From Bdellovibrionales bacterium (GTDB lineage Bacteria; Pseudomonadota; Alphaproteobacteria; Micavibrionales; UBA2020), in contig JBBRVE010000004.1 in NCBI GenBank assembly GCA_038247245.1, positions 22,485 to 86,484 on the forward strand: a DNA stretch of 64,000 nucleotides, in the 5' to 3' direction. Made by a program: the position numbers and the translations under genes. Below are positions 1-64,000 of this stretch, in pieces. The notes beneath the pieces were generated by a model, which was given only the letters and a program-made list of their open reading frames with translations, had not been told where the DNA came from and made no database searches. How positions within the stretch are numbered: the first letter of the stretch is position 1; each line of letters opens with the position of its first letter.

Positions 1-502
1 CCTCCAGCAGTTTATCAACGCCGTCGCCCTTCAGCGCGGAGATCATGAAGATATCGGTGAAGACGCCGGTTTCATTGATTTCGGTCGCCAGTGCCAGCAG
101 CCGTTCTTTTTTCAGCAGGTCGATTTTATTCAGCACGGCGACGGCCTTGCGTTTCGTATCCTGCAGTTTCTGGATGATCGCCTTGGTTTCGGGATTGATA
201 TGGCCGTGGCCGACATCCATCAGCACCGCCACGATTTCCGCATCCTTCGCGCCTGCCCAAGCGGCCGCCACCATCGCCTTTTCAAGGCGGCGTTGCGGCG
301 CGAAAATGCCGGGGGTATCGACAAAGATCAGCTGCGTTTCTTCGCGGTTAACGATGCCCATGACCCTTGTGCGTGTCGTCTGCACCTTGGGGCTGACGAT
401 GGAAACCTTTGCGCCCACCAGCTGGTTTACAAGCGTCGATTTACCGGCATTGGGCGCACCGATCACGCCCACATAGCCGCAGCGCCGCGTTTTTTCAGTC
501 AT
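1..502 (-). CDS. era: GTPase Era, N-terminal part (3' end runs off the window)
   Basis: Reverse translation from the ATG at 502 gives MTEKTRRCGYVGVIGAPNAGKSTLVNQLVG...ETQLIFVDTPGIF (G1 P-loop, G3 DTPG). ATGA start/stop overlap with rnc at 499-502. Canonical lepB-rnc-era order. Absent from the ORF track because there is no stop inside the window. Confidence 0.9.
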   Translation of the reverse strand, partial: MTEKTRRCGYVGVIGAPNAGKSTLVNQLVGAKVSIVSPKVQTTRTRVMGIVNREETQLIFVDTPGIFAPQRRLEKAMVAAAWAGAKDAEIVAVLMDVGHGHINPETKAIIQKLQDTKRKAVAVLNKIDLLKKERLLALATEINETGVFTDIFMISALKGDGVDKLLE

Positions 503-1209
503 GAATTTGTTCCTGCATCAATACGCGCCAGCATTTTCGCCGCCGCTGCTTTTTCCGCGCCGCGCTTGGAGGTAGAGGTGCCGGCCAGGGATTCAAGCCC
601 CTGCACGCGTACCTCTACATCGAATTGCGGCTTGTGGTCTTCGCCCCCGCGGGCAATCACGACATATTCGGGCAGGGGCAATCCGCGCTGCTGCGCCCAT
701 TCCTGCAATCTTGTCTTGGCATCTTCGGGGGGCACGTTATAGGTCGCCAGCATTTTTTCCCAGCGGGAACGCACGAAACGGCACGCCACATCGTATCCGC
801 CATCCAGATATATCGCACCGATCAGCGCCTCAACCGCGTCCGACATGATCGCGTCTTTTTTGCCGCCGCCGGCCTTGATCTCGCCGACAGACAGGCGGAC
901 GTATTTGCTGAGGTTTAAACCCTCTGCCACTTCCGCCAACGCCGCCTGCTGCACGACGGCGGTCAGGCGTTTTGCCAAATCGCCCTCGCGTTCATTCGGG
1001 AAGGTCATGTAAAGCAGTTCGGCAATCGCCAGGCCCAGCACGCGGTCGCCCAAAAATTCAAGGCGTTCGTTGTTGTGCTGGCTTTTCGGCAGGCTGGAAT
1101 GCGTCAACGCCATGTCCAGCAAAGTGCTGTGCGTGAATTTATACCCGATTTCCGCCTCCAGGGCGGATTGGCTGTCAGAGAGAACCGACACTTTTGAAGA
1201 TCCGGCCAT
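499..1209 (-). CDS. rnc: Ribonuclease III
   Basis: RNase III signature ERLEFLGDRVLGLAIAELLY plus a C-terminal dsRNA-binding region. I prefer Met20 of the ORF (MAGSSKV, ATG at 1209) over the longest ORF start at 1266. Confidence 0.9.
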   Translation of the reverse strand: MAGSSKVSVLSDSQSALEAEIGYKFTHSTLLDMALTHSSLPKSQHNNERLEFLGDRVLGLAIAELLYMTFPNEREGDLAKRLTAVVQQAALAEVAEGLNLSKYVRLSVGEIKAGGGKKDAIMSDAVEALIGAIYLDGGYDVACRFVRSRWEKMLATYNVPPEDAKTRLQEWAQQRGLPLPEYVVIARGGEDHKPQFDVEVRVQGLESLAGTSTSKRGAEKAAAAKMLARIDAGTNS

Positions 1210-2044
1210 AACGGATGGCCTTGACGTATTCAACAGCCTTGCAGCCCGTGCCCTGTATCGCGGCAAACACGCCGGAATAGACGCATTTGTCGCCGATGCC
1301 TTCGGTCGAGAAGAAAATCATCGCGGCAGGGCCGATCAGATTGCGGGCGGGCACGGGGCCCAGTTCGTTTTCAACGCGGCTGTCGAGCGACTGGTCGCGG
1401 TTGTCGCCCATCATGAAGTAATGTTTTTCCGGCACAACGAATTCGGGCGTGTTGTCGAGCGATTCATGGTCGGAAATTTCATAGATGTAATGCTTCACGC
1501 CATTCGGCAGCGTTTCGATATAGCGCGTGAACTGGAACGGGCGGCCTTCGGTATCATAGGTTTCCGTGCCCTCGTTCTGGCGCGGCACCATCGTGCCGTT
1601 GATGTACAGGCGGCCTTCGGTCACCTGGATTTTATCGCCCGGCAGGCCGATGATGCGCTTGATGTAATCGACGCCTTCGCGTTTAGGCTGGCGGAACACG
1701 ATCACATCGCCGCGATCGGGGATACCTTCCATGATGCGGCCCTGCATCGGGATGGCATCCAGCGGGAATGAATACTGGCTGTATCCATACGTCCATTTTT
1801 TCACGAACAGGTAATCGCCGACCAGCAGCGACGGGAACATCGAGCCGGACGGAATGTTGAACGGCTCGAACAGGAAGGAACGGATGATAAGGGCAATGGC
1901 GGCCGCGAATGCCATGGCCTTCAGCAATTCAACCGCGTCGTCCTTTTCCTTGACCTTTTTTTCCGGCGCGACCGCTACATCCGCTGCGGTCATCTCTGCC
2001 GTTTTGTCCTGTTCCATTTTATTGTCGTCCTGATTGGTGTTCAT
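1175..2044 (-). CDS. lepB: Signal peptidase I
   Basis: N-terminal TM segment, catalytic Ser box PSGSMFPSLLVGD, and GDNRDQSLDSR box. Located upstream of rnc-era. Confidence 0.9.
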   Translation of the reverse strand: MNTNQDDNKMEQDKTAEMTAADVAVAPEKKVKEKDDAVELLKAMAFAAAIALIIRSFLFEPFNIPSGSMFPSLLVGDYLFVKKWTYGYSQYSFPLDAIPMQGRIMEGIPDRGDVIVFRQPKREGVDYIKRIIGLPGDKIQVTEGRLYINGTMVPRQNEGTETYDTEGRPFQFTRYIETLPNGVKHYIYEISDHESLDNTPEFVVPEKHYFMMGDNRDQSLDSRVENELGPVPARNLIGPAAMIFFSTEGIGDKCVYSGVFAAIQGTGCKAVEYVKAIRYGRIFKSVGSL

Positions 2045-2451
2045 GCTGCGCCACCGGCGGAGATGACGACGAAGGCAAGCGCCATGCCGCCGTCATCGCT
2101 TAAGGATACGTCGATGCGGGGCGTCATGCCCGCGGGTGTCAATTCGCTCAAGCGTTGCTTCGCGCCGCCCGCCAATGCCAGCGAAGGACGTCCCGCATCG
2201 TCATTCACGACGGCGATGTCTTTGAGGTAAATCTGTTCGCGGATGCCAAGGCCCAAGGCTTTTGCGCAGGCTTCTTTCGCCGCCCAGCGCTTTGCATAGC
2301 CGGAGGCGCGGGATTTCTCATCCGTGTTTTTCTCCACACGCGCCTGTTCTTCCGGCGCGAAGCAGCGTGCGATAAAACGGTCGCCATGATCTCCCAGCAC
2401 GCGGGCGATGCGATCGATGCTGGCGATGTCGGTGCCGATGCCAATAATCAT
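2041..2451 (-). CDS. acpS: Holo-[acyl-carrier-protein] synthase
   Basis: MIIGIGTDIASIDRI start typical of AcpS, ~135 aa. Start chosen at Met7 (ATG at 2451), one base after the spoT stop. Confidence 0.85.
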   Translation of the reverse strand: MIIGIGTDIASIDRIARVLGDHGDRFIARCFAPEEQARVEKNTDEKSRASGYAKRWAAKEACAKALGLGIREQIYLKDIAVVNDDAGRPSLALAGGAKQRLSELTPAGMTPRIDVSLSDDGGMALAFVVISAGGAA

Positions 2452-2452
2452 A

Positions 2453-4627
2453 TCAGCGGCTCCGCGCACGGTTGACGGTGGTGATTTCGGGCGTGCCGCG
2501 CAATGCCGCGATGATATCGGATAAATGGCGCGTATCGCGCACCCAGACGTCGATGATCATGTCCCAGAAATCCATGGAGCGGTTGGTGATTTTCAGGTTC
2601 GTGATATTGCCGCCGTTCTTGCCGATGACGGTCGAGAGCGTACCGAGCGCGCCCGGTTCATTGGCTATTGTGATAAGCAAACGGCCGACATGCGATTCCG
2701 GCGTGTCTTCGCCGTCTTCCCATGACACATCCAGCCAGCGTTCCGGTGTATCGGCGAATGATTCCAGCGTGTCGCAATCGATCGTGTGGATCGTCACGCC
2801 CTTGCCGGTCGTGACGATGCCGACAATACGGTCGCCCGGCAGCGGGTGGCAGCAGCGCGCGAAATGCAGCGCCATGCCGGGGATGAGGCCCTTGATGGGC
2901 ATCGGCGGTGCCTTGCCCTTCTGGTGGGTTTTCTTTTCCGGCACGACGTAATTCTGCAGCTGTAGCGGCGGCGGCCCAAGGTTGCTGGGCTTTTGCGCCG
3001 GATGCAGCGCATAGAACACTTCGCGCGCGGCGACGTTGCCGGAACCGACGCCCGTCAGCAGGTCTTCGATATTTTCGGTCTTGAACTGACGGTAAATCTC
3101 GCCGCTGAAATCGCGTTCGTTAAATTCGTGACCTTCCTGCTTCAGAACCTTTTCCAGCATCTTCTTGCCGAGGTCCATATATTCGTCGCGCTGCTGCAGG
3201 CGCATGAAACGGCGGATGCGCGATTTGGCTTTGCCGGTGACGACGAAGCGTTCCCAGTTGGGGCTGGGCGTCTGGCTTTTCGATGTCGTAATCTCGATCT
3301 GGTCGCCGTTGCCGAGCGCGGTGTTCAGCGGCACGATGCGCCCGTTGACTTTCGCGCCCACCGTCTTGTCGCCAAGGTCGGAGTGGACCGCGTAGGCAAA
3401 GTCGACAGGCGTTGCGCCGCGCGGCAGCGCGATCAAGTCGCCGTTCGGCGTGAAGCAAAACACCTGATCCTGGTACAATTCCAGTTTTGTATTTTCGAGG
3501 AATTCTTCGGGCTTTTGCGCGTGCTCGACGATATCCATCAATTCGCGCAGCCAGCGGAACTGGCGGCCATCCTTGTTCTTGCCGCCGTCGCCCTGTTTGT
3601 ACGACCAGTGAGCGGCAACGCCAAGCTCGGCTTCCTCGTGCATGTCGGGGGTGCGTATCTGCACCTCGATACGGTGGTTTTCGGGGCCGATGACGGTCGT
3701 GTGCAAGGATCTGTAACCGTTCGGTTTCGCCAGCGAAATGTAATCCTTGAACCGGCCCGGCACGGTCGGGTAGAGGCCATGAATGATGCCCAGCGCGTGA
3801 TAGCATTCCGACACGTTGGCCACCTGGATGCGGAACGCCATGATGTCGGACAGCTGCTCGAAGCTGATGTTCTTGCGCTGCATTTTCTTCCAGATGGAAT
3901 AGGGCGTCTTTTCGCGGCCGTAAACATCGGCCTCCAGCCCTGCTTCCTTCAGCCGTTTCAGCAGTTCTTCGATGATGCGGCCGACCACGGCCTCGCCACC
4001 CTCGGCGCGCAGGAAGTTGAGGCGCGTCTTGATACTGTCGCGCGCTTCGCCGTTGATCTCGGCAAAGCTTAAGTCTTCCAGCTCTTCCTTGATCTTGTGG
4101 ATGCCGATGCGCTCCGCCAGCGGCGCGTAAATCTCGATTGTTTCGACGGCGATTCGTTTGCGCTTTTCGGGCTTCGGGATATGGAACAGCGTGCGCATGT
4201 TGTGCAGGCGGTCGGATAGCTTCACCAGCAGCACGCGGATGTCTTCGGACATCGCCAGCACCAGCTTGCGGAAGTTTTCCGCCTGCTTTTCCTGCGCCGA
4301 CTGAAATTCGATTTTGGATAGTTTCGTCACGCCATCGACAAGCTTGGCGATTTCCTCGCCGAACAATTTATGGATTTCCTCGATAGTCGCTTCGGTATCT
4401 TCGACCGTGTCATGCAGCAGCGCGGTGCAGACGGACGCCGTATCCATTTTCATTTCGGTCAGGATGCCCGCGACTTCAAGCGGGTGTGAGAAATACAGGT
4501 CGCCCGACGCGCGCGTCTGCGAGCCATGCATTTTCATGGCATAAATATACGCCCGGTTGACGATGTCTTCGTCCATGCCGGGATCGTAAGCCTTGACCAG
4601 TTCGATGAGTTCGTATTGCCGTATCAA
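2453..4627 (-). CDS. spoT: Bifunctional (p)ppGpp synthetase/hydrolase (RelA/SpoT homologue)
   Basis: 724 aa. HD hydrolase region HGSQTRASGDLYFSHPLEV, synthetase region YRSLHTTVIGPENHRIEVQIRT, and C-terminal TGS/ACT-like parts. Confidence 0.9.
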   Translation of the reverse strand: MIRQYELIELVKAYDPGMDEDIVNRAYIYAMKMHGSQTRASGDLYFSHPLEVAGILTEMKMDTASVCTALLHDTVEDTEATIEEIHKLFGEEIAKLVDGVTKLSKIEFQSAQEKQAENFRKLVLAMSEDIRVLLVKLSDRLHNMRTLFHIPKPEKRKRIAVETIEIYAPLAERIGIHKIKEELEDLSFAEINGEARDSIKTRLNFLRAEGGEAVVGRIIEELLKRLKEAGLEADVYGREKTPYSIWKKMQRKNISFEQLSDIMAFRIQVANVSECYHALGIIHGLYPTVPGRFKDYISLAKPNGYRSLHTTVIGPENHRIEVQIRTPDMHEEAELGVAAHWSYKQGDGGKNKDGRQFRWLRELMDIVEHAQKPEEFLENTKLELYQDQVFCFTPNGDLIALPRGATPVDFAYAVHSDLGDKTVGAKVNGRIVPLNTALGNGDQIEITTSKSQTPSPNWERFVVTGKAKSRIRRFMRLQQRDEYMDLGKKMLEKVLKQEGHEFNERDFSGEIYRQFKTENIEDLLTGVGSGNVAAREVFYALHPAQKPSNLGPPPLQLQNYVVPEKKTHQKGKAPPMPIKGLIPGMALHFARCCHPLPGDRIVGIVTTGKGVTIHTIDCDTLESFADTPERWLDVSWEDGEDTPESHVGRLLITIANEPGALGTLSTVIGKNGGNITNLKITNRSMDFWDMIIDVWVRDTRHLSDIIAALRGTPEITTVNRARSR

Positions 4628-4651
4628 ATCAACACCCTTTTTTCAGGCAGC

Positions 4652-4689
4652 AAAAAGCCGCCTAAGGGTTTAATTATAGGCGGCTTTTT
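4652..4689 (-). terminator. Hairpin with flanking A/T runs between rpoZ and spoT
   Basis: aaaaaGCCGCC-(16 nt)-GGCGGCttttt. On the minus strand it follows the rpoZ stop at 4713. The loop is long, so the call is moderate. Confidence 0.45.
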
Positions 4690-4712
4690 AAATTTTAACA
4701 GGGGTTTGGCGA

Positions 4713-5192
4713 TCAGTTGTTATCGTCCTCGCCACCCAGGTCGCCCGCATCGAATTCGCCAGCCGGAATCTCGAGGTCGTCGCCTTCGCCTTCGACGTCG
4801 GCATCTGCGTCAGCGTCTGCTGCTTCTTCTTCCTTCGGCTCTTCGCCGGTGTCTTCGTGCAGGCCGGCGGTTTCAACTTCGCCTTCGGCAGCCTGGTTCG
4901 CAACCTGCGCCCATTCCGCTTCGCCTTCCATCACGTCGATGATGTCTTCGCCTTCTTCCTCGACCTCGATCACCTTCTGGTGGTTCTTGATCAGGCTTTC
5001 GCGCAGCGCGTCGAGCGACATATCCGTGTCGGCGATTTCGCGGAGGGAGATAACGGGGTTTTTGTCGTTGTCGCGGTCGACCAGCAGGGCGGCACCGGCA
5101 TTAATCTCGCGGGCGCGCTGGGAAGAGACAAGCACCAGCTCGAATCTGTTGGGAACTTTCAGGATGCAGTCTTCGACTGTGACGCGTGCCAT
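4713..5192 (-). CDS. rpoZ: DNA-directed RNA polymerase subunit omega with a long acidic C-terminal extension
   Basis: [30 protein letters not shown] is the conserved omega N-terminus. The tail is [21 protein letters not shown]...GGEDDNN. Confidence 0.9.
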
Positions 5193-5327
5193 GGTGCTTT
5201 ACCTTTAAATAACTTCTAAAACAGGGGTTTGTTATAACAACCTTACCTGTCCCTTTGCAACTGGAATCACGCCTGTTTACTTGACTACCGGCGTATTCAA
5301 CCTATGTTTCATTTTTAATAAAACAGC

Positions 5328-5356
5328 TTGACATTGTCAACCAGTTTAGGCTATAA
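5328..5356 (+). promoter_or_regulatory. Sigma-70-like promoter upstream of the NYN gene
   Basis: TTGACA (5328-5333), 17-nt spacer, CTATAA (5351-5356), about 120 nt upstream of the ORF at 5480. Confidence 0.4.
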
Positions 5357-5479
5357 AACCCTCGACCGCGCCTCCCGCCACCCTTCATCGGTGGCGCATT
5401 CCAGTGCGCCGGTTACGGGGCAGTTAGTACTATTATTGACAACGGCAAATTTCGGGTCTAAAAAGCCCGTCCATATGAC

Positions 5480-6133
5480 TTGGGGAGCAATGACTTGAAA
5501 ACGAACGGCAATTCTCAAAATTTCAATTTTTTCTATAAAGAAGAAAAGCTGGCGGTGTTCATCGACGGCGCAAATTTGTATGCAGCCGCGAAAAGCCTGA
5601 CCTTTGATATCGATTATAAACGCCTGCTCACCTATATCTCGGGGCAGAGCCGTCTTGTACGCGCGTTCTATTATACGGCGCTGATGGAAGACCAGGAATA
5701 TTCACCCATCCGCCCCCTGATCGACTGGCTGGATTATAACGGCTACACCATGGTAACCAAGCCCGCGAAGGAATTCACGGATGCGACCGGCCGCCGCAAA
5801 GTCAAAGGCAATATGGATATCGAGCTTGCCATCGACATGATGGAACTGGCCGACCACGTTGATCATATCGTCCTCTTCTCGGGCGACGGCGATTTCCGCC
5901 GCCTGCTGGAATCTGTGCAACGCAAAGGCGTGCGCACGACGGTCGTTTCGACCATTCGCACATCGCCCCCCATGGTGGCCGATGAACTGCGCCGCCAAGC
6001 GGACCATTTCGTCGACCTCGTCGACCTGATGGCGCATATCGAGCGTGCCGCAGGCGAGCGTCCTGCACAGCCCGCGATTTCCAACCCCGAAATGGCACCC
6101 GAAGCCACGGTCACCAACAAGATCCGCGCGTAA
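5480..6133 (+). CDS. NYN/LabA-like domain protein (putative RNase fold)
   Basis: LAVFIDGANLYAAAKSLTFDIDYKRLL and LFSGDGDFRRLLESVQRKG resemble NYN/LabA family blocks. Non-ATG start: the in-frame TTG at 5495 with GGGGAG 7 nt upstream is an alternative start. Confidence 0.7.
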   Translation: MGSNDLKTNGNSQNFNFFYKEEKLAVFIDGANLYAAAKSLTFDIDYKRLLTYISGQSRLVRAFYYTALMEDQEYSPIRPLIDWLDYNGYTMVTKPAKEFTDATGRRKVKGNMDIELAIDMMELADHVDHIVLFSGDGDFRRLLESVQRKGVRTTVVSTIRTSPPMVADELRRQADHFVDLVDLMAHIERAAGERPAQPAISNPEMAPEATVTNKIRA

Positions 6134-6143
6134 CAGCGCCATC

Positions 6144-6178
6144 AAAAAAAGGCCCCGGTAACCCCGGGGCCTTTTTTT
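6144..6178. terminator. Bidirectional intrinsic terminator between convergent genes
   Basis: aaaaaaaGGCCCCGG-taac-CCGGGGCCttttttt: perfect 8-bp GC stem with an A-run and a T-run. Confidence 0.75.
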
Positions 6179-6197
6179 AGTTTGTACGGTATGCCGC

Positions 6198-7421
6198 TTA
6201 CGCGGGCGCGCCCGGTTTTTTCTGCGTGACAGCCGTTGCAAGGCCGTTGATGACGTTGGTCAGCGGGTCGATCAGTGTTTCGGCCTCTTTCAAAACTTTT
6301 TGCACCAGCTTCACGGCAGTTTCCAGCGGCACTGTCGGTTCGAGGTTGATGTATTCCTGATCCTTGGGCATCGCGGAATAAAGTTTCGAGATTTGTCCGG
6401 CCAGTTTGATATCCAGCAACGACAGTTTGTTCACGTTCGCTTCAAACACGGCGCGGCCAAAGGTCGGGTGTTTTTGCACGATATCGCCACCTTGCTGGTA
6501 TTTCGGCACTTCGTTCGCATCCTGCAGGCCACGCAGCATGTCGCCGTAAATGACCAGGAAAGCTTCGATCTTGTTCTTGTTCTCCATCAGCTCGCCTTCG
6601 AGCGTGGAGATTAGCACGTGACGCTCGCGGCTTTGCAGCATCGCTTCCTTGCGGCTGGTCTGCTCGGCTTCTTTTTCCTGCAGCGACGCCATGCGGCTGA
6701 GCCAGTACCACATCACGAGACCGACGATCAGCAAACCGCCGAACGGGCCAAAGATAAGGGCGAGCGGCAGCAGCACCGACATATAAGGCTCCAGCCAGCG
6801 CGGCAGCCCGCGGCCATCCGTCTGGTTCACATCTTCCTTCACCAGCGCCCAGACACCTTTGCCGGCGACGCGCGCGGTTTCCTGTTCTTTTTCATAGGCG
6901 GTTGCAAACACAGTGTTATAGGTCTGGCGGCGGTCAACGACGACGAAGCCGTTTTTCAAAAGTTCCAGCGCGAGATCCTGATTGGTCGCGGTCGAGCAAC
7001 GCGCGATCATTTCCAGCATCGTGCCGCCCATGATGCGGCAATTGACCTGCTGTTCCTGAATGAGCCCGTCCATCAGGTCGAGCGCTTTTAATTCGAGCGG
7101 TGTCTCCGCGCTCTGTGCGGGCTTGATGCCCCAGAGGCGGATGGTGCCGCCTTCGGCGCGCAGCGTCATGGGGTCGACCGCGCGCATCGGGCGCATTACG
7201 CGCTCTGGCAGGCGGTTCGCCAACGGCGCCACCGAAGCAGGTGCCACATCCGGCGCGTCATCCGATGCCATCGCCGACGGCGGGGCGGGAATGCTGGCGG
7301 CGGGCGGCGCGGGCGCTGCCGTTCTCGGCTGCGCCTGTGCAGTACCTGCAAACATCACAACCGCAAGAACGAGAAACAAATAGCGCATGTCTGAAATCCC
7401 TGTATTGAAAACCAGTATCAA
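6198..7421 (-). CDS. Membrane-anchored protein with a periplasmic SNase (thermonuclease)-like domain, probably catalytically degenerate
   Basis: Signal peptide MRYLFLVLAVVMFAGTAQA. SNase-like blocks TIRLWGIKPAQ...VNC...ARC...DLALELLKNGFVVV...AYEKEQETARVAGKGVWA, then a TM (LLPLALIFGPFGGLLIVGLVMWYWL) and a ~170-aa cytoplasmic domain I cannot place. Confidence 0.6.
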   Translation of the reverse strand: MILVFNTGISDMRYLFLVLAVVMFAGTAQAQPRTAAPAPPAASIPAPPSAMASDDAPDVAPASVAPLANRLPERVMRPMRAVDPMTLRAEGGTIRLWGIKPAQSAETPLELKALDLMDGLIQEQQVNCRIMGGTMLEMIARCSTATNQDLALELLKNGFVVVDRRQTYNTVFATAYEKEQETARVAGKGVWALVKEDVNQTDGRGLPRWLEPYMSVLLPLALIFGPFGGLLIVGLVMWYWLSRMASLQEKEAEQTSRKEAMLQSRERHVLISTLEGELMENKNKIEAFLVIYGDMLRGLQDANEVPKYQQGGDIVQKHPTFGRAVFEANVNKLSLLDIKLAGQISKLYSAMPKDQEYINLEPTVPLETAVKLVQKVLKEAETLIDPLTNVINGLATAVTQKKPGAPA

Positions 7422-7482
7422 TTCTAGTGGTCAGCAGCCGCCGTATCAAACGCTAAACAGCAATCAGCCGCTATGGTAAAGC

Positions 7483-8172
7483 CTAGCCGGAGCCGCTGCG
7501 CTGCGGGAACATGGGGTAGAGCCAGCCCACGAGCTGCTGCGGGTTGCGCGTCTGGATCCAGACGCGGCCCGGACCCTGAAAGCGGCAACCAAGCCCTTCG
7601 CCGGATGTCACCGACGAAATCCAGCCGGAGCCGCCTTTGACGATTTCATAAGGCATGTGAGAATCCCATGCGACGAGGTGCCCGTTATCGATATGCACCA
7701 CTTCGCCCTGCCCCAGCACCATCGGATAGATCGAGCCGTAGGTGGAAAGGAACACCGTGCCCTGCCCGCCGATTTTCACAATGAAGAACCCCTGACCGGA
7801 CAACATGCCCTTGAACAGGCCCTGCATCTTGGTCGAAACCTGAATGCCGTTAGTGGCGGCAAGATAGCCGCCCTTTTGCACGGAAAGCTGTTCACCCTGC
7901 TGAAGGTCGATGGTGGCGATTTCGCCGGGCGTCGCCGCCGCCAGCAATGCCCATCCGGGGCCGCCTTGCGATTCCAGCTGCTGCATGAAAAAACTTTCGC
8001 CGGAAAACATGCGGCCAATCGCCTTGCCGATGCCGCCGTCTGCCTTGCCCGTCAGGCGGATATTGGTCGACATCGCGACCATCGCGCCGGATTCAGCCTT
8101 GATATGCTCGCCCTCTGAAAACGTGACGCGCAGCAGCGGAAACGCACTGTCGCCCATAACTTCGCATTTCAT
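7483..8172 (-). CDS. AIM24/TIGR00266-like family protein
   Basis: 229 aa. LLRVTFSEGEHIKAESGAMVAMS and the overall Gly-rich beta pattern match my recollection of this family. Confidence 0.65.
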   Translation of the reverse strand: MKCEVMGDSAFPLLRVTFSEGEHIKAESGAMVAMSTNIRLTGKADGGIGKAIGRMFSGESFFMQQLESQGGPGWALLAAATPGEIATIDLQQGEQLSVQKGGYLAATNGIQVSTKMQGLFKGMLSGQGFFIVKIGGQGTVFLSTYGSIYPMVLGQGEVVHIDNGHLVAWDSHMPYEIVKGGSGWISSVTSGEGLGCRFQGPGRVWIQTRNPQQLVGWLYPMFPQRSGSG

Positions 8173-8205
8173 GGAATAAACTCCCCCGAGATCATCAGAA
8201 ATTAT

Positions 8206-9099
8206 TTAATAAGCCGTCTTGTCCATCTTCGTCATCCAGTTGTCGAAAACAATATTCGCCTCTTCGCGCAGCAGCCGGAAAACCGGCAGCGAGCGTTTGT
8301 TTTCCGGCAGCGCCACTTCACGGTACAGGAGCGCATCGTCAAAGCCGATTTTTTCCGCATCTTCGCGCATATTGGCGTAGAAAATTTTATCAAGGCGCGC
8401 CCAGTAAATGGCGGCAAGGCACATCGGGCAGGGCTCGCAACTGGTGTAAATGTCGCAACCTTCCAGCTTGAAATCCTTGATTGCGGCGGTGGCATTGCGG
8501 ATGGCGACCATTTCGGCATGCGCCGTGGGGTCGTTGGTGGAGGTGACGCAGTTCCAGCCCTCGCCGATAATCTTGCCCTGACGCACGATGACGGCGCCGA
8601 ACGGGCCACCGCAGTTTTCTTCCATCTTTTGTTGCGAGAGGTCAATCGCGCGGCGCATGAAGCCCATGCGCTGTTGTTCGATATCCATCTGCGCGGCGCT
8701 TTTGTTTGCCTCGGCGGCAAGGCGCGCCTGATGGGTTTCCGACAGCATCGCCTCGACCTGCGCCAGCAGCGCGTCCGGCTTCACGGGCTTCGGGAAGTAG
8801 GCGAGCTTCATTTCGATTTTCTTCTGCACTTCCTCGCGCACATGATCATCGGCAAGCGCGATGACCGGCGTCGAGGCGTGGTCGCGCTTCATTTTGCGCA
8901 GGAACGCGACTTCGTCCGACGTTTCATCATCGATATCGAGGATCACAAGATCCGGACGCTTCGCCAGCAGCTCGACCGCTTTGTCGGCTCCAACGGCGTC
9001 GGATACACCATAACCGTTCTTGAGAAGGATGCCGCAAATCAATTTGCGCATGATGTCGCTGGGATCGACGACCAGTATCTGCCCTTTTGTGGCGTCCAT
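8206..9099 (-). CDS. Response-regulator receiver domain fused to a CDA-fold guanine deaminase-like domain
   Basis: N-terminus ILVVDPSD...PDLVILDIDD...FPKPV (receiver). C-terminus GGPFGAVIV...DPTAHAEMVAIRNA...YTSCEPCPMCLAAIYWARL...GFDD (HAE / PCxxC zinc deaminase, GuaD-like). The start ATG overlaps the clpA stop (TAATG at 9097-9101). Confidence 0.8.
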   Translation of the reverse strand: MDATKGQILVVDPSDIMRKLICGILLKNGYGVSDAVGADKAVELLAKRPDLVILDIDDETSDEVAFLRKMKRDHASTPVIALADDHVREEVQKKIEMKLAYFPKPVKPDALLAQVEAMLSETHQARLAAEANKSAAQMDIEQQRMGFMRRAIDLSQQKMEENCGGPFGAVIVRQGKIIGEGWNCVTSTNDPTAHAEMVAIRNATAAIKDFKLEGCDIYTSCEPCPMCLAAIYWARLDKIFYANMREDAEKIGFDDALLYREVALPENKRSLPVFRLLREEANIVFDNWMTKMDKTAY

Positions 9100-11414
9100 T
9101 ATTTCACGTGCTCATGCTCGAGTTCGGGCCCCGCACCGGGTTCCGGCGGCTTGCCGGGTTTTGACGGCGGATATTCGAAGGCCAGCTTGCCATCCTTGAT
9201 CGCAATCTTGACCGCGCCACCCTTGACGAGGCGGCCGAACAGCAATTCTTCGGCGAGCGGTTTTTTGACGTGCTCCTGAATGACGCGGCCGAGCGGGCGT
9301 GCGCCCATCGCGGGGTCGTAGCCTTTCTTGCCGAGCCATTGGCGCGCTTCGGATGTCAGCTCGATCGTGACGCCGCGGTCGCCCAGTTGCGCCTCCAGCT
9401 GCATGATGAATTTGTCGACAACGCGGCCGATCGTCGCCGGCGACAGCGCCTTGAACGGGATCACAGCATCAAGACGGTTGCGGAATTCGGGCGTGAAGGT
9501 GCGGTTGATCGCTTCTTCATCGTCGCCTTCGCGGTGCGTGCGCTCGAAGCCCATCGTTGCTTTCGCCATGTCGGATGCGCCGGCATTTGTCGTCATGATC
9601 AGGATAATATTGCGGCAATCGACGGTCTTGCCGTTATTGTCGGTGATTTTGCCGTAGTCCATCACCTGCAGCAGGATGTTGAACAAATCCGGATGCGCCT
9701 TTTCGATTTCGTCAAGCAGCACGACCGAATGCGGGTGCTGGTCGATTTTGTCGGTCAGCATGCCGCCCTGATCAAAACCCACATAGCCGGGAGGTGCGCC
9801 GATCAGGCGCGACACCGAATGGCGTTCCATGTATTCGGACATGTCAAAGCGCGTCAGTTCCACGCCCAGCGATTTCGCCAGCTGGCGTGCGACTTCGGTT
9901 TTACCGACCCCCGTGGGGCCGGAGAACAAATACGAACCAATCGGTTTTTCCGGTTCGCGCAGGCCAGCGCGGGACAATTTAATGGCAGATGTCAGCGCCT
10001 CGATTGCCTGATCCTGCCCGAAGACGAGCGTGCGCAGGTCGCGCTCCAGATTGGCCAGCGCTTCCTTGTCGTCCTTGCTGATCGTTTTTGGCGGGATGCG
10101 GGCGATTTTCGATACTGTCGCCTCGATATCCGAAAGGCCAATCACCTTTTTGCGTTTGTCTTCGGTCAGCAGCATTTGCGCAGCGCCCGCTTCGTCAATC
10201 ACATCGATTGCCTTGTCGGGCAATTTGCGGTCGCCGATATAGCGCGCGGACAATTCAACCGCCGCCCGGATGGCTTCTTCGGAATAGGTGACCTTGTGGT
10301 GTTCTTCGTAATAGGGCTTCAGACCCTTCAGGATGCGGATTGCATCTTCGATAGAGGGTTCGTTCACATCGATCTTCTGGAAGCGCCGCACCAGCGCGCG
10401 GTCTTTTTCGAAGTGGTTGCGGTATTCTTTATAAGTGGTCGAGCCGATACAGCGCAGCGTGCCTGATGACAGCGACGGTTTCAGCAGGTTCGACGCATCC
10501 ATCGCGCCGCCGGAGGTTGCGCCCGCGCCGATCACGGTATGGATTTCGTCGATAAACAAAATCGCCCCCTCGATGGCCTGCAATTCGGTGATGACCGCCT
10601 TGATGCGCTCCTCGAAATCGCCGCGATAACGCGTGCCCGCCAGCAGGCTGCCCATGTCGAGCGAATAGATCGTGCAGTTTTTCAGCACTTCCGGCACATC
10701 GTTTTCGGTGATGCGGCGCGCAAGACCTTCGGCAATCGCGGTCTTGCCGACCCCCGGGTCGCCCACATAAAGCGGGTTGTTTTTGGAACGGCGGCACAGC
10801 ACCTGAATGGTGCGGTCGACTTCACTTTCGCGGCCGATCAGCGGGTCAATCTTGCCGTTAATCGCCTTGTTGTTCAGGTTCACGCAATAGGCGTCGAGCG
10901 CCTCGCGGCCTTTTTTGATGACGTTTTCTTCCTGTGCGTCGTCATTCGCGCCATGCACGGTGCGCGCCTCCGCCTGACCCGGCACCTTGGCGATGCCATG
11001 GGAGATATAATTGACGGCGTCAAAGCGGGTCATTTCCTGTTCCTGCAGGAAGAACACGGCATTGCTTTCACGTTCCGAGAACAGCGCGACCAGCACATTC
11101 GCGCCCGTCACTTCTTCGCGGCCCGATGATTGAACGTGAATCGCGGCGCGTTGCAGCACGCGCTGGAAACTCGATGTCGGCTTTGCTTCTTCGGATGCCG
11201 GATGCACAAGGTTCTGCAGTTCGGTGTCGATGTAATGCGACACTTCCTGCTTCAACAGGTCGAGATCCACGCCGCAGGCGCGCATGACAGCAACCGCGTC
11301 CTGATCATCGGTCAGCGCGAGAAGCAGATGTTCCAGCGTTGCAAATTCATGATGGCGCGCATTCGCATGGGCGAGCGCGCGGTGCAGCGTCTGTTCCAGT
11401 TGGCGTGAGAGCAT
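9099..11414 (-). CDS. clpA: ATP-dependent Clp protease ATP-binding subunit ClpA
   Basis: 771 aa. Clp_N repeat and two AAA modules (GDPGVGKTAIAEGLA; GPTGVGKTEVARQLA). Lies downstream of clpS. Confidence 0.95.
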   Translation of the reverse strand: MLSRQLEQTLHRALAHANARHHEFATLEHLLLALTDDQDAVAVMRACGVDLDLLKQEVSHYIDTELQNLVHPASEEAKPTSSFQRVLQRAAIHVQSSGREEVTGANVLVALFSERESNAVFFLQEQEMTRFDAVNYISHGIAKVPGQAEARTVHGANDDAQEENVIKKGREALDAYCVNLNNKAINGKIDPLIGRESEVDRTIQVLCRRSKNNPLYVGDPGVGKTAIAEGLARRITENDVPEVLKNCTIYSLDMGSLLAGTRYRGDFEERIKAVITELQAIEGAILFIDEIHTVIGAGATSGGAMDASNLLKPSLSSGTLRCIGSTTYKEYRNHFEKDRALVRRFQKIDVNEPSIEDAIRILKGLKPYYEEHHKVTYSEEAIRAAVELSARYIGDRKLPDKAIDVIDEAGAAQMLLTEDKRKKVIGLSDIEATVSKIARIPPKTISKDDKEALANLERDLRTLVFGQDQAIEALTSAIKLSRAGLREPEKPIGSYLFSGPTGVGKTEVARQLAKSLGVELTRFDMSEYMERHSVSRLIGAPPGYVGFDQGGMLTDKIDQHPHSVVLLDEIEKAHPDLFNILLQVMDYGKITDNNGKTVDCRNIILIMTTNAGASDMAKATMGFERTHREGDDEEAINRTFTPEFRNRLDAVIPFKALSPATIGRVVDKFIMQLEAQLGDRGVTIELTSEARQWLGKKGYDPAMGARPLGRVIQEHVKKPLAEELLFGRLVKGGAVKIAIKDGKLAFEYPPSKPGKPPEPGAGPELEHEHVK

Positions 11415-11431
11415 ATTGTTATCCCCCTGTT

Positions 11432-11491
11432 ATTCTTTCTCCGACGGCGGTGCCGTCCATTCTTTCTCCGACGGCGGTGCCGTCATTCTTT
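11432..11491. repeat. Tandem 27/26-bp duplication (plus a partial third copy) in the clpS-clpA junction, each unit carrying a GACGGC-ggt-GCCGTC hairpin
   Basis: attctttctccgacggcggtgccgtcc (11432-11458), attctttctccgacggcggtgccgtc (11459-11484), then attcttt. The clpS stop lies at the junction of the second copy and the partial third copy. Confidence 0.8.
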
Positions 11492-11893
11492 TTCCATCGT
11501 GCATTGCAATGGATATTCATTCTTGCGCGCGTAATCCATGACGAGGTTCACTTTGGTTTCCGCTACTTCATAAGTATAGGTCCCGCAGACGCCAACGCCA
11601 CGGCGATGGATCTGGAGCATGACCTCGATCGCTTCTTGCTTATTCTTGCTGAAAAACTTTTCTAAAACGTGAACAACGAACTCTTGGGTCGTATAATCGT
11701 CATTTAACAGAAGAACGCGGTACATAGAGGGCTTTTTGGTGGTCGCACGGGTACGCGTCATCACGCCGACATCGGTACGCCCCGGGCGGCCTGTGTCCCT
11801 GTCATCGTCGCCTGCGGCGACAGCCTTTAATCTGTCATTTCCTGCTGTCATGGTGGTTTTGAGCCGTTTCACGCCAGAATCCCTGAATTTCAT
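11483..11893 (-). CDS. clpS: ATP-dependent Clp protease adaptor ClpS
   Basis: Core [24 protein letters not shown]...[25 protein letters not shown]. Start uncertain: Met1 at 11893, Met15 at 11851 or Met45 at 11761. Confidence 0.85.
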
Positions 11894-12053
11894 ACCCTAG
11901 AATATAGTACATCCCCCCTTTTAAGGGTATCCCTGTCGAAAAAAGGGTAAAAAACGCTTTACGCCGCCCAATGATTCCCATAAGGTCCATAAATCAACAA
12001 CGAATCCGGGTAATAAAATATCCCGGCATACATTTACAGACGGAGTTTGCAGG

Positions 12054-13304
12054 ATGAAACCGGGCAAGCCGATGAAGAGCAAGTTGCGTAACTTTGTACT
12101 GGCGCTGGCGTTTAATGCCGCAGCCATCACCCCCGCACTCGCACAACGTCCCGCAACAGATACGCGCCCCGATCGCTATGCCGCAATTGTGGTCGATGCG
12201 AATTCCGGCCGCGTGTTGTATGAACGCGACGCCACGCAGCAGCTTCATCCAGCCTCCACCGCCAAGATGATGACAGCATATCTGGTGTTTCAGGCCTTGA
12301 AAGAAGGGCGTTTGACGCCCGACCAGATGATCGATGTGTCCTATAACGCCGCATCGCAGCCGCGCACCAATCTTGCCCTGATGACCGCTACACGCAACCG
12401 GAACGGCAGCGTGAATTACCGCCAGAACACCACGCGGATCAGCGTCGAAAATGCGCTGAAAGGCATGCTGACCCATTCCGCGAACGATGCCGCCGTCGTG
12501 TTGGCCGAGGCACTGGGCGGAACGGAAAGCAATTTTGCGACCCTGATGACCGCACAGGCACAAAACCTTGGCATGACCGGCACGCGCTACACAAATCCCA
12601 ACGGCCTGCCCGATCCGCGCCAGCACACCACGGTCGAGGATCTGGCCCTGCTGTCGCGCGCTATTTTGCGTGATTTCCCTGAATACCAACACTATTTTGC
12701 CCTTCCAAGCTTCAGTTTCAACGGCAATACATGGAACAATACCAACAAGCTTTTGGGAGCCTATGAAGGCCTCGATATGGGCAAAACCGGCTATATCAAT
12801 TCGTCGGGCTGGAACCTGGCGGCGTCGGCGCAGCGCGGCACACAGCGCGTGATCGGGGTCGTGTTTGGCGCGCGCACACCGGCTGAGCGCGGTCTGGATA
12901 TGCAGCGCCTGCTCGATTTCGGGTTCCAGAAGCTGGAAAACCCGCTGGCACGGTTCCGCTTCGGCCGCGACAACGGCCCGAGCGGCGAGCGTTACGTCAT
13001 GCTGCCCCCGCCCGTGACCGTTTCGCCCGACAGCATTATGCAGGCGCAGCCCAATATCGCTCCCGACACCTCCGAACGTGCGCCGCTGTTCCCGATCCGC
13101 GTCGCAAGATCGTATTTCACCCCCGCCTTCAACGCAGCTGTGTCGCCCTTTACGCCGCCGCAGGCTGAAACACGCAACACGCTGACGCCCGGCGAAGGCA
13201 ACGGCAATGATCAGCCCGGCGGTCAGGACAAGGATACCCTACCCAAAGCAGTTGTCCCGCGCGGCGGCAGCGAATGGCGCCCCAAGCCTCCTGCGCACGC
13301 CTGA
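12054..13304 (+). CDS. D-alanyl-D-alanine carboxypeptidase (serine peptidase, PBP5/6 type)
   Basis: Signal peptide. SxxK (STAKMM), SxN (HSANDAA) and KTG (KTGYINSSG) boxes. Pro-rich C-terminal tail. Confidence 0.85.
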   Translation: MKPGKPMKSKLRNFVLALAFNAAAITPALAQRPATDTRPDRYAAIVVDANSGRVLYERDATQQLHPASTAKMMTAYLVFQALKEGRLTPDQMIDVSYNAASQPRTNLALMTATRNRNGSVNYRQNTTRISVENALKGMLTHSANDAAVVLAEALGGTESNFATLMTAQAQNLGMTGTRYTNPNGLPDPRQHTTVEDLALLSRAILRDFPEYQHYFALPSFSFNGNTWNNTNKLLGAYEGLDMGKTGYINSSGWNLAASAQRGTQRVIGVVFGARTPAERGLDMQRLLDFGFQKLENPLARFRFGRDNGPSGERYVMLPPPVTVSPDSIMQAQPNIAPDTSERAPLFPIRVARSYFTPAFNAAVSPFTPPQAETRNTLTPGEGNGNDQPGGQDKDTLPKAVVPRGGSEWRPKPPAHA

Positions 13305-13434
13305 AACCATCCCCGGCTGTGGGTATCTTGTGAATTTGGCGGAATATTCGTCAAACCTCGCTAGACAAACAGCCCCCTGAGACCGATAATAAATGTAAGG
13401 GGATATTGGTTTTTTTTCGGGGAAAAATGCGCGG

Positions 13435-15129
13435 ATGCAGGGTGTCGTAACCAGCCGCAAATCAGGATTTTTGCAAAAACTGCTGATGGCGGTCGTGGCT
13501 GCAGGCATCTTCATGTCCGTGCCCGCCAGCCCGACTTATGCCGGCATCACCAAATATACCGGCCAGAACAGCAAAAAGAAAAAGACCCGGACATCCAAAG
13601 CTGCAGCCAAGCCACAGCCCGACCGTTACGGATCAATCGTGATCGACGCGCAATCGGGTTATGTCTTGAGCGAGAAAAACCCCGACAAAAAACTGTTCCC
13701 CGCGTCGCTCACGAAAATGATGACGTTGTACCTGACATTCGAGGCGATTGAAAAAGGCACGCTGACCAAATACCAGCGCATCCCCGTTTCCGCGAACGCG
13801 CAATACCAGCCGCCGTCCAAACTGGGGCTGGAGGCCGGATATTCGATCCGGGTGGAGGACGGTATCCTTGCGCTCGTCACCCGTTCCGCGAATGACGCGG
13901 CGGTTGTGCTGGGCGAAGCGCTGGGCGGTTCTGAATCACGCTTTGCGCGCCTGATGACGTTCAAGGCGCAGCAGCTGGGCATGCGCAACACGCGTTTTGC
14001 CAACGCCTCCGGCCTGCACGACCCCGAACAATATTCCAGCCCGCGCGACATGGCGATATTGGCGCAGGCGTTGATGCGCGATTTCCCGCGTTACTACCGT
14101 TATTTCAGCACGCCCAGCTTTACCTATAACGGCATCACCTCGCTCAACCACAATAAACTGATGGCCACATATCCCGGCATGGACGGATTGAAAACCGGCT
14201 ATGTCTATGCCTCGGGCTATAACCTCACCGCTTCCGCCGTGCAAAATAACAAGCGCTTGATCGGCGTTGTGTTCGGCGGGCGCACCTCCGCCTCGCGCAA
14301 CAGCACGATGCGCGATTTGCTGGATGCCGGTTTCGAGCGCATGAAGGACGCGCGCGTGCTGGCCGCCATCGACAAGCGTCTGGAGACGGCGCGGGGCGGA
14401 TTGCCCAAGCGCAAGCCGACACCCACCGCCAAGGCGGAACCCACACGCATGCAGCCGCGCACCGCGCGCACGCAAACCAATCTTGACGCCCCGAGCTTCA
14501 GCCCCATGGGCATGAGCACCGAAGAGGGCGACGCGCAGGAACTGGCGGCCCTCGCCGACGACGCGGCCCAGGCAGGCGACACGATGCCGGAGGGTGCAGC
14601 CCCCAGATCCGCCTTCAAGACCGAGCCGCAATCCGTCGGCGGCACGGCGTTGCCGCCCATGACCGCGCGCGTCCTGTCGCCGCTGCCGCGTAAAGCCCCC
14701 GCCGCCGCGCAAAAGCCCGCCGCGACGCCGCAAACCGCCATGGCCAGCCGCAACATCCTGTCACCCAGCGCGATGAAGCCCGTGCCGGTAATCTCGACCC
14801 ATTTGAACGCGCTGGCGCCCGCGCCTGTTACCCCCACTGCCGCGACGCCCGCTGCATCTGCTCCTGCTGCGATGGCATCCGCCGCGGGCGGCGCATGGGC
14901 GGTGCAGATCGGCGCTTTCTCCGACCAGAACGCCGGCATGACGGCGCTGAAATCGGCGCATCAAAAACTGCCCGCCACATTGACCGCAAAGACCCGTTAT
15001 ATTATTGCGCCCTTGCAAACCAACCGGGGCGTGATTTACCGCGCAAGGCTGTCGGGGCTTGAACAGGCCGAAGCCGCCTCTGCCTGCAGGTTATTACAGG
15101 GCGCCTGCATTGTGATGGCCGTACAGTAA
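13435..15129 (+). CDS. D-alanyl-D-alanine carboxypeptidase with a long Ala/Pro linker and a C-terminal SPOR domain
   Basis: SLTKMM, RSANDAA and KTGYVYASG boxes. C-terminal WAVQIGAFSDQNAGMTALKS...YRARLSGL resembles a SPOR peptidoglycan-binding domain. Tandem paralogue of 12054-13304. Confidence 0.85.
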   Translation: MQGVVTSRKSGFLQKLLMAVVAAGIFMSVPASPTYAGITKYTGQNSKKKKTRTSKAAAKPQPDRYGSIVIDAQSGYVLSEKNPDKKLFPASLTKMMTLYLTFEAIEKGTLTKYQRIPVSANAQYQPPSKLGLEAGYSIRVEDGILALVTRSANDAAVVLGEALGGSESRFARLMTFKAQQLGMRNTRFANASGLHDPEQYSSPRDMAILAQALMRDFPRYYRYFSTPSFTYNGITSLNHNKLMATYPGMDGLKTGYVYASGYNLTASAVQNNKRLIGVVFGGRTSASRNSTMRDLLDAGFERMKDARVLAAIDKRLETARGGLPKRKPTPTAKAEPTRMQPRTARTQTNLDAPSFSPMGMSTEEGDAQELAALADDAAQAGDTMPEGAAPRSAFKTEPQSVGGTALPPMTARVLSPLPRKAPAAAQKPAATPQTAMASRNILSPSAMKPVPVISTHLNALAPAPVTPTAATPAASAPAAMASAAGGAWAVQIGAFSDQNAGMTALKSAHQKLPATLTAKTRYIIAPLQTNRGVIYRARLSGLEQAEAASACRLLQGACIVMAVQ

Positions 15130-15208
15130 CTACGGCGAAAATTTATACAGCAAAAACAGCACTGCATTCCTCTCGGGAACTATTACTTCTGGAAAGGGTT
15201 TGTAAGCC

Positions 15209-15508
15209 ATGAATACGCCTATACCAACAGAAACGATACGCGTTATCGTCCACGGATTTGTGCAGGGTGTCAGTTACAGGCGCTGGTTGCAGGATCAGGC
15301 GATCGAGCGCGGTATCTATGGATGGGTACGCAACCGGTCGGACGGCAGCGTCGAAGCGTTGCTGCATGGCGATGCGCGCATCGTGGATGACATGGTGCGC
15401 GCCTGCCGCCACGGGCCCGACCTTGCAAGGGTTGACAAAGTCCACAGCGAACCAGCACAGTACGACGGCATCCAAGATTTCCGCATCGAGCAAACTGTAC
15501 CGGTATAA
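15209..15508 (+). CDS. acyP: Acylphosphatase
   Basis: 99 aa. VHGFVQGVSYRRW and GWVRNRSDGSVEA signatures. Confidence 0.85.
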   Translation: MNTPIPTETIRVIVHGFVQGVSYRRWLQDQAIERGIYGWVRNRSDGSVEALLHGDARIVDDMVRACRHGPDLARVDKVHSEPAQYDGIQDFRIEQTVPV

Positions 15509-15511
15509 ACC

Positions 15512-16081
15512 ATGCGCCTGACCATTTCCGCCGCCGCCCTGCTGCTGGGGCTTGCCGCGTTTTCTCAATCCGCCATCGCCGCCGATCCCTATGCCAATCC
15601 CTACGCGCCCGAAAGCTACGCCAAGCCGGAAATGAAGGCGAAGAAAAACCAGGTGCCGTTCCGCGAGGATTCAGGCCTGATCACCGCCGAATATTACCTG
15701 TCGACCGGAAAATATTCGCAAGCCCTCAGCGTCGTGAACGCCGTGCTATCGCGCCACCCGATGTCGGCCGATGCCTATACCTATCGCGGCTATGCCTATT
15801 ACCGCCTGGGCGACCGCAGAAAAGCGCGCGAGAATTTCGCCAAGGCCATCAGCATCAACCCGAAACATCTGGGCGCGAACCGCTACATCGCGCAAAGCTT
15901 CCTGGATGCGGGCGACCTTGCCCGCGCGCTGGAGCAAATGCAGGTCATCCGCCTCACCTGCGGCGATTCAAGCTGCGAGGAACTGGACGAGCTGCAGGCC
16001 GCCGTCAACCGCTACAAACGCGGACAGAAGGCGCAGGCCCAAGAACAGGCCAGCGACGATGACGAAGATTCCAAGGAATAA
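15512..16081 (+). CDS. Secreted TPR-repeat protein with an acidic tail
   Basis: Signal peptide MRLTISAAALLLGLAAFSQSAIA. TPR-like helices (YRGYAYYRLGDRRKARENFAKAISINP). Confidence 0.7.
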   Translation: MRLTISAAALLLGLAAFSQSAIAADPYANPYAPESYAKPEMKAKKNQVPFREDSGLITAEYYLSTGKYSQALSVVNAVLSRHPMSADAYTYRGYAYYRLGDRRKARENFAKAISINPKHLGANRYIAQSFLDAGDLARALEQMQVIRLTCGDSSCEELDELQAAVNRYKRGQKAQAQEQASDDDEDSKE

Positions 16082-16084
16082 AAA

Positions 16085-16951
16085 TCAGGGTGCAGGATTG
16101 CGCGGCGTTGTACCCGCAGCCGGGCGCGGCGCGCTTGCCACAGCGGGGCTGTCGCACCATGCGGTGAAGTCATTCATGATGTCGCGCAGGTTGGATTGCA
16201 GTTTTGCGAATTCGGGTTTCAGCACCAGCGTTTTTTCATCCATATACAGCGCGCGGTTGACCTCCACCTGAATGCTGTGGCGGGCATTGTCGGGGTCGCC
16301 GTGGCGGCGCACGATTTCCGCACCGCGATAACCTTGGGTATCGATCACGGCATTATAGCCCTTGGCCGCGAACAGGCTTTGCAGTTTCTCCGCAATTTCA
16401 GGCGCGCAGGTTTCGCCGTCGCGCGTGCCGATGGCGATATGATGCGGGTTGACGCCCGCGCCGCGATTTATGGTGGAGGGCATTGAATGCAAATTCAGGT
16501 GCACCGCCTTGCCATGGCGCGCATGGGCGTCGTCAATCATGTCGCGCAGTTTTTCGTGATAAGGCTGGTGATAATCCGCCACGCGGTTGAACACTTCGGA
16601 CAGCGTCAGCTTGCGGTCATAAATTTTCGCGGTGTGGCGCGGCGATATCACGCCCCGCACAAGGCTGCTATCGCCGCCTTCATATTCGGCGGCGCCATGC
16701 CCCACCAGAAAATCAGCACGGTTGGCATCGATATAGCTGCGCGGGAATTGCGCCTGCAGCAGCGGCACGCCAAGCGCAGGCAGGAAATTATAAAGCGCGT
16801 CAACCGCCATATCCTCGGCCTGCCGCAGCAAATGCAGGTCGCAGGCGTAATCGAAATCAACAGGGTAATCTTTCCCGCTATGCGGGCTGTCGGCCACCAC
16901 GCAGGATGCGGGGGTCGGGGGCAGGTCAATGCTGTACACATTTTTTGCCAC
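16085..16951 (-). CDS. N-formylglutamate amidohydrolase family protein
   Basis: 288 aa. DSPHSGKDYP near the N-terminus and HLNLHSMPS later, as I recall for the FGase family. Confidence 0.7.
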   Translation of the reverse strand: MAKNVYSIDLPPTPASCVVADSPHSGKDYPVDFDYACDLHLLRQAEDMAVDALYNFLPALGVPLLQAQFPRSYIDANRADFLVGHGAAEYEGGDSSLVRGVISPRHTAKIYDRKLTLSEVFNRVADYHQPYHEKLRDMIDDAHARHGKAVHLNLHSMPSTINRGAGVNPHHIAIGTRDGETCAPEIAEKLQSLFAAKGYNAVIDTQGYRGAEIVRRHGDPDNARHSIQVEVNRALYMDEKTLVLKPEFAKLQSNLRDIMNDFTAWCDSPAVASAPRPAAGTTPRNPAP

Positions 16952-17007
16952 GCGGAGAATCTGCCGTTATTGTTGAACAGCTGAAATTTTAGCGCGACAA
17001 CGGCGCG

Positions 17008-18483
17008 TTAGCCAGCCATTTTCGCAATCGTATTGGTGGTGGAGAAGCCTTCTTCCATGTCGGCGCGCACAACCTTGCCGCCCCAGCTCTGGATCAGGTC
17101 GTAACCGACGACTTCTTCCAGTTTATACTGGCCGCCCTTGACGAGCACATCGGGCTTCACGGCCTTCAGCATCTCGATCGGGGTGTCTTCGTCGAACACG
17201 ACGACGATATCGACCATTTCCAGCGCCGACAGAATTGCGGCCCGTGCCTGTTCATCCTGCACGGGGCGCTCGGGCCCTTTCAGCCGTTTCACGGATGCAT
17301 CGCTGTTGATGGCGACGACCAGATAATCGCAAGCCGCTTTTGCCTGACGCAGCGTTGCGATATGTCCTGGATGCAACAGGTCAAAGCAGCCATTCGTGAA
17401 ACCGATCTTGAAGCCGCGCGTGCGCCAGCGGTCGGCCTGTTCGGCGGCGCCGTCGCGCGTGGCAAATTTCGTCTTGCGCTGATAGGCCTGTTTTTCCATG
17501 GCGTAACCGCCGGAAATGGACGTCTCGATTTCTTCGGGACGCGCAACGGCGGTGCCGGGCTTGCCGACCACGATGCCGGCCGCGATGTTGGCGAGCAGCG
17601 CGGCATTGCGCAGCGGGATATTCGCGGCAACGGCGGAGGCAAAGGTCGCAATCACGGTATCGCCCGCGCCCGATACGTCGAACACTTCACGGACATTCGC
17701 AGGGATATGCAGCGGGTTTTCGTTATTCATGATCAGCGACATGCCATCCTTGCTGCGGGTCGCCAGCACGGCGGGTACGCTGCAATCGACGATAATTTTC
17801 ATCGCAGCGGCACGCGTTTCCTCGTCCGATCCCGCCTTCATGCCGGTTGCGGTTTCCAGTTCCTTGCGGTTCGGGGTGATGACCGACGCGCCGCGATAGC
17901 GCGTGAAATCCGATCCCTTGGGGTCGACGATCACCGGCTTGTTGTGGCGGCGCGCAATGTCGATCACGCGCGCGACCAGCGTTTCGGTCAGCAGGCCTTT
18001 TTTGTAGTCGGACAAAATGACCGCGCCCACGGTCGGGATAATGCTTTCGGCGCGGGCGACGATGCGGTCTTCGACATCGGCCGGAATGTTGACGGTTTTT
18101 TCGCGGTCCACGCGCAGCATCTGCTGCCCGCCGCAGACGAAGCGGCTTTTGACGGTCGTGAAACGGTCGGGTGATGTCTCCAGCTGCGCTTCCACGCCAA
18201 GCTCGCCCAGATGCTTGGCGATATCCGTGCCCGCGGCATCGTTGCCCACAACAGCCAGCAGCACAGCCTTGGCGCCCAGCGCCGCGATGTTGGCGACCAC
18301 GTTGCCGGCGCCGCCCAGCATATGCTTCTCCCGCTCCACCAGCAGGACGGGAATCGGCGCTTCGGGGGAAATCCGTTCGATCGCGCCATAGACAAACCGG
18401 TCGAGCATCACATCGCCAAGGCAAAGTACGCGTGATTGGGCGAGTTTTGTCAGGTCGTTAAAAAGGACTGAGTTTTCAATCAT
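17008..18483 (-). CDS. hldE: Bifunctional D-beta-D-heptose 7-phosphate kinase / heptose 1-phosphate adenylyltransferase
   Basis: N-terminal ribokinase-like domain (VLCLGDVMLDRFVYG; DVSGAGDTVIATFA) and C-terminal cytidylyltransferase (GFTNGCFDLLHPGHIATL). Confidence 0.9.
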   Translation of the reverse strand: MIENSVLFNDLTKLAQSRVLCLGDVMLDRFVYGAIERISPEAPIPVLLVEREKHMLGGAGNVVANIAALGAKAVLLAVVGNDAAGTDIAKHLGELGVEAQLETSPDRFTTVKSRFVCGGQQMLRVDREKTVNIPADVEDRIVARAESIIPTVGAVILSDYKKGLLTETLVARVIDIARRHNKPVIVDPKGSDFTRYRGASVITPNRKELETATGMKAGSDEETRAAAMKIIVDCSVPAVLATRSKDGMSLIMNNENPLHIPANVREVFDVSGAGDTVIATFASAVAANIPLRNAALLANIAAGIVVGKPGTAVARPEEIETSISGGYAMEKQAYQRKTKFATRDGAAEQADRWRTRGFKIGFTNGCFDLLHPGHIATLRQAKAACDYLVVAINSDASVKRLKGPERPVQDEQARAAILSALEMVDIVVVFDEDTPIEMLKAVKPDVLVKGGQYKLEEVVGYDLIQSWGGKVVRADMEEGFSTTNTIAKMAG

Positions 18484-18659
18484 ATGACCGCCGTACCGAT
18501 TGGTAATAATATTACAAAATTTTTATCATAATAAGGTATTCAACTCAAGTTCAAAAAGGTTTCAGCCAGACCTGCCATTTTAGCGAATTGTTAATGTCAC
18601 ATGGGTATTATGGAACTGTCACACGGATGTAACAAACGAAGAAAAAGGGCAGCGATCTT

Positions 18660-19616
18660 ATGCAGTTACAGAAACACCAAACCACAGAATCAAAGCCCGC
18701 AAAAACCCCCGATCTCCATGGCAATTTCATCCGCTCCGTCGGTTGCACCGTCCGCAGCTATAAACTGGGTGACCTGCTTGTAAATAGCGGGCTGATCACG
18801 AAATGCCAGCTGGAGAAAGCGCTTCAACATCAAAAAGACACCGGCATCCGCCTCGGCAAGGTGCTGGTTGAACAAGGTTCTCTCTCGGCTGTGCAGCTTT
18901 ACCGCAAGCTGGCCGAACAGTGGTGCATCAAGGCATCGACCGCCGGCATGGCGTTGATGATGCAGGTTGTCACGCCCACTGCCGCAAGCGCGGATCAAGG
19001 TTCAGGACAAAACGTGCGTATGGCCGCCGCCTTCACGACCGCCGCCGTCCGCCCCGCCGTGACGCCCCATGTCGCGCCCGGACTGTTCGGCACGTCCGAA
19101 GTAAAATCAAACGGCGTTGCGATGTTCCCGAAATGGACATCGGTCATGTCGCGTTTTGACAGCCAGATGAAGACGCAAGGCAACAGCAAGACCGTCCGCA
19201 CCTGGAAAGCACAGCTGGAAGGCCTGAAGGGCATGTCCCGCGAACAGCAGATCAAGGAAGTCAACCAGTACATGAACAGCGTGCGCTACGTGGAAGACAG
19301 CCGCAACTACGGCAAGTCCGACCAGTGGTCCACCCCGATCGAGTTCCTGAACAATGGCGGCGATTGCGAAGATTACGCGATTGCGAAATATGCGTCACTC
19401 CGCGCGCTCGGCTTTTCGGCAGACCAGATGCGCGTAGCAATCGTACAGGACAAGATCAAGAACGTGCCCCATGCCATCCTGATCGTGTATGACGGCGGCC
19501 ACACCTATGTGCTCGACAATCAGGACAAATCGACCCGCATGGCCGAAAACGTCAGCCGCTATAAACCCATCTTCTCGCTGAATAGCGACAGCTGGTGGTT
19601 GCATAAACGCGCATAA
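18660..19616 (+). CDS. MshEN-like (c-di-GMP-binding motif) - membrane/signal segment - BTLCP (LapG-type transglutaminase-like cysteine proteinase) fusion protein
   Basis: aa 35-87 read KLGDLLVNSGLITKCQLEKALQHQ-KDTGI-RLGKVLVEQGSLSAVQLYRKLAEQ. Hydrophobic GMALMMQVVTPTAASA. C-terminal GGDCEDYA / NVPHAILIVY / YVLDNQ give a Cys-His-Asp triad. Confidence 0.75.
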   Translation: MQLQKHQTTESKPAKTPDLHGNFIRSVGCTVRSYKLGDLLVNSGLITKCQLEKALQHQKDTGIRLGKVLVEQGSLSAVQLYRKLAEQWCIKASTAGMALMMQVVTPTAASADQGSGQNVRMAAAFTTAAVRPAVTPHVAPGLFGTSEVKSNGVAMFPKWTSVMSRFDSQMKTQGNSKTVRTWKAQLEGLKGMSREQQIKEVNQYMNSVRYVEDSRNYGKSDQWSTPIEFLNNGGDCEDYAIAKYASLRALGFSADQMRVAIVQDKIKNVPHAILIVYDGGHTYVLDNQDKSTRMAENVSRYKPIFSLNSDSWWLHKRA

Positions 19617-19642
19617 ACATACTTCTCATAAATTCTTCGAAA

Positions 19643-19671
19643 GGGCGGCGTAAGTTTACGGCCGCCCTTTT
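19643..19671 (+). terminator. Intrinsic terminator after the BTLCP gene
   Basis: GGGCGGC-(11 nt)-GCCGCCC followed by tttt. Confidence 0.6.
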
Positions 19672-19708
19672 CGTTTCATAGGCATCGGGTCATATACAGG
19701 GAGTTATC

Positions 19709-20146
19709 ATGAAAAAATTCTTCGCGGCGACCGCCGTCGTCCTTGCGCTGTCACTGGCAGCGCAGCTGGACGCGATGGCCGAACAGGCTGCCAGCCAGCA
19801 GCAGGGCGCATCCGGCCAGCAACAGGGCCATCGCGGCCCGCCTCCGCAAAGGCAGCAGGGCAGCACGGATAGCGCGTCAGGTGGTGGCGAACAGCGCGAA
19901 CGCCCGCCACATGACGGCAAATGTCCGCCGCCTCCGCCGCCACCAGACGGCAAGGAAGGTGGCCCACCCCCGGGTCCTCCTCCCGGGCCCCCGCCGGACG
20001 GCAAGCAGGGCGAGCACCCTCCCTGCCCGCCGCCACCGCCCCGTGATGGTCATGGTGGCCCCCCGCCGGACGGCGGAAACGGCGGTCCTCCGCCAGATGG
20101 AAACCGCGGCCCTCCCCCGCAAAACGGAGGCGAAAAGGCCAAATAA
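19709..20146 (+). CDS. Secreted Gly/Pro-rich repeat protein (GPPPDG repeats, two Cys, several His)
   Basis: Good SD (cagGGAGttatcATG). Signal peptide MKKFFAATAVVLALSLAAQLDAMA. Repeats ...DGKCPPPPPPPDGKEGGPPPGPPPGPPPDGKQGEHPPCPPPPPRDGHGGPPPDGGNGGPPPDGNRGPPPQ. Confidence 0.65.
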   Translation: MKKFFAATAVVLALSLAAQLDAMAEQAASQQQGASGQQQGHRGPPPQRQQGSTDSASGGGEQRERPPHDGKCPPPPPPPDGKEGGPPPGPPPGPPPDGKQGEHPPCPPPPPRDGHGGPPPDGGNGGPPPDGNRGPPPQNGGEKAK

Positions 20147-20164
20147 CGAGACCTTTTACCAAGA

Positions 20165-20202
20165 GAAGCCCGCCGCAGTCCCCGGCGGGCTTCTTTCTTT
20201 TG
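20165..20202 (+). terminator. Intrinsic terminator
   Basis: GAAGCCCGCC-(9 nt)-GGCGGGCTTC followed by tttctttt. Confidence 0.7.
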
Positions 20203-20296
20203 CAAATAGGGCATAATCGCCTAAAATCTTTCGTAAGTTTAGACCCCGCCCGCCCGTTAAAGGGATATTGCGGCATATTGCATCCGGAAGGCCCGC

Positions 20297-20857
20297 TTGG
20301 AACCAGCATCGGATACAGACCACGCGCTGATGCTGCGTATCGCGCAGCAAGATGCGGGCGCCTACCGGTTGCTGGTGGCGCGGCACCTGAATTTCTGCGT
20401 GCGGTTTGGCGAGCGCATGCTGGGCAGCCGCGCCGATGCCGAGGATGTGGCGCAGGAAGTCTGCCTGCGCATATGGAATGACGCCGGCAAATGGCGGCCG
20501 GAGGCGAAGTTCACCACCTGGCTTTATCGCGTGATGACCAATGCCTGTATCGACCACAAAAGAAAAAGACGCATGTTGCCGCTGGGCGACAACGACACGA
20601 CACCCGATACAGGTCCGGGGCCGGAAATTTCGCTGCAGCAGCAGCAACGGTCACGGCAGGTGCAGGCGGCACTGGGAAGATTGCCGCCGCGCCAGCGCGC
20701 TGCCATCGTGCTGAGTTACTACGAAGAACTCGGCAACGAACAGGCGGCAGCCGCAACAGGCCTGACGCTGAATGCGTTCCAGCAACTACTGTACCGCGCG
20801 CGCCAGAGCCTGAAAGACGAGCTGATGGAGAGGGAGAGCAAAGATGGACAAGATTGA
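20297..20857 (+). CDS. ECF-type RNA polymerase sigma factor
   Basis: Region 2 DAEDVAQEVCLRIW...TWLYRVMTNACIDHKRKRR. Region 4 LPPRQRAAIVLSYYEELGNEQAAAATGLTLNAFQQLLYRARQSL. TTG start at 20297; the ATG at 20330 is an alternative. Confidence 0.85.
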   Translation: MEPASDTDHALMLRIAQQDAGAYRLLVARHLNFCVRFGERMLGSRADAEDVAQEVCLRIWNDAGKWRPEAKFTTWLYRVMTNACIDHKRKRRMLPLGDNDTTPDTGPGPEISLQQQQRSRQVQAALGRLPPRQRAAIVLSYYEELGNEQAAAATGLTLNAFQQLLYRARQSLKDELMERESKDGQD

Positions 20858-21110
20858 TGAGTTTTTAGGCGCGTATGCCGTGCGCGACGCCGACCGCGAA
20901 CTTCTGGAACGCATCATCACCGCTGCTGCAGCGCAGCCGCGCCCGGCGCGCCGCCATATTTTTGCGCAGGCGGCTATGTTTGCCGCCGTCGCTGTGACGG
21001 GTTTCTGGCTGGGCAACGCGACGCCCGCCCCGCAAACCGCAACAACCCAGAGCAATTTCATGGATAACGTCATTCTTGGCCCCGACAGCGTGGCCGAGAT
21101 GCAGATGTAG
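20844..21110 (+). CDS. Putative anti-sigma factor (small, single TM)
   Basis: Overlaps the sigma gene by 14 nt. 88 aa with a central TM (IFAQAAMFAAVAVTGFWLG). Called from position and architecture only. Confidence 0.5.
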   Translation: MDKIDEFLGAYAVRDADRELLERIITAAAAQPRPARRHIFAQAAMFAAVAVTGFWLGNATPAPQTATTQSNFMDNVILGPDSVAEMQM

Positions 21111-21122
21111 GAGAAACCCTTG

Positions 21123-21770
21123 ATGAACAACAAAGCCCTGCTTGCCTCCGTCGCGCTCAACGTGTTTCTGGCAGCCTTTATGCTGGGGCGCATGTCGGTG
21201 CTGCCGGGTGGCGCGAACGTGACGGCGATGGTGAAAAACGATACGCGCAACGGCCCGCCCCCGCCGCCCATGTTCGGCCCGCAGGAATTATTCGGCGACG
21301 ACGGCATGAAGGACAATTTCAAGGACGTGCAGGCGCATTTTGAAAAGGTGCAGGTGCTGCGGCAGCAATTCGCGCAGGCGCTGATGAATGGCAAAGTCAC
21401 CGAAGAACAGGCGGCGCAGCACCTGACCGCCATCGACGCCGAAATGGACGGCGTGAAAAAATCCGTGCAGGAGAAAGCGGCTAAAAAAATCGCCGATATG
21501 CCCGACGACAAACGCATCGCCTTTGCCAAACGCCTGATGGAAAAAGCCCCGCCGCCGCCAGATGGCCGCAACGGCCCCGCCGGTTTTGGTGGCCCGCCGC
21601 CAGACGGACATCGCGGCCCACCCCCTGATATGCAACGCGGCCCCGATGATAACTTCCGCGGGCCACCCCCTGACCATGATCGCGGTCAGCCGGAAAATAC
21701 TGATCGCGGCCCGCCGCCGCAGGCCGGCCAAATCCCCGGGGATTTCGATCTGGGAACACCGCCACAATAA
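21123..21770 (+). CDS. Periplasmic Spy/CpxP-like (heavy-metal-sensor-like) protein with a GPPPD-repeat tail
   Basis: AGGAGA SD 8 nt upstream of the ATG at 21123. N-terminal anchor/signal. Helical LTxxQ-like segment (KVTEEQAAQHLTAIDAEM). Tail APPPPDGRNGPAGFGGPPPDGHRGPPPDMQRGPDDNFRGPPPDHDRGQPENTDRGPPPQ. Confidence 0.55.
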   Translation: MNNKALLASVALNVFLAAFMLGRMSVLPGGANVTAMVKNDTRNGPPPPPMFGPQELFGDDGMKDNFKDVQAHFEKVQVLRQQFAQALMNGKVTEEQAAQHLTAIDAEMDGVKKSVQEKAAKKIADMPDDKRIAFAKRLMEKAPPPPDGRNGPAGFGGPPPDGHRGPPPDMQRGPDDNFRGPPPDHDRGQPENTDRGPPPQAGQIPGDFDLGTPPQ

Positions 21771-21838
21771 AAACGCACCCCGCACGCATCCGATGAAAAT
21801 CGGGATGCGCGCTAGAGTGCGAAAGAAACTTTACTGGA

Positions 21839-22348
21839 TTATTTATGCGCCGAAATAATACCGCAAGCGACGCGTTCGCCTGAATCACCGGACGGGTCTG
21901 TTTTGTAATCATCCGGCTTGGCATGGATCATCAGCGCCGATCCGTCGGCATCATGCAACGCCGCCATGTCCATCGTGGTCGTATAAAATTCCGCAGCCCC
22001 GGTGCCATCCGCCGCCACGAACAAATTCGGCAGGTCGCCGTCATGCGGCCCTTCCGCGTTCATGAAGCCATGCTTTTGTCCCGCTGCCGCCGCATGGCTG
22101 CCCGCACCCTTGAACCCGTCATCATGCGTGCAATGCCCCATCGCATGGAAATGCACGCCGTGCCAGCCGGGCGTCAGCCCTTTCGCCTCGACCTTCACCA
22201 GCAAGCCCTTGGTCGCTTCCGTGAATGTCGCAACGCCCGCATCAGCACCCTTCGCATCCTCGAGCTTCACCGTCACAGGCGCTTCCGCCGCCAACGCAGG
22301 CGCAGACAAGGCAAGAATGATAGCGGTCAGGGCTAGGAATTTTTTCAT
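21839..22348 (-). CDS. sodC: Periplasmic Cu,Zn superoxide dismutase
   Basis: Signal peptide. GWHGVHFHAMGHC, GPHDGDLPNLFV and HAKPDDYKTDPSGDSGERVACGII. Confidence 0.9.
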   Translation of the reverse strand: MKKFLALTAIILALSAPALAAEAPVTVKLEDAKGADAGVATFTEATKGLLVKVEAKGLTPGWHGVHFHAMGHCTHDDGFKGAGSHAAAAGQKHGFMNAEGPHDGDLPNLFVAADGTGAAEFYTTTMDMAALHDADGSALMIHAKPDDYKTDPSGDSGERVACGIISAHK

Positions 22349-22431
22349 GTGACGCTCCGGTTGATTTTATGAAGGGCAAAGTTTCAGCGTGGCCGAAAGT
22401 TCCGCTTCAGAACAATGGCGCGCGGAATGAA

Positions 22432-22734
22432 TTAGAAGTTGTCGGAGAGATAGCAAGGCGTGCAGCGCACGGGTTGCTGGTTTTCGAATTCGACCAGCAT
22501 CAGCACGCCGCGCTGGCGGGCGGTGTCGAGGATGCCCTGGCTGACGTCTTCGAAGATCGCGTAATGCGCTTCGGTGCCGGCGACGATGCGGTTTTCCTGG
22601 ATGGTGAACCAGAACGGGCCTTCTTCGGGGTTGCCGTCGAGGGAGGCGTGTTTATAGAAGAAGAAAGCGAGCGCGTTGCGCCCGTTCTTGAAAACTTCGT
22701 ACTCGGTCACGACGGATTTATCGGCCTGAGCCAT
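22432..22734 (-). CDS. Hypothetical protein (100 aa)
   Basis: Natural amino-acid composition, unlike the overlapping plus-strand ORF. No motif recognised. Confidence 0.5.
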   Translation of the reverse strand: MAQADKSVVTEYEVFKNGRNALAFFFYKHASLDGNPEEGPFWFTIQENRIVAGTEAHYAIFEDVSQGILDTARQRGVLMLVEFENQQPVRCTPCYLSDNF

Positions 22735-22769
22735 GGTAAGCGCCCCTTAGAAACTCCCCCGGACGAGGA

Positions 22770-22943
22770 TCAGCGCGTAGGATCGATGCTGTCGGCGGCG
22801 TTCATGCCTTTCGGCTTGGCGGCTGCTTCCTGCGTACGGTTAAGGGCCATGGTGGGGTTGGTTTCAAGATACGAAAACGCAATCTCCTGCGCATCCGCTC
22901 CTGTTTTCGCTCCGACCGCTGCACTGCTTAACAGATTGGACAT
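22770..22943 (-). CDS. Small hypothetical protein (57 aa, below the ORF-track cutoff)
   Basis: Hand translation: MSNLLSSAAVGAKTGADAQEIAFSYLETNPTMALNRTQEAAAKPKGMNAADSIDPTR. GGAAGGAG SD upstream of the ATG at 22943. Ends 35 nt before the next gene on the same strand. Confidence 0.35.
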   Translation of the reverse strand: MSNLLSSAAVGAKTGADAQEIAFSYLETNPTMALNRTQEAAAKPKGMNAADSIDPTR

Positions 22944-23061
22944 CCCTTTGCGCTCCTTCCGGTATTTCTAGCCTATGCGACTATTAAACCTTAATAAAGT
23001 TAATTTTGAGTTTACATAGGCGCGGGATTCCGCGCATGGGAAAACAGGTCGTAACCGTCTG

Positions 23062-23601
23062 TTATAACGTAGGATTTTTGGGGTGACGCGGGGTGTCGTC
23101 GAGCGGGCCGGTCAAGGGGCCGGTGACGAGGCCATTTTGCGGCCCGTTTTGGGCGCAGTTTTCGCGCAGCTGCAGCAGTTCTTTTTTCACGGCGGCAAGT
23201 TCGGTGCGCAGCTGGTCGGCCTCGTAATCCTTGTCCATGAATTTGAGGCGCGAGACATAGGTCTGGCCGTTTTCCGACGGCACGGCGGCGGCGAAATTCC
23301 AGCCGCTGTCTTTCAGCAGGCGGAACATTTCCGTTTTACCGTCATGCACGACGGAGCGCAGGTAACCGGTATCGAGCGTGCGTGAACCCGGCGCCTCGAT
23401 CAGCAGGCGCGCCATGCGCACCTGATTGTTGGATACGGCCTTGGCCAGCGCCGCATCAAAAACCGCGGGCGGCGCCTCGATGTCTTTTTGCAGCAAGATG
23501 CGCAACGCCTCGATATTGCCTTCCTTGACCGCTGTCACCAGTTGCGATTTGTATTCGGTGATGGGGTCGTCTTTGCCGCCGAAGAATGTGCGAATGCTCA
23601 T
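23062..23601 (-). CDS. Ankyrin-like repeat protein with a C-terminal coiled-coil
   Basis: LVTAVKEGNIEALRILLQKDI...ALAKAVSNNQVRMARLLIEAPG...VVHDGKTEMFRLLKDSGWN are degenerate ANK-like helices, followed by DQLRTELAAVKKELLQLRE. Overlaps the upstream gene by 4 nt. Confidence 0.5.
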   Translation of the reverse strand: MSIRTFFGGKDDPITEYKSQLVTAVKEGNIEALRILLQKDIEAPPAVFDAALAKAVSNNQVRMARLLIEAPGSRTLDTGYLRSVVHDGKTEMFRLLKDSGWNFAAAVPSENGQTYVSRLKFMDKDYEADQLRTELAAVKKELLQLRENCAQNGPQNGLVTGPLTGPLDDTPRHPKNPTL

Positions 23602-24191
23602 GGCTTTTCTCCGGGTGCTTTGAGCTTTGGTTTGTAAACCGTTTTGCCATGCAGGGCTTCGTCGACGCTGCGTTTCAGCTGCTCCACATTGTCCAGCACC
23701 TGCTGCTGCAAACGCACCGCTTCGATGGGGGCTACCTTTTCGAGATAGATTTTCTCGTATTCCTTCAGCGCCTTCACAATCGCGCTGATCGCCTTGTAAC
23801 GGCGCTCGGCATCTTTGGATTTGTAGGTATAGCTGTGGCGTTCGTAATAATCGTCATAGCGCTCTTTGCGCGGGATGGCCTTCTGTTCGGCCTCCAGCGC
23901 GTCGATGGCGTAGGAAACATCTGCGCCGCGCGTCAGCAGCTTGCGCAAGAACAGGTTGTTTTTTGCCGTTGCAGCATGTTCCAGCGGCTTGCCGTTATCG
24001 GCATTCACATTCGCGCCGTTCTTGATTGCCTTGTCGAACATCGTGTCGTCATTGGCGGCAATCGCGCCCAGCAGCAGCGTATTGGCTTCGTGTAGTTTTG
24101 CGGCATCCACTTGCTTCTGCGCCTCCGCTTCTGCGGCGGAAACGACATCGTGAAAAATGCTCGCTAATGTGGGCTGTTTGCCGTCGGCCAT
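23598..24191 (-). CDS. Ankyrin-repeat protein
   Basis: LLLGAIAANDDTMFDKAIKNGANVNADNGKPLEHAATAKNNLFLRKLLTRGADV (ANK repeats). C-terminal tail ALHGKTVYKPKLKAPGEKP. Confidence 0.65.
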   Translation of the reverse strand: MADGKQPTLASIFHDVVSAAEAEAQKQVDAAKLHEANTLLLGAIAANDDTMFDKAIKNGANVNADNGKPLEHAATAKNNLFLRKLLTRGADVSYAIDALEAEQKAIPRKERYDDYYERHSYTYKSKDAERRYKAISAIVKALKEYEKIYLEKVAPIEAVRLQQQVLDNVEQLKRSVDEALHGKTVYKPKLKAPGEKP

Positions 24192-24262
24192 AGGTATTTA
24201 GAATCTCCGCTGGTTTGACGCATATGTTTACGACAAATAGCAGCATTCTGTCAATACGGAGT

Positions 24263-24886
24263 TTAAGGCTTAGGTGCCTGATTACGCTTGGTTTTCGGCA
24301 ATGCTAGCTTGAACTGGTTACGCTCGTTCTTCTGGTGGATGTGGAACATGGCGGTATGGACGATGCTTTCCATCGGCTGGTCGGCATTGATGAGGTGCCA
24401 GTTGAGCTGGCGGAATGCTTTCGGTTGGTTCTGCGTGATCTGGCGGCGCAGGACTTTTTTATCGGCATCGGATGCGCTGTCCTTGCGCTTGCTAACGCGG
24501 TCGAACAAAACGGAAGCAGATGCATGCAGATAAATGCCGATAAAATCTCCCCCGTTTTTATGCGCGAGCGCTTCCTGATTGGCGCGCGAAGTAGTGTCGA
24601 GGAAGGAGCCGGAAACAATGACGCTCTTGCCGGAGCGCAGTAAACGCTCGGCTTCGGCGTGAATGTGCTTGATGAAATTCTGGATATTTTCGGGCGTGTA
24701 GGCGCTGTCAGGCAGCGGGGTTTTCGGATCGACGCCGTACATTTTTTTATGCACGACATCGGAATCCATCACGACGACGCCCGGCATTTTTTTACCAAGT
24801 TCTTCCGCCAGCGTCGTCTTGCCGCTGCCGGACATGCCGCCGATTGCGATCATCACGGGCACTTTGCGGTGCACGAGCGATGTCAT
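24263..24886 (-). CDS. P-loop kinase-like ATPase
   Basis: Walker A IAIGGMSGSGKTTLAEEL with a DSD shortly after. Size and layout of small-molecule/nucleotide kinase-like ATPases. Start taken at Met16 (ATG at 24886). Confidence 0.65.
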   Translation of the reverse strand: MTSLVHRKVPVMIAIGGMSGSGKTTLAEELGKKMPGVVVMDSDVVHKKMYGVDPKTPLPDSAYTPENIQNFIKHIHAEAERLLRSGKSVIVSGSFLDTTSRANQEALAHKNGGDFIGIYLHASASVLFDRVSKRKDSASDADKKVLRRQITQNQPKAFRQLNWHLINADQPMESIVHTAMFHIHQKNERNQFKLALPKTKRNQAPKP

Positions 24887-25103
24887 TCGGTAATGTCTTT
24901 GGAGAAAGAAGAATACACCCTGGCCCCACACCTTTTATTCTTGTTGTGAGGCAGTATATTGAGTTTTTCATAACAGGTCAAGATGAATTACAAGTATTTG
25001 TATTTAAAGGGTAATTTAAATTAGAAAAGCCCCAGTGTTACGCCCGGGGCTTTTCACTGTGCCTTGAAGGAGATCAAGGTTATTTGGTATCGGGCTTACC
25101 CTT

Positions 25104-26090
25104 TCAGGCAGCGCCCTTGAAGGCTTCTTCCTCGAACGCTTCTTCCCAACTGCCTTGGGTCGATGCTTTCGAATATTCGGTCGCGCGGTTTTCAAAGAAG
25201 TTCGCGTGTTCCGCGCCGTTCAGCATCGCGTCCATCCAGGGCAGCGGGTTTTTCTCGATGCCGAAAACGGGCGTCAAACCCAGCTGCGTCAGGCGGCGGT
25301 CGCCGATGTAGCGGATATAGTCTTTCACTTCCTGCGCGGTGAGGCCTTCGATTTCGCCCATGCCGAAGGCAAGGTCGATGAACGCATCTTCGTGATGGAT
25401 GATCGTCTTGCAGGCTTCCGTGATGTCGGCGCGGAGCTTGTCCGTCCACACTTCCGGGTTTTCCTGGATGAAGGTCTTGAACAGCTTGATGATCGACAGC
25501 GTGTGCAGCGTTTCATCGCGCACCGACCATGTCACGATCTGCCCCATGCCCTTCATTTTATTGAAGCGCGGGAAGTTCATGAGCATCGCGAATGACGCGA
25601 ACAGCTGCAGCCCTTCGGTAAAGCCGCCGAACACGGCCATCGTCAATGCGATGTTCGCCTTGTCATCGACGTTGAAGCCCTGCATGTAGTCGAACTTGTC
25701 CTTCATTTCCTTGTATTTCATGAAGGCCGAATATTCGACCTCGGGCATGCCGAGGGTGTCGAGCAGGTGCGAATACGCCGCGATATGGATGGTTTCGATG
25801 TTGGAAAACGCGCAGAGCATCATCTGCACTTCCGTCGGCTTGAACACCTGACTGTAATGCTTCATGTAGCAGTTGTTCACTTCGACATCGGCCTGCGTGA
25901 AGAAGCGGAAGATCTGCGTCAGCAGGTTTTTTTCCGCGGGCGTCAGTTTCTTTTTCCAGTCGCGCACGTCTTCCGCCATCGGCACTTCTTCGGGCAGCCA
26001 GTGGACGCGCTGCTGCGTCAGCCATGCTTCGTATGCCCAAGGATAGTAGAACGGTTTATAGACGTGGTTTTCTGTCAGAAGACGCGACAT
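25104..26090 (-). CDS. nrdB: Ribonucleoside-diphosphate reductase beta subunit (class I, tyrosyl-radical type)
   Basis: Iron/radical ligand blocks FSNIETIHIAAYSHLL (ExxH...Y), FTEGLQLFASFAMLMNF and VRDETLHTL. Confidence 0.92.
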   Translation of the reverse strand: MSRLLTENHVYKPFYYPWAYEAWLTQQRVHWLPEEVPMAEDVRDWKKKLTPAEKNLLTQIFRFFTQADVEVNNCYMKHYSQVFKPTEVQMMLCAFSNIETIHIAAYSHLLDTLGMPEVEYSAFMKYKEMKDKFDYMQGFNVDDKANIALTMAVFGGFTEGLQLFASFAMLMNFPRFNKMKGMGQIVTWSVRDETLHTLSIIKLFKTFIQENPEVWTDKLRADITEACKTIIHHEDAFIDLAFGMGEIEGLTAQEVKDYIRYIGDRRLTQLGLTPVFGIEKNPLPWMDAMLNGAEHANFFENRATEYSKASTQGSWEEAFEEEAFKGAA

Positions 26091-26119
26091 GGATTATTCC
26101 TTGATAAATGACGGTAGAG

Positions 26120-26287
26120 TTATTTGCCCAAAACCTGCTTGCCCTTGACCGACACGCAGACACCCTGCGGGCAGGGTTCGATCAGGTCGAGGCGGGCGAG
26201 TTTTTCGAGATGGGTGCGGGAAACGCGGTCGCAGCGGTCGGGATCGTTGACGGCGCGCAGCGTTTGCAGTTCATCTGTGTTCAGCAT
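26120..26287 (-). CDS. Small hypothetical protein (55 aa) between nrdA and nrdB
   Basis: Hand translation: MLNTDELQTLRAVNDPDRCDRVSRTHLEKLARLDLIEPCPQGVCVSVKGKQVLGK. High GC3 codon pattern. Same strand as nrdAB. Below the ORF-track cutoff. Confidence 0.35.
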   Translation of the reverse strand: MLNTDELQTLRAVNDPDRCDRVSRTHLEKLARLDLIEPCPQGVCVSVKGKQVLGK

Positions 26288-26366
26288 GTCTGTTTTCTCC
26301 GATGATAAAGCTTCACAAGTCTTCGCGTGGTGTCTTTTTTTTATCGTTATAGTCTTTGAATCTAAA

Positions 26367-28187
26367 TTACTGGCAGGCCAGGCATTCGTCGTATTTGGTG
26401 CCGGAAGACGATGCTGCGTTCAGCTCCGCCTTTTTCAGCTTGCCGTCGCCGCCATGCGCGTTTTCGGCGCGCTGGATCGATTTCGAGCGGCAGTAATACA
26501 GCGATTTCACGCCTTTTTTCCAGGCCATCCAGTGAATTTGGTGCAGGTCGCGCTTGTGCACGTCTGCGGGCAGGAACACGTTCAGCGACTGCGCCTGGCA
26601 AATGTAAGGAGTACGGTCAGCCGCGTGTTCGATCAGCCAGCGCTGGTCGAGTTCGAACGCGGTCTTGAACACATCCTTTTCATCCTGTGACAGGAAGTCG
26701 AGATGCTGGACGGAACCTTCATGCGTGGTGATATCCGACCACACATCGTCATTGTTCATTCCTTTTGCTTCCAGCACCAGCTCCAGCGCCTTGTTGCGCA
26801 CAAGGTGCGAACCGGACAGGGTCTTGTGCGTGTAGGCGTTGGCGGAGTTGGGCTCGATGCCGGGGCTTGCGCCGCCGGTGATGATCGAAATCGACGCGGT
26901 GGGCGCAATCGCGATCTTGTTCGAGAAACGCTCCATGATGCCGTATTCTTTTGCATCGGGGCACGGGCCGCGCTCGTGGGCCAGTTTGACGCTTGCAGCG
27001 TCAGCGCCTGCTTTCAGGTGCTTGAACATGCGCTTGTTCCAGACTTTCGCCATCACGGATTCAAGCGGGATCATTTTGGTTTGCAGGAAGCTGTGGAAGC
27101 CCATCACGCCCAAACCGATCGAGCGTTCGCGCATCGCTGCGTATTTCGCGCGCATCATGCTGTCGGGCGCGCGGCGGATGAAATCTTCCAGCACGTTGTC
27201 GAGGAAGCGGCAGATATCTTCCACAAATGTCGGGTGATCTTCCCATTCCTCGAAGTTTTCGAGGTTGACGGAGGACAGGCAGCAGACCGCGGTGCGTTCC
27301 TGACCGTGATGGTCTTTGCCGGTGGGCAAAGTGATCTCGGAGCAGAGGTTCGACATCTTCACGTTCAGGCCGGCCAGTTTATGGTGTTCCGGAATGGCGC
27401 GGTTCACATGGTCGGAGAACAGCAGGTAGGGTTCGCCGGTTTCGATGCGGGCGGTCAGGATGCGGATCCAGAGCGCACGTGCGTTGACGCGCTCGATGAT
27501 CGCGCCGTCCTTGGCGGAGGTCAGCGCCCATTCTTCGTCTTTTTCAACAGCGCGCATGAACGCGTCCGAGATAACGACCCCATGGTGCAGGTTGAGCGCC
27601 TTGCGGTTGGGATCGCCGCCCGAGGGTTTGCGCATTTCGATGAATTCCTCGATCTCGGGATGCGAGATGGGGAGATACACGGCGGCGGAGCCACGGCGCA
27701 GCGAACCTTGGGAGATTGCAAGAGTGAGGGAGTCCATCACGCGGATGAACGGGACGATGCCGGAGGTCTTGCCGTTCTTGCCGACTTTTTCGCCGATGGA
27801 GCGCAGGTTGCCCCAATAGGAACCGATCCCGCCGCCGCGCGACGCGAGCCAGACGTTTTCATTCCAGAGGTCGACGATGCCGCTGAGGCTGTCATCGGTT
27901 TCGTTCAGGAAGCAGGAAATGGGCAGGCCGCGATCGGTGCCGCCGTTCGACAGGACGGGCGTTGCGGGCATGAACCACAATTTGGAGATATAGTCATAAA
28001 GACGCTGCGCATGGGCCGCATCATCCGAATAGGACATGGCGACGCGCGCAAAAAGATCCTGGAAAGATTCGCCCGGAAGCAGGTAACGGTCCAGCAAAGT
28101 CGCCTTGCCGAATTCCGTCAAATTGGAATCGCGCGCGCGGTCAATAGTGACCTTGGCGCCCTTCGCCACTTGTGCAACATCAAACAT
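26367..28187 (-). CDS. nrdA: Ribonucleoside-diphosphate reductase alpha subunit (short form, no obvious ATP-cone)
   Basis: 606 aa. GLPISCFLN, NLCSEITLPT and a C-terminal redox tail YDECLACQ. Confidence 0.92.
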   Translation of the reverse strand: MFDVAQVAKGAKVTIDRARDSNLTEFGKATLLDRYLLPGESFQDLFARVAMSYSDDAAHAQRLYDYISKLWFMPATPVLSNGGTDRGLPISCFLNETDDSLSGIVDLWNENVWLASRGGGIGSYWGNLRSIGEKVGKNGKTSGIVPFIRVMDSLTLAISQGSLRRGSAAVYLPISHPEIEEFIEMRKPSGGDPNRKALNLHHGVVISDAFMRAVEKDEEWALTSAKDGAIIERVNARALWIRILTARIETGEPYLLFSDHVNRAIPEHHKLAGLNVKMSNLCSEITLPTGKDHHGQERTAVCCLSSVNLENFEEWEDHPTFVEDICRFLDNVLEDFIRRAPDSMMRAKYAAMRERSIGLGVMGFHSFLQTKMIPLESVMAKVWNKRMFKHLKAGADAASVKLAHERGPCPDAKEYGIMERFSNKIAIAPTASISIITGGASPGIEPNSANAYTHKTLSGSHLVRNKALELVLEAKGMNNDDVWSDITTHEGSVQHLDFLSQDEKDVFKTAFELDQRWLIEHAADRTPYICQAQSLNVFLPADVHKRDLHQIHWMAWKKGVKSLYYCRSKSIQRAENAHGGDGKLKKAELNAASSSGTKYDECLACQ

Positions 28188-28652
28188 GAATCATCTCCCC
28201 GTAATACTTCGATTTATTCTTTTTTTTATTGTTTTCCGCTTCGACTCTCCGCGATAAGCCATTCAAATTGATTGAAAAGCAGACCTTGGAAATACAGGTA
28301 AAGGCACTAAGCCTTGTGACCTGATAAGAGAAAGCATACCACATCTTGGGGGTCTGTCTAGAAAAGCGACCGACATAAATTTTCAGTGCGGGCCATATTT
28401 TTTCTTGACCAGCAACAATGCGCAGGAAAAACGGGGCTTCCTGACGAAAACTTTTTTTTGGCCGCGAACCGCTCATTTTTCCTATCCACGGCAGTCAGGG
28501 AAAATCATGCTGACTGTTATAAAGATATGGTAAGAACGGACGCAAATTTCAACTATTTGAGTCGCTCCAGAATATCACTGACTCGTTAAACAAGTGTTAA
28601 GATCGCGGCGCGGAGTCCGGCGCGGGAATTTCGCAATAATATTTCAAAAAGC

Positions 28653-29402
28653 TCAGGGTGATTTCGGCTTAAACGTCGCCGTGCGCGGTGCGGCAAGCGG
28701 CGTGCCCGCGCCGGTCTTCAAATTCTGGATCACGTTTTCGACGTCTTTTTTGCGTGCTGTTTCGGTGCGGTGTTCGACCACGATATTGATTTCGGATTCC
28801 AGCCCCGTTTCGATTGCGAATGTCATGTGCCGCGCTTCATCCAGCGCGGTGTTGCCCATTTTATCGCGCAGGGTTTCATCCATCCCATGCGCCAGCAGCA
28901 CGCGGATCACGTCCTGCGCGCCCCTGTCATCATCCGCCCAGATCGCGTAATGCAACGCGCTTTGTTCTTCGCGGTTCACGGCATTCACGGCTGCGCCATG
29001 TTTGATCAGCGCGGTTGCACAATCGGCGCAACCCGCGCGTGATGCCGACATCATCGGCGTATAAAGCTGCGCATTGCCAAGGTTGGCATCCGCGCCTTTT
29101 TCCAGCAGCCATTCGACGGCATGCACATGGCGCTTGGACGTTGCCACCAGCAGCGGCGTTTCGCCGACGATGTTGCGCGCATGGATATCCGCACCGGCAT
29201 TCAGCAAGGCTTCCATCACCTTCATATGCCCGTGATACGCGGCAAGGTGCAGCGCGGTCGTGCCCATCACCTGCTTGGTCGCCTTGTCGGCAACCGCTTC
29301 CTTCGCAAGGTTGGGATAGGCCGCCAGCATGTTGCGCACACCCTGGTCATGGCCGCGCGCTGCAAGGTCGAGGAATTGTTCAAGCAAAACCGGCTTCGAC
29401 AT
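28653..29402 (-). CDS. Ankyrin-repeat protein (tandem paralogue A)
   Basis: GTTALHLAAYHGHMKVMEALLNAGADIHARNIVGETPLLVATSKRHVHAVEWLLEKGADANL and further ANK repeats. Start at Met44 (ATG at 29402), 1 nt after the upstream stop. Confidence 0.8.
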   Translation of the reverse strand: MSKPVLLEQFLDLAARGHDQGVRNMLAAYPNLAKEAVADKATKQVMGTTALHLAAYHGHMKVMEALLNAGADIHARNIVGETPLLVATSKRHVHAVEWLLEKGADANLGNAQLYTPMMSASRAGCADCATALIKHGAAVNAVNREEQSALHYAIWADDDRGAQDVIRVLLAHGMDETLRDKMGNTALDEARHMTFAIETGLESEINIVVEHRTETARKKDVENVIQNLKTGAGTPLAAPRTATFKPKSP

Positions 29403-29403
29403 G

Positions 29404-30228
29404 TTACGGCGCTGCCCCTGCTGGTGGTTTCTTTTTAAAATGCGCGGTGGTGGGGCCGTGCAGCGGCTTGCCTGCGCCATGCTGGAACGGGGCGGCCAGT
29501 TTGCCGAAGCATTCCTTATGCGTTGCCACATCGTTGCGGTTCTTCATCAGCAGGGCGTGCGCGGCGGCGCTTTCGATAAACGCGGCGACTTCGAATTTTC
29601 CCTCGGCGCGGGCGTTATCGGCGGCTGTATACCCCTCCATATTGCGGAGATTGGCATTGATGCCGCGGTCCAGCAGCAGGCGGATCACGGGTTGCGGGCA
29701 GTTTTCGGCATGGATGGCGAAATGCAGCGCGCTGTCCATCGCCTCGCTGCGCGCATTGATTTTCGCTTTATGGTCCAGCAGCGTTTCGATCACCGCCATC
29801 GCCCTGTTACGCGCGGCATACATCAGGGGCGTGTAACCTTCGGAGGCTTTATGATTGGCGTTTGCGCCCTTTTGCAGCAGGAATGCCGCAACATCGGCCT
29901 GCGCATGCATCGCGGCTTCCATCAGCGGCGTCTGCCCCATCAAATCCTCGGCATCCAGCTTCGCGTGCGCCTGCACTAGATCCTGCACGATGCCCAGATG
30001 CCCGCCACGGGCGGCCAGATGCAATGCGGTTGAACCCGTTTGCATCCCATGCGCATCAAGCTTGCGCACTGAATGCACAAGCCCCTTGAAGTTGGCCAGC
30101 ATGTCGTTCACGGCAGCGCGGTCGCCATTCGCCGCCGCATCCAGAAAGCGCGTCACCAGCTTGCGGCGCGTCGTGCCCGATATCGGGCCCGTCGGTTTCG
30201 CGCTGCGGCTGTTAAATGTCGGCTTCAT
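29404..30228 (-). CDS. Ankyrin-repeat protein (tandem paralogue B)
   Basis: GSTALHLAARGGHLGIVQDLV...GQTPLMEAAMHAQADVAAFLLQKGANANHKASEGYTPLMYAARN. Start taken at Met14 (ATG at 30228). Confidence 0.8.
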   Translation of the reverse strand: MKPTFNSRSAKPTGPISGTTRRKLVTRFLDAAANGDRAAVNDMLANFKGLVHSVRKLDAHGMQTGSTALHLAARGGHLGIVQDLVQAHAKLDAEDLMGQTPLMEAAMHAQADVAAFLLQKGANANHKASEGYTPLMYAARNRAMAVIETLLDHKAKINARSEAMDSALHFAIHAENCPQPVIRLLLDRGINANLRNMEGYTAADNARAEGKFEVAAFIESAAAHALLMKNRNDVATHKECFGKLAAPFQHGAGKPLHGPTTAHFKKKPPAGAAP

Positions 30229-30521
30229 ATATGTCCTGGGAATCCAGCTTCGGTTAAGCATTTGCATAACACTTCGGATAGATCGCGCCTAGATGATTCG
30301 AGGATACATATATTACGGAATACTAATAAAGTTACTGACTCCGGACTCGCGCGGGGTTCAATCTTGCTGAATAACAGCTGTTCATGGTCATTTTCGGTTT
30401 ATTTTCAGCACCTTGTTGACAATGTTGCGGTGCGGAAGCAGATTGCGCTCACGAAACAAAATGTCGCCGTTAAGAAAAAGCAAAAACGCTGCGGCTGACA
30501 TAACAAAGAAAGACTTTAGGT

Positions 30522-30743
30522 GTGCAAATGAACAACGATTTCTCCAACACGAACAACTTCTTCTCCCGCTCGATCGTCTCGGCCTTTACCGCGTCGACCA
30601 AAGCCAGCGAAGCCGGCCAGCATTATGTGCGCGCCCGCCATCATCACGTTGAAGCGCCCCGCCACGCTCTCGATTACACCCGCGTGCATTTCAACGTCGG
30701 CCCCCGCGACGATGGCCGCGCACCTGCAATGGTCATGGCATAA
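30522..30743 (+). CDS. Small hypothetical protein (about 71-73 aa, His-rich)
   Basis: Strong third-position GC bias consistent with coding. No motif recognised (…QHYVRARHHHVEAPRHALDYTRVHF…). Confidence 0.4.
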   Translation: MQMNNDFSNTNNFFSRSIVSAFTASTKASEAGQHYVRARHHHVEAPRHALDYTRVHFNVGPRDDGRAPAMVMA

Positions 30744-30806
30744 CGATATAGGTCTTGCGGGGTGCGGACTGGCCTAGTATGAATCCTTTGACTAGAAGGA
30801 TTTAAG

Positions 30807-32225
30807 ATGGCCAAACGCTCCCGCAAGACCAAAATCGTCGCGACCCTCGGACCGGCTTCCTCCACGCCGGAAATGGTCAGGGCACTTTATGAAACCGGCG
30901 TCGACGTATTCCGCCTGAATTTCAGCCACGGCAACCACGAAGACCACCAGAAACGCATCAGCATCATCCGCGACCTTGAAAAGGAATGCGGCTGCCCCAT
31001 CGGCGTCTTCGCCGATTTGCAGGGCCCGAAACTGCGCCTTGGCACTTTTGAAAACAGTTTTGTCGATGTCGTGAAGGGCATGCGCGTCCGCCTTGATTCC
31101 GACCCCTCCCCCGGCAACGTTACCCGCGTCTGCCTGCCGCATCCCGAAGTGATGGACGTGCTGGTCGAAGGCGCCGATATTTTGCTCGATGACGGCAAGG
31201 TGCATCTGCATGTCGTCAAAAAAGGCCCCGACTGGGTTGAAACCGAAGTGATTGCCGGTAAAAGGCTGTCCGACCGCAAGGGCGTCAACCTGCCCAACGT
31301 CATCCTGAAATCGAACGTCATCACCGATAAAGACCGCCGCGACCTCGAAGCCGCCTGCACAATGGGCGCGGATTGGATTGCGCTGTCATTCGTACAACGC
31401 CCCGAAGATGTGGCGGAGGCGCGGAAACTGGTCGCCGGCCGCGCCAAGATCATTTCCAAGCTCGAAAAACCCTCGGCCATCACCCATCTGCACGCGATCA
31501 TCGAATTGTCGGATGCGGTCATGGTGGCGCGCGGCGACCTCGGTGTTGAAATTCCGGCCGAAAAAGTACCGGCTGTGCAAAAGCACATCATTTTGGCCGC
31601 ACGCAAGGCGGGCAAGCCCGTGATCGTGGCGACGCAGATGCTGGAATCCATGATTTCCTCCCCGCGCCCGACGCGCGCCGAAGCCTCCGACGTCGCAACC
31701 GCAATTTATGACGGCACTGATGCCGTGATGCTCTCGGCCGAAACGGCATCGGGCGAATATCCGCTGGAGGCCGTTTCCATCATGGACCGCATCGCCAAGG
31801 ATGTGGAGCAAGACGACCTGTACCGCCGCATCATGGACGCGGAACACCCCGACCCCGACAAAACATCGCCCGATGCGATCACCGCCGCCGCATCGACCGT
31901 GGCCGCCACCATTTCCGCCGCCGCCATCGTCAATTATACGACATCGGGCACCACCGCGCTCCGCACCGCGCGCGAACGCCCGTCGGTGCCGGTGCTGTGC
32001 CTGACATCCGACCTGGTTGTGGCGCGCCGCCTGCAACTGTCCTATGGCGTTTATCCCGTGCATACCGACGACGTCGATAATTTCGGCGACATGGTGAAAA
32101 AGGCAGCCGTTCTCGCGCTCGAGCATAAAATCGCCGACAAGGGCCAGCGCCTCGTCATCACCGCCGGCGTCCCCTTCGGCACGCCCGGCTCGACAAACGC
32201 GCTGCGGATTGCTTGGGTGGAATAA
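30807..32225 (+). CDS. pyk: Pyruvate kinase
   Basis: KIVATLGPAS, FRLNFSHG and MVARGDLGVEIP signatures. 472 aa. Confidence 0.92.
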   Translation: MAKRSRKTKIVATLGPASSTPEMVRALYETGVDVFRLNFSHGNHEDHQKRISIIRDLEKECGCPIGVFADLQGPKLRLGTFENSFVDVVKGMRVRLDSDPSPGNVTRVCLPHPEVMDVLVEGADILLDDGKVHLHVVKKGPDWVETEVIAGKRLSDRKGVNLPNVILKSNVITDKDRRDLEAACTMGADWIALSFVQRPEDVAEARKLVAGRAKIISKLEKPSAITHLHAIIELSDAVMVARGDLGVEIPAEKVPAVQKHIILAARKAGKPVIVATQMLESMISSPRPTRAEASDVATAIYDGTDAVMLSAETASGEYPLEAVSIMDRIAKDVEQDDLYRRIMDAEHPDPDKTSPDAITAAASTVAATISAAAIVNYTTSGTTALRTARERPSVPVLCLTSDLVVARRLQLSYGVYPVHTDDVDNFGDMVKKAAVLALEHKIADKGQRLVITAGVPFGTPGSTNALRIAWVE

Positions 32226-32243
32226 ACAAATAAAGGAAATAGA

Positions 32244-34115
32244 ATGTCGCCTTTTGTTTTAAGTAAAGAAAACACCTTTGTGGCGGCATTGACGAGATTT
32301 CCCCTCGTCGTCGTATTCCTGTTCGCGTTGGCCATTTTATGCCTGACACCAGACTTGTGGAAGAATGACGCGCTCGGCGATGCGATAACCTTTATCGTAC
32401 TCTCTCTTATTTCGACGACTGCTATCCGGCTGTTTACAGAGGCGCGCGGATTAAGCGAGCTTTGGCCTGCGCTCGGCGTTCTTTTCGCCGCGGCTGTGAC
32501 ATGGCTGGTGCCCGACTACCAGCTGCCCATACTCTACGTATTGACCGCCAGCTGCCTCTGCCTTTCGGTGGCGCCATTTATCGCCCTACGGAAAACAGAC
32601 GCCGATTTCTGGCGCTTTAAATACGAGCTTGCCGCCGGTTTTTTTACTTCCGCCCTCTACGCCTTCCTGCTTGCCGCAGGCGTCACAGCCATTTGGTTTC
32701 TGCTGTCGCAGGCATTAGGCATTCACAAGCGCAGCTTTTTCAACCTTTACGGAATCGACAAGATATGGCTGGTAAGCTGGACGCTGTTTTTTCCCGCCGT
32801 TTTTGCGACCCGCATCTCCATGCAGGCCAATGTCAACAGCAGCACGCCGCCAAGCGCAAGCTTTTCATTCATCGTCAACCGGCTGGTGCTGCCGCTGATG
32901 ATACTGCTGATTGCCACTTACTACCTGTACGCGCTCAAGGTCGCATTCACCGGCGAGCTTGACCGGGCGATGGCGGCGAAAATTTCTCTGTCGATCTGCA
33001 CAGTCGGCATATTCGTGCGCTTCCTGTCATTTCCCGCACAACGCGCTGGCGACAGGTTGGCAGCTTTTTACTACAAATATTTTTATTCAATCGCCATCTT
33101 TCCCCTTGGCTGCGGCATCTATGCACTGGCTTGCACGGTTTCACGTTATGGCATGACGGATGCAAGATATACCGGCGGATTGCTTTTCCTGTGGGTGGCT
33201 GTGCTTGCAGCCCAGAACCTTGCCGCACAGGCACAGGCTCGCCTTTACAACGCCCCCGCCCTGCTGGCTGCGTTACTCCTGTTCTGCGCCTACGGCCCGC
33301 ACAGCGTTGTGGAATTGCCCGCCCGGTCACAGGTTGAGCAACCAACCAAGATGCTGCAGAAGGTGGGCGTCGTTCTGATGGACGGAAAAATTCAGCCTGT
33401 GCCGCAAGAACCCAGTTTTGTCGACCAAAAGAAAATTTCATCGGCAGTGGACTATATTTCTTCGCAGGGGGATTACAGCCGTATCCAGCATCTTGTCACA
33501 CCAATCCGCGATGTGTTGCCGGAAGCAAACGGGCGCACGACACCTTGCCGCCGTAGCCTGTTCCAGTGGAACTGCTATAGAAATTACAACGTTATGCAGG
33601 ACATCATGGAAACATGGGGGATGCAGTACATACCGCCCCACCAGCGTGAACTGCAGGCCAGAAACCCCAAGACATTGTCAATCCATGTGCTGCAGAACGA
33701 TTGGGGAAACTTCGCCAAGGTTATCACCTTCGCGCCCTTTACCTACGGCACGACAATATCGACCAGTGTGGATAATGCCCCAAAATCGAACGAAAGAAAA
33801 TATGGCGACGGAAAACAAATATCCTTATTGCTCAATACCGCAGAAATGTCCGCGACGCTGGATGACGGTCGCATTGTGCATTTTGCCGTGAGCGAAGCTT
33901 TTCAAAAACTCCAGACGGATAACAAGCAGTTGACAAAAGCGCACACCCGCAACCAGCGGCACGTTACGGATGACGAAGTCGCGGTGACGATTATTCCGGG
34001 CACAGGCGATTTCCCCGCCGAGCTGCGGCTGACCAACCTGTATGGGCAGGAAAAAGATGGCGGAATGAAAATAACAAGCATTTCAGGTGTCCTGCTGTTT
34101 TCCGACGACAAATAA
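32244..34115 (+). CDS. Polytopic membrane protein with a C-terminal soluble domain (possibly DUF4153-like; family name from memory, unverified)
   Basis: About 10-12 hydrophobic helices over aa 1-370, then a ~250-aa soluble domain. Clear paralogy to 34232-36127 (for example YGMTDARYTGGLLFLWVAVLAA versus YGVTEERYAIALAFVWLAGLTA). Confidence 0.7.
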   Translation: MSPFVLSKENTFVAALTRFPLVVVFLFALAILCLTPDLWKNDALGDAITFIVLSLISTTAIRLFTEARGLSELWPALGVLFAAAVTWLVPDYQLPILYVLTASCLCLSVAPFIALRKTDADFWRFKYELAAGFFTSALYAFLLAAGVTAIWFLLSQALGIHKRSFFNLYGIDKIWLVSWTLFFPAVFATRISMQANVNSSTPPSASFSFIVNRLVLPLMILLIATYYLYALKVAFTGELDRAMAAKISLSICTVGIFVRFLSFPAQRAGDRLAAFYYKYFYSIAIFPLGCGIYALACTVSRYGMTDARYTGGLLFLWVAVLAAQNLAAQAQARLYNAPALLAALLLFCAYGPHSVVELPARSQVEQPTKMLQKVGVVLMDGKIQPVPQEPSFVDQKKISSAVDYISSQGDYSRIQHLVTPIRDVLPEANGRTTPCRRSLFQWNCYRNYNVMQDIMETWGMQYIPPHQRELQARNPKTLSIHVLQNDWGNFAKVITFAPFTYGTTISTSVDNAPKSNERKYGDGKQISLLLNTAEMSATLDDGRIVHFAVSEAFQKLQTDNKQLTKAHTRNQRHVTDDEVAVTIIPGTGDFPAELRLTNLYGQEKDGGMKITSISGVLLFSDDK

Positions 34116-34231
34116 CCATCTGCACAAAATTGCCTTAATTTTGCCTTGCCGCCGTCATAATTCGACTCCGGCCCGTGTGGTAATCTGGGGGATAGACTGG
34201 ATATAAAAATTATATTTACGGCAGGTGGCAG

Positions 34232-36127
34232 ATGGATTTTAAGGCGTTTATCCGGCGGTTTCAGGTTGAGTATGTTTATAACGTATTAAAGGAAGCGTTT
34301 ATCCGTTTCCCCCTGTCGGTCATTTGCGCGAGCGGCGCGACCGTTACCTCGATCCTCGATACCCATGATGTTTCATGGCTGACGGATGACACGATTTACC
34401 GGCTGATGACGTTTTTCGCCAACGGCCTTGCGCTGTTCACGGCGGCGGGGCTGTATGCGGAAAGCGTGAACCTTGAGAAGACGCGCAAATGGGCGCTGAT
34501 GGCGGTTGGTGCGGGCGTGGCGGCGGCGTTTGCGTTTATCCCCGACCATTTTACATCTGCACAATTGTTTTTCGGCTTTGCGGTTGGGCTGACGATGCTG
34601 TTCGCGCCCTATATCGGGCGCAAGGCGCTGGAGGAAAGCGTCTGGCAGTTCAATTACCTGAACGGCGTCGGCCTCGCGATTGCGGGCATTTCGACCTTTG
34701 TGCTGTGCGCCGGTTTGTCGGCCATTCTGGGGTCGATGAATTACCTGTTCCCGATCCTTGATATTCCCGGCCGCATCTATGGCGATATCTGGATTTTCGG
34801 TGCGTTTTTCTTTGGCCCTGTCGCGTTCATGTACCAGATCCCGCGCCAGTTCGATTTTCTGGCGATGGATTGCGAGATGCCGAAGGGGATTTCGTTTATC
34901 GCCAATTTTCTTGTCGTGCCGCTGGTACTGATTTACACCTTCATCCTGTACGTCTATTCGGCGAAGATCGTCGCGCTGTGGGAATTACCCAAGGGCAACC
35001 TTGCCTATCTGGTGACGGGTTTCGGCGCGGCGGGGGTGGCGGCACGGCTGGCCGTTTTCCCGATGCGGCATACCGGCACGATATTGCTGCAGCAGTTTTA
35101 TAAATATTTCCCGTACCTGCTGCTGATCCCCCTCGCCCTTTTGGCGCTCGGCATCTATACGCGCATCAGCCAGTACGGCGTGACGGAAGAACGTTATGCG
35201 ATTGCGCTCGCGTTTGTGTGGCTGGCGGGGCTGACCGCATGGCAGATCTTGCGCCCGCGCGCGCAGCATATCAAACAAGTGCCGATGGCGCTGGCGGCGT
35301 TGCTGTTCATGGCATCCTTCGGCCCGTGGAGCGCGGTGCCGGTATCGGAAAACAGCCAGCTGGCGCGCCTCGAAGGCATGCTGCTGAAGACAGGCGTGAA
35401 AAACCCCGCTGGCGGCTATGCCAAAATCACGGATGAAGTGCCGTTCGAGACGCGCAAGGAAATCAGCTCCATCCTCGATTATTTTTATGAAGACCAGAAG
35501 TCCGGAAAAATTGCACATATCGAAGCGCCGTTCATCGCGGCGATAAAGGTAAAGTACAAGGATTACGACTGGGATGACCCCCAACATTGCGGCAGTCGCG
35601 GCTTCACGCGCTGCTGGAGCTATTACGGGCGCGGCGAAAAACTGATGCAGGCGATGGGGTTGCGTTACGTCAACCGTTACGACACCGAGGGCACGAATGA
35701 CGATTTCACGGTGCGCGCCAACACGCTCGACTGGAACATCGACACGCTGACACGGGTTGCGCCTTACGATTACATCGTGCGTTTCTGGGCGTATTCGTAT
35801 AACCAGACCGACTGGACGACCGAGCGAATCTTCCGCGAGGGCGGCAAAGATATACTGGCCGTCAAATTCAACATGACGGTGGCGGGTGTATTCACGGTGT
35901 CGACGCGCGATGGCCGCGCCGTATCGTTTGACCTGATGCCCGTGCTGTCTGGATTATATGCGGAGAAAAAAAGTGACGTGCAGGAGAACGAGGCGGGCCG
36001 CATGATGCTGACCGGGGAATCACAAGGCCTGCGCGTCGCCCTGCGCATGGGCGAACTGCGCGGCAAGGTAGTTGCGGGTAAACTGAATTTCGAAGGCGCG
36101 CAGATTACGGTGCTGTTGTCGCCGTAA
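34232..36127 (+). CDS. Polytopic membrane protein, paralogue of 32244-34115
   Basis: Same architecture and shared blocks (FYKYFPYLLLIPLALLALGIY versus FYYKYFYSIAIFPLGCGIY). Confidence 0.7.
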   Translation: MDFKAFIRRFQVEYVYNVLKEAFIRFPLSVICASGATVTSILDTHDVSWLTDDTIYRLMTFFANGLALFTAAGLYAESVNLEKTRKWALMAVGAGVAAAFAFIPDHFTSAQLFFGFAVGLTMLFAPYIGRKALEESVWQFNYLNGVGLAIAGISTFVLCAGLSAILGSMNYLFPILDIPGRIYGDIWIFGAFFFGPVAFMYQIPRQFDFLAMDCEMPKGISFIANFLVVPLVLIYTFILYVYSAKIVALWELPKGNLAYLVTGFGAAGVAARLAVFPMRHTGTILLQQFYKYFPYLLLIPLALLALGIYTRISQYGVTEERYAIALAFVWLAGLTAWQILRPRAQHIKQVPMALAALLFMASFGPWSAVPVSENSQLARLEGMLLKTGVKNPAGGYAKITDEVPFETRKEISSILDYFYEDQKSGKIAHIEAPFIAAIKVKYKDYDWDDPQHCGSRGFTRCWSYYGRGEKLMQAMGLRYVNRYDTEGTNDDFTVRANTLDWNIDTLTRVAPYDYIVRFWAYSYNQTDWTTERIFREGGKDILAVKFNMTVAGVFTVSTRDGRAVSFDLMPVLSGLYAEKKSDVQENEAGRMMLTGESQGLRVALRMGELRGKVVAGKLNFEGAQITVLLSP

Positions 36128-36281
36128 TGACGCTATTCTTTGCTGGTTTCAGGTATCAAGACACCGCAAACCCTTAATAACCCGCTATCGCAAATACCCG
36201 CTTGACATATACTCTTAACGCAGATATGTTATGCTCTTATTGAGAATATATTACAATCTCATCGAGCATAAGAGGGTGTCC

Positions 36282-37394
36282 ATGCAATCCGCCGTTAAAA
36301 TCAAGCAATCCCCCGTTTTAACCCCGCATGAACGCCTGAATGCGCTGCTGGAAGGCGCAGGGGTCAGCAAGACGGTCTATAGCTATGTGATGCCGGAGAC
36401 CGAAAGCACGCTGGACGCGCTGCTGGATGCCGACCGGGATGCGCTGCGCGGCATGTACCGCGAGGCCTGGACGCAAAAACAGGATGCGATGCACGAGGAA
36501 TTTTTTGCGGTGTGGAAGCAATGGTCCTCGCCCATCTTGCGCTTTAACGCGTTTGAATTTCCGTGGGTCTATACCACCGGCGGCGCGAGCGAGGCATTGC
36601 GCGAGGCTGTCTATGCTTATGGGCATGATGCGCGCATGCAGGGCTTCACGCCCACCATCCATGTGTTCGCGGGCGATTACGAAGGGTTTTCGGCCTATGC
36701 ACAGGCGGCGGGCATTGCCGTGGTCGCGCATAACCGCCGCGACTGGCAGACCGCGATTGAAAAGGTCGGCCCGCGCGACCAGTTTTACCTGAGCCAGCCC
36801 GCCGCGATTGACGGTAACGTCTGGGGCGATTTCGATGCCTTTGTGAACACCCTGTATAAACATCGCCCGACGGCGGCGGTGATGCTGGACCTGACCTATG
36901 TCGGCTGCGTCGCACGAGGATTTACCGTCGAGGCCTTTGCGCCCAATATCCGTGCCATTTTCTTTTCGCTCAGCAAGCCGATGGGCGTGTATTACCACCG
37001 CGTGGGCGGGATGCTGTCGCGCAGCTCCTATCCCGGGTTGTTCGGCAATAAATGGTTCAAGAATTTGCTGTCGCTGAAACTGGGCACGGCATTGATGCAG
37101 AAATACGGCGTGCATGAACTGCCGCGCAAATACGCCACCATCGGCCAGACGCCCGCGATTGCCAAGGCGCGGGCGGTGCTGGGGCTGGACCTCACCCCTG
37201 CCGATGTGTTTTTGCTGGCGAGCGCGCCCTATGCCGACAAGAACGACGAACTGGCGCAATATCTGGTACGCGGCGGCGCGGGCGATGAAAAACTCCGCCT
37301 GTGCCTGACGCCCATCATCGCATCCATCGTGAACCCCGACATCGATTCAACCGTGCGGGCGCGTGCACATGAGGGTGCGGGAGGCCGCACATGA
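36282..37394 (+). CDS. PLP-dependent aminotransferase-fold-like protein
   Basis: AGAGGG SD 5 nt before the ATG at 36282. TTGGASEALREAV, MLDLTYVG and FFSLSKPMGVYYHRVGG resemble the phosphate-loop / Asp / Schiff-base Lys pattern of fold-type I enzymes. Confidence 0.55.
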   Translation: MQSAVKIKQSPVLTPHERLNALLEGAGVSKTVYSYVMPETESTLDALLDADRDALRGMYREAWTQKQDAMHEEFFAVWKQWSSPILRFNAFEFPWVYTTGGASEALREAVYAYGHDARMQGFTPTIHVFAGDYEGFSAYAQAAGIAVVAHNRRDWQTAIEKVGPRDQFYLSQPAAIDGNVWGDFDAFVNTLYKHRPTAAVMLDLTYVGCVARGFTVEAFAPNIRAIFFSLSKPMGVYYHRVGGMLSRSSYPGLFGNKWFKNLLSLKLGTALMQKYGVHELPRKYATIGQTPAIAKARAVLGLDLTPADVFLLASAPYADKNDELAQYLVRGGAGDEKLRLCLTPIIASIVNPDIDSTVRARAHEGAGGRT

Positions 37395-38200
37395 AAAACA
37401 TCGAACTGGTTTTCGACAAGAACGATATCCACGACCATATACGCAGCCTGTGGAAGACGCCGGAATTCAAGCATTCGCATGCCTCCGGCGGGCTGGTGAG
37501 CCAGATCATCGACCGTTACGCGAACCTACCGCGTTTTTTCTATGACATGAGCGACGACCGGCTGGAGCGCGCGCATTTTTCCGTCTGGTGGTCGGGCGTT
37601 GCGTACCGCAGTTATCATCAGGACACTTGCAGCGATTTATATCTGCTGCATGAATTCGCGCATGGCGCGGATATGGTGCATATCGCGGGCGCGCATTCGG
37701 AAGGCTTCCGGCGCAAGATGCAGGACAACGAATTCATGGCCAGCACGCTGACCGAAATCGTCGCCTATTTTGATATGCCGAGCTTGCGCCCGCGCACCTT
37801 TAACGGCGCGATCTTCGCCGACCGTTTCATGAATGATCCCGCTTTGCAGGCGATGTGGCGCGATGACCCGAACCGGCTGGTGCAGGAGCTTTATTTCCGC
37901 CGCCGCAACGCGATGTTCTATCCCGACCGCAATGACCCCATCGAAATGTGGCTGCACGGATTTACGACGCAGAACGACAAGTGGTTCCGCATCTGGGGAT
38001 TGCGCTATGACGCGGTAGAGGTGGCGATGGAGAAATTCTCGCGCCGTGCCTTTGCGGGTGACCGCCGCGGCGCGCTGCTCGACCACATGGAATGGCTCGA
38101 TAAGCACAGCGTGAACGGCATTCCCTTCCGCACCGAAGCGGAAAAATTCGCCGATATCTATTGGGAAAAGCGCGATATGGCGACGGTGATGGCGGCTTAA
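37391..38200 (+). CDS. Hypothetical protein with an HExxH motif (putative metallo-hydrolase)
   Basis: ATGA overlap with the upstream gene at 37391-37394. YLLHEFAHGADMVH contains HEFAH. No other family recognised. Confidence 0.55.
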   Translation: MKNIELVFDKNDIHDHIRSLWKTPEFKHSHASGGLVSQIIDRYANLPRFFYDMSDDRLERAHFSVWWSGVAYRSYHQDTCSDLYLLHEFAHGADMVHIAGAHSEGFRRKMQDNEFMASTLTEIVAYFDMPSLRPRTFNGAIFADRFMNDPALQAMWRDDPNRLVQELYFRRRNAMFYPDRNDPIEMWLHGFTTQNDKWFRIWGLRYDAVEVAMEKFSRRAFAGDRRGALLDHMEWLDKHSVNGIPFRTEAEKFADIYWEKRDMATVMAA

Positions 38201-38202
38201 AA

Positions 38203-38652
38203 TTAAACCGTCGGTGCCTTCGCAGGCTTCACGCGCACGAAAGTCTGGAAACCTTCCTTCAATGCTTCACGTTTCGCTTCGCCCATTTCAACCAGCACCT
38301 GCGCCAGCTTTTCAGGGCCGAGGTCGGCGATGACGCCGCGGTTGTCAACGAGATGCAGGCGGTCGCGGCCATTTCCGCGCAGGTCGCGCGCGCCAACCAG
38401 CGCATTCGTGATGTCTTCGACGGTAAGCGACGGCATAGAGAATTCGCGGGGCAGCGGCTCCATCTTTTCCAGCATCGCGCCGAGGGTGCCGGGTTTTGCT
38501 TTCGGCGTTTTGCGCGGCTCGCGCTTGTTCGCCAGAATGTCATCGACGCTTTCATCCACGCCCGCGAATTTCGCGAACACATCCACCAGCGTGCCCTGTA
38601 CCTGCACTGTGATACCGGCCAGTTTGTATTTGTCGCCTCTGATCTCGCGCAT
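38203..38652 (-). CDS. Hypothetical protein (149 aa)
   Basis: AGGAGA SD 5 nt upstream of the ATG at 38652. Natural composition. Tail FQTFVRVKPAKAPTV. Confidence 0.55.
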   Translation of the reverse strand: MREIRGDKYKLAGITVQVQGTLVDVFAKFAGVDESVDDILANKREPRKTPKAKPGTLGAMLEKMEPLPREFSMPSLTVEDITNALVGARDLRGNGRDRLHLVDNRGVIADLGPEKLAQVLVEMGEAKREALKEGFQTFVRVKPAKAPTV

Positions 38653-38881
38653 GGATGTCTCCTGAAAAAACGCAGTTCTATATAGAAGGGGAAGGACTCG
38701 CCGTTTGTGATCGGCGGTCATGAGGCGAGATTACGCCAGCATTTCCGTAACGTCAAGAAAAGCCATCATCCACTAACTTATTGAATAATATAAATTATTT
38801 TTACCATGCCCCGTCTTCACCGCCTCTTAATGTGCATTATGTATAATATGCTCAAGGGAATCTCAGGGGAGTTTCGGGGCC

Positions 38882-39277
38882 ATGAAAGCTTTCATGGACG
38901 GGTTCGTATCCGCCGCATTCAATTCAAAGGTCGCATATGATTTGCGCGCGCAAGCGTTGACGGTCGATATGCTGCAGGCCTTTTACCGCCGCGAGCATGC
39001 AACGGTTTCACATCTTGCATCGCAAGGCGCGCGCTTCACGCCCGAGATGCTGCAGGTCGCCATCGGATTCCGCGACCAGCATCTGACGCGCGCATGTCTT
39101 GAGGGAAATGTTTTGCCGAACGAAGCGATGGTAAAATTCGCAATCGACTGTCGCGACACGCCGCTGGCAGAAATGCTGATGCAAAAAATTCCAGCGCATG
39201 TGCAGGACCTGAAACGCTATGCGCAGAAACGCAGCGAAGATCTCGCGCCTGTCATGCTCGACGAACACATCATCTGA
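38882..39277 (+). CDS. Hypothetical helical-repeat protein (weakly ankyrin-like)
   Basis: 131 aa with repeated helix pairs (…HLASQGARFTPEMLQVAIGFRDQHLTRACLEGNVLPNEAMVKFAIDCRDTPLAEMLMQ…). Confidence 0.45.
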   Translation: MKAFMDGFVSAAFNSKVAYDLRAQALTVDMLQAFYRREHATVSHLASQGARFTPEMLQVAIGFRDQHLTRACLEGNVLPNEAMVKFAIDCRDTPLAEMLMQKIPAHVQDLKRYAQKRSEDLAPVMLDEHII

Positions 39278-39397
39278 AATTTTTCTACGTTATCTTATAT
39301 AGTCACGTGCGCGTTAAGTTGGCGCATGTGTTTTGTTTTCCGAAAATGTTTTTTACAACATGTTGTGGAGAAAATTTCCGCACCGCGCAAAATCTTG

Positions 39398-39426
39398 ATG
39401 ACAGGCGAATCACTTTGGCGTATATT
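39398..39426 (+). promoter_or_regulatory. Sigma-70-like promoter in the 400-nt gap upstream of phoH
   Basis: aTGACA (39398-39403), 17-nt spacer, TATATT (39421-39426). Confidence 0.4.
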
Positions 39427-39574
39427 TCAATTAAGGCTTTGTTAAGGTTTTTTCAGGGAGAACCGATTACTTGGACCTCATTCGACTCAATGTCTTCCCA
39501 CCCAGGCGCGGCACCGAAATTCTGCCGCAACTGATTATCGCAACGGCCCGCACGCGCATCGTCAAATCGACAGC

Positions 39575-39598
39575 AACCTCCCCTTGGGAGGTTTTTTT
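39575..39598 (+). terminator. Strong intrinsic terminator about 95 nt upstream of the phoH ATG
   Basis: AACCTCCC-ctt-GGGAGGTT followed by a T-run (7 consecutive T including the stem end). Confidence 0.65.
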
Positions 39599-39691
39599 GC
39601 GCCCGGAACATGCCGAGAAGTTTTCCATCCACTACCGGCCGAAAAAGAAAACTTCAAAAAAGAATACTGAACCACAGGGGAGAAAATAATC

Positions 39692-40462
39692 ATGGGGAAG
39701 AAATCCAAAGTTTCGAGCTACAGCGCGAACCGCAGCCCGTCCATCGAACGCGTGCATCAGCTGTTCGGTGGTCATTGGGACCCGTTGGATGGCAAGGGCC
39801 AGGCTTTCGTCGGCCCCAGCTCCAGCCACGGCACGCAAGGCTATGTGAAGGAAGTGAAACCCCGCAGCGACGGCCAGAAAAAACTGATGGAGGCGATCGA
39901 CAAGCATAACCTTGTCTTCGCGATCGGCCCCGCCGGCACGGGCAAAACCTATCTTGCGGTCACAGCGGCGGTGGAAGCGTTCCTCGACGGCAAGGTCGAG
40001 CGCATTATATTGTCGCGCCCTGCGGTTGAAGCGGGCGAGAAGATCGGCTTCCTGCCGGGCGACCTGCAGGACAAAATGGCGCCGTATCTGCGCCCGCTCT
40101 ATGACGCTTTGCAGGACCGCATGGGGCTGAAACGCCTCAAGCAGTGCATCGATTCAGGCGAGATCGAGATTGCGCCCATCGGTTACATGCGCGGCCGTAC
40201 CCTCAACAAGGCCTTCGTCGTGATCGACGAGGCGCAGAACTGCACCTATGCGCAGATCAAGATGATCGTGTCCCGCCTCGGCTGGGGCTCGACCATGGTG
40301 ATCACAGGCGACCCCGACCAGTCGGATCTGCTGGACGGCATTTCCGGCCTGCGCGACATGTCGAAAAAGCTCTCATCTGTCGATGGCATCGGCGTCGAAT
40401 ACCTGACGCAAACCGACATCGTGCGCCACCCGCTGGTGGCCAAGATGCTGGAAGTGATCTGA
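39692..40462 (+). CDS. phoH: PhoH-family ATPase (short form)
   Basis: FAIGPAGTGKTYLAV, RPAVEAGEKIGFLPGDL, FVVIDEAQN and DIVRHPLV blocks. Confidence 0.85.
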   Translation: MGKKSKVSSYSANRSPSIERVHQLFGGHWDPLDGKGQAFVGPSSSHGTQGYVKEVKPRSDGQKKLMEAIDKHNLVFAIGPAGTGKTYLAVTAAVEAFLDGKVERIILSRPAVEAGEKIGFLPGDLQDKMAPYLRPLYDALQDRMGLKRLKQCIDSGEIEIAPIGYMRGRTLNKAFVVIDEAQNCTYAQIKMIVSRLGWGSTMVITGDPDQSDLLDGISGLRDMSKKLSSVDGIGVEYLTQTDIVRHPLVAKMLEVI

Positions 40463-40577
40463 GCTTAAGTTTCTACACACCTGACGTACCAGCCTTTCTA
40501 TCTATGGCTCCTATCCTTGCAAAGCCCGGCTTCACCCTGAAGCCGGGCTCTTTTTTTGCACCGCAAGGTATGGGATA

Positions 40578-41363
40578 GTGGATGCCATGAGCCAGAGAAC
40601 ATTCACACCGCGCGGCGGCAATGCGCTTGCCTATAACCAGACCAAGGGAAAATCGAAAACCTTGCCGGGTGTCATGTTCATGGGCGGTTTCCGCTCCGAC
40701 ATGACGGGTACCAAGGCGACGTATCTTGAACAAAACTGCATCCGCCGCCACCAGTCCTTTTTGCGGTTCGATTATTCGGCGCATGGCGCATCAGGCGGCA
40801 TTTTCACCGAACAGACCATCAGCAGCTGGTTGCGCGACAGCGAAGCGGTGTTCGATAAATTGACCGAAGGCGACCAGATCGTCGTCGGGTCATCCATGGG
40901 CGGCTGGCTTGCGTTATTGCTGGCACTGAACAAGCCGGAGCGCATCAAGGGCCTTATCCTGCTGGCCCCGGCCCCCGATTTTTCCGAAGACATTTATAAC
41001 AACGAATTCGGCGAGGAAGAACGCCGCCATCTGGACCAGAAGGGCATGATTTACCGTGCCAGCAGTTACGGCGACCCCTATCCGCTGACGAAGCAGCTTT
41101 TCGAAGACGGCAAGAAAAACCTGCTGCTGACCGGCCGCATCGTGCTGCCCATGGCCGTACGCATCATCCACGGCAAAAAAGACGCCGATGTGCCATGGGA
41201 AAAAAGCGTCACGTTGATGGATAAATTACGGTCACCCGATTACAAGGCGATCTGGGTCAATGACGGCGACCATCGTCTATCGCGCGATTCCGACCTGAAG
41301 CTGATCGATGAGACGGTGGCGGAACTGTCCCAGATGAAACGTCTGGAAGCTGCGCAAACCTGA
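40578..41363 (+). CDS. Alpha/beta-fold hydrolase
   Basis: Nucleophile elbow VVGSSMGGWLALLLA and a late DGDHRL His. The start may be the ATG at 40587. Confidence 0.75.
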   Translation: MDAMSQRTFTPRGGNALAYNQTKGKSKTLPGVMFMGGFRSDMTGTKATYLEQNCIRRHQSFLRFDYSAHGASGGIFTEQTISSWLRDSEAVFDKLTEGDQIVVGSSMGGWLALLLALNKPERIKGLILLAPAPDFSEDIYNNEFGEEERRHLDQKGMIYRASSYGDPYPLTKQLFEDGKKNLLLTGRIVLPMAVRIIHGKKDADVPWEKSVTLMDKLRSPDYKAIWVNDGDHRLSRDSDLKLIDETVAELSQMKRLEAAQT

Positions 41364-41366
41364 CGA

Positions 41367-41687
41367 TCAATGGCGCGACTTGTACCCGCCCGCCTTGCCG
41401 CCCTGCAAAACGAAAATCAGGCGGTAAATCAGGTAAAAGGTCAGGGCCGGAGCAAAGAACACCACACAACCGGGCAGCGCCTCTATCTTGCCGCCCATAG
41501 GGCCCATTTTCAGCATCAGGCTGTGAAAATCATTGTAGAGGCCGGGCGCGATTTTCTTGAACCATTCCGTGGTTGTCTGCAGCTTGATCATGTTTTTGAC
41601 GAACCAGAAATAACACAGGTCGTAAATGAACATGACAAAGGACGGTATCATCAGGATTTTGCCGGCTGCCTGAAAAAATTCCATCAT
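41367..41687 (-). CDS. Small membrane protein (106 aa, about 3 TM), last gene of the DotM/DotL-like operon
   Basis: Starts 2 nt after the DotL-like stop. Hydrophobic helices IPSFVMFIYDLCYFWFV and GCVVFFAPALTFYLIYRLIFVL. Confidence 0.55.
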   Translation of the reverse strand: MMEFFQAAGKILMIPSFVMFIYDLCYFWFVKNMIKLQTTTEWFKKIAPGLYNDFHSLMLKMGPMGGKIEALPGCVVFFAPALTFYLIYRLIFVLQGGKAGGYKSRH

Positions 41688-41689
41688 GA

Positions 41690-44290
41690 TTAGGTCTCTC
41701 CATCTTTCTTCTCGGCATCAACGCCGATGACATCCGCCCAGTTGAGCGGGGATTTAACTTGTTGATCGGCCGCCTTCGCCAATTGCTCCACCGCAGGCGC
41801 GGGGTCCCAGGGCGGTGACATCATGGGGGGCTGCTGTTGCACTGGCGGCTGCACTGGTGGCTGCACAGGTGCCTGAACCGGCGTAGCGGGTGCTTCGTTG
41901 CGCGCTTCGGCGACCGCGTTTTGCCCAACGGTCGCGGACGCGCCGCCGATGACATCCATCCACGAAATAGGTGCGGGGAGTGCGGCTGCAGATGCGGCCA
42001 CGGCCGCTTCCTTGGCAGGTGCGCCGCCCGCGCTGATGACGTCTTCCCACGACACCGCTTTTGGCGCTTGCGTTGCCTGCGCAGACTGTTGCGCCGCCTG
42101 CGCTTCGGTAACGGGCGGTTCCTTGCGAATGCTGCTGGATGATGCATCGGCAGCGCCGATGACCTGCATCCAGTTGAGCGGGCCTGTGTTGCCGGTTGCC
42201 TGTGCCACAGCCACGGCAGCGGCTTTTTCGGCTGGCGATGTGATGGCAGCGGTTGCGGGCGCGCCGGCACCGGTCGCAGGAGCATCCACGGCGGCTGCGT
42301 CTTCGGGTTTGATCGTGCTATGCGCTTCGGCGACCTGTGCGACCGCGTTGATGCCGCATTCCAAAAGGCTGCCGCCCGATTTTTTCGCGGCGGCAAAGCC
42401 TGCGGCCAGCGCCTCGATATCATTATTGGTGCCGGATTGCAGCGCGGCGGGGTCCCATTTCGGGTTGCGCAGCCGCTTGAGGATGTCGTTCACGTTACGC
42501 AGTGATTCCAGCGCCTCTTCCGCCGGCGGCGGGATAGGCAGGAAGCGGTGGACGCGCATCGATTTCGCATCGCCGATGTGCGAGTTATACACCTGCATCT
42601 CGACCACGCTCTTGCCGAAGGCGACAATCGCACGCCCCTCCGTGAAGCCTTTCAGGCCATCATAGGATGCGCGTGCGCGCTGTTGCACGTTTGCCTGCTG
42701 GCTGTCCATATACGCCTTGCCGGAACCACCGCCCTGCCCGCCGCGCGAGAAGCCGGAGACTTCGGTCACCAGCGCGGTACCGACAGTTTTTTCAAAAAAG
42801 TCTTTTGTCTGGGTCGGGTCTTCAAGCTTGCCGAACAGTTTGATGTTACAGTTTGCCGTGATGGACCGTGCTTCTTCCTTCACGCGTTTTTCCAGCGCGG
42901 GCAAATCCTGACCGGCGAAGACGAGCGAGAAGCCGAGCGAACGGGCCTGCGCCGCCATGACCGCCATACCCGACGCGGTATAGTAACCGACCTCGTCAAA
43001 GATCGCGATGAAGGGGGTGGAGGAGTTGGTGGGTTTGTTCTCGATCACGACGGATGATTCACCCTCGACCGAGTTACCGAGCGTCGCACCCATCATACCC
43101 TTCAGCGTGGAGGAAATGATTTTACCAAGGTTGGCCGTTTCATCGCCCGATTTTTCAAGGGCGGGGATCAGCACGATCAGGATGCGGCGATTCAGGACGA
43201 CGTCGAGCATGTCGATATCGGCCGCCTGCGTATCGAAGATAAATCCGTAATCGTCGCCAAGCGACTGCATGGAGCGCGTGAACTGCATGGAAAGGTAACC
43301 ATGCTGCTGGCGGGGGACGGAGGTATCGACCGCGCCCGCATCGGGTGGCATCGGCTTTTCGTTTCCTTCGTCGTCGAACACGTGGTCGACATAGCCGGGC
43401 AATTCGTTCAGGTAGCCCTTGACCGCCGCGCGCAACGATTCCGGCACCGCCGCGTCGCGGCTGAGCTTGATGATGGCCTTGAACAGCAGGAACTGGCGGA
43501 TGACGCCGATCGACAGCGGGATGTTCTGGTTTTCGCGTTTCCACACAAGGCAGGGCATCAGCGACGAGACAAGCGCGACGGCGCGTTCTTTCCACATCGC
43601 GTTGTCGCCTTCGGAATCCGGCATCAGCGAAGTGAGCATGTTCGTAAGGTAAGACGGCGAGCCCGAGGAGAACGGGTTCAGCGTGTTCGACGGCACGCGG
43701 CCCGACACGTTACCCGTCATATAGTTCATGATCAGCAAATCGTCGTCGCGGCCAAAGCGGCGTGCCATCGCCGAGATTGTCGACCACAAGGACGTATCCG
43801 CTTTACCGTCGATGTAAATGAATCCCGATGCCCAGCACAGCGCGTTGCAGGCATAGGATTTAAGGCCGTAGGTTTTACCCGAACCGGTGGTGCCGAGGTA
43901 AAGGCAGTGCGTGCGGGCATCCGAGTTGGTAAACCAGATTTCTTCGTTCGTTTCGTGGTCGTTGCCAAGATACAGGATCCCGTCGGCCATGCCGAGCGAC
44001 CCGTCGGGCTGTTTGAAATTGGGATCCTTGATCAACGCCGATTTCGGCAACTTGAACGGCAGTGACACCTTTTGCTTCATCAGCCAGCGGAAATAAAGGC
44101 AATAGATGATGAAAACGATATCGCCGAAGTACTGCAGTGCGGGCGTCGCCAGAAAGCCGGTCGCTACCATTGCAAAAATGATAGACGCAGTTGAGGGATC
44201 AAGCGCGGTATCCTTCATGCGCACGGTCCACGGGCGGGCGTCGCGGAGGAGATCCGAGCCTTTTATCTGATATTTTTCCCGCAGAGCCAC
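41690..44290 (-). CDS. Type IVB coupling protein, DotL/IcmO (IncI TrbC)-like ATPase with a long repeat-bearing C-terminal tail
   Basis: 866 aa, GTG start. Two N-terminal TMs, PFKLPKS, Walker A LGTTGSGKT, ARRFGRDDDLLIMNYMTGN, SNTLNPFSSGS and Walker B IAIFDEVGYY. These blocks match my recollection of Legionella DotL rather than VirD4/TraG. Confidence 0.8.
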   Translation of the reverse strand: MALREKYQIKGSDLLRDARPWTVRMKDTALDPSTASIIFAMVATGFLATPALQYFGDIVFIIYCLYFRWLMKQKVSLPFKLPKSALIKDPNFKQPDGSLGMADGILYLGNDHETNEEIWFTNSDARTHCLYLGTTGSGKTYGLKSYACNALCWASGFIYIDGKADTSLWSTISAMARRFGRDDDLLIMNYMTGNVSGRVPSNTLNPFSSGSPSYLTNMLTSLMPDSEGDNAMWKERAVALVSSLMPCLVWKRENQNIPLSIGVIRQFLLFKAIIKLSRDAAVPESLRAAVKGYLNELPGYVDHVFDDEGNEKPMPPDAGAVDTSVPRQQHGYLSMQFTRSMQSLGDDYGFIFDTQAADIDMLDVVLNRRILIVLIPALEKSGDETANLGKIISSTLKGMMGATLGNSVEGESSVVIENKPTNSSTPFIAIFDEVGYYTASGMAVMAAQARSLGFSLVFAGQDLPALEKRVKEEARSITANCNIKLFGKLEDPTQTKDFFEKTVGTALVTEVSGFSRGGQGGGSGKAYMDSQQANVQQRARASYDGLKGFTEGRAIVAFGKSVVEMQVYNSHIGDAKSMRVHRFLPIPPPAEEALESLRNVNDILKRLRNPKWDPAALQSGTNNDIEALAAGFAAAKKSGGSLLECGINAVAQVAEAHSTIKPEDAAAVDAPATGAGAPATAAITSPAEKAAAVAVAQATGNTGPLNWMQVIGAADASSSSIRKEPPVTEAQAAQQSAQATQAPKAVSWEDVISAGGAPAKEAAVAASAAALPAPISWMDVIGGASATVGQNAVAEARNEAPATPVQAPVQPPVQPPVQQQPPMMSPPWDPAPAVEQLAKAADQQVKSPLNWADVIGVDAEKKDGET

Positions 44291-44316
44291 TTGTGTGCCG
44301 CTTCCTTATATTAAAC

Positions 44317-44820
44317 TTACTTGCCGCCGAACAGCTGGTCCGCCGGTACCGGTTCACCTGGCTTGGCGTAGGGGTTACGGCCCAGTTCCGTGCCCTGCAT
44401 CGTGGGGCGCGCAGGCTGCGCATTGCCGCCCGCCATATAATTGCGCACGGCGGTCGATGCCGTATCGAGGACGAACAGCAAGAAGATGATCGCCAGCCCC
44501 CATTTGACGACGCGCCACAACGTGCCGTTGCCCTGATTGCCGCCCGCCTGCACATCGCCGCGCAGCATGGCGCGCGTGATCATCTTGTGCGCATGCGCAG
44601 CACTTTCGCGGTCGGGATAAGTCGCGATCACTTCTTCGGGCTGGCCGGATTTATTCAGGATGACGCTCGACTTGCCGCCTGCGTCGCGGATTTCAAGGGT
44701 TGCCGTTGCAAGCCCGGACATATCCGCGCGCCAGACTTTCGGCTGTTCGCCGGAAAATGACACCACGAGGGCGGAGCCGACAACCTTGGCATCCACGTCT
44801 TTGCTTGTGCAGGCGAACAT
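44317..44820 (-). CDS. Hypothetical single-TM protein (167 aa) inserted between the DotM-like and DotL-like genes
   Basis: AAGGAGA SD 6 nt before the ATG at 44820. About 110-aa soluble domain, TM (WGLAIIFLLFVLDTAS) and a Pro-rich tail. Confidence 0.55.
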   Translation of the reverse strand: MFACTSKDVDAKVVGSALVVSFSGEQPKVWRADMSGLATATLEIRDAGGKSSVILNKSGQPEEVIATYPDRESAAHAHKMITRAMLRGDVQAGGNQGNGTLWRVVKWGLAIIFLLFVLDTASTAVRNYMAGGNAQPARPTMQGTELGRNPYAKPGEPVPADQLFGGK

Positions 44821-44832
44821 ATCCACTCTCCT

Positions 44833-46011
44833 TTATGCGTCTTCTTTTTTCGCGCCTTTTTTCTCGAGCTCGGGGATCGGGCGGGCAGCGGTGCTTTTCA
44901 TGTAAACCTCGAGGCCGCGGATCACCTCGTCGAAACGGGGCGTCGGAATTTTCTGGCCGGCGATCAGCTCGTTCGTGAAATGCACGAGCGCGCCCGATGC
45001 CTCGGCGCAATAGGATTTGCGGCCCAGGTTGTTCAGCGGATACCAAAGCGTCCTGTCATGGCCGCGCATCCAGACGAATTCAGCGGGCGCCATGACGCCG
45101 CCTTCTTCGCGCGCGCGCATCACGCAACGCAGTATGGCGGTGGTTTCATAGGCATGCTGGTCGGCGAATTTGCGCAGCGCACCGCCGGTCTTGGGGTTTT
45201 TCATGACCGCCTTGACCTTGGCTTTCAGCTTGGCGGAGGCGCGGAAGCCGCCTTCGGGCGTCCAGCTTTCCGACATCATGTTCAGGATTTCTTCGCAATC
45301 CTTACGCTTGCGGATCAGCTTCAGCGCGCAGGCGGCATACAGGCATTGGGCGTGGATCGGTAGCGCATCGGGGCCTTCCCAGCGTTTGCCCAGCTGTTCG
45401 GCAAGGGCGTGATAGGCGGCGTTGTAATCAAGCTGGCCGCCGGAATAGCTGATTGAATGATAGGCGAGCCATTCTTCGGGCGACAGCGCCTCCGAAAACA
45501 GCGGCAGCTGTTCCGGCACTGGCTGGCCGGGAGCGCGGCCCGGCATCTTGCGCGGGTCGAATTTCAAAAACGGCTTGATCGCGGGGAATGATTTCGCCTG
45601 TTCCTGCATCAGCGTCTCGAGACCCATCTTGCGGCGGTATTGCGTGCCGGGGCCGCGGAAAATGGTAAAGACGGTCATGACTGCCATGATCGCAAGGAAG
45701 ATATATTTAAGCGGCACCACGGCGACAAGGGTGGAGCGCTTGATATGCTCGATCGTGATATCCTCGACCGGAGCCTTGGGCAGCCAGTTCTGCCAGACAT
45801 GCAAAAGCTCGCGGCCCTGCGCATCACCGATGCCGAAATTTTTGCCGTAGACGCCGCGCACGACCCACATTTCGGCGATGCGCACATAGCGGACCATGTT
45901 GGTCAGTTCCGCGCTAAAGAAATGCCAGATCACCCAGCACAGGCCGGCGACTATGCCCACGATGATCGTGAACATGATGAAATCTTCATGCGGACTTTTC
46001 TGCTGCGACAC
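44833..46011 (-). CDS. DotM/IcmP (IncI TrbA)-like inner-membrane protein
   Basis: 392 aa. Two TMs (aa ~13-33 and ~95-117), then a cytoplasmic domain with HAYETTAILRCVMRAREEGGVMAPAEFVWMRGHDRTLWYPLNNLGRK, resembling the DotM C-terminal domain as I recall it. Sits immediately upstream of the DotL-like gene, as in icmP-icmO. Confidence 0.65.
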   Translation of the reverse strand: MSQQKSPHEDFIMFTIIVGIVAGLCWVIWHFFSAELTNMVRYVRIAEMWVVRGVYGKNFGIGDAQGRELLHVWQNWLPKAPVEDITIEHIKRSTLVAVVPLKYIFLAIMAVMTVFTIFRGPGTQYRRKMGLETLMQEQAKSFPAIKPFLKFDPRKMPGRAPGQPVPEQLPLFSEALSPEEWLAYHSISYSGGQLDYNAAYHALAEQLGKRWEGPDALPIHAQCLYAACALKLIRKRKDCEEILNMMSESWTPEGGFRASAKLKAKVKAVMKNPKTGGALRKFADQHAYETTAILRCVMRAREEGGVMAPAEFVWMRGHDRTLWYPLNNLGRKSYCAEASGALVHFTNELIAGQKIPTPRFDEVIRGLEVYMKSTAARPIPELEKKGAKKEDA

Positions 46012-46201
46012 TCGACCTGTCCCCGAACCCGCGCGCCGGACGGCGCACTCCCCTTAATATAGCCCTGATATATTAACACATATTGACTCTGCGGCCATAG
46101 TTTCGATGCCGTCGGATTTTTCTTGAAAAATTCCTGCCGTGACTTATAAAAAGGTAAGGGCACTCGTGGAATTACGTATATTCCGAAGCGGGCGCCCGGT
46201 T

Positions 46202-46276
46202 GCCGACGTAGCACAGCGGTAGTGCAGCGGTTTTGTAAACCGAAGGTCGGGAGTTCAATCCTCTCCGTCGGCACCA
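46202..46276 (+). tRNA. tRNA-Thr (anticodon UGU)
   Basis: Hand-folded cloverleaf: acceptor GCCGACG/CGTCGGC, D arm GCAC-AGCGGTA-GTGC, anticodon loop TT-TGT-AA, T arm GGGAG-TTCAATC-CTCTC, encoded CCA. 75 nt. Confidence 0.9.
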
Positions 46277-46494
46277 TTTTTTCCGCATATATCATCAGGA
46301 CTGCCTGTTTTTTCGTATTTTCGCGATAAAATTGCGGTATTTCGCAGAAATTGGCATTTTCTGGAGATTTTTCAGCGTTGAAATGAATCTTTTGACGGTT
46401 TAATCGTTTTAAAGCCTCCCGCTGACACTATCGTGCTTCAAAACCGCCTTTTACGCGCTCAAAAAGACAGCACAGAACACCCCAGAATCCCCTT

Positions 46495-46517
46495 TACTTG
46501 CTTATGTCAAGCAAGTA
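46495..46517. promoter_or_regulatory. Perfect 9-bp inverted repeat (possible operator)
   Basis: TACTTGCTT-atgtc-AAGCAAGTA, about 60 nt upstream of the ORF at 46576, in an AT-rich tract following tRNA-Thr. Confidence 0.3.
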
Positions 46518-46575
46518 GGCTTTCACCTCTACTTCATTTTGACTCCGGTTAACGGGGCGAAAAAGGGCAGACGGT

Positions 46576-46863
46576 GTGACCAACGAATCTAGCAAGCGCA
46601 TGAAGGTGATCCTGGGCAACGGGACACTGGGCCAGAAATACGCAGACATCAACATGCTGTTGGGGGATGGTTTTTCCATGCTCTATAGCGGTGATGTGAA
46701 ATGGGAGCTGAAACTTCCCAAGCAAACCCTCAAAGGCGATGCCGACAGCGTGGATTCCGCTCTCGACCAGTTGCGCCTGCTGTTCGAGGATATTTTGCGC
46801 GACGCACGCCCCGACACCAAAGTGTTCCTGGCGCTGAAAGAAATGCACAACCCCAAAGACTGA
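46576..46863 (+). CDS. Small hypothetical protein (about 87-95 aa)
   Basis: Coding-like codon usage. Starts at a GTG at 46576 or the ATG at 46600. No motif recognised. Confidence 0.4.
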   Translation: MTNESSKRMKVILGNGTLGQKYADINMLLGDGFSMLYSGDVKWELKLPKQTLKGDADSVDSALDQLRLLFEDILRDARPDTKVFLALKEMHNPKD

Positions 46864-47172
46864 TTATTTGGCGCGGATGTCGCTGACGCCTTTTTCACGC
46901 GGCCTTGCACCTGCGTCCTGTTCAGCGCTTGGTCCAGAAACCCCTGCGGCTGTATTCCACGACCAGCGCTTGGTTGCCCTTCACTAGGTCTGTCCAGCCC
47001 ACCGGTTTTATCGAATTCGAAAAATTAACGGACGACGACGACATTGCCGTCCTGTTTCGCCACCATGCGGTCATGGAAGCGTTTCATCGGGCCTTCCGCC
47101 AACGCAGAGGGGTCCCAGCAGAAAAAACATCAATGATAAAACAAGCAGGCGGATCATGGTTTTTATACCCGA

Positions 47173-48402
47173 TTAAGCCGCCAGCACCTGTGTGGCGTCC
47201 TTCATCTGCTGTTTCAATTGCTTGGCAGCAAGGGCGTAGCCACCGTCCGATCCATCGATGAAATGGAAATGCTGGCTGGCATAGTCAAAAATAATACAGG
47301 TCATCAGCGCAGAGGGCGCGGAATGGATGCCGTAGAAAATCTTGCCCTGCCCCACCAAAATGTCGAAATAATGGCGCAGTGATGCTTCTTTTTCCGCCGA
47401 TACGTCCATCACAAGACGTAGCGTGTTATCGAACTTGATATAGTCGTTATGCGACTCCAGCGATTTCTTATACGTCTTGCCATCCAGCGTGCCGGATTTC
47501 AGGCCGAACCTGAACATCAGCTTGCCGATGCTCGACATCAGCACGGTTTCCCAAAGATATTTCAGATAGGCCTTGCGCCCCTGCCCGCGCGTCTGCAACT
47601 TGGCTTCAGCCGACAACCGCGCGGGAGTGTTGCCGAGCGTCAGCTGGCCGGCAGATACCGGTTTCCAGTTGGCGGCAGGGCCGCATAATTCTTCGATATT
47701 GCCGAGCATGTCGGCATAGAGCGCGGCTTTTTGCGTATCGTCGCCCTGCCGTGCCTGCACGATAATGGAAAGATCGACGCCGTTGCGCGCATAAAGCGGC
47801 TGCCAGCGGCATTGCAGCCCTTTGAAATCGGGCGGCTTGGCGGCAAGCGTATGCTTGGGGAACAGCGCGGTGATGTCGTGCTTTGCGCCCTCCACTTTAT
47901 CTTTCACAATCTTTTCGGCGAGTGTCACGCCATCACCCGATAGCGCTGCCTGATAAACACCCGGCGCGACTTCCATTTTTGCGACACGCACCGGCGCGTT
48001 CATCTGGCGCAGCTGTTCGGCGAAAATAATGCCGGCGCGCATTTCGAGGTTGAAGATTTCTTCGGACATCAGCCGCGTGCCGTATAGTGCGGCGGCAACA
48101 TCATAAACAAGCGCGGCAGGCACCAGCAGCGTCGCGCCATCGCCGCCGAAGATATAGGCGATTTCTTCGCGCCCCGCCGCATTCAGCACCGCGGTGATGC
48201 TGGAGGCCGAGATCATGTTGACGTCTTTGTATTTCCCTGCCTCGATCGCCTTGGTCGAACCCACGATATCGACAATCACCACGCACCAGTCATCGGGGAT
48301 GTCGTTGTGTTGCGCGATATCGAGCATCCCGCCGCCCGAGGCCAAGGGCGGAAGGTCTTTATAAAAACTGCGCGATGCTGAAGCGTCCATGACCGACAGC
48401 AT
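47173..48402 (-). CDS. Class III nucleotidyl-cyclase-like protein (possibly DUF3095 family; name from memory)
   Basis: WCVVIVDIVGSTKAIEAGKYKDVN and IFGGDGATLLVP resemble the two metal-Asp segments of the cyclase homology domain. About 250 aa of extra C-terminal sequence. Confidence 0.65.
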   Translation of the reverse strand: MLSVMDASASRSFYKDLPPLASGGGMLDIAQHNDIPDDWCVVIVDIVGSTKAIEAGKYKDVNMISASSITAVLNAAGREEIAYIFGGDGATLLVPAALVYDVAAALYGTRLMSEEIFNLEMRAGIIFAEQLRQMNAPVRVAKMEVAPGVYQAALSGDGVTLAEKIVKDKVEGAKHDITALFPKHTLAAKPPDFKGLQCRWQPLYARNGVDLSIIVQARQGDDTQKAALYADMLGNIEELCGPAANWKPVSAGQLTLGNTPARLSAEAKLQTRGQGRKAYLKYLWETVLMSSIGKLMFRFGLKSGTLDGKTYKKSLESHNDYIKFDNTLRLVMDVSAEKEASLRHYFDILVGQGKIFYGIHSAPSALMTCIIFDYASQHFHFIDGSDGGYALAAKQLKQQMKDATQVLAA

Positions 48403-48509
48403 AGCACCAAAGAAAACGGGCAGGAAAGCGTCACCGCTTCCTGCCCGTCATCAACCTTCATCCAATAGGGAAATCGGAAATGAAGATAATGTCTTGATCC
48501 GGCCCTGTA

Positions 48510-49343
48510 TTACAGGTCGAATTTAGCGCCTTTCGGCGGCTTCGCCTTGTTGTCTTTGTCTTTCGCGATGATTTTCGACACGAGGCCTTGTGCTTCGGCC
48601 GCAAATTCCGCCGGCAGCGACTTCACGTCGTTGGCGGGGGTTTTGGAAGCCGCAATCGCGCCCAGTTTGTCGGAAGCGATTTCACCGAGGCCGTGCACGA
48701 TGTCGGCCACAGCTTTTGCGGAGGGCAGGCCGCCCACGATCGCATCCGCCTGTTTCGACACGCGCTCGGGCGTGATTTCGCGGGTCAGCGCCGCTGCCTG
48801 CATCGCGATTGCATCGGTCGGGATAGTTGCCGCGATGTCGCGGACTTGCGCCGCCACATCTTCGACCGAACCGTTGCGCGCATCGTCCAGCATCGGCTTG
48901 AACTGTTCGAACAGCGCTTTGATGATCATCGCTTCGCCATCCGCGCGCGTCGCCAGCGCCTGGTCGAGGCCTTGCTCGATCTGCTCGTTCGAGGTTTTCG
49001 CGAGGACGTCCTTGATCTGTTTTGCAACTTTCAGGGAGGTTTCTTCTTCCTGCAGTTTCGCCATGCCTTTATCCAGCAGGCCCTTCACTTTTTCTTCGTC
49101 GAATGCGCGCACGGCCTGGGAGATGCCATCGGCAATTTCCGAGCTGTTCAGGATGCCGTAGAAATCATTGGCAGCGTCTTTCACATAGGCCTTGGGGAAT
49201 TCCGCGAGGCCTTTGTTGACCGCCGCCTGGCCGCCGGCAGCAGCCGTGCGGGTCAGTTTGTCGGCGTTTTCGGGGGTGACGTATTTAGCGGCGAATTTTT
49301 TGAACGCTTCTTTGAGGAGGTCGATACCGGGATGGTTTGCCAT
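48510..49343 (-). CDS. Hypothetical Ala/Lys/Glu-rich helical protein (277 aa)
   Basis: Natural composition, unlike the Arg/Phe-rich plus-strand shadow ORF. No signal peptide. Tail KDKDNKAKPPKGAKFDL. Confidence 0.6.
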   Translation of the reverse strand: MANHPGIDLLKEAFKKFAAKYVTPENADKLTRTAAAGGQAAVNKGLAEFPKAYVKDAANDFYGILNSSEIADGISQAVRAFDEEKVKGLLDKGMAKLQEEETSLKVAKQIKDVLAKTSNEQIEQGLDQALATRADGEAMIIKALFEQFKPMLDDARNGSVEDVAAQVRDIAATIPTDAIAMQAAALTREITPERVSKQADAIVGGLPSAKAVADIVHGLGEIASDKLGAIAASKTPANDVKSLPAEFAAEAQGLVSKIIAKDKDNKAKPPKGAKFDL

Positions 49344-49510
49344 TGTGCTGTGCTCTCCGTAAAATTTTCTATTTATGAGTGTGCAAAACCTTCGCGGGTT
49401 TATAGGACGGTTTTGCGAATGAGTTGCTGTGCGCCTTGGATGATAAAGTCCATGCGTCTTGAGTCAACGGGGTTTCTTTACAGAAAGAGTCTTTTTGGGA
49501 ATTTCAGATT

Positions 49511-49915
49511 TTACGCAATCGTATCCAGCAGGTCGCCAAGCAATTCGTCCTGCACTTTAATTACGGAAACGTTTGCTTTGTAAAGCGCCTTGCTTTCAAG
49601 CAGGTTCACTGCTTGCTCGGCCAGATCCACATCAGGCACGGCGACCAATCCGTTGCCATCCGCATGAACCGAAGACGGGTCATAGATTACGGAATATGCG
49701 TTCGGATCGGGCCGCACCTGCGCGGAAACACCGCCGCCCGCCTGCGACGAAAAGTCGACAGTGACGGGTGTGTAAAGGGTTGAGGCGGGAGCTGACGGGT
49801 CGGAACTGGGCACAGTACCCGATGTCGATGCATTGGCGATATTGCTGGCCGTCGCGGCCAGCCGCGTGCTTTGGGCACGAAGCCCCGAAACCGCGATCGA
49901 AAATGCATCCGTCAT
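49511..49915 (-). CDS. flgC: Flagellar basal-body rod protein FlgC-like
   Basis: N-terminal rod signature FSIAVSGLRAQSTRLAATASNIANAST. C-terminal VDLAEQAVNLLESKALYKANVSVIKVQDELLGDLLD. Start at Met24 (ATG at 49915). Confidence 0.7.
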   Translation of the reverse strand: MTDAFSIAVSGLRAQSTRLAATASNIANASTSGTVPSSDPSAPASTLYTPVTVDFSSQAGGGVSAQVRPDPNAYSVIYDPSSVHADGNGLVAVPDVDLAEQAVNLLESKALYKANVSVIKVQDELLGDLLDTIA

Positions 49916-50118
49916 GACAAACCCTGCCTTACCAAATACCTTCCGGAAAACGGACATTCGCGTGACGGCAGCAAAAGCAGCCAAAGCACGAATAGACAGA
50001 TTCCAGACGATAACTCCATTATGCCATATACCACTTAATAATAAGTTATGCTTTTGAACTTATAGTAAATTTAGGCTAGATTCGAAAGTCACAGGATTAG
50101 AGTCTTTAGGAGACATCC

Positions 50119-50709
50119 ATGAAATATCCCGTCAAAACCCTGCTCGCAACCGCGATGATTGCGCTTGTTTCGGCGTCCGCGCCTGCACAGGCCGGCAAGC
50201 ACGAATATGGCGCCGATGGCGACATGATGGCGATCAAGGGCGACATGCTTGATAACGGTTTCAGGGATGCATCACGCACGATCGGCCGCTTGCCGTCAGG
50301 CGATGTTTTCGCGCCGCAGCACATGTACGACAAGCCGGAGCATTACGGCTTCAAGCCCTATGTTTCCAACTGGGATCCGCAGAACGACCACCCGCAGCAG
50401 TGGGATGGCCAGGATTGGGATCCGTCGATGTGGAACAAGGACTGGACGCCTGAAGTGACGCTCAACAAATTCTTTAAGGCGCGGGTTTTCGAGCGCCAGT
50501 TCATGCGCAAGGGCAAGCCGCCCGTGCCGGTGCTGGAACTGGGCCCCACCTTTTATAAAATTTCCGACCTCGACCAGCGCCGCGCGCTGAAACTGCTGGC
50601 GGATTTCACCGGCGTGTTCGGTGAGGGATTTCCGGTTGTGGAACTGCGCGACTGGCACACCGCCGAAATCGTCGGCACCTATACGCCCAAAGGCATGTTC
50701 ATGAACTGA
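50119..50709 (+). CDS. Secreted hypothetical protein (Trp/Asp/Gln-rich)
   Basis: Signal peptide MKYPVKTLLATAMIALVSASAPAQA. AGGAGA SD. Confidence 0.6.
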   Translation: MKYPVKTLLATAMIALVSASAPAQAGKHEYGADGDMMAIKGDMLDNGFRDASRTIGRLPSGDVFAPQHMYDKPEHYGFKPYVSNWDPQNDHPQQWDGQDWDPSMWNKDWTPEVTLNKFFKARVFERQFMRKGKPPVPVLELGPTFYKISDLDQRRALKLLADFTGVFGEGFPVVELRDWHTAEIVGTYTPKGMFMN

Positions 50710-50770
50710 TCCGGCTTCCGGATCTTCGCCCGCTTTTTTGCCCTGATTTATCTGAAAGAGGCTCTTTGCG

Positions 50771-51523
50771 ATGAAAAACTCCCTCCTGCTCTCTGCCGGC
50801 CTTCTGGCCGCCCTGACCGTGACCGGCTGTAACATGAAAATGCGCGACAGCTTCGCGCCGTCGGAGCAGATGAGCTACGCGCCCAATGATTCTGCCTACA
50901 CCAAATATGTGAACGACTTCACCGGCACCGATACGCATGTGTTCAAGACGGGCGACCGTTCCTTCACCATGCGCGGCACGCCGCCCCTCAAGGGCGTGAT
51001 CGAGCCGTGGTACAACTGGAACGACATCAGCAACGTCGGCAGCGCGGCCGTTGCCTTTAACGACTGCGGCAAATGCAACCTTGCGATGGGCGCGGAAGCC
51101 GATGTGATGACGCGCAACCTGCGCGGTCATACCGTTACGCTGTCGCTCTGCTATGACGGTGTACCGGGCAAAAAAGAATCCGTCTGCTTCGCGGGCGACA
51201 GCGCGAAGCTGGGCGAAGACATCAAGGATTGGAAAAAGATGACGGTCACCGTCCCCTTCGACCAGTTCCGCACGCTTGCCTATAAACATGCGCGCATCCA
51301 TCTGGATGTTGACCGCGGCAACGAGCCCGCACGCAACGACAAAATCGGCAAGGCCGGTTTCGAAGGCACGATCTGGGCCGATAATTTCCGCTTCATGCTG
51401 GCCGAACAGAACGGCACGGACAAATATAACGTGAAGCTGTCCGGCGCATTGTGGCCGGATGATTACAGCGGCTGGCAGGATGCCGGCAAGCCGCGCGAAC
51501 CGCTGCAATCCTGGCAGCCCTAA
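50771..51523 (+). CDS. Lipoprotein, function unknown
   Basis: Lipobox LAALTVTG-C. Natural composition. The long antisense ORF 50699-51691 is Arg/Ala/Gly-rich and was rejected. Confidence 0.65.
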   Translation: MKNSLLLSAGLLAALTVTGCNMKMRDSFAPSEQMSYAPNDSAYTKYVNDFTGTDTHVFKTGDRSFTMRGTPPLKGVIEPWYNWNDISNVGSAAVAFNDCGKCNLAMGAEADVMTRNLRGHTVTLSLCYDGVPGKKESVCFAGDSAKLGEDIKDWKKMTVTVPFDQFRTLAYKHARIHLDVDRGNEPARNDKIGKAGFEGTIWADNFRFMLAEQNGTDKYNVKLSGALWPDDYSGWQDAGKPREPLQSWQP

Positions 51524-51569
51524 AAGCAGGCGGCGCGCGCAGGGACAGGCGTAGCCGGACGTATAAACA

Positions 51570-52925
51570 ATGATGATCAAACGGGTTTTAATCGCGCTGG
51601 CGTTGCTTACGCTGGTCACAGTATCCGCCCGCGCGGATGCCGCCGGCATGGGCGTGATCCGCGACGAAGAGGTGGAGCAGACGCTGCGCACCTTCAGCAG
51701 GCCTGTGTTTGATCAGGCGGGTTTGTCGCCCAGCGCCGTCAAATTTATCCTGATCGACCAGAACGACCTCAACGCCTTTGTCGCGGGCGGGCAGAATATT
51801 TTCGTTTTCACAGGGCTGATCCTGCGCACGAAAAGCCCGGCGGAGCTGTTCGGCGTGATCGCGCATGAAACCGGCCACATCGCGAATGGCGACCTGATCC
51901 GCATGCGTGCGGAGATGGAAGACCTGTCCTTTCAGGTCATGGCGGCAACATTGCTGGGCATCGCGGTGGGTGCCGCCGCCGGATCGGGCGAAGCGGGCGT
52001 TGCCGTGCTGTCGGCGGCAGGATCTATCGGCCAGCGCGCCGCGCTGCGCCACAGCCGCATACAGGAAACCGCAGCCGACCAGTCGGCGGTTGCGTATCTG
52101 AAGGGCGCGCGGATGCCCGTATCGGGACTTGTGTCGTTTATGGAGACGCTGGCCGATCAGGAATTGCTGCCGGAATCGCAGCAGACGGAATATGTGCGCA
52201 CCCACCCGCTGACCCGCGACCGCATTGCGTCGCTTGAAAATGCGGCGGCAAATTACAAAGGCGGCTCTGTGCCGGCAGAATGGGCAGGCCTTCATGCGCG
52301 CATGGTCGCCAAGCTGAAAGGGTTTCTGATGCCCGATCAGGCATTGCTGGACAAAGGCACCAGCGTCGCCGCGCGCTATGGCCGCTCCATCGCGCTGTAC
52401 CGCAAGGGCCGCATCGACGAAGCGCTGAAGCTGCTCGCGCCGCTGATCAAGGAAGAGCCGCGGAACCCCTATTTCCTCGAACTGAAGGGGCAGATGCTGT
52501 TCGAATACGGACGCATCGATGAAGCAATCCCCGCCTATGCCAAATCGGTCGAGCTTGCCCCGGAATCGGGGCTGATCCGTGCGGCCTATGGGCATGCGCT
52601 GCTGGAATCCGGCAGTGATACCCAGAAACATTATGCCGAAGCGGTAAAGCAGTTCGAGCGCGCCCTGCAGTCGGAACCCAAGGACATCAAAACGCATCAT
52701 TTTCTGGCCATTGCCTATGGCAAACAGGGACAGGAGGGGCTTTCGCGCCTGCATCTGGCCGAAGAACAGCTGTTGCGCAGGAAAACAGATTACGCGATAC
52801 GGGAAGCCAAACTGGCCCAGCAATCTTTGGTTAAGAATTCGGCCAGCTGGATCCGGGCGGGGGATATTCTGGATGCGGCCCGCCGGCAGAAGAAACAGGA
52901 CAAGAAAGACAAAAATAGGGATTGA
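51570..52925 (+). CDS. M48-family periplasmic metalloprotease with TPR repeats (BepA/YfgC-like)
   Basis: Signal peptide. HETGHIANGD (HExxH). C-terminal TPR-like helices. Confidence 0.85.
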   Translation: MMIKRVLIALALLTLVTVSARADAAGMGVIRDEEVEQTLRTFSRPVFDQAGLSPSAVKFILIDQNDLNAFVAGGQNIFVFTGLILRTKSPAELFGVIAHETGHIANGDLIRMRAEMEDLSFQVMAATLLGIAVGAAAGSGEAGVAVLSAAGSIGQRAALRHSRIQETAADQSAVAYLKGARMPVSGLVSFMETLADQELLPESQQTEYVRTHPLTRDRIASLENAAANYKGGSVPAEWAGLHARMVAKLKGFLMPDQALLDKGTSVAARYGRSIALYRKGRIDEALKLLAPLIKEEPRNPYFLELKGQMLFEYGRIDEAIPAYAKSVELAPESGLIRAAYGHALLESGSDTQKHYAEAVKQFERALQSEPKDIKTHHFLAIAYGKQGQEGLSRLHLAEEQLLRRKTDYAIREAKLAQQSLVKNSASWIRAGDILDAARRQKKQDKKDKNRD

Positions 52926-52987
52926 TTTTGGGGGCTTAAGGCTCACATTGTTATAGTTGCGTACACCAACAGGGTCAGGGGTTTTGC

Positions 52988-53764
52988 ATGTTCCAGAAAT
53001 ATATCAATAAATACATCCTTCCGGCGGTGCTGGCAGCAGGCGTTTTTGCCTCCGCGCCCGCTTCCGCAGAGAACTTCACGAAAGAAGACATCAATAAAAT
53101 GATCCATGAATACATCATGGAAAACCCCCAGTTAATTCTGGAAGCGGTCAACCGTTACCAGACCAGGGAAATCGAGGCGAAGAAAGCCGATGCGCTGCAG
53201 CGTAACCATGACGAATTGTTCAAGAACGAAAAATCTCCCTTCATCGGCAACAAATCGGGCGACGTCACGATCGTCGAATTCTTCGATTACAACTGCCATT
53301 ACTGCAAAGACGTTTTCTTCACGCTGAAGGACATCGCGAAGGAAGATCCGGGTGTGAAAGTGATCTTCAAGGATTTCCCGATCCTGGGACCGACATCCGA
53401 AACCGCCGCCAAGTGGGCACTTGCCGCGCAACGTCAGGACAAATATTTTGAATTCCATGAAAAAATGATGAGCTTTAAGGGCGCCCTCAAGAACGAGGAC
53501 ATCGAAACAGCTGCCAAGGATGTCGGCATGGATCTGGGCGCAGCACGTTCTTATGTCGATGGCACCGATGCCATGATGCAGATCGAGCGCAACCGTGCAC
53601 TGGCCTCGCAAATGGACTTTAACGGCACCCCTTCCTTTATCGTCGCGGACGAAGCCTTCTCGGGCGTTCCCGACAAGGAAAGCCTGAAGCAGCGCATTGC
53701 CGACAAGCGCAAGGCCGCCAAAGAAGGCGACAAGCCCAAGGAAGAAGAAAAGAAACAGGACTAA
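52988..53764 (+). CDS. DsbA-family thiol:disulfide oxidoreductase
   Basis: Signal peptide. FFDYNCHYCKD (CxxC). Thioredoxin fold with a Lys/Glu-rich tail. Confidence 0.85.
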   Translation: MFQKYINKYILPAVLAAGVFASAPASAENFTKEDINKMIHEYIMENPQLILEAVNRYQTREIEAKKADALQRNHDELFKNEKSPFIGNKSGDVTIVEFFDYNCHYCKDVFFTLKDIAKEDPGVKVIFKDFPILGPTSETAAKWALAAQRQDKYFEFHEKMMSFKGALKNEDIETAAKDVGMDLGAARSYVDGTDAMMQIERNRALASQMDFNGTPSFIVADEAFSGVPDKESLKQRIADKRKAAKEGDKPKEEEKKQD

Positions 53765-53783
53765 CCGTACCTGACAGGACAAT

Positions 53784-53815
53784 AAAAAACGGCGCCGTCA
53801 CAGGCGCCGTTTTTT
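53784..53815. terminator. Bidirectional intrinsic terminator between convergent genes
   Basis: aaaaaACGGCGCC-gtcaca-GGCGCCGTttttt. Confidence 0.75.
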
Positions 53816-53833
53816 ATTGCCCGGACGGGCGTG

Positions 53834-54379
53834 TTATTCTTTCACGGGTTTTACTTCCGTGCCGTCAAAGGCGAGCGCCTTCTCCTGTGCTTCTTGCGAC
53901 TCAATGCCGCTGCCGTTCTTGCCCTGCCACAGGTTCAGCCGGTATATCTTTTTGTACCCGTTTGTTTTCAGCACCGGATAGGCCTGCAGCGTCATCGAGA
54001 TCATGCGGGTAGGAAAGAAGCTGTAATCACAGACCAGCACCACCGGCGCGTCCTTGTCGGGCGCCAGCGCGGGCAGGTTCTTTTCGGTCAGTCCGGTCAG
54101 CGGCGCATTAACCGATCCCGCCAGATGCCGCCGGGCGAATGAATCCGCACTGCGCACATCCAGTACTGTCACCGCACCCTTTTCCTTCAGCGCGACGAAG
54201 CCCGGCAAATCCAGTTCTTCGCTGGTTTCGGGCAGGGACTCTTTATACTTCTCCAGCGTCACCACGTTTTGCGCGGGCGTGCTTTGTGGCGCATCGAAGG
54301 CTCCTGCGTGAGTCGCGACTCCCATAAACATGAACGAAATCAGAGCGATCATCAGCGGCAGCATATAGAAATGACGCAT
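53834..54379 (-). CDS. Periplasmic rhodanese-domain protein
   Basis: Signal peptide. VTVLDVRSADSFARRHLAGSVNAP and an active-site-loop-like VVLVCDYSFF. Confidence 0.7.
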   Translation of the reverse strand: MRHFYMLPLMIALISFMFMGVATHAGAFDAPQSTPAQNVVTLEKYKESLPETSEELDLPGFVALKEKGAVTVLDVRSADSFARRHLAGSVNAPLTGLTEKNLPALAPDKDAPVVLVCDYSFFPTRMISMTLQAYPVLKTNGYKKIYRLNLWQGKNGSGIESQEAQEKALAFDGTEVKPVKE

Positions 54380-54592
54380 GGCTTTAGCCTCCTTCTGAAA
54401 AATAACAGCTCAGCTTTGCCAGCTTCTTAAGAAAATGTAAAGAATTTCACGACTGATCATATTTCCATAAATTATTGAAATTGCACATTTTGACACGTGT
54501 TACTGAAATAAAATTACACTAATCCTTAACTTCTTGTTCATAAATGCCCTTGACCGTGGTTCTGTAAAATGTTTTACTATTAACATAAGACG

Positions 54593-54607
54593 TTAACAAG
54601 AAATTAA
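54593..54607. promoter_or_regulatory. Perfect TTAA-N7-TTAA (CtrA-type) box upstream of the CpdR-like gene
   Basis: TTAAcaagaaaTTAA about 90 nt upstream of the ATG at 54697. It sits in an AT-rich region, so a chance occurrence is possible. Confidence 0.3.
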
Positions 54608-54696
54608 AAAAACCGGATCAAACGGGGCGTCGACACCACGGTGAGACACAGAGAGAAGAACGGCTAAAAAAACAAAACATAGGGGAGTGACTTCAA

Positions 54697-55152
54697 ATGG
54701 CTAAGATCCTGATCGCAGAACACAATTCCACCACCGCAGCATATCTGGCGGCCTCGCTGAAAAAAGCGGGCAATACGGTCGAGAGCGTCGACAACTGCCT
54801 TGATGCATGGCGCGTATCGTCGCGCGACACTTATGATGTGCTGTTGGTGAACGTCGTGATGCCCGGCATCGACGGCTTCGTCCTCGCCCAGAAGGCGCTG
54901 CAGGACAACCCCGGCCTTCAGGTCATTTTCATTACCGGTTTCGCAGGTGTTGCCATGGATACGCACGCAACCCCCGCTTATGCCCCCGCCCCCGTCACCA
55001 CGCGCCCCTTCCACCTGAAGGAGATTGCCACCCGCGTGCGTTACCTGATGGGCCAGGGCAGCCTGCCGCTGAAAGCGCCGATGGCGTCTGCGGACAGCAA
55101 CATCATTTACGCGGACTTCGTACACAAGCCCGCACGCGCGCAGCAACTGTAA
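54697..55152 (+). CDS. CpdR-like single-domain response regulator with a degenerate phospho-acceptor pocket
   Basis: ILIAEHN...YDVLLVNVVMPGIDG...VIFITGFAGVAM...RPFHLKEI aligns with my recollection of CpdR (ILLAEDD...LLLTDIVMPEMDG...FITGFAAVAL...KPFHL). Confidence 0.8.
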   Translation: MAKILIAEHNSTTAAYLAASLKKAGNTVESVDNCLDAWRVSSRDTYDVLLVNVVMPGIDGFVLAQKALQDNPGLQVIFITGFAGVAMDTHATPAYAPAPVTTRPFHLKEIATRVRYLMGQGSLPLKAPMASADSNIIYADFVHKPARAQQL

Positions 55153-55202
55153 GAGTTTACGACCGGACCCCCAACGGAGACAATTCCCCCTCCGTGAACC
55201 AC

Positions 55203-55242
55203 TGTCCCCAGACCGCCCCCCCGGTCTGGGGACAATCTTTTC
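55203..55242 (+). terminator. Intrinsic terminator after the CpdR-like gene
   Basis: TGTCCCCAGACCG-cccccc-CGGTCTGGGGACA followed by atcttttc. Confidence 0.65.
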
Positions 55243-55344
55243 TAGGGCGATTCCTTGAAAAGCGGGTTTTTCCCGCCTTTTCAGCGGATTACGATAGGAC
55301 TTGCACAAAAAGGAAATGCCGTGCTAATAAAGCGGCCTGACCAA

Positions 55345-55419
55345 GGACACATAGCTCAGCGGTAGAGCACTATCTTGACATGGTAGGGGTCACAGGTTCA
55401 ATCCCTGTTGTGTCCACCA
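55345..55419 (+). tRNA. tRNA-Val (anticodon GAC)
   Basis: Hand-folded: acceptor GGACACA/TGTGTCC, D arm GCTC-AGCGGTA-GAGC, anticodon arm CTATC-TTGACAT-GGTAG, T arm ACAGG-TTCAATC-CCTGT, encoded CCA. 75 nt. Confidence 0.9.
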
Positions 55420-55422
55420 CTT
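55374..55422 (+). repeat. attL: 49-bp direct repeat (3' part of tRNA-Val from the anticodon loop through CCA plus ctt)
   Basis: cttgacatggtaggggtcacaggttcaatccctgttgtgtccaccactt, identical to 58564-58612. Confidence 0.9.
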
Positions 55423-55524
55423 CCTAACGTAGAAACAAGGCGTTAGTCGAAGCATATACCAAGCAAAAAAGTCGAATAGAGCCAGTGGCACAATTGTGGC
55501 ACACGCAAAAAGGCTTTTCGACTC

Positions 55525-56283
55525 ATGGCGACTCTCAGAAAACGCAGTGACCGGTGGCATGTTCAGATTCGCAGGCGGGGGCATAAATCCCTTACCCATT
55601 CATTTTGCCTGAAAGAGGATGCTTTGGCATGGGCTAGGGCTATGGAGACCGCCATAGACCGTAAAGCCCTCCCTGGAGACCAATCGGCTATTGAAGATAA
55701 AACCCTCTGGGACCTTCTGCAAAAGTATCTTGATGAAGTCACTCCCAAAAAGAGAAGTCATAGGATTGAGGCCAATTTTATCAAAGCTTTCATGCGTATG
55801 GAAATCGCACAGAAGAAACTGACGGCTATCAGCCCCGCCGACTTTGCCTCCTTGCGGGATAAACGCCTGCAAGAGATTCAGGCTTCAACCTTTAACAGGC
55901 AGATCGGCATGATCCAGAGCGCGTATGAGACGGCTATCAGAGAATGGAACTGGCCTCTGACTGAAAACCCTTTAAAGCGTATCCGCAAGCCAAAAAACGA
56001 CCGTCCAAGAAACAGGCGACTAAACACCAATGAACTGACTAGGCTAATGGAGGAAATCAAAAGGACAAGAAACCCACTGTTAAAACCTGTTGTGCTATTC
56101 GCCATTGAAACGGGTATGAGGCAAGGGGAAATCCTACGAACCGAATGGAAACACTTAGACCGAGACAAGAAGATTCTATTGATCCCCCTAACCAAGAACG
56201 GAGAGCCAAGAACAATTCCGCTTTCCAAGGCTGCTTTAAGCATACTGGAGGACGTTAAGCAGACTGATGAGCGTATAACGTAG
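55525..56283 (+). pseudogene. Tyrosine-type integrase, C-terminally truncated
   Basis: N-terminus MATLRKRSDRWHVQIRRRGHKSLTHSF..KEDALAWA and the catalytic-domain start FAIETGMRQGEIL...TKNGEPRTIPL are present. The ORF stops before the HxxR and catalytic Tyr regions expected about 90 aa further on. Confidence 0.65.
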
Positions 56284-56367
56284 CTAGGAGCGCGGCCTAT
56301 GACGCCATGTGACTACTCGGGCCGGCCTCGTGATTATGTTAAGCGCGCGTATGCGCATCAGGCTGAG

Positions 56368-56730
56368 CTATCCAATCATACTTCTTTCTACGCCCAGTTC
56401 TTTCCAAGCTACACTTACAACATACTTGGCCTGTTCGAGACCAATATCGGCATCAAAGTATTTTCGAATCCATTCAGCCTGGATCTCTTCCTCGGAACGC
56501 CCCTCCAGCCAAGCTCTAAGTTTACCTATTTGAAACCAGTTTTTACGCGCATTAAGACGAGAATGCTTTACGGGATCGGGTAACAGACCCCTCACCTTCC
56601 ATGTATTAATTGTGGGCAGAGGAACACCAAGAACCAACGCAAGCTCCGCGCTCGAAACACAGCTCCAGACAGGGCGTCTCTCGTATCGGCTCCAATTTGC
56701 CCTCAGCTTTTGGGGGTTAACTTTCTGCAT
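56368..56730 (-). CDS. Helix-turn-helix DNA-binding protein (excisionase/AlpA-like regulator of the islet)
   Basis: VSSAELALVLGVPLPTINTWKVRGLLP is HTH-like. Start at Met21 (ATG at 56730) with an AAGGGA SD. Confidence 0.5.
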   Translation of the reverse strand: MQKVNPQKLRANWSRYERRPVWSCVSSAELALVLGVPLPTINTWKVRGLLPDPVKHSRLNARKNWFQIGKLRAWLEGRSEEEIQAEWIRKYFDADIGLEQAKYVVSVAWKELGVERSMIG

Positions 56731-56879
56731 TATTAATTCCCTTTCCCGTTTTCTGTGAAAGTTGAGACAGGTAGCGTGTGTAGAGGACATACTTCTATTT
56801 ATTTTTAAAAATAATTATTAATAAGAACCCACAATTGGCTAGACCAAGGGGGAGACGCCCCAAAAGTCCTCTACAACCT

Positions 56880-57650
56880 CTACCTCTTTATGCCTGTAGT
56901 AACTTCATCTACAAAGAACGCACCATAAGAGTCTTTTAGCACTCCGCATGCGGCCGCTTCAGGATATTTGGCCTTGTCCTTATAGATTTCTTTACCGTCG
57001 ACCTTAACTACAACCACAGCGTCACGCTCTGCCGATGCTGCGCGGAAGATAACGCGATCAACGAGCCTTACTGTGTTGTTTTTTCTGCCAGCTAGCGGCT
57101 TGAAGACCTTAATAGGATTGCCGAAACTCTCATCGTAAAGGGCACCTTCATGATGAAAACTGATTTCCACGCCTGCTGATTGCCAATCAGAAGGAACATA
57201 GTTTTCCCTACCAAGAACTTTGAAGGCAAACTTCTTATCTGGCTGGCCATGAAAACGATGTTCATCTTGATAAAGAGTGAAGTTCATGCGCTCCCAAAAA
57301 GGAACGGATGTTTCTGGCGTACATTCGATCTCAAGAACATTGACGCCCTTCTCTCTGAAAATCACTTCCATGTAATTGAAAAGAAGCTCACCGTATCCAA
57401 GCCCCCTTTTGCTTTCCTTGACGGCGATAATATCAATCGTCCTGTCGCCGAGTGCAAAAGCAATTGCCTTTTCGCCTTGCTTTCCGATTAGAACCGTAAG
57501 ACCGCCTCCCTGATGCGCCCTTTTGATGATTTCTCTGTTGCAGTAAAAGGAATGTCCATTGGAATCCTCCTCTTCCTTTAACCATTTCAAAATAGTTCTT
57601 AGATCAACATCGGTGGACTTACGGATCGTTATAGACTTTGTTTTGGACAT
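56880..57650 (-). CDS. GNAT-family N-acetyltransferase fused to a ~120-aa C-terminal domain of unknown family
   Basis: IIAVKESKRGLGYGELLFNYMEVIFREKGVNVLEIE (acetyl-CoA motif A-like R-G-x-G-x-G). The C-terminal half (HRFHGQPDKKFAFKVLG...VVVVKVDGKEIYKDKAKY...) is unrecognised. Low-GC codon usage. Confidence 0.7.
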   Translation of the reverse strand: MSKTKSITIRKSTDVDLRTILKWLKEEEDSNGHSFYCNREIIKRAHQGGGLTVLIGKQGEKAIAFALGDRTIDIIAVKESKRGLGYGELLFNYMEVIFREKGVNVLEIECTPETSVPFWERMNFTLYQDEHRFHGQPDKKFAFKVLGRENYVPSDWQSAGVEISFHHEGALYDESFGNPIKVFKPLAGRKNNTVRLVDRVIFRAASAERDAVVVVKVDGKEIYKDKAKYPEAAACGVLKDSYGAFFVDEVTTGIKR

Positions 57651-57736
57651 AAAATGTCCTCCTTATGAGTTATTCGTCAACAGAATGCCAATATAGTACG
57701 TAAGACCGTTGACATGAGTCTTCGCATGTTTTCTAG

Positions 57737-58033
57737 CTAGAAGGCTAAAGAACTTGTGTTTTCCAAGCATGGACTTGCCCTGCATCTGCTCAAACATGTA
57801 GTCCACCAAGACGCCACAGTGTCCATATCTTTGCTGGCAGCTTTGAAACCACCTGATATTAGGGGGCTTTTCCTACCAGCCTTGGAGGAGACAGGAAAAA
57901 TTGGCTTATTAAAATATGACGAATAAAATAACGCCTCTTGCAGCATCCACGCATTGCGGTCAATCAGTGCGCCTAGTGACGGTTTAGTTGTATCTTCCAA
58001 AATCGTATTCATCGTTTCCTCCGCAGAGAACAT
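57737..58033 (-). pseudogene. Remnant of a bifunctional primase-polymerase (prim-pol) N-terminal domain
   Basis: NKPIFPVSSKAGRKSPLISGGFKAASKDMDTVASWW resembles the prim-pol N-terminal block (hFPh...K.P...GFKDAT.D...WW). The frame collapses right after WW, and another frame continues to about 57660. Confidence 0.45.
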
Positions 58034-58563
58034 AAGTTGCCTATCCCCACCCGAACTAATTTCAGGTGAGTACCCAATCCCCCTTTTCAGGGTTCCAAGC
58101 TAATGTTCAGATCAGGCGGCTAGGCCGGAGGTGAGCCGGAAGCTTGGTACACTTCTGTGCTGCTCATTTTCATTACGCTTCTGCGTTAGTTTTCATTCCT
58201 GGTTTTTTAGTCTATGGACAACAAAGGAAAAAAATCTTATTAACCATAACTCTAAGGTAACACGAATTTTCGTGTTTGAGAATCACCTACGTGAGGGAGC
58301 ATAAATCCTTTAAGTGATTGATAATAAATGATAACATTAATTGCCCTTTTTAAAATTTTTTTTTGAAATAAAGGTGCTTTAAGGAGCCCGTGACGACACG
58401 GATGAAGGGTGAACCGCCCGCAATATCTGGCACATCTTTGGCACAAAAGAGGGCAGATTATTGGTTGAACGCACGAGTTACCTGTGCTTATATCTTCACA
58501 GATAGCACTGAACCTATTAGGTTTTTGTGCTTGTGTAGGTGGCCCATCGCGCAGGAGTCGATC

Positions 58564-58612
58564 CTTGACATGGTAGGGGTCACAGGTTCAATCCCTGTTG
58601 TGTCCACCACTT
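58564..58612 (+). repeat. attR: second copy of the 49-bp tRNA-Val 3' repeat
   Basis: Identical to 55374-55422, with different flanks on both sides. Confidence 0.9.
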
Positions 58613-58637
58613 ACCCCAAGGGGCGGTTCGAGAATTC

Positions 58638-60503
58638 ATGAGCAAGCCCGCCTCGCCCCCTGATACCAATCTGCGTCATCAAGCCATTACATTATTGTCT
58701 GCAGGCCGTTTCGACGACGGCATTGCGCTGCTTGAAAAGGCCGCCGTGCAGGCGCCGTTATCCGGCCTGATACAGGGTGATCTTGCGCTGGCGTATTGGC
58801 AGGCGGGAAAACCGGAACGGGCCGAAGCGCATTACAAGACCGCCGTAAAACTGTCGCCGGACCACGCTTATGCGCTGAACAGCTATGGCGCATTCCTGCT
58901 GGAGCAGGCGCAGCTGGAACAGGCGCGCCCCTTGCTTGAAAAGGCGCTGACTCTGGAGCCCGCAAATTTTCAGATCCAGAACAATATGGGCCTGCTGCTG
59001 TACAGGACGGGCGATCTGGCGGGCGCGGAAAAACACCTGATCGCGGCAATACGCGGAAACCCTAAATGGCCGAACCCGCATGCGAATATCGGGGATGTGT
59101 TGCGCGACAGCCGGCGGCCCGAGCTGGCTGAAAAAGCGTACAAGCAGGCACTGACGCTCAACCCCCGCCACGCACAGGCCTGGCGCAATCTGGGCGCGTT
59201 GTACGCAGAACAAAAACGCCTTGATGAAGCAATCGACGCGTTGCGCCGCGCTGTTGATATTTTTCCGCTGGAAAGCGCATGGCTGGTCCTGATGGACCTG
59301 TACGAAAAGACCAACCGCATAGATGATGCCGAAGAAGCACTGAAAAACACAAAACGCGTGCTGCCGCCATCGCCCTATATTGCCTTGTGCGAGGCGAAAA
59401 TCCTGCGCCGCCGCAACCAGTCCGATGCCGCGCTTGCGCTGCTGGAGGAATACAAGGACCTGCTGCGCCCCGATGCGATGCGCAATTCAACGTTCTTCTA
59501 CGAGCTCGGCCAGTTGTATGAGCGCAGCAACGACGCGGCACGCGCCTTTGACGCCTTTACGAAAGGCAACAACTGCAAGGCCCAAATGGCCGACCTGCAG
59601 AATTTTCATCCGGGAATTTACCCGTCGCTTGCCGCCCGCCTGCTCCGCGATTTCACGCCCGCCATGGCGCAAGGGCCGCTGCCGGACGGCGCGGAGCCTG
59701 CGCCGGTTTTCCTGATCGGCTTCCCGCGCTCCGGCACCACGCTGCTCGACCAGATCATGGCAAGCCATCCCGATATCGGGGTGGCCGAAGAAAAACCCGC
59801 CGTCGACAAGATGATCCATCATCTTGTCCGCACCTATGGCACCGCGCGCCAGCACGAACACCCCTTAAGCGATGCCTGCTATCCGGCAGCGATGCCCCAG
59901 CTGACGGCGCAGGATATTGCCATCATGCGCGAAAAGTTTTTTGCCGAACATGCGGGCACCGAACAAAAGCCGCTTTTTGTCGACAAGCTGCCGCTGAACA
60001 TCCTGCATGTGGGCTTGATCCAGCGCGTGTTCCCCAAGGCCAAATTTATCCTCGCCTTGCGCCATCCGTGCGATTCCGTTCTCAGCTGCTACATGCAGGA
60101 TTTCTTTTTAAACCCCGCCATGGTCCGCTTCCTCGACCTTCAGGATTCTGCGCGCTTTTACGATGAAGCCTTTAAGGTCTGGGAACACTACGCCAGAACG
60201 CTGAAACTTGACGTTCACACCATCCGCTACGAAGACGTCGTTGCCGATTTCCAGCCGACGGTGGCGAAGCTGCTGCAATTCCTGAATGTGCCTTGGCACG
60301 ATGCCGTGCTGGAATACGATAAAACGGCGCAGAAAAAAGGGCTGATCAACACGCCCAGCTACCATCAGGTCACGCAGAAAATATATACCCGCGCAAGCGG
60401 GCGCTGGCAGAAATACCGCGAACAGCTGAAGCCTGTGCTGGATATCCTGCAACCGCATGCCGAGCGTTACGGCTATGCCATGGGCGACAGCGAGCAGAAT
60501 TAA
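58638..60503 (+). CDS. TPR-repeat protein fused to a sulfotransferase domain
   Basis: N-terminal ~300 aa of TPR helices. FLIGFPRSGTTLLDQIMASHP (5'-PSB PAPS-binding loop) and downstream sulfotransferase-like blocks. Confidence 0.85.
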   Translation: MSKPASPPDTNLRHQAITLLSAGRFDDGIALLEKAAVQAPLSGLIQGDLALAYWQAGKPERAEAHYKTAVKLSPDHAYALNSYGAFLLEQAQLEQARPLLEKALTLEPANFQIQNNMGLLLYRTGDLAGAEKHLIAAIRGNPKWPNPHANIGDVLRDSRRPELAEKAYKQALTLNPRHAQAWRNLGALYAEQKRLDEAIDALRRAVDIFPLESAWLVLMDLYEKTNRIDDAEEALKNTKRVLPPSPYIALCEAKILRRRNQSDAALALLEEYKDLLRPDAMRNSTFFYELGQLYERSNDAARAFDAFTKGNNCKAQMADLQNFHPGIYPSLAARLLRDFTPAMAQGPLPDGAEPAPVFLIGFPRSGTTLLDQIMASHPDIGVAEEKPAVDKMIHHLVRTYGTARQHEHPLSDACYPAAMPQLTAQDIAIMREKFFAEHAGTEQKPLFVDKLPLNILHVGLIQRVFPKAKFILALRHPCDSVLSCYMQDFFLNPAMVRFLDLQDSARFYDEAFKVWEHYARTLKLDVHTIRYEDVVADFQPTVAKLLQFLNVPWHDAVLEYDKTAQKKGLINTPSYHQVTQKIYTRASGRWQKYREQLKPVLDILQPHAERYGYAMGDSEQN

Positions 60504-61168
60504 TTACATTTCAGCGTCGATAAATAGTCGCGCGACGGCCAGTAGCGTACGCGGCCCGTATCAACATGCACGAAACCGTCTTCGGCGTAAAAACCGACCC
60601 CGCCGACGTTCAGGCAGGTCGCGATATTGCGCAGTTCGGTCGTCGACAGCCCCGGCACCTTGATGTCGATTGCCTTGCCATGCGTGTGCTGGGAATCCTC
60701 CGCCTGGCTGCCGCCTGCGTCGCGCAGGGCTTCGTTGGTGTTGGTCGAACGGTAGGACGACACGACCTGATATTCCACATCCAGACCGGGATGACGGCGC
60801 TGGATTTCGGTTTTCAGGCGGCCCAGCAGATCGAACAGCGCGGGATCCATATTGGCCGCTTCACCGCGACGGAAATCGCGCATGAACCAGTTGGCCTGTT
60901 GCGTGATTGAATCCCCGCGGTTGCGGGTCACGGTGATGCTTTCTTCTGTATGCAGATTGTAAAAGCGCAGCACATCGCTACCGGAGGACTGCGTCACGGT
61001 TGCAACGGCCTGCTGAAAGGACACCTGCGTCAGCACCGGCGGCGCGTCCTGATTGGCGCGGTTGTTTTGCTGGCCGTTATTGGAGGGTGCGGTTGAGCAG
61101 GCGGCAAGATTGAAGGCGATCGCCAGTGTTGCGCCGAAACGTCCAAGCTTTTTTGCCTGATTATTCAT
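60500..61168 (-). CDS. Peptidase M15A / DUF882-type (YcbK/MepK-like) peptidoglycan hydrolase lipoprotein
   Basis: Lipobox AFNLAA-C. SSYRS...DSQHTHGKAIDIKVPG...GGVGFYAEDGFVHVDTG (H..D..H zinc pattern). Confidence 0.8.
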   Translation of the reverse strand: MNNQAKKLGRFGATLAIAFNLAACSTAPSNNGQQNNRANQDAPPVLTQVSFQQAVATVTQSSGSDVLRFYNLHTEESITVTRNRGDSITQQANWFMRDFRRGEAANMDPALFDLLGRLKTEIQRRHPGLDVEYQVVSSYRSTNTNEALRDAGGSQAEDSQHTHGKAIDIKVPGLSTTELRNIATCLNVGGVGFYAEDGFVHVDTGRVRYWPSRDYLSTLKCN

Positions 61169-61254
61169 GGTGATTCTCCCTCCCGCCTTTAATGGCGTTC
61201 GAATTTTATACCAGAAACATCGAGATTATGCAAAATAAAAAGGCGGTAACGGCC

Positions 61255-63177
61255 TTAGATGAGGACGTGGCGCCCGATTTCGATGACGCGGCCAACAGGC
61301 AGTTTATAGAAGTCGGTCGGTTCCGCCGCATGTTTGGACAGCCAGATATAGATGATGTCCTGCCAGATCGACATGCCGTATTTCGGATGCGATTTGATAG
61401 AGCGGCGCGACAGGAACAGCGAGGTGTCTTCCCAGTCGAAATCGATGCCGTTATCCTGTGCGCGGTTCATCTTGATCAGTTCTTCCTGCACGTCGGGGTG
61501 GTCCTTGAACCCGAAGCGCAGGACAACAACGCTGAATTCTTCGTTCAGGTGGGTGACCAGTGCGCGGTCTTCGGGCGTCACATGCGGGAAGGGCTCGATC
61601 TTGACCGACAGGATGATGTTGTTCTGGTGCAGCACCTTGTTGTGCCGCATGTTTTGCAGCAGCGCGGTCGGCGTATGGTTGGGATCGCCCGCAAAGAAAA
61701 ACGCCGAGCCGTTCACGCGCTGCAGGTCGGGGTAGCGGGTCTTGTATTCAGTAATGAACTTGTCGACCTTGACTTCCCGTTTGCGCGCGCGGGACGACAG
61801 GATGAACGTGCCCTGGATCCATGTGGTCATGATGACCATCAGGATGGTTGCGATCAGCAGCGGCACCCAGCCGCCCTGCAACAGCTTCAACAGGTTGGAG
61901 CCGAGGAACAACAGATCCAGCGCAAGAAAGACGCCGAAGACCGCAACCGCTTTCAGGAATTTCCATTCGCGGATCTGCCAGACGACAAAGAAACCCATGA
62001 TCGCATCAACACACAGCGCACCCGCGACGCTGATGCCGTACACGGCGGCTAGGCTGGAAGAGGAACGGAACAGCAGCACAAGGATGATGACACCGCACAT
62101 CAAAAGGTAGTTCACCTGCGGCAGGTAAATCTGGCCGGAATGCTTATCGGAGGTGTGCATGATCTTCATGCGCGGCAGCAGGCCCAGGTTGACCGCCTGA
62201 CGGGTCAGCGAATAGGCGCCGGTAATAACGGCCTGGCTGGCAATCACGGTCGCGCAGCCCGCCAGCAGGACAAGCGGCAGCTGCCATGTCTGACCGACCA
62301 TTTTAAAGAACGGGTTATCGAGCGTCTCAGGATCGTGCAGCACCATCGCGCCCTGGCCAAGGTAGTTCAGCGCAAGGCAGGGAAACACATACCACAGCCA
62401 GGCCAGCTGGATCGGCTTGCGCCCGAAATGGCCCAGATCGGCGTAAATCGCCTCCGCCCCCGTGACGCACAGGAAGATGGCGCCCAGGGTGATAAAGGCG
62501 ATCTTGCCATGCGTCGCCACGAAATAAATGGCATGCCACGGGTTGATCGCGGCGATCACGCGCGGGTCATCCATGATATGCCCGGCACCCATGACGCCCA
62601 GCACGCCGAACCACAGCAGCATGATCGGGCCGAACAGTTTCGATACCTGCGCCGTGCCTTTATATTGAAAGAAGAACAGGCCCACGATGATCAGCAGCGT
62701 GACCGGCACGACATAGGGCTCAAACCCGTCGACAACGACGTTCATACCCTCGACCGCGGACAGGACCGAGATCGCGGGCGTGATGATGCTGTCGCCATAG
62801 AACAGCGCAGCACCCGCCATGCCAAGGAACAGGAAGCCAATGGTATTACGATAGATCACGCTGCGCGCCAGCGCCATCAGCGCAAGCGTGCCGCCCTCGC
62901 CGCGGTTGTCGATGCGCAGCAGCACGGTCACATATTTCAGTGTCACGATCAGGAACATCGACCACAGGAACAGCGACAGGATGCCCAGCACCTCCGGCAG
63001 CGCGACGCCGGTATCCGGGTGCGCGCCCACGGCATGCATTGCTTCGCGAAACGCGTATAGCGCACTGGTGCCGATATCGCCATAAACGACGCCGATGGCG
63101 CCGACAGACATCGCCACCAGCCCCGTACCCGGGCCGCTGGCGTGATGATCGTCGTGGGATGCTGTGGCAGATTGCAT
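61255..63177 (-). CDS. kup: KUP/HAK/KT potassium uptake transporter
   Basis: 640 aa. MSVGAIGVVYGDIGTSALYAF signature, 12 TM helices plus a cytoplasmic C-terminal domain. Confidence 0.92.
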   Translation of the reverse strand: MQSATASHDDHHASGPGTGLVAMSVGAIGVVYGDIGTSALYAFREAMHAVGAHPDTGVALPEVLGILSLFLWSMFLIVTLKYVTVLLRIDNRGEGGTLALMALARSVIYRNTIGFLFLGMAGAALFYGDSIITPAISVLSAVEGMNVVVDGFEPYVVPVTLLIIVGLFFFQYKGTAQVSKLFGPIMLLWFGVLGVMGAGHIMDDPRVIAAINPWHAIYFVATHGKIAFITLGAIFLCVTGAEAIYADLGHFGRKPIQLAWLWYVFPCLALNYLGQGAMVLHDPETLDNPFFKMVGQTWQLPLVLLAGCATVIASQAVITGAYSLTRQAVNLGLLPRMKIMHTSDKHSGQIYLPQVNYLLMCGVIILVLLFRSSSSLAAVYGISVAGALCVDAIMGFFVVWQIREWKFLKAVAVFGVFLALDLLFLGSNLLKLLQGGWVPLLIATILMVIMTTWIQGTFILSSRARKREVKVDKFITEYKTRYPDLQRVNGSAFFFAGDPNHTPTALLQNMRHNKVLHQNNIILSVKIEPFPHVTPEDRALVTHLNEEFSVVVLRFGFKDHPDVQEELIKMNRAQDNGIDFDWEDTSLFLSRRSIKSHPKYGMSIWQDIIYIWLSKHAAEPTDFYKLPVGRVIEIGRHVLI

Positions 63178-63382
63178 TTTTATTATTCTTATTGAATGCC
63201 TGACCCCGTTTCGGGGTCGCTTCCCCCTGTTTTACCGCAGGGCAGCAAGCGTGCAAAAGGATTCTTTTCTAATTTTCATAAAAATTTGTTTTAGAGCGGC
63301 GGAACAAGGCGTTATCTTTTAAAAATACAAGCCCCTCGCACCCCGCTATATTCTGGCGAGATCATTCCAAGGAGCATTCGTC

Positions 63383-64000
63383 ATGATACAACCTCAAAAA
63401 ACTCCCGCCGCGCAATCCCTGCCCCGATCACCCATCGTCATGATACCCGCGCGCATGGCATCGACCCGCCTGCCGAACAAGCCGCTGGCGGATATCGAAG
63501 GGTTGCCGATGATCGTGCAGGTGTTGCGCCGCGCCGAGGAATCAAAACTCGGCCGCGTCGTGGTTGCCTGTGCGGAGGCCGAGATCAAGTCGGCTGTTGA
63601 AAGGGCCGGCGGTGAAGCGGTGCTGACCGATCCCGCTCTGCCCTCCGGTTCAGACCGTATCCTCGCGGCACTCAAAACAATCGACCCGCAAGGCCAGCAT
63701 GACGCGATCATCAACGTGCAGGGCGACCTGCCAACGCTGGATGCGGCACTGATCAAAACCGCGTTTGACCTGCTGCAAAACCCCGAAACCGATATCGGTA
63801 CGCTCGGCTGCATCATCACAAAAGAATCCGAAAAAACCAATCCGAACGTGGTGAAGGCGATTGCGGAGATAGATTTTGCCAAGGGCGAAAAACAGGGCCG
63901 CGCGCTGTATTTTTCGCGCATCACAGCACCCTCGGGCGACGGGCCGCTGCTGCACCATATCGGCCTTTACACCTATAAACGCGCGGCGCTTGAAGCCTTC
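63383..64000 (+). CDS. kdsB: 3-deoxy-manno-octulosonate cytidylyltransferase (CMP-KDO synthetase), 3' end off the window
   Basis: AAGGAG SD. Hand translation MIQPQKTPAAQSLPRSPIVMIPARMASTRLPNKPLADIEGLPMIVQV...NVQGDLP...LLHHIGLYTYKR. Not in the ORF track because there is no stop in the window. Confidence 0.88.
   Translation, partial: MIQPQKTPAAQSLPRSPIVMIPARMASTRLPNKPLADIEGLPMIVQVLRRAEESKLGRVVVACAEAEIKSAVERAGGEAVLTDPALPSGSDRILAALKTIDPQGQHDAIINVQGDLPTLDAALIKTAFDLLQNPETDIGTLGCIITKESEKTNPNVVKAIAEIDFAKGEKQGRALYFSRITAPSGDGPLLHHIGLYTYKRAALEAF

Follow-up and report, generated by a model that had tools for sequence, protein, structure and literature searches.

In the window (the whole stretch of DNA that was analysed, 64 kb long), one gene encodes a 318-residue protein in which, as sequence comparison strongly supports, a conserved Sec-signal-like segment links a cyclic-di-GMP (c-di-GMP) receptor module of the MshEN_N type to a cysteine protease of the LapG/DvhG kind. 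We tentatively propose that the product is a one-polypeptide, c-di-GMP-controlled periplasmic cysteine protease, a reading in which both the control by the nucleotide and the export are what we infer. In the Micavibrio clade the gene is ancient, belongs to the core set and is maintained under selection. Control of periplasmic proteolysis by c-di-GMP is a textbook case of inside-out signalling and, to our knowledge, has so far always involved two proteins, namely a receptor, which is either LapD (with degenerate GGDEF–EAL domains) or DvhD (with an HD-GYP domain), and a protease of the BTLCP family. The fusion family would represent a third solution, evolved independently, in which an MshEN_N receptor fold is placed on the protease itself.

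Architecture of the fusion protein

Residues 35-87 (nt 18762-18920) read KLGDLLVNSGLITKCQLEKALQHQ-KDTGI-RLGKVLVEQGSLSAVQLYRKLAEQ, a pair of 24-residue motifs with a spacer of 5 residues between them, as in the MshEN consensus of Wang et al. 2016 (PMC5013675), which the preliminary description of this DNA had given correctly. Only two residues deviate from it, K35 and S74, the latter at position 11 of motif II, one of the hydrophobic core positions. The Arg-to-Lys change in the first copy, listed earlier as an exception, is no defect, because the consensus has been widened to (R/K/L)LG and Lys at position 1 is natural in the tightest (nanomolar) binders known (PMC11731258). The tandem motif is borne out by the NCBIfam model NF053729 (‘c-di-GMP_motif, MshE-related’), which is matched over its full length (1-53/53, 65.2 bits with a cutoff of 38, E=3e-18) and is also passed by 8/8 distant orthologs (45-60 bits), among them those of two M. 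aeruginosavorus genomes. Profile searches of the N-terminus were thus successful with NCBIfam and not with Pfam, since T2SSE_N gives no match to this region even at E≤1 (only a weak match to DUF4388 was obtained), and Pfam-based annotation therefore overlooks the module. A profile of the family matches MshE (5HTL, E=9e-12) and PilF (E=2e-21) in the PDB. In the AlphaFold model (pLDDT 73-93 across aa 31-90), the predicted fold superposes on MshE and PilF with bound c-di-GMP at 0.6-1.1 Å, with a Foldseek rmsd of 0.6 Å over 55 columns at 51% identity for 5HTL (MshE) and of 0.9-1.1 Å for 8PDK. Because the curated HMM, the PDB profile matches and the predicted fold agree, the module is considered a genuine MshEN_N, and its assignment as a four-helix c-di-GMP receptor, which would bind the ligand, is strongly supported by sequence and model.

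In 121 family sequences, L36, G37, L51, L55 and Q58 of motif I are 98-100% conserved and L65, G66, G73, L80, L84 and Q87 of motif II are 91-100% conserved, while position 1 is Lys (70) or Arg (51) in motif I and mostly Pro (50), Arg (37, as in the window protein) or Gln (31) in motif II. Mutations that cost MshE more than 10-fold in affinity fall on L10, G11, L25, G40, L54 and L58, whose counterparts here are L36, G37, L51, G66, L80 and L84, all of them within the same 91-100% range.

The sensor abuts a hydrophobic stretch that ends in A-x-A, present at aa 96-111 as described earlier (GMALMMQVVTPTAASA/DQ), and this forms part of a segment with the layout of an export signal: an n-region (K91), an h-region (A92-V104) and a c-region (T105-P106-T-A109-A-S-A111). 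Conservation in the 121 sequences reaches 90% or more for S93, A95, G96, P106, A109 and A111 and 82% for M100. In the window protein the h-region has a short run of 13 residues, Gln102 among them, and is of weak hydrophobicity (KD ~1.2); that of a distant subfamily has 16-18 uncharged residues with Lys/Arg on either flank and could just as well act as a signal-anchor. Despite these different h-region sequences, the geometry of Lys/Arg, h-region, Pro(-6) and small(-3)-x-Ala(-1) is found in both subfamilies. The hydrophobic segment is more conserved than is usual for a mere signal peptide. AlphaFold predicts that helix α4 (aa 77-102) extends into it, a continuity that is uncertain, like the conformation of the linker, because pLDDT is <50 across aa 96-137. 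In view of the conserved Pro(-6)/Ala(-3)/Ala(-1), the short and weak h-region and the lipobox-bearing cousins described below, a cleaved export signal is no less likely than a membrane anchor. In the linker, V119 (93/121), L/M121 (115/121), A122 (120/121) and A124 (99/121) are conserved. Self-cleavage of the linker at a canonical LapG site was considered and rejected, as [T/A/P]AAG occurs in 1/121 sequences and the conserved motif is V-R-L-A-A-A-F.

The protease domain matches Pfam Peptidase_C93/BTLCP (PF06035) at aa 193-297 with 68.7 bits (cutoff 27) and the LapG structures 4U65 (3e-33) and 4FGO (7e-30) in profile searches. The predicted model, with pLDDT mostly >90 in this domain, is aligned by Foldseek to the same two structures with E ~1e-11 to 1e-10 and TM 0.67-0.69. 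Cys236, His271 and Asp286 occupy the positions claimed for the catalytic triad and are invariant in 121/121 sequences, as is the calcium motif D235-C236-E237, whose equivalent in DvhG (D316/C317/E318) was shown to be essential (PMC13090378). These matches and the model strongly support the assignment of aa 140-318 as a BTLCP protease of the Ca type, akin to LapG and DvhG. The domain had been called LapG-type, and this stands in so far as it is a complete LapG-like BTLCP with the D-C-E motif; by sequence, however, it is not a LapG ortholog, with its nearest relatives of the DvhG/DvhD type and the cutoff of the LapG equivalog NF045674 missed (98.7 vs 320 bits, and 99-118 bits in the orthologs). 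The LapG interface residues A169/Y176/V205/Y206 map onto P270/Y277/I304/F305, which are similar residues and do not discriminate.

The open reading frame exists as claimed (Table 1), and its length is at least 90% covered in 118 of the 120 best homologs. Values of dN/dS are 0.09 for aa 21-91 (71 codons), 0.034 for the export-signal-like segment and 0.025 for the linker (aa 112-139, against the closest relative), i.e. ~0.03-0.09 over aa 21-139, and 0.07 for the protease domain. Strong purifying selection thus acts on all parts from residue 21 onwards, which indicates that the fusion is real and translated. The exact start codon, within the leader of aa 1-20, is uncertain, and a close homolog (P0001) is annotated with a longer N-terminus. 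The gene appears to be monocistronic. The candidate promoter lies in the intergenic region common to the divergently transcribed hldE, and the terminator-like hairpin, which the consensus scan did not pick up, was equalled in folding by 0/200 shuffles.

Table 1. Features of the fusion gene and its flanks (coordinates in the window)
Feature	Position	Strand	Basis or remark
Whole gene, MshEN_N–export signal–BTLCP fusion (assignments predicted)	18660..19616	+	318 aa + stop; ORF list and sequence
Unconserved N-terminal leader, aa 1-20	18660..18719	+	dN/dS 0.33 to ~1; columns without conservation
Family-specific pre-motif segment SFIRSVGxxVRSY, aa 21-34	18720..18761	+	Conservation; AlphaFold helix aa 23-29, moderate pLDDT
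MshEN motif I KLGDLLVNSGLITKCQLEKALQHQ, aa 35-58	18762..18833	+	NF053729 match
5-residue spacer KDTGI, aa 59-63	18834..18848	+	Spacing identical to MshE
MshEN motif II RLGKVLVEQGSLSAVQLYRKLAEQ, aa 64-87	18849..18920	+	Conservation; model overlay on 5HTL
Junction and export-signal-like segment, aa 88-111	18921..18992	+	Conservation; predicted signal peptidase I site between 18992 and 18993
Acidic start (DQ; DD in the family), then low-confidence linker, aa 112-139	18993..19076	+	pLDDT <50
Linker motif V-R-M-A-A-A-F, aa 119-125	19014..19034	+	Family form V-R-L-A-A-A-F
BTLCP (Peptidase_C93) domain, LapG/DvhG-like, aa 140-318	19077..19613	+	Pfam PF06035, profiles, Foldseek
D235-C236-E237, catalytic Cys between calcium-binding Asp and Glu	19362..19370	+	Invariant, 121 sequences
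Catalytic Cys236	19365-19367	+	Invariant, 121 sequences
Catalytic His271	19470..19472	+	Invariant, 121 sequences
Catalytic Asp286	19515..19517	+	Invariant, 121 sequences
Shine-Dalgarno-like AAGGG	18645..18649	+	Sequence; 10 nt 5' of the ATG at 18660
Candidate sigma-70-like promoter TTGGTA-18-TATCAT	18500..18529	+	Consensus scan, 9/12 matches; weak
Terminator-like GC-rich hairpin, then U-rich tail	19638..19677	+	RNA fold -21.9 kcal/mol, z=-3.1

Distribution and genomic neighbourhood

The fusion gene is present in 18 species genomes of the Micavibrio clade, including that of the cultured M. aeruginosavorus, and always adjoins hldE; in the annotating sources it is named only “transglutaminase-like cysteine peptidase”. 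Throughout the clade it lies in a synteny block of housekeeping genes (hldE, FGase, DD-carboxypeptidases, ClpA/S and pyk), and a clue to the substrate, sought in this neighbourhood, was not obtained from an apparently monocistronic gene in such a block.

The earlier statement that the window holds no LapD-like, giant adhesin or T1SS gene was confirmed over the 64 kb by Pfam searches of the large ORFs, regular expressions and tblastn, which detected no LapD-like, DvhD-like, T1SS or RTX gene, no diguanylate cyclase or adhesin gene and no GGDEF, EAL, HD-GYP, PilZ or RTX motif. A receptor of the DvhD type (dCache–PAS–HD-GYP) adjoins the closest unfused (plain-BTLCP) relatives in 45/62 loci, as opposed to 0/25 fusion loci (the window and 24 others) with a DvhD-type or LapD receptor gene, although these 25 represent one syntenic region of one lineage and are not 25 independent observations. 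From this difference, the sensor in cis appears to take over the role of the receptor in trans, which supports the LapD-independence that had been suggested for the protein. The genome could still encode a receptor outside these loci. Adhesin or T1SS genes were likewise found near the fusion gene in 0/25 loci. In M. aeruginosavorus, a c-di-GMP phosphodiesterase homolog has been reported, together with a 2,892-aa LapA-like RTX protein that contains a von Willebrand factor motif, adjoins T1SS genes and is attachment-induced.

Proposed mechanism and alternative readings

Insertion with the N-terminus in and the C-terminus out would keep the sensor in the cytoplasm and bring the protease to the periplasm. 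Helix α4 would bear half of the ligand site (L80, L84 and Q87), with the h-region starting at most 4 residues later, and because this half-site continues into the h-region, ligand occupancy would act directly on the export signal. In the preferred mechanism, the binding of c-di-GMP would decide between export, with release by signal peptidase I at the A-x-A site, and retention at the inner membrane, and this gating in cis would stand in for the sequestration in trans exerted by LapD or DvhD. If the signal is cleaved, as is likely, the protein would work through control of export or release, and not through reversible sequestration or allosteric inside-out signalling. In the Lap and Dvh systems, high c-di-GMP keeps the protease off its substrate; by analogy, high c-di-GMP would retain the fused protease and a fall would release it. 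The released protease would then clip a surface adhesin at a retention module exposed to the periplasm and, in a lineage of epibiotic predators, its release could govern attachment to prey or detachment from it, so that c-di-GMP-dependent shedding of an adhesin could explain the prey attachment/release switch of M. aeruginosavorus. Both the direction of the switch and the identity of the substrate are guesses made by analogy. One-way proteolytic release would be a poorer switch than reversible sequestration, which is an objection to the preferred mechanism.

The segment could instead be an uncleaved type II signal-anchor that tethers the protease permanently, with c-di-GMP altering its oligomerisation, position or reach. 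This would be true inside-out signalling in cis across the inner membrane, as the preliminary description had proposed, and we consider it possible, if on the unlikely side. It would have a precedent in DvhG, experimentally known to be a membrane-anchored BTLCP with a disordered linker (PMC13090378), and would agree with a hydrophobic segment and linker as well conserved as the catalytic part, more than is usual for a signal peptide that is discarded, with the borderline membrane-spanning length of the 16-18 uncharged residues in the distant subfamily and with the predicted continuity of α4 and the hydrophobic segment. However, an anchor has no need of the A-x-A and the Pro at -6 that both subfamilies conserve, and the weakly hydrophobic h-region of the window protein, only ~13 residues long with Gln102 inside, is ill suited to the role. 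The lipobox-bearing cousins also imply processing in the same architectural class, and a single helix followed by a disordered linker of ~30 residues would be a poor allosteric conduit.

Another unlikely reading keeps the architecture and changes the output, the periplasmic target being something other than an adhesin of the LapA/DvhA type. HvyA, another BTLCP of the Alphaproteobacteria, shares the triad and the Ca residues and controls capsulation (PMC4241560). The absence of adhesin and T1SS genes from the 25 fusion loci would fit such an output, as would the invariant neighbour hldE, a gene for the synthesis of LPS-core heptose, although this adjacency carries little functional weight because the two genes belong to a long syntenic stretch of housekeeping genes (ClpA, DD-carboxypeptidases, pyk). 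On the other hand, the closest unfused relatives belong to the DvhD-linked clade (that of the 45/62 loci), whose characterised member cleaves adhesins, and the giant LapA-like RTX protein of M. aeruginosavorus, with its von Willebrand factor motif and adjacent T1SS, is a candidate target.

It is improbable that the MshEN_N module is degenerate and does not bind c-di-GMP, serving as a structural or dimerisation domain or as a long extension of the signal peptide. Some MshEN-like domains, such as that of XpsE, are non-binders (PMC12943098), and in this family two thirds of the members have Pro or Gln at the first position of motif II (Arg in the window protein), Ser74 occupies a core hydrophobic position and only the 53-residue MshEN_N is present, with the MshEN_C half absent. 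Nevertheless, the key affinity residues remain 91-100% conserved over ~40-92% sequence divergence, position 1 can vary without harm or even with benefit (PMC11731258), MshEN_N-only proteins are a recognised class in Wang et al. (PMC5013675) and the module scores well over the curated cutoff. An annotation artefact, in which translation starts at Met97-101 (Met97, Met100 and Met101 do exist in the window sequence) and yields only a signal peptide and a BTLCP, is effectively refuted, as Met97 is replaced by V/L/I in 98/121 homologs, a start at Met100/101 would leave a truncated h-region and no n-region, and the upstream part is both under purifying selection over its 71 codons and matched by NF053729 in every ortholog tested.

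The layout of MshEN_N and a hydrophobic segment was also found before multihaem c-type cytochromes (CXXCH), which must be exported and so bear on the topology of the class, before C39 cysteine peptidases, where the segment ends in a lipobox Cys that implies cleavage, and before TSP3/dockerin repeats and a ~135-aa domain without assigned identity. These proteins carry one to four MshEN_N modules immediately ahead of a putative Sec or lipoprotein signal, on what would be its cytoplasmic side. A more general proposal, which we regard as doubtful, is that MshEN_N acts as a portable cis-acting c-di-GMP gate on export, with the BTLCP fusion of Micavibrio as one case of it. If true, such a gate would be a substrate-specific, post-translational control of the general secretion pathway by a second messenger, distinct from the known regulation of secretion ATPases. 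As a single gene of 318 aa, the fusion would offer a minimal system in which to study the effect of a cytoplasmic ligand on an export signal. Since annotation of the Pfam/InterPro type misses MshEN_N-only modules, a class of putative exported c-di-GMP effectors currently goes unseen.

Comparison with known systems

The literature found on MshEN with LapG or transglutaminase, on BTLCP with c-di-GMP and on Micavibrio with c-di-GMP does not describe an MshEN_N–BTLCP architecture, nor is this among the entries of the architecture table of Wang et al. 2016. That table (Suppl. Table 4) does contain an MshEN_N–Peptidase_M23 protein, the NlpD of Acaryochloris marina (PMC5013675), which is the sole published MshEN_N–peptidase fusion that was found and whose peptidase is presumably extracytoplasmic as well. 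It differs in clan (a peptidoglycan metallo-endopeptidase) and is known as a table entry only, without a link to Lap-type proteolysis.

The ATPases MshE, PilF (GSPII-B) and PilB share with the fusion the 24+5+24 motif and the four-helix fold, with 47-51% identity over 53 residues, and PilF also has Lys at position 1. Their domain controls the cytoplasmic secretion or pilus ATPase of the polypeptide it belongs to and precedes an MshEN_C/T2SSE_N1 half, whereas the fusion has only MshEN_N, which abuts the export-signal-like segment. MshEN(_N) is likewise a portable input on envelope-related enzymes in NfrB, the c-di-GMP-activated glycosyltransferase of E. coli, and in EpsG-type MshEN_N fusions, and both rank next among the NCBIfam matches of the N-terminal region; their outputs, however, face the cytoplasm, with no export signal between sensor and enzyme.

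Among BTLCP proteins, HvyA of Caulobacter crescentus, which blocks capsulation, is also alphaproteobacterial, is periplasmic and conserves the triad and the Ca residues (PMC4241560), but its signal is a classical N-terminal one, it lacks a sensor domain, and its activity is set by cell-cycle transcription and proteolysis instead of c-di-GMP. With the LapG/LapD system of Pseudomonas fluorescens and Legionella pneumophila, the fusion has in common a BTLCP with the C-H-D triad and the D-C-E motif and, presumably, its periplasmic location, its Ca dependence and the setting of the protease's access to its substrate by cytoplasmic c-di-GMP. In the LapG type, the retention module of a T1SS or TPS adhesin is cut at [T/A/P]AAG, and the window contains no such substrate. 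LapG is a free soluble protein with a cleaved N-terminal signal, whereas the signal-like segment of the fusion is internal (aa 91-111), behind a presumably cytoplasmic module of ~90 residues. LapD, which carries a GWxQ loop, is a separate receptor (LapD/MoxY periplasmic domain–HAMP–degenerate GGDEF–EAL) that sequesters LapG via a Trp-in-pocket contact, and it is absent from the vicinity of the fusion gene, whose predicted receptor has a different fold (MshEN_N) and is on the same chain as the protease.

DvhG of Desulfovibrio vulgaris is a BTLCP whose N-terminal hydrophobic helix and disordered linker tether it to the membrane (PMC13090378), and it is next to DvhD-type receptors that the nearest unfused relatives of the window protease are encoded. 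DvhG has no cytoplasmic sensor domain and depends on DvhD, unlike the fusion family, which does without a DvhD neighbour in 25/25 loci, and its linker has ~180 residues, compared with ~30 in the fusion.

The fusion gene and its two domains

The preliminary description had transcribed the 318-aa fusion ORF exactly, as judged from the ORF list and the sequence, and two 24-residue motifs with a five-residue gap make up residues 35-87. The protein has 1,078 matches among 5.8 billion proteins; 118 of the top 120 span 90% or more of the query, with identities of 50-92%, and these 120 homologs, together with the protein itself, form the conservation alignment (n=121). Compared with the closest relative, the MshEN part (residues 21-91) has a dN/dS of 0.089, the hydrophobic segment 0.034, the linker 0.025 and the protease domain 0.070, residues 1-20 being almost free of constraint. 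Sequence conservation thus indicates that the fusion of sensor and protease is real, translated and conserved. An internal start, raised earlier as a way in which only a signal peptide and the protease would be made, is rejected because Met97 is replaced by V, L or I in most homologs. The gene is divergent from hldE and therefore monocistronic, and its stop codon is followed by a GC-rich hairpin and a U-rich tail (z=-3.1).

The MshEN consensus given in the preliminary description matches that in print, RLGxx(L/V/I)(L/V/I)xxG(L/V/I)(L/V/I)xxxxLxxxLxxQ, two copies of which form, with a 5-residue spacer, a 53-residue domain (PMC5013675). The proposed module is covered end to end by NCBIfam NF053729 ('c-di-GMP_motif, MshE-related'; 65.2 bits, cutoff 38, E=3e-18), and a Pfam scan gave no T2SSE_N match to the protein, which is probably why every source naming a homolog uses only 'transglutaminase-like cysteine peptidase'. 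Residues L36, G37, L51, L55, Q58, L65, G66, G73, L80, L84 and Q87 are 91-100% conserved (n=121), and at position 1 motif I has K/R and motif II has P/R/Q (n=121). In MshE, mutation of hydrophobic or Gly positions lowers affinity more than 10-fold, and mutation of Arg9, Asp12 or Gln32 5-fold or less (PMC5013675). A study of PilF widened the consensus to (R/K/L)LG, found Pro at position 1 of one PilF GSPII-C motif, and reported Lys as natural at this position in the tightest binders, DgPilB2 (13.5 nM) and CtPilB (53 nM) (PMC11731258), so the R-to-K deviation flagged earlier is benign. The family profile matches MshEN domains of known structure and verified ligand, in Thermus PilF (GSPII-B 8PDK, 2e-21), Vibrio cholerae MshE (5HTL, 9e-12) and several PilB proteins. 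In an AlphaFold model of the fusion protein (116-sequence MSA, mean pLDDT 78.7, block means 73-93 across aa 31-90), the module has four helices (36-42, 48-61, 65-71 and 77-102) and superposes on c-di-GMP-bound MshE at 0.6 Å (55 columns, 51% identity); with bound PilF GSPII-B the fit is 0.9-1.1 Å. An exhaustive phmmer search of residues 1-115 against 1.84 billion representatives returned 3,384 proteins, 406 at E≤1e-10. The N-terminus is a mainstream MshEN_N module, and its domain identity as a predicted c-di-GMP receptor is strongly supported by profiles and model.

The protease assignment also stood, Pfam Peptidase_C93 (BTLCP) matching residues 193-297 at 68.7 bits (cutoff 27). D235-C236-E237, H271 and D286 are invariant (n=121), profile matches reach LapG structures at 3e-33 (4U65_E) and 7e-30 (Legionella 4FGO), and Foldseek aligns the model with both at TM 0.67-0.69. 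A 2026 Desulfovibrio study takes the C-H-D triad together with a neighbouring calcium motif (D316/E318 around C317) as the mark of LapG-type activity, with [T/A/P]AAG as the pattern at which substrates are cut (PMC13090378); this D-C-E calcium motif of DvhG is present and invariant in the fusion protease. The protein misses the LapG equivalog threshold (99 vs 320 bits), and the domain counts as LapG-like rather than as a LapG ortholog.

Distribution and genomic neighbourhood

In a survey of one genome per GTDB species, the full-length fusion was found at 18 loci, all in Micavibrio or Micavibrio-like MAGs, the best match being a 'Micavibrio sp.' MAG (68% identity); carriers include M. aeruginosavorus CP066681 and the cultured strain HCB189 (NZ_CP195303), at ~40% identity to the window protein. 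The window itself most likely derives from an alphaproteobacterium related to Micavibrio. Two odd labels among these genomes arise because NCBI taxonomy places Micavibrio under Pseudobdellovibrionaceae. Eight distant orthologs were tested, and each scores above the curated c-di-GMP-motif cutoff. Divergent hldE, the fusion gene and, further downstream, pyk keep this order at nearly all fusion loci, even where hldE is only ~45% identical. The fusion gene is therefore an ancient core gene of the Micavibrio clade, passed on vertically. The surrounding housekeeping genes give no clue to function.

All remaining genome matches are plain BTLCPs that carry ordinary N-terminal signals and align only from residue ~70-156 (mostly ~120-143). 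Their conserved divergent neighbour encodes a ~700-aa protein (dCache, PAS and HD_5, that is HD-GYP) with exactly the architecture of DvhD. A tblastn comparison finds a DvhD-like gene at 45 of 62 plain-BTLCP loci, 42 of them with 250 or more aligned residues, and at none of 25 fusion loci, the whole 64-kb window included; the comparison is local to the loci, and its fusion side is one syntenic region of one lineage. This complementary distribution of fusion and DvhD is strongly supported. The protease domain thus falls near a clade paired with a trans-acting c-di-GMP receptor; in the Micavibrio lineage this partner is absent locally, a different c-di-GMP receptor being fused in cis. The 45 paired loci belong to Alphaproteobacteria (Dongia, Rhodospirillaceae, Geminicoccaceae) and Gammaproteobacteria (Thiocystis, Marichromatium), and Dvh-type pairing is thus widespread beyond sulfate reducers. 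Ten of these loci gave a match to a ~420-aa EAL-domain gene, which lies downstream of the BTLCP gene in the three inspected.

The fusion gene is directly followed by one for a proline-rich protein that bears a signal peptide and repeated GPPPDG/PPPDG units; next come genes for an ECF sigma factor, a small putative anti-sigma and another PPPDG-repeat protein. Pfam has no match for either repeat protein. This cassette occurs in the closest relatives (L001, L002) and is missing from loci L003 and L005. Elsewhere in the window, Dot/Icm-type IVB coupling-protein genes and ankyrin-repeat genes, the latter in a small bacterial genome (~2.2-2.6 Mb), hint at eukaryotic-host interaction or effector-like functions. 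An MmeI-type restriction-modification gene (916 aa) sits between sodC and the ankyrin gene in L001, the contig of the closest relative, and is missing at the counterpart site (window ~22350-23060), pointing to strain-level variation in defence islands.

Coordinates of the fusion gene and of features in the window and in related loci
Feature	Location	Strand	Remark
Fusion gene	window 18660-19616	+	318 aa
Linker motif	window 19014-19034	+	aa 119-125
Proline-rich repeat protein	window 19709-20146	+	
ECF sigma factor	window 20297-20857	+	
Putative anti-sigma	window 20844-21110	+	
PPPDG-repeat protein	window 21120-21770	+	
Ankyrin-repeat proteins	window 23062-23601, 28653-29531	-	also L005:6310-6786
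Dot/Icm-type genes	window 41690-46011	-	
DotL-like TraG-D_C protein	window 41690-44290	-	
Small ORF among Dot/Icm genes	window 44317-44826	-	
DotM_C	window 44833-46011	-	
DUF3095 protein	window 47173-48402	-	363 bits, full-length match; adjoins Dot/Icm genes
MmeI-type gene	L001:13795-16545	-	
DvhD-type genes by plain BTLCP (examples from L024-L086)	L025:7541-9655; L074:7613-9697; L034:7499-9640	-	
EAL-domain genes in plain loci	L025:10680-11942; L034:10635-11897	+	

The putative export segment and a wider class of proteins

The sequence of the segment in the window's subfamily is K91-ASTAGMALMMQVV-TPTAASA/DQ (slash, predicted cleavage site), with one basic residue, a weakly hydrophobic core of 13 residues that includes Gln102, and a c-region with Pro at -6 and Ala at -3 and -1 (118-119 of 121), beyond which come acidic residues. 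A distant subfamily has a wholly different core of 16-18 residues, and [A/V/S/T]-x-A lies five residues past it in 14/14 sequences examined. Such a Pro/A-x-A pattern is needed by a signal peptidase I substrate and needless for an anchor. What counts against simple disposability is the conservation of the segment, which equals that of the catalytic core. In the AlphaFold model, α4, which carries the ligand-site residues L80, L84 and Q87, runs directly into it, confidence falling sharply past residue 95.

Just past the predicted cleavage site lies a linker motif, V-R-(L/M)-A-A-A-F, whose A122 is kept in 120/121 sequences; it is rich in di-alanine yet holds no canonical [T/A/P]AAG LapG site, and the distant subfamily has another conserved stretch, (I/V)KDVPAQ…, in its place. 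Possible roles are those of pseudo-substrate, pro-peptide or docking strand.

A crude hydrophobicity filter picked out 31 of the 150 best representatives from the N-terminal search, and ~25 of these were judged genuine: MshEN_N, in one or many copies, is followed at once by a basic patch, then by a hydrophobic stretch, an A-x-A-like site and a C-terminal domain. Each of eight representatives checked has 3-4 modules above the curated cutoff. Two proteins (P0180, P0197) carry doubled-CXXCH c-type cytochrome motifs behind the modules; haem attachment to c-type cytochromes is periplasmic (Ccm/Ccs pathways), and these domains argue for an N-in/C-out topology. In three C39/PA2778-type cysteine peptidases (P0199, P0215, P0235) the hydrophobic stretch closes in a lipobox (LAGC, LASC, LNAC), suggesting that the segment is processed in the wider class and that its MshEN_N modules can act only before or during export. 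TSP3 and dockerin Ca-binding repeats follow MshEN_N in P0122 and P0129, some members end in a ~135-aa domain without assigned identity, and P0133, P0150 and P0165 belong here too. Sources name these proteins by C-terminal domain only, and the class, whose MshEN_N modules directly precede a Sec-type or lipobox signal, is apparently undescribed.

Proposed mechanism and comparison with known systems

The sensor would lie in the cytoplasm and the protease in the periplasm. Binding of c-di-GMP would stiffen α3/α4 of MshEN_N (Tm rises ~5 °C on binding in MshE variants retaining it; PMC5013675), and the stiffened helices may act on the adjoining export signal and so control export or signal-peptidase release, a reading given somewhat less than an even chance. 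A permanent tether signalling inside-out is rather unlikely: a single helix and a ~30-residue disordered linker would transmit allosteric change poorly, and both the A-x-A sites and the lipoboxes point to processing, for which reasons control of export or release is preferred.

By analogy only, high c-di-GMP would bar the protease from its substrate. In M. aeruginosavorus the gene directly upstream of TolC/HlyB/HlyD is for a 2,892-aa RTX protein that has a von Willebrand factor motif and an expression index of 16.9 in attachment phase and 0.3 in attack phase (PMC3189940); its architecture resembles that of LapA, making it a candidate substrate class. The same species has a Bd1971-type cNMP/EAL phosphodiesterase homolog (PMC6717892). 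That the output has instead a target other than a LapA/DvhA-type adhesin is suggested by HvyA, a Caulobacter BTLCP that blocks capsulation (PMC4241560), and seems improbable.

Full text on MshEN, LapG, BTLCP and Micavibrio c-di-GMP, in which subscription journals are thinly covered, gave no description of the MshEN/BTLCP fusion, and the architecture table of Wang et al. includes MshEN_N–Peptidase_M23 and others with BTLCP absent (PMC5013675), so the architecture is provisionally undescribed. A cultured host carries it, which makes bench work feasible. Both domains, and the logic from c-di-GMP to a BTLCP, are already known from LapG and DvhG with their separate receptors LapD and DvhD; what is new is the wiring, in which another receptor fold is placed in cis, before the export signal.

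Follow-up and report, generated by a model that had tools for sequence, protein, structure and literature searches.

The 64-kb stretch of DNA analysed here (the window) is chromosomal DNA of the Micavibrio group, a set of predatory Alphaproteobacteria; its nucleotide sequence is 90.5% identical to that of OZ257145.1. It contains a minus-strand operon of four genes in the order dotM-orfX-dotL-orfY, all of whose open reading frames were confirmed (Table 1). The close packing described in the initial annotation was borne out by their coordinates and sequence: the AAGGAG Shine-Dalgarno sequence of orfX overlaps the stop codon of dotM, 26 nt separate orfX from the GTG start of dotL, which has an AAGGAAG of its own, and 2 nt lie between the dotL stop and orfY. 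A longer reading of orfX, from a GTG start, covers 44317-44826 and encodes 169 aa. The gene directly upstream of dotM encodes tRNA-Thr.

The GC content of the operon (0.58-0.60) equals that of its surroundings, in agreement with the earlier impression that its base composition matches the neighbouring core genes. Comparisons with close relatives yielded dN/dS values of 0.03-0.20 for orfX and 0.05-0.14 for orfY; both are therefore real genes. With dotL, the third gene tested, included, the range was 0.03-0.2, and purifying selection acts on orfX, dotL and orfY alike.

Table 1. Features of the operon and their positions in the window
Feature	Position	Strand	Description
dotM/icmP (trbA) homologue	44833..46011	-	392 aa
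orfX (orf167)	44317..44820	-	167 aa from ATG at 44820
dotL/icmO (trbC) homologue	41690..44290	-	866 aa, GTG start
DotL Walker A	43871-43894		GTTGSGKT, residues 133-140, intact
DotL Walker B	42992-43012		FIAIFDE, residues 427-433, intact
DotL C-terminal tail	41693..42496	-	residues 599-866, low complexity
Tail motif copies	42155-42181, 42032-42058, 41945-41971, 41723-41749	-	P-[LI]-[SN]-W-x-[DEQ]-V-I-[GS]
orfY (orf106)	41367..41687	-	106 aa

Predicted products of the operon

The 866-aa protein aligned with Legionella pneumophila DotL (IcmO; PDB 6sz9_A) over residues 6-598, which take in the membrane, nucleotide-binding and all-alpha regions (E=1.5e-140, 473 bits). Its best NCBIfam match was TrbC_conju (1e-112, 378 bits) and Pfam TraG-D_C matched at 4e-9, whereas VirD4/TraD/FtsK-type models reached only 1e-18 or worse. 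JGI names its homologues 'IcmO', and among the sequences of the plasmid collection the nearest DotL, from Piscirickettsia, is 41% identical. As judged from these matches, the protein is a predicted type IVB coupling ATPase of the DotL/IcmO type rather than of the VirD4/TraG type, as had been proposed. Its N-terminus is the membrane anchor, and about 250 of its columns are invariant across 23 sequences with identities down to 56%.

Beyond residue 598, where the Legionella alignment ends, DotL continues into a tail rich in Ala, Pro and Gln that contains four copies of a short tryptophan motif (SWxDVIG) and takes the place of the unrelated tail by which Legionella DotL binds its adaptors. Three of its tryptophans (W707, W777 and W851) are invariant (alignment A1). 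The motif occurs in one to four copies in the window's clade and in loci L007, L009 and L039, and is absent from the loci of Micavibrio proper and from Piscirickettsia DotL.

The 392-aa protein scored above the gathering threshold of Pfam DotM_C (PF23127; 4e-44, 151 bits versus a cutoff of 27) and matched Legionella DotM (IcmP; PDB 6sz9_B) at 1.3e-21; its match to NCBIfam DotM_IcmP_IVB was strong (1.8e-47), yet at 162 bits it fell short of the 230-bit equivalog cutoff. Hydropathy and Pfam place two hydrophobic segments towards the N-terminus (residues 11-29 and 96-122) and the cytoplasmic DotM_C domain after them, at 198-368, so that both the suggested DotM/IcmP identity and the two-TM layout hold at the level of sequence, and the protein is a predicted DotM/IcmP homologue. 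DotM was found in 85 of the related loci. Arginines 196, 197 and 217 of Legionella DotM appear unconserved, from an alignment judged by eye.

Both small proteins had been described as outside recognised families, and no family match emerged for either one. OrfX matched no Pfam, NCBIfam or PDB profile; it begins with a soluble domain of about 95 aa, followed by one TM helix (residues ~100-125) and a variable tail that ends in a conserved G-x-P-[VIL]-[SP]-A-D-[DEQ]-[FL]-[LF] (alignment A4). In 83 of 84 loci, jackhmmer searches from OrfX recovered the ORF that separates dotM from dotL, and OrfX is a bitopic membrane protein encoded by a lineage-specific, conserved partner gene of dotM and dotL. 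A single-sequence AF2 model (pLDDT 80-88 over residues 11-90) contains seven strands and a helix; the best Foldseek matches were PH/PTB/FERM-F3 domains, all with E≥0.1, and the modelled domain is possibly PH-like. We rejected a thioredoxin-like (TrbB) identity for OrfX on the basis of this model and the lack of a family match. The thioredoxin-like gene that R64 has at this position, with which the initial annotation compared it, does occur in the group, at the head of the dotD-dotC-dotB locus described below.

OrfY, which matched no Pfam or NCBIfam family, had been described as a 3-TM protein; hydropathy instead shows two clearly hydrophobic stretches, at residues 11-29 and 70-93, and the C-terminus is basic and rich in Gly. 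Its homologues begin 0-25 nt after dotL in 24 loci, all from the window's clade, and OrfY is a small inner-membrane protein restricted to that clade.

Distribution of the operon and the search for the rest of the machine

A genome scan found relatives of the dotM-orfX-dotL unit in at least 385 species genomes, always amid core genes. Nearly all of the best 80 of these at least 385 genomes were Micavibrio or Alphaproteobacteria MAGs, together with M. aeruginosavorus HCB189. The order dotM-X-dotL-Y-hydrolase-phoH is retained in L001, L003, L006, L101 and L106, and the operon arrangement is stable in about 35 species of the window's clade; elsewhere the unit lies beside tsaD/gpsA, lptC-rpoN or argS-gyrB-recF-dnaN-dnaA. 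Some relatives encode ankyrin and Fic proteins next to it.

Pfam scans of about 50 ORFs detected no other Dot/Icm gene in the 64-kb window, and tblastn with 22 proteins of the Piscirickettsia Dot/Icm cluster found only DotL and DotM there, confirming that no secretion machine lies beside the operon. Nor were other type IVB secretion system (T4BSS) genes seen within 10 kb on either side of any window-clade locus, or homologues of DotN, IcmS, IcmW or LvgA near the module in any locus (tblastn). In most of 90 loci the dotM-dotL module stands apart from all other dot/icm genes.

This isolation, together with two lineage-specific membrane proteins co-transcribed with the module, would suit a true orphan, in which DotL, DotM, OrfX and OrfY need no T4BSS channel and form an inner-membrane translocase by themselves or feed another envelope machine such as a type IVb pilus/secretin or T2SS-like system. 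To our knowledge, no coupling protein (T4CP) works without a T4SS, which counts against such an orphan. So does a second locus in the same genomes, which encodes DotD, DotC, DotB and IcmT and was hit by tblastn with Piscirickettsia Dot/Icm proteins in L074, L068, L047 and L053. It comprises genes for a thioredoxin and a lytic transglycosylase followed by dotD, dotC, dotB and icmT, and sometimes R64-like thin-pilus genes. In the L074/L104 lineage it directly abuts dotM-orfX-dotL: L104 and L105 have the contiguous block thioredoxin-?-SLT-DotD-DotC-DotB-IcmT-?-TcpQ-DotM-OrfX, and an intact DotL ORF was read as the next gene in L074. On the 563,513-bp contig JBQDYD010000001.1 (L080/L094), the DotL module lies at ~210 kb and DotD-C-B-IcmT at ~399 kb, about 190 kb apart. 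In the high-GC lineage L097 this locus recurs, with R64-like pilL-N-O-P-Q-R-S genes after it. L097 is close in GC to the window's clade and probably belongs to it, a candidate link for which exact-protein look-ups yielded no single record with both DotC and DotL.

Published surveys bear on the same question. The 2011 genome paper on M. aeruginosavorus ARL-13 reported no evidence for a T4SS (PMC3189940), a point in favour of an orphan. Against it, TXSScan called one complete system (pT4SSi=1, T4SS-typeI=0) in each of the two complete genomes of cultured M. aeruginosavorus, ARL-13 and EPB, pT4SSi being its relaxase-less class of Dot/Icm-type protein-secretion T4SS (Table S3 of PMC4793230). A second survey, whose pT4SSi class requires VirB4/IcmB/TraU and more than six components, recorded such a system in seven marine Micavibrionales (PMC9418006). 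The presence of DotO/IcmB, DotG, DotH, DotA and DotI in Micavibrionales derives from these two automated screens, which leaves the orphan reading some room; overall we regard it as quite improbable.

If the lineage had otherwise lost its T4BSS and kept the operon as a non-functional remnant in decay, this would likewise explain why the remaining genes were not seen in the window or the flanks, and why exact sequence matching did not connect the window's clade with a DotC gene. The four ORFs are intact, the catalytic motifs are kept, and the low dN/dS, the invariant DotL columns and the stable arrangement in the clade all argue for maintenance, making decay the least probable of the alternatives.

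Comparison with related type IVB systems

In Legionella, the coupling complex consists of DotL-DotM-DotN-IcmS-IcmW-LvgA-DotY-DotZ (PDB 6SZ9, 7OVB). The operon shares its DotL and DotM architecture and has dotM upstream of dotL, as in icmP-icmO, but it lies outside an icm block, has orfX between the two genes and orfY after them, and lacks detectable adaptor genes nearby. Piscirickettsia salmonis (NZ_CP039048.1) matches the second locus of Micavibrio L074 (DotC 36%, DotB 41%, DotD 24% and IcmT 30%), and its dotL and dotM are likewise separated by a gene for an unknown protein of 167 aa. That protein is not detectably related to OrfX, however, and the P. salmonis genes, in the order dotL-hyp-dotM, belong to one contiguous cluster that includes DotH, DotG, DotN, IcmW, DotA and DotI.

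The IncI1 plasmid R64 (trbA-trbB-trbC, traH-I-J-K, pilL-pilV) is similar in further respects: DotM corresponds to TrbA and DotL to TrbC, the relatives' DotD(TraH)-DotC(TraI)-DotB(TraJ)-IcmT(TraK) follow a thioredoxin-like gene, and in L097 genes for TcpQ/PilL-like, secretin, PAP_PilO, T2SSE, T2SSF and PilS-type prepilin proteins lie downstream. This order, the conjugative TrbC model as best NCBIfam match, homologues on thousands of conjugative plasmids and the adjacent tRNA-Thr gene could all point to an integrated IncI-like element, of which the operon would be a remnant or a cargo that serves DNA transfer rather than protein secretion. Yet the Micavibrio-group system is chromosomal, dispersed and vertically inherited, with no relaxase or oriT seen, and its dotM-orfX-dotL unit is conserved in at least 385 species in core contexts, one of them beside dnaA. 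No relaxase, integrase or repeat borders adjoin the operon; the sole integrase in the window (at 55525, beside tRNA-Val) is ~9.5 kb away. The thioredoxin gene is not between the trbA and trbC homologues, Legionella DotL outscores the TrbC model, the GC content is that of the surroundings, and the TXSScan class is relaxase-less. A conjugative origin is thus improbable.

Together, the second locus in relatives and the published pT4SSi calls indicate that the operon probably encodes the inner-membrane T4CP subcomplex of a chromosomal Dot/Icm-type system (type IVB, MPF-I/'pT4SSi') split into several dispersed small operons in the Micavibrio group. On this reading the operon looks orphaned only because the group keeps the machine's genes at several distant chromosomal places. 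Of the two options in the initial annotation, the findings match a T4BSS whose remainder is encoded elsewhere, which the annotation had itself named as counting against its headline idea, and they do not support a coupling module that works alone or in an undescribed setting. Both the bacterial order and the system type are those of the Micavibrio pT4SSi catalogued previously (Abby et al. 2016; Needham et al. 2022), and in the window, which represents an uncultured sister lineage, the operon supplies the T4CP component of this system. Those screens, which did not include the window's species, tabulated presence; the split arrangement, OrfX, OrfY and the DotL tail are undescribed there.

By extension from relatives, we infer that the window's own genome encodes the rest of the T4BSS. 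The four products would form one complex. DotL would be a membrane-anchored T4CP-family ATPase with an intact catalytic site, presumably hexameric as other T4CPs are, and DotM would be its partner in the membrane and bind substrates through a cytoplasmic domain. OrfX and OrfY would be lineage-specific accessory subunits, the former exposing a domain, possibly PH-like, to the cytoplasm and a conserved C-terminal peptide to the periplasm, the latter a small two-TM protein. Such a complex would recruit cytoplasmic substrates and pass them to a channel and to ATPases whose genes lie elsewhere (DotB, DotO, DotC/D and others). The substrates would be proteins, possibly the ankyrin and Fic neighbours found in relatives, and prey bacteria or eukaryotic cells would receive them by injection. 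Because DotN, IcmS, IcmW and LvgA were not found near the module and the DotM arginines are apparently unconserved, the logic of substrate recognition may differ from that in Legionella. The novelty that remains is modest and lies in two proteins without a known family, OrfX and OrfY, and in a DotL tail with repeated SWxDVIG motifs.

The dotM-orfX-dotL-orfY operon

All four minus-strand ORFs of the operon described in the initial annotation were recovered by ORF reading at the coordinates proposed there.

Genes of the operon, in order of transcription
Feature	Position in the window	Strand	Product
dotM/icmP homologue	44833-46011	-	392 aa
orfX, longest ORF	44317-44826	-	169 aa from GTG
dotL/icmO homologue	41690-44290	-	866 aa, GTG start
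orfY	41367-41687	-	106 aa

Because its homologues begin at a Met equivalent to the ATG at 44820 in the alignment, and because an AAGGAG sequence overlapping the dotM stop codon lies 8 nt ahead of that ATG, orfX most likely extends over 44317-44820. A spacer of 26 nt, with AAGGAAG ahead of the dotL GTG, separates orfX from dotL, and only 2 nt lie between dotL and orfY. The GC content of the operon (0.58-0.60) is similar to that of the remaining window (0.57), and a scan for an operon promoter or terminator gave no signal above shuffled background.

The 866-aa protein had been proposed to be of the DotL/TrbC rather than the VirD4/TraG type, and profile searches bear this out. It matches Legionella pneumophila DotL (PDB 6sz9_A) over residues 6-598 with E=1.5e-140 (473 bits), whereas the best of the other coupling-protein models, SXT_TraD, reaches 3.6e-18 and FtsK_SpoIIIE 0.024, so that VirD4/TraD/FtsK-type scores stay at or below the 1e-18 level of significance. 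The NCBIfam model TrbC_conju also matches (1e-112), at 378 bits, below the NCBI equivalog cutoff of 800 bits. The N-terminal membrane anchor comprises a hydrophobic segment at residues 34-52 and a second stretch, judged by eye, at about 56-72. The Walker A (GTTGSGKT, 133-140) and Walker B (FIAIFDE, 427-433) motifs are intact, and their columns are invariant in an alignment of 23 DotL sequences. The closest DotL on an alphaproteobacterial plasmid is that of Bosea pANAM02, where the surrounding region is sparsely annotated.

Assignment of the 392-aa protein to the DotM/IcmP/TrbA family likewise holds. Two TM segments are followed by a DotM_C cytoplasmic domain (hydropathy and profile), which scores above the gathering threshold of Pfam PF23127 (4e-44); the match to DotM in the PDB has E=1.3e-21, and that to the NCBIfam equivalog (162 bits) falls under its 230-bit cutoff.

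Neither OrfX nor OrfY matched Pfam, NCBIfam or a PDB profile, and HMMs built from them did not match the Dot/Icm proteins of Piscirickettsia, including the 167-aa protein encoded between dotL and dotM there. An ORF homologous to orfX separates dotM from dotL in 83 of 84 loci, and orfY homologues are present in 24 loci, all of them in the window clade (the closest relatives of the window). In comparisons with close relatives, dN/dS was 0.03-0.20 for orfX, 0.05-0.14 for orfY and 0.04-0.05 for dotL. Retention at the same position together with these low ratios identifies orfX and orfY as real, constrained genes. The idea that the operon is the decaying leftover of a T4BSS, which has to be weighed beside these ratios and the intact dotL ATPase motifs, is one to which we assign a low probability.

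OrfX is predicted to cross the membrane once. In a single-sequence AlphaFold model, its N-terminal domain has seven strands and a helix (pLDDT 80-88), and the best Foldseek matches are PH, PTB and FERM-F3 domains, none of them significant. Its predicted periplasmic tail closes with a peptide, G-x-P-V-[SP]-A-D-x-[FL]-[LF], that is conserved in the alignment. The initial annotation had noted that R64 carries the thioredoxin-like TrbB at this position; such a thioredoxin is present in the group, but it sits at the head of the dotD-dotC-dotB locus. OrfY had been credited with three TMs, and hydropathy gives two clear hydrophobic segments.

Past residue 598, DotL continues as a low-complexity, Ala/Pro/Gln-rich tail (residues 599-866; window 41693-42496) that is unrelated to the adaptor-binding tail of Legionella DotL. 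The alignment stops at 598, and the C-terminal extension that binds DotN, IcmSW and LvgA was not found in the window protein; this extension characterizes the subtype found in Legionella and is not a general property of the DotL/TrbC family. No homologue of Legionella DotN, IcmS, IcmW or LvgA was detected near the module in any locus by tblastn. The window tail carries four copies of the motif P[LI][SN]Wx[DEQ]VIG, at W707, W748, W777 and W851, the last lying right at the C-terminal end. Between one and four copies occur per DotL in the window clade and in three further loci (L007, L009 and L039); the motif was not found in DotL from loci of Micavibrio proper (the more distant lineage with M. 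aeruginosavorus) or from Piscirickettsia. Judged from sequence, these SWxDVIG repeats may serve as a docking motif in place of the Legionella adaptor-binding tail. The PH-like fold and the conserved tail peptide of OrfX we treat as leads and not as findings.

Taxonomic range and neighbourhoods of the module

A homology search with the window DotL gave thousands of relatives, headed by sequences from uncultured Alphaproteobacteria, and a scan using one genome per species found a relative in 385 genomes. Nearly all of the best 80 of these 385 are labelled Micavibrio or Alphaproteobacteria MAG, and the cultured M. aeruginosavorus is among them. Micavibrio lives as an obligate epibiotic predator on other bacteria (PMC3189940). 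Over 21 kb, the window and the chromosome OZ257145.1 share 90.5% DNA identity, which suggests that the two belong to the same genus but to different species. Several contigs carrying Micavibrionales-type dotL or dotC have been deposited under names including Patescibacteria group bacterium, Alcanivorax sp., Pseudobdellovibrionaceae and Zetaproteobacteria (L014, L050, L080, L048/L064/L066/L071/L079 and the protein match P0158); these are probably mis-binned or mislabelled MAGs.

Within the window clade (DotL identity of about 64% or more, GC 0.53-0.61), the gene order dotM-orfX-dotL-orfY-(ankyrin)-hydrolase-phoH is retained. Lineages further away have dotM-orfX-dotL in other core neighbourhoods, namely tsaD-gpsA, lptC-lptA-lptB-rpoN and argS-gyrB-recF-dnaN-dnaA. 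The last of these is found in M. aeruginosavorus HCB189 (L046, NZ_CP195303.1 1-21958) and about 25 other loci, where the module is a few kb from argS, gyrB, recF, dnaN and dnaA. Thus, in Micavibrio proper, including M. aeruginosavorus, the module adjoins the replication origin. Another gene on the dotL strand, present in 27 loci, encodes a protein of about 250 aa that has no Pfam family and whose hydrophobic N-terminus resembles that of pilins; it lies mostly downstream of dotL, and directly after it in, for example, L084 and L104.

Several relatives from the window clade have an ankyrin-repeat gene inserted after orfY, ahead of the hydrolase (L001 13011-14323, L101 5067-5786 and L106 6058-6777). 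The window itself has an ankyrin ORF away from the operon (23062-23601), and in L104 the module is followed by a Fic-domain gene (20041-20870). It is plausible that these ankyrin-repeat and Fic-domain proteins are secreted substrates.

About 50 further window ORFs scanned against Pfam have the character of an ordinary chromosome, with spoT, rpoZ, clpA, lepB, pyruvate kinase, phoH, flgC, two PBP5-type carboxypeptidases, a DsbA-like protein, one ankyrin-repeat protein and many unknowns. In the region 55345-59000, tRNA-Val (55345-55419) precedes a short ORF for a phage-type integrase (55525-56283, 252 aa) and a stretch of low GC (0.45-0.49 versus 0.57); an integrated island, or what is left of one, is the probable explanation, and it would include a GNAT acetyltransferase (56880-57650). 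Elsewhere, a 297-aa protein (8206-9099, minus strand) fuses a response-regulator receiver to a cytidine/dCMP deaminase, unusual as the output domain of a two-component regulator, and also matches MafB19-like deaminase. A plus-strand run of unknowns (32244-38200) includes a pair of membrane-protein paralogues, each about 625 aa long and one matching DUF4153, followed by family-less proteins of 387 and 269 aa that are both kept beside the module in L006.

Type IVB genes beyond the coupling proteins

When 22 Piscirickettsia Dot/Icm-cluster proteins were used as tblastn queries against the window, only DotL and DotM were matched; these searches and the Pfam scans agree with the earlier description of 64 kb containing no secretion machine beside the module. 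Relatives carry more. DotD, DotC, DotB and IcmT were matched by tblastn with Piscirickettsia proteins in the flanks of four Micavibrio loci. In L104 and L105, one block reads thioredoxin-like (CPHC)-unknown-SLT transglycosylase-DotD-DotC-DotB-IcmT-unknown-TcpQ-like-DotM-OrfX; the intact DotL ORF that comes next was read in L074, from the same genome as L104. An intact dotL is missing from the assembly index gene table at L104 16502-19285 and L105 15070-17680, so absence from that table is uninformative. A search with a DotC from these loci retrieved 1860 relatives with a DotC/TraI Pfam domain, one of them on the contig JBQDYD010000001.1.

The two groups of genes can also be apart. On the 563,513-bp contig JBQDYD010000001.1, the DotL module lies near 210 kb (L080) and DotD-DotC-DotB-IcmT near 399 kb (L094), a T4BSS split on one molecule into loci about 190 kb apart. 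Legionella dot/icm genes also lie in two regions, a split arrangement of the same kind. Profile and homology searches placed a dotD-dotC-dotB-icmT locus in a high-GC lineage too (L097, GC 0.60). In total, DotB/TraJ, DotC/TraI, DotD/TraH and IcmT/TraK are present in L074/L104 (contiguously), L080 plus L094, L095 and L097, and none of them in the window's 64 kb. DotO/IcmB/TraU, DotG/DotH/DotF and DotA had no match in the window or related loci with Piscirickettsia queries in tblastn.

In L097 (10001-20951; ENA ERZ15185039 NODE_1_length_2203196), as in L098 and L099, pilus-type genes directly follow dotD-dotC-dotB-icmT. Their order in L097 (TcpQ/PilL-like, secretin, PAP_PilO, unknown, T2SSE ATPase, T2SSF and PilS-type prepilin) matches that of the thin-pilus operon of the IncI1 plasmid R64. 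This arrangement suggests that the Micavibrio-group system either arose from IncI-like elements or has a common ancestor with them. Neither the scanned ORFs of the window nor the Pfam-labelled genes of the related loci examined include a relaxase, and TXSScan scores both complete M. aeruginosavorus genomes, ARL-13 and EPB, as zero for the conjugative T4SS-typeI and one for pT4SSi, its class for relaxase-less Dot/Icm-type protein secretion (PMC4793230 Table S3). That the present module is the remnant of a conjugative IncI-like element is therefore improbable.

A second screen, requiring VirB4/IcmB/TraU and more than six components, reported pT4SSi in seven marine Micavibrionales (PMC9418006). 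The 2011 genome paper on ARL-13 described T4SS evidence as absent (PMC3189940); because of the dot genes in relatives and the published pT4SSi scores, that statement is outdated. The conflict between PMC3189940 and PMC4793230 Table S3 has seemingly drawn no discussion in the literature, and our literature search found no paper that names DotL, IcmO or IcmP in connection with Micavibrio. A Dot/Icm-type system was already known from this genus, catalogued by automated screens, but only in supplementary tables.

A probable dispersed Dot/Icm-type system in a predatory group

The initial annotation had raised the idea of a stand-alone coupling module. Its proposed synteny comparison did find dotM-orfX-dotL conserved as a unit across relatives, but those relatives carry other T4BSS genes: the same module is accompanied by dotD-dotC-dotB-icmT, and complete pT4SSi is on record from published screens. 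The rest of a T4BSS elsewhere in the genome, which that annotation had itself named as evidence to the contrary, was thus encountered in relatives, and a true orphan module, although consistent with the window's own 64 kb, is improbable. In our view the operon is likely to be the sub-operon for the coupling proteins in a Dot/Icm-type system dispersed over the chromosome, a reading in which DotO, DotG, DotH, DotA and DotI rest on published screens and the window genome is represented by 64 kb.

A further and distinctly tentative proposal is that this T4BSS, vertically conserved in the Micavibrio group, would be a machine that injects effectors into bacterial prey, with the Legionella adaptors replaced. 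OrfX (PH-like and single-pass), OrfY and the SWxDVIG-bearing DotL tail would then act as stand-ins for DotN, IcmS, IcmW and LvgA. The ankyrin-repeat neighbours, on the other hand, could be a sign that the targets are eukaryotic. Prey injection, if real, would make this the first type IVB system known to target bacteria.

In this predatory order, the dot/icm genes occupy at least two small operons, with dotM-orfX-dotL a stable unit that often lies by the replication origin, and the still-cited 2011 claim that Micavibrio has no T4SS is corrected. The unannotated, selectively constrained orfX and orfY, together with the DotL-tail repeat, are candidates for substrate recognition in a non-Legionella T4BSS. 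The main interest lies in these accessory genes and in what a T4BSS may do in a predatory bacterium, where a conserved effector-injection system would be an obvious candidate for how epibiotic predators kill and drain their prey.

Follow-up and report, generated by a model that had tools for sequence, protein, structure and literature searches.

To our knowledge, substrate choice in type IVB secretion is understood almost only from Legionella, in which the tail of the coupling protein DotL holds the IcmSW and LvgA adaptors and DotM binds Glu-rich signals. TraD of the F plasmid has a disordered Gln/Pro-rich C-terminal extension, the acidic-plus-aromatic end of which plugs a hydrophobic pocket of the TraM tetramer. 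This binding is the basis of the Pfam family TraG-D_C, 'TraM recognition site of TraD and TraG'. The tail of Legionella DotL (IcmO) binds DotN, IcmS-IcmW and LvgA in the type IVB coupling complex (PMC7280309, PMC7251119, PMC3441705), forming a flexible platform or arm that carries IcmSW, with adaptor and substrate sites near the channel (PMC7280309). Short peptides in acidic disordered regions, W133-E-E-V136 of XPC and F408-V-E-V411 of UVSSA, are read by the PH domain of TFIIH p62; in the p62/Tfb1 PH domain, the aromatic residue and the Val of the ligand fill two pockets (PMC5727438).

The locus described here lies in a 64-kb stretch of DNA, referred to below as the window, from an uncultured, Micavibrio-related alphaproteobacterial lineage. 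This lineage keeps DotL and DotM, but its DotL tail is unrelated to that of Legionella and is built of repeated, sharply defined 9-residue motifs centred on a Trp (W-motifs). No description of a repeated W-motif array in a DotL tail was found in the literature, and the motif is absent from the three tails compared, those of Piscirickettsia DotL, a Bosea plasmid DotL-like protein and IncI TrbC, so the arrangement is as unfamiliar as the preliminary description of this DNA had supposed. The tails of TrbC and Piscirickettsia DotL lack even W-x-x-[VILM]-[VILM]; the former is basic, while the latter is rich in Asp, Glu, Ile and Leu.

The coupling protein and its locus

41690..44290, minus strand: DotL/IcmO-like type IVB coupling protein, 866 aa (Pfam TraG-D_C, phmmer, NCBIfam)
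42296..42520, minus strand: conserved helical region leading from the ATPase domain to the tail, aa 591-665 (AF2 and column conservation in 116 homologues)
44833..46011, minus strand: DotM/IcmP homologue, 392 aa (PF23127 DotM_C, 4e-44)

Judged from its sequence, the 866-aa protein is a type IV coupling protein of the DotL/IcmO type, belonging to the I-type/IVB branch of the VirD4/TraD superfamily. The DotL-like identity proposed at the outset is supported by the alignment of its residues 6-598 with residues 8-602 of L. pneumophila DotL (6sz9_A; phmmer, E=1.5e-140), by the match to TraG-D_C (PF12696; 36.9 bits against a cut-off of 22; 4e-09) and by the adjoining DotM homologue. Its GTTGSGKT segment aligns with the P-loop of Legionella DotL, and the P-loop columns G133-T-T-G-x-G-K139 are invariant in 116 homologues. 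From the N-terminal to the C-terminal end, the protein consists of a hydrophobic region with a segment at about residue 34, a nucleotide-binding domain, a helical region and a disordered tail. It thus shares with Legionella DotL both the family and the order of a membrane anchor, an ATPase and a long C-terminal extension, with DotM adjacent. The ATPase domain is also homologous to that of IncI1 TrbC (query residues 47-489, 29.5% identity), and residues 4-603 are 41% identical to the Piscirickettsia salmonis plasmid DotL. The NCBIfam model TrbC_conju (NF041447) gives 377.8 bits, under its cut-off of 800; the protein is related to IncI TrbC without being an equivalog. The neighbouring DotM homologue likewise scores 162 bits with the NCBIfam DotM equivalog NF033890, under the cut-off of 230. 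Overlapping open reading frames, for example 41821-42423 (-) and 41898-42665 (+), were set aside as GC-rich artefacts, because conservation and synonymous variation track the DotL frame.

The dotL locus is chromosomal and syntenic across genomes. There are no relaxosome genes near it, and no plasmid record covers at least 80% of the DotL query. DotB, DotC, DotD, DotO and other parts of the type IVB machine are absent from the 64-kb window. Micavibrio, the best-known relative of the lineage, has reportedly no type IV secretion system; true Micavibrio forms the sister clade of the motif-bearing group. Micavibrio-related bacteria carry homologues of DotL, DotM, DotB, DotC (DotC/TraI), DotD and IcmT, the last four being seen only in genomes of the sister clade (loci L068 and L087). 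When DotB of the sister clade was used as bait, the best 120 matches were apparently all from that clade (81-96% identical), and none fell on long contigs of the motif clade. The presence of these homologues matters for the question of how these epibiotic predators, and relatives of theirs that are uncultured, attack other cells or live in them.

Four W-motifs in a disordered tail

41693..42292, minus strand: disordered Ala/Pro/Gln-rich tail, aa 667-866 (pLDDT, composition, linker conservation)
42155..42181, minus strand: W-motif copy 1, PLNWMQVIG, aa 704-712 (read in the DotL frame)
42032..42058, minus strand: W-motif copy 2, AVSWEDVIS, aa 745-753 (read in the DotL frame)
41945..41971, minus strand: W-motif copy 3, PISWMDVIG, aa 774-782 (read in the DotL frame)
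41825..41881, minus strand: variable Pro/Gln-rich spacer PVQAPVQPPVQPPVQQQPP, aa 804-822, with a 12-nt tandem repeat inside it
41723..41749, minus strand: W-motif copy 4, PLNWADVIG, aa 848-856 (read in the DotL frame)

The tail is 26% Ala, 12% Pro and 8.5% Gln, with a net charge of -9. A check for disorder, which the preliminary description had called for, gives AF2 pLDDT values mostly below 50 past about residue 667, to residue 866. The low-complexity tail is therefore shorter than the ~230 residues first assigned to it: the disordered part comprises about 200 (~667-866), while 591-660 holds three confident helices (591-608, 623-637 and 642-656; pLDDT about 90, range ~77-93). In the full-length AF2 model, one-turn helices at 707-710, 748-753 and 777-781 begin exactly at W707, W748 and W777 of copies 1, 2 and 3. 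The pLDDT of the motifs stays at ~40-60, and no confident intramolecular docking of the motifs is seen in this model.

The likeness to the adaptor platform of Legionella would be one of function only and does not extend to homology. Sequence similarity between the two proteins ends at about residue 600, which leaves the Legionella tail (DotL ~590-783) without a counterpart in the query, and residues 591-866 have no sequence match in the PDB even at E<=10. A PDB sequence search with the Piscirickettsia tail likewise returned nothing useful. In Legionella, a single long stretch of the tail wraps the folded adaptors (DotL672-783 in the case of IcmSW); the tail here is a disordered spacer with four copies of one 9-mer. 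Searches by tblastn, with DotN and part of IcmW from Piscirickettsia as queries, found no homologue of either in the window and in 86 loci comprising ~1.1 Mb around dotL.

All four 9-mers are in frame at the positions first given for them, except that copy 1 ends at 42181 and not at 42183, two bases earlier. Copy 4 is followed by exactly 10 residues after G856, as had been noted. Across all six frames of the window, the pattern W-x-[DQ]-V-I-[GS] has no further match. When the last 246 residues of the DotL homologue were shuffled 200,000 times with their composition preserved, no match occurred 199,957 times, one match 43 times and two or more never, compared with the four observed. The DNA of the copies is only 66-84% identical, so they are not recent duplicates. 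Short-period repetition is found in the spacer, where the near-tandem 12-nt units reported to encode PVQAPVQPPVQPPVQQQPP were recovered by Tandem Repeats Finder (period 12, 3.2 copies, 41838-41875).

Conservation and distribution of the W-motif

The motif occurs in 382 copies in 116 homologues that are 52-96% identical, with one to five copies per protein. Four is the commonest number (58 proteins), followed by three (33) and two (22); two proteins have a single copy and one has five. The family consensus is P-[LIMV]-[SNT]-W-x-[DEQ]-[VI]-[IL]-G. The residue before Trp is Ser in 284 copies, Asn in 45, Thr in 24 and Asp in 4, and that two positions after it is Asp in 229, Glu in 70 and Gln in 21. 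Across the 116 homologues, columns of the W-motifs are 80-90% conserved and those of the linkers 30% or less, so the motif passes the test of conservation in orthologues on which the preliminary description had staked its proposal.

Each copy has its own flavour, which is kept across genomes. Among the 58 four-copy homologues, copy 1 has the consensus G-P-L-[NS]-W-M-[EQ]-V-I-G, in which P, W and G are invariant. Copy 2, K-P-V-S-W-[ED]-D-[VI]-[IL]-[GS], is the most variable, and some homologues are without it. Copy 3 is A-P-L-S-W-M-D-V-I-G, and D and G are invariant in copy 4. The spacings between successive W-motifs differ widely among homologues (28-96 residues for W1-W2, 27-87 for W2-W3 and 41-134 for W3-W4). 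A fixed flavour for each copy together with varying spacing is what marks short linear motifs (SLiMs) within disordered sequence. The conserved Ser, Val, Asp, Gly and Pro residues are encoded by several synonymous codons, Ser by both AGC and TCN, which shows purifying selection on the protein. The four 9-mers, short conserved islands in poorly conserved, compositionally biased and disordered surroundings, are genuine SLiMs in the disordered, acidic, cytoplasmic tail of DotL.

The motif is largely confined to this protein: 112 of the 113 matches in 1.13 Mb of related loci are in DotL tails. A W-motif profile searched against 1.84e9 representative proteins, blind to single-copy occurrences because one copy scores under significance, gave six matches, of which five are fragments of DotL tails and one is an apparent translated DNA repeat. 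Full-length DotLs are absent from these matches, probably because clustering at 50% puts motif-less relatives forward as representatives. For the motif written as a degenerate DNA pattern, chance matches are estimated at tens with the strictest pattern in the genome collection and at hundreds or thousands with broader patterns or larger collections, enough to drown a single-copy signal. In the sister clade, the tails have no W-motif or one variant copy, together with tail motifs of other kinds (PAIFG[GA], which four genomes have three to seven times, and G[ND]PM[GS]FF, present in ~27 of 46).

Docking, candidate partners and other readings

The conservation of the motif across more than 100 relatives makes it probable that its copies serve a partner as docking sites. 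We favour, with some reserve, a tail in which pre-formed docking motifs are arrayed along a flexible cytoplasmic chain. The motif, its conservation, its confinement to DotL tails and the predicted disorder and helix tendency are what the sequences show; the docking, the multivalency and the partner are what we infer. By the established rules of helix capping, each motif would be a self-contained one-turn helix. Pro would occupy N'', the hydrophobic residue at N' could pack on Val at N4 as a hydrophobic staple, the N-cap Ser, Asn or Thr would pair with Asp, Glu or Gln at N3 in a capping box, and Gly would end the helix. The residue preferences at -1 and +2 to Trp agree with the statistics for the N-cap and N3 positions. 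Trp (N1) and Ile (N5) would then share an exposed face, forming a hydrophobic knob beside the conserved acidic residue. Strung on flexible Ala/Pro/Gln spacers whose length is free to vary, such sites could capture a partner in which a basic residue borders a hydrophobic pocket, and keep it near the channel. If DotL is hexameric as modelled for Legionella, up to 24 sites would surround the cytoplasmic mouth of the secretion channel. In this lineage, the array would stand in place of the tail with which Legionella DotL binds IcmSW and LvgA, and to which it is unrelated.

Two described systems resemble this arrangement in part. As in TraD, the coupling protein bears a peptide in its terminal extension, and in the homologues the median distance of the last W-motif from the C-terminus is 10-11 residues. 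TraD, however, has one terminal motif with its aromatic residue at the very C-terminus, while here there are four internal copies of a different sequence, encoded at a chromosomal locus. The ligands of p62 have the pattern aromatic(i)-x-acid(i+2)-Val(i+3) in acidic disorder, to be compared with W-x-[DE]-V-I-G here and a predicted PH-like protein, X, in the same operon. The p62 system is eukaryotic and unrelated, and its ligands XPC and UVSSA bind in the form of an extended strand; for the motif here, the prediction is a helix. The two small neighbours that could be considered as partners are the following.

44317..44820, minus strand: X (orf167 in the preliminary description), small bitopic protein, 169 aa from an upstream GTG, between dotM and dotL
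41367..41687, minus strand: Y (orf106), small two-TM protein directly downstream of dotL, with no family match

The frame called orf167 in the preliminary description, 44317-44820 (-), reads 169 aa from the upstream GTG. In X, a cytoplasmic N-domain predicted to be PH-like is joined by a TM helix and, at the C-terminal end, by a conserved PVPADQLF; the 21 homologues of X are all hypothetical proteins without a Pfam family. Its AF2 model (pLDDT 68, from a shallow 21-sequence alignment) has six strands, a helix at 73-97 and the TM helix at 100-131. The top of the Foldseek list consists mostly of PH, PTB and FERM-F3 domains, the best E of 0.15 not being significant, and a PDB sequence search with the X profile returned nothing useful. 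The Piscirickettsia hypothetical gene between dotL and dotM was considered as a homologue of X and rejected, there being no homology. The order dotM-X-dotL is kept in related loci, with X in the same position in both clades. X and DotM also occur in the sister clade with its zero or one variant W-motifs, and neither therefore goes specifically with the multi-copy motif. Y follows dotL directly in 22 loci with at least two motif copies and in 0 of 46 sister-clade loci (jackhmmer). It was rejected as a strict correlate of the motif, as it is missing beside several four-copy DotLs. On its predicted fold, the PH-like domain of X may tentatively be named the leading candidate for the motif receptor, at well under even odds and as a lead only; the alternative is an adaptor, a chaperone or a substrate whose gene lies in another part of the genome.

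There are other readings of the tail. It is scarcely credible that the repeats arose by slippage during replication of a GC-rich gene and are low-complexity sequence without a function. The spacer does contain a true 12-nt repeat and tail length varies widely among relatives, but the W-motif copies are not tandem, they differ in DNA sequence as given above, and they are conserved in position, order and sequence down to homologues of 52% identity while the spacers are not; this conservation and the turnover of synonymous codons already contradict slippage. Trp, Leu, Ile and Val are residues of membrane interfaces, and the coupling protein is embedded in the membrane, so the motifs might be imagined as interfacial anchors holding the tail against the inner membrane. 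This is very unlikely: by a Wimley-White estimate, PLSWMDVIG gains only about -1 kcal/mol, owing to the cost of its conserved Asp; lipid binding does not call for an Asp/Glu at +2 and a Gly at +5 that are nearly invariant; and a tail with its net negative charge would be repelled by an anionic membrane.

A polymer of stickers and spacers, in which weak Trp stickers form a mesh or condensate at the channel entrance and concentrate or filter substrates in the manner of FG repeats, would account for multivalent, short, hydrophobic-aromatic copies on long variable Ala/Pro/Gln spacers, and for the presence of other aromatic mini-motifs in similar spacers of the sister clade. The W-motif is nevertheless far more specific than a typical sticker, with nine constrained positions, an invariant Trp and near-invariant Asp and Gly, and the position-specific flavour of each copy suggests specific recognition, which makes this reading improbable. 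Rather unlikely, too, is binding to the coupling complex itself, either to the ATPase or all-alpha domain of DotL in the same or a neighbouring protomer or to the cytoplasmic domain of DotM, as a latch for autoinhibition or assembly. The tail of Legionella DotL runs along DotM and DotN with the largest interfaces of the complex (PMC7280309). Here, DotM shares the operon in every locus, phmmer detecting its homologues in 78 of the related loci, and pLDDT rises modestly at copies 1 and 3 (54 at 701-710 and 54-62 at 771-790, against ~36-45 in the neighbouring linker). The motif pLDDT is low, however, even with the whole DotL chain present; linker lengths that vary up to four-fold fit a fixed intramolecular geometry poorly, four copies exceed the need of one latch, and DotM is equally conserved in the sister clade, which is without the multi-copy motif.

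A bolder version of the tail's history may be put forward as a speculation with the odds well against it. The Trp-x-Asp-Val-Ile mini-helix array would have replaced the Legionella-type platform, and would be read by X as a membrane-tethered, PH-like new subunit of the coupling complex, or would act as FG-repeat-like stickers that form a selective, multivalent capture zone where the secretion channel opens. Either form, if true, would be a new principle for the recruitment of substrates to type IV secretion. The W-motifs offer a simple, mutable handle on what a coupling complex outside Legionella recruits, and X and Y are two conserved, unannotated operon partners that the locus brings to light.

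The tail also contains conserved islands of other kinds.

42104..42127, minus strand: RKEPPVTE island, aa 722-729, a conservation peak and a second kind of conserved island
41807..41815, minus strand: PPW island, aa 826-828, with Pro-Pro columns ~80% conserved

The first has the family consensus [LV]-R-R-D-P-P-V-[TV]-E and lies between W-motif copies 1 and 2 in about half of the 116 homologues. In the second, PPW proper is found in 15 of the 116.

The dotL locus and its four motif copies

The DotL homologue is a type IVB coupling ATPase of 866 residues, encoded by an ORF at 41690-44290 on the minus strand. Its residues 6-598 match residues 8-602 of Legionella pneumophila DotL/IcmO (6sz9_A) with E=1.5e-140, and its Pfam match is TraG-D_C. 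The top NCBIfam match, the IncI TrbC equivalog, scores 378 bits, which is below the cut-off of 800. The gene is flanked by dotM and by two small ORFs, X and Y, neither of which has a family match. All four 9-mers of the W-motif, so named for its central Trp, lie in the frame of the DotL ORF, at the positions given in the preliminary description except for a two-base overshoot on copy 1:

44833-46011, DotM homologue upstream of dotL (PF23127, 4e-44)
44317-44820, minus strand, X (orf167), small ORF between dotM and dotL
42155-42181, minus strand, W-motif copy 1, PLNWMQVIG, residues 704-712
42104-42127, minus strand, second conserved island, RKEPPVTE, residues 722-729, between copies 1 and 2
42032-42058, minus strand, W-motif copy 2, AVSWEDVIS, residues 745-753
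41945-41971, minus strand, W-motif copy 3, PISWMDVIG, residues 774-782
41807-41815, minus strand, Pro-Pro(-Trp) island between copies 3 and 4
41723-41749, minus strand, W-motif copy 4, PLNWADVIG, residues 848-856, with 10 residues beyond it to the C-terminus
41367-41687, minus strand, Y (orf106), small two-TM protein directly 3′ of dotL

The tail that carries these copies is acidic, with a net charge of -9. The pattern W-x-[DQ]-V-I-[GS] occurs nowhere else in the six frames of the 64-kb window, and when the last 246 residues are shuffled 200,000 times with their composition preserved, no shuffle has more than one match. The near-tandem 12-nt units noticed earlier are a real tandem repeat of 3.2 copies (41838-41875) in a PVQ-rich stretch, residues 804-822. 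The W-motif copies are dispersed and share only 66-84% DNA identity with each other.

Conservation and distribution of the W-motif

The preliminary description had made its reading depend on conservation of the motif in orthologues, and the motif is present in nearly all complete sequences of the 120 best homologues, which are 52-96% identical. An alignment of 116 sequences contains 382 copies, with one copy in two proteins, two in 22, three in 33, four in 58 and five in one, and gives the consensus P(-3) [LIMVF](-2) [SNT](-1) W x [DEQ] [VIL] [IL] G. Column identity in this alignment is 80-90% in the motifs and at most 30% in the linkers. Across genomes, copy 1 reads GPL[NS]WM[EQ]VIG, copy 2 KPVSW[ED]D[VI][IL][GS], copy 3 APLSWMDVIG and copy 4 P[LM]SWADVIG. 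Since each copy keeps its own flavour, the copies are old and individually maintained. The spacing between successive copies ranges over 28-96, 27-87 and 41-134 residues, and the distance from the last copy to the C-terminus keeps a median of 10-11 residues. At conserved residues several synonymous codons are in use (AGC and TCN for Ser, GTC/GTG/GTT for Val, GAT/GAC for Asp), which indicates selection on the peptide rather than on the DNA. The island between copies 1 and 2 has the consensus [LV]RRDPPV[TV]E in about half of the homologues, and 15 of the 116 have PPW between copies 3 and 4.

Within the sequences searched, the motif is specific to DotL tails. Six-frame translation of the window and 1.13 Mb of related loci has 113 matches; 112 of them fall in DotL tails and the remaining one in a 26-codon open stretch. 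A motif profile searched against 1.84 billion representative proteins has six matches at E <= 0.001, five of which are DotL tail fragments. The sixth, a 184-residue protein (P0126) with FQSLFSWMTLIG six times at regular spacing, is most likely a translated DNA repeat array and not a relative. This search, which is blind to single copies, finds two or more copies in no protein other than DotL among the 1.84 billion. No PDB sequence matches the tail even at E <= 10, and the motif is absent from the tails of Piscirickettsia DotL, the Bosea plasmid DotL-like protein and IncI1 TrbC. The motif strings occur in no paper in a full-text literature search, and none of the literature within reach of the search describes a disordered tail with four copies of one sharply defined Trp motif.

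A search for relatives at one genome per species finds 416, from which 80 loci were kept. The closest relative, 97% identical, is on OZ257145.1, a 3.3-Mb chromosome titled 'MAG: Alphaproteobacteria bacterium', and the titles of many others read Micavibrio sp., Rhodospirillaceae or Alphaproteobacteria. The 80 loci fall into two groups, L005-L037 and L038-L083. In the first, which belongs to the motif-bearing clade, similarity to the query generally covers more of the tail, and all complete DotLs have two to four motif copies. In the second, the sister clade of true Micavibrio, which includes the Micavibrio aeruginosavorus chromosomes, similarity mostly ends at about residue 650-700; a relaxed pattern finds no W-motif in 36 of the 46 tails and a single variant copy in the other 10, for example PLSWDELVD or PISWEELVN, the one-copy variant carried by M. 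aeruginosavorus, which can be cultivated. Different aromatic mini-motifs stand in these tails, which are likewise Ala/Pro/Gln-rich: about 27 of the 46 have one or two copies of G[ND]PM[GS]FF, and PAIFG[GA], which is reminiscent of FG repeats, occurs three to seven times in four genomes (mini-motifs are noted in L056, L068, L072, L074 and most of L038-L083). PMSFF of the sister clade and PLSWM have a common core, P-hydrophobic-S-aromatic-hydrophobic. The W-motif tail is this lineage's own alternative to the type of tail found in Legionella.

Predicted structure of the tail and its possible partners

In an AlphaFold2 model of DotL built on the 116-sequence alignment, the ATPase domain is followed by three confident, conserved helices (residues 591-660, pLDDT about 77-93; 42296-42520, minus strand). 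They occupy the position where DotN binds in Legionella DotL; no DotN homologue is seen near the operon. Beyond these helices, pLDDT is mostly below 50, and at the motifs the model has no secondary structure except short helices that start from W707, W748 and W777; copy 4 is non-helical. From established helix-capping rules, the W-motif would be a complete one-turn helix signal, in which a capping box would join the Ser, Asn or Thr N-cap to Asp, Glu or Gln at N3, a hydrophobic staple would form as the N′ residue packs on Val at N4, and Gly would terminate the helix. Trp (N1) and Ile (N5) would then share one face. The residues preferred at -1 (S 284, N 45, T 24, D 4) and at +2 (D 229, E 70, Q 21) agree with such a helix signal.

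The four sites are thus conserved, lie in predicted disorder, have a short-helix tendency and are specific to DotL tails. Their probable role is multivalent docking: flexible spacers would present them on the cytoplasmic side of the coupling complex, and a hexameric coupling protein, as modelled for Legionella, would present up to 24 of them around the channel entrance. Coupling-protein tails known as docking platforms are those of DotL, with IcmSW, DotN and LvgA, and of F-plasmid TraD, with TraM. The flexible tail of Legionella DotL bears IcmSW and swings it towards the channel (PMC7280309); the W-motif tail is not homologous to it, although the two are probably analogous in function.

Several other roles have to be weighed against docking. 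The motifs may instead latch onto DotL itself or onto DotM. The full-length DotL model has no confident self-docking of the motifs. A sticker array like that of FG repeats is worth stating, as the PAIFGG repeats in sister-clade tails speak for it. Anchoring of the tail in the membrane, for which the Trp residues might seem suited, is unlikely given the conserved Asp and the net negative charge of the tail, while the conservation and codon data contradict a functionless slippage product, which is rejected.

If the motifs are docking sites, X and Y are candidate partners. In the motif-bearing clade, 22 loci have Y, which is almost wholly membrane-embedded, directly 3′ of dotL, against none of the 46 sister-clade loci. 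Several four-copy DotLs have no adjoining Y, so that its link with the motif is suggestive without being strict. Both clades have X, always between dotM and dotL; it has only 21 database homologues, all 'hypothetical' and without a Pfam match. Its AlphaFold2 model (pLDDT 68 overall, 73-83 in the N-domain) has six strands followed by a helix (residues 11-97), which make up a predicted cytoplasmic domain, and one TM helix (100-131). The C-terminus of X, G-x-P-V-P-A-D-x-L-F, is conserved in both clades; across the membrane from the N-domain, it could serve as another docking motif. Foldseek finds nothing significant for X in the PDB (best E 0.15), and the top of its list is mostly PH-like: the GRK2 PH domain (probability 0.95), FERM F3, the bacterial PH domain 3hsa, and the X11 and CCM2 PTB-peptide complexes. 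Recognition of short peptides is a classic function of PH and PTB domains. The PH domain of TFIIH p62 binds W133-E-E-V136 of XPC and F408-V-E-V411 of UVSSA, peptides that lie in disordered acidic regions and whose aromatic residue and Val fill a pair of pockets (PMC5727438). The W-motif has the same pattern as these peptides, an aromatic residue followed by an acid at i+2 and Val at i+3. By this analogy, a PH-like X is a reasonable lead as the reader of the W-motifs.

Surroundings of the dot operon

Chromosomal contigs as long as 2.6 Mb have the dotM-X-dotL(-Y) order too, and GC content is uniform over the operon. Besides the dot operon, the window has no other secretion genes; the remainder is ordinary chromosomal sequence with relA/spoT, clpB, ribonucleotide reductase, pyruvate kinase, kup and several ankyrin-repeat ORFs. 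Micavibrio-type genomes encode a type IVB/I-type gene set. One sister-clade locus (L068, 1-3766) has dotC-dotB-icmT directly upstream of dotM-X-dotL, another locus (L087, 8611-11528) encodes SLT, DotD (PF16816), DotC/TraI (PF16932), DotB and IcmT (PF28014), and the M. aeruginosavorus chromosomes (L040, L059) encode DotL and DotM. Among the loci searched, DotB, DotC, DotD and IcmT are seen in sister-clade genomes only.

The ankyrin-repeat ORFs of the window are at 23062-23601, 28653-29531 and 29404-30267 (minus strand), and two ankyrin genes directly follow dotL-Y in a related 2.6-Mb chromosome (L001, 13011-14323). Ankyrin repeats are typical of effectors against eukaryotic hosts, which would be unexpected in a bacterial predator. 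A DUF3095 protein adjoins the operon (47173-48402, minus strand, E=1.9e-108), and a tRNA-Thr lies just past the dotM start (46202-46276, plus strand). A tRNA-Val (55345-55419, plus strand) is followed by a phage-type integrase ORF (55525-56283, plus strand), possibly an integration site unrelated to the dot operon.
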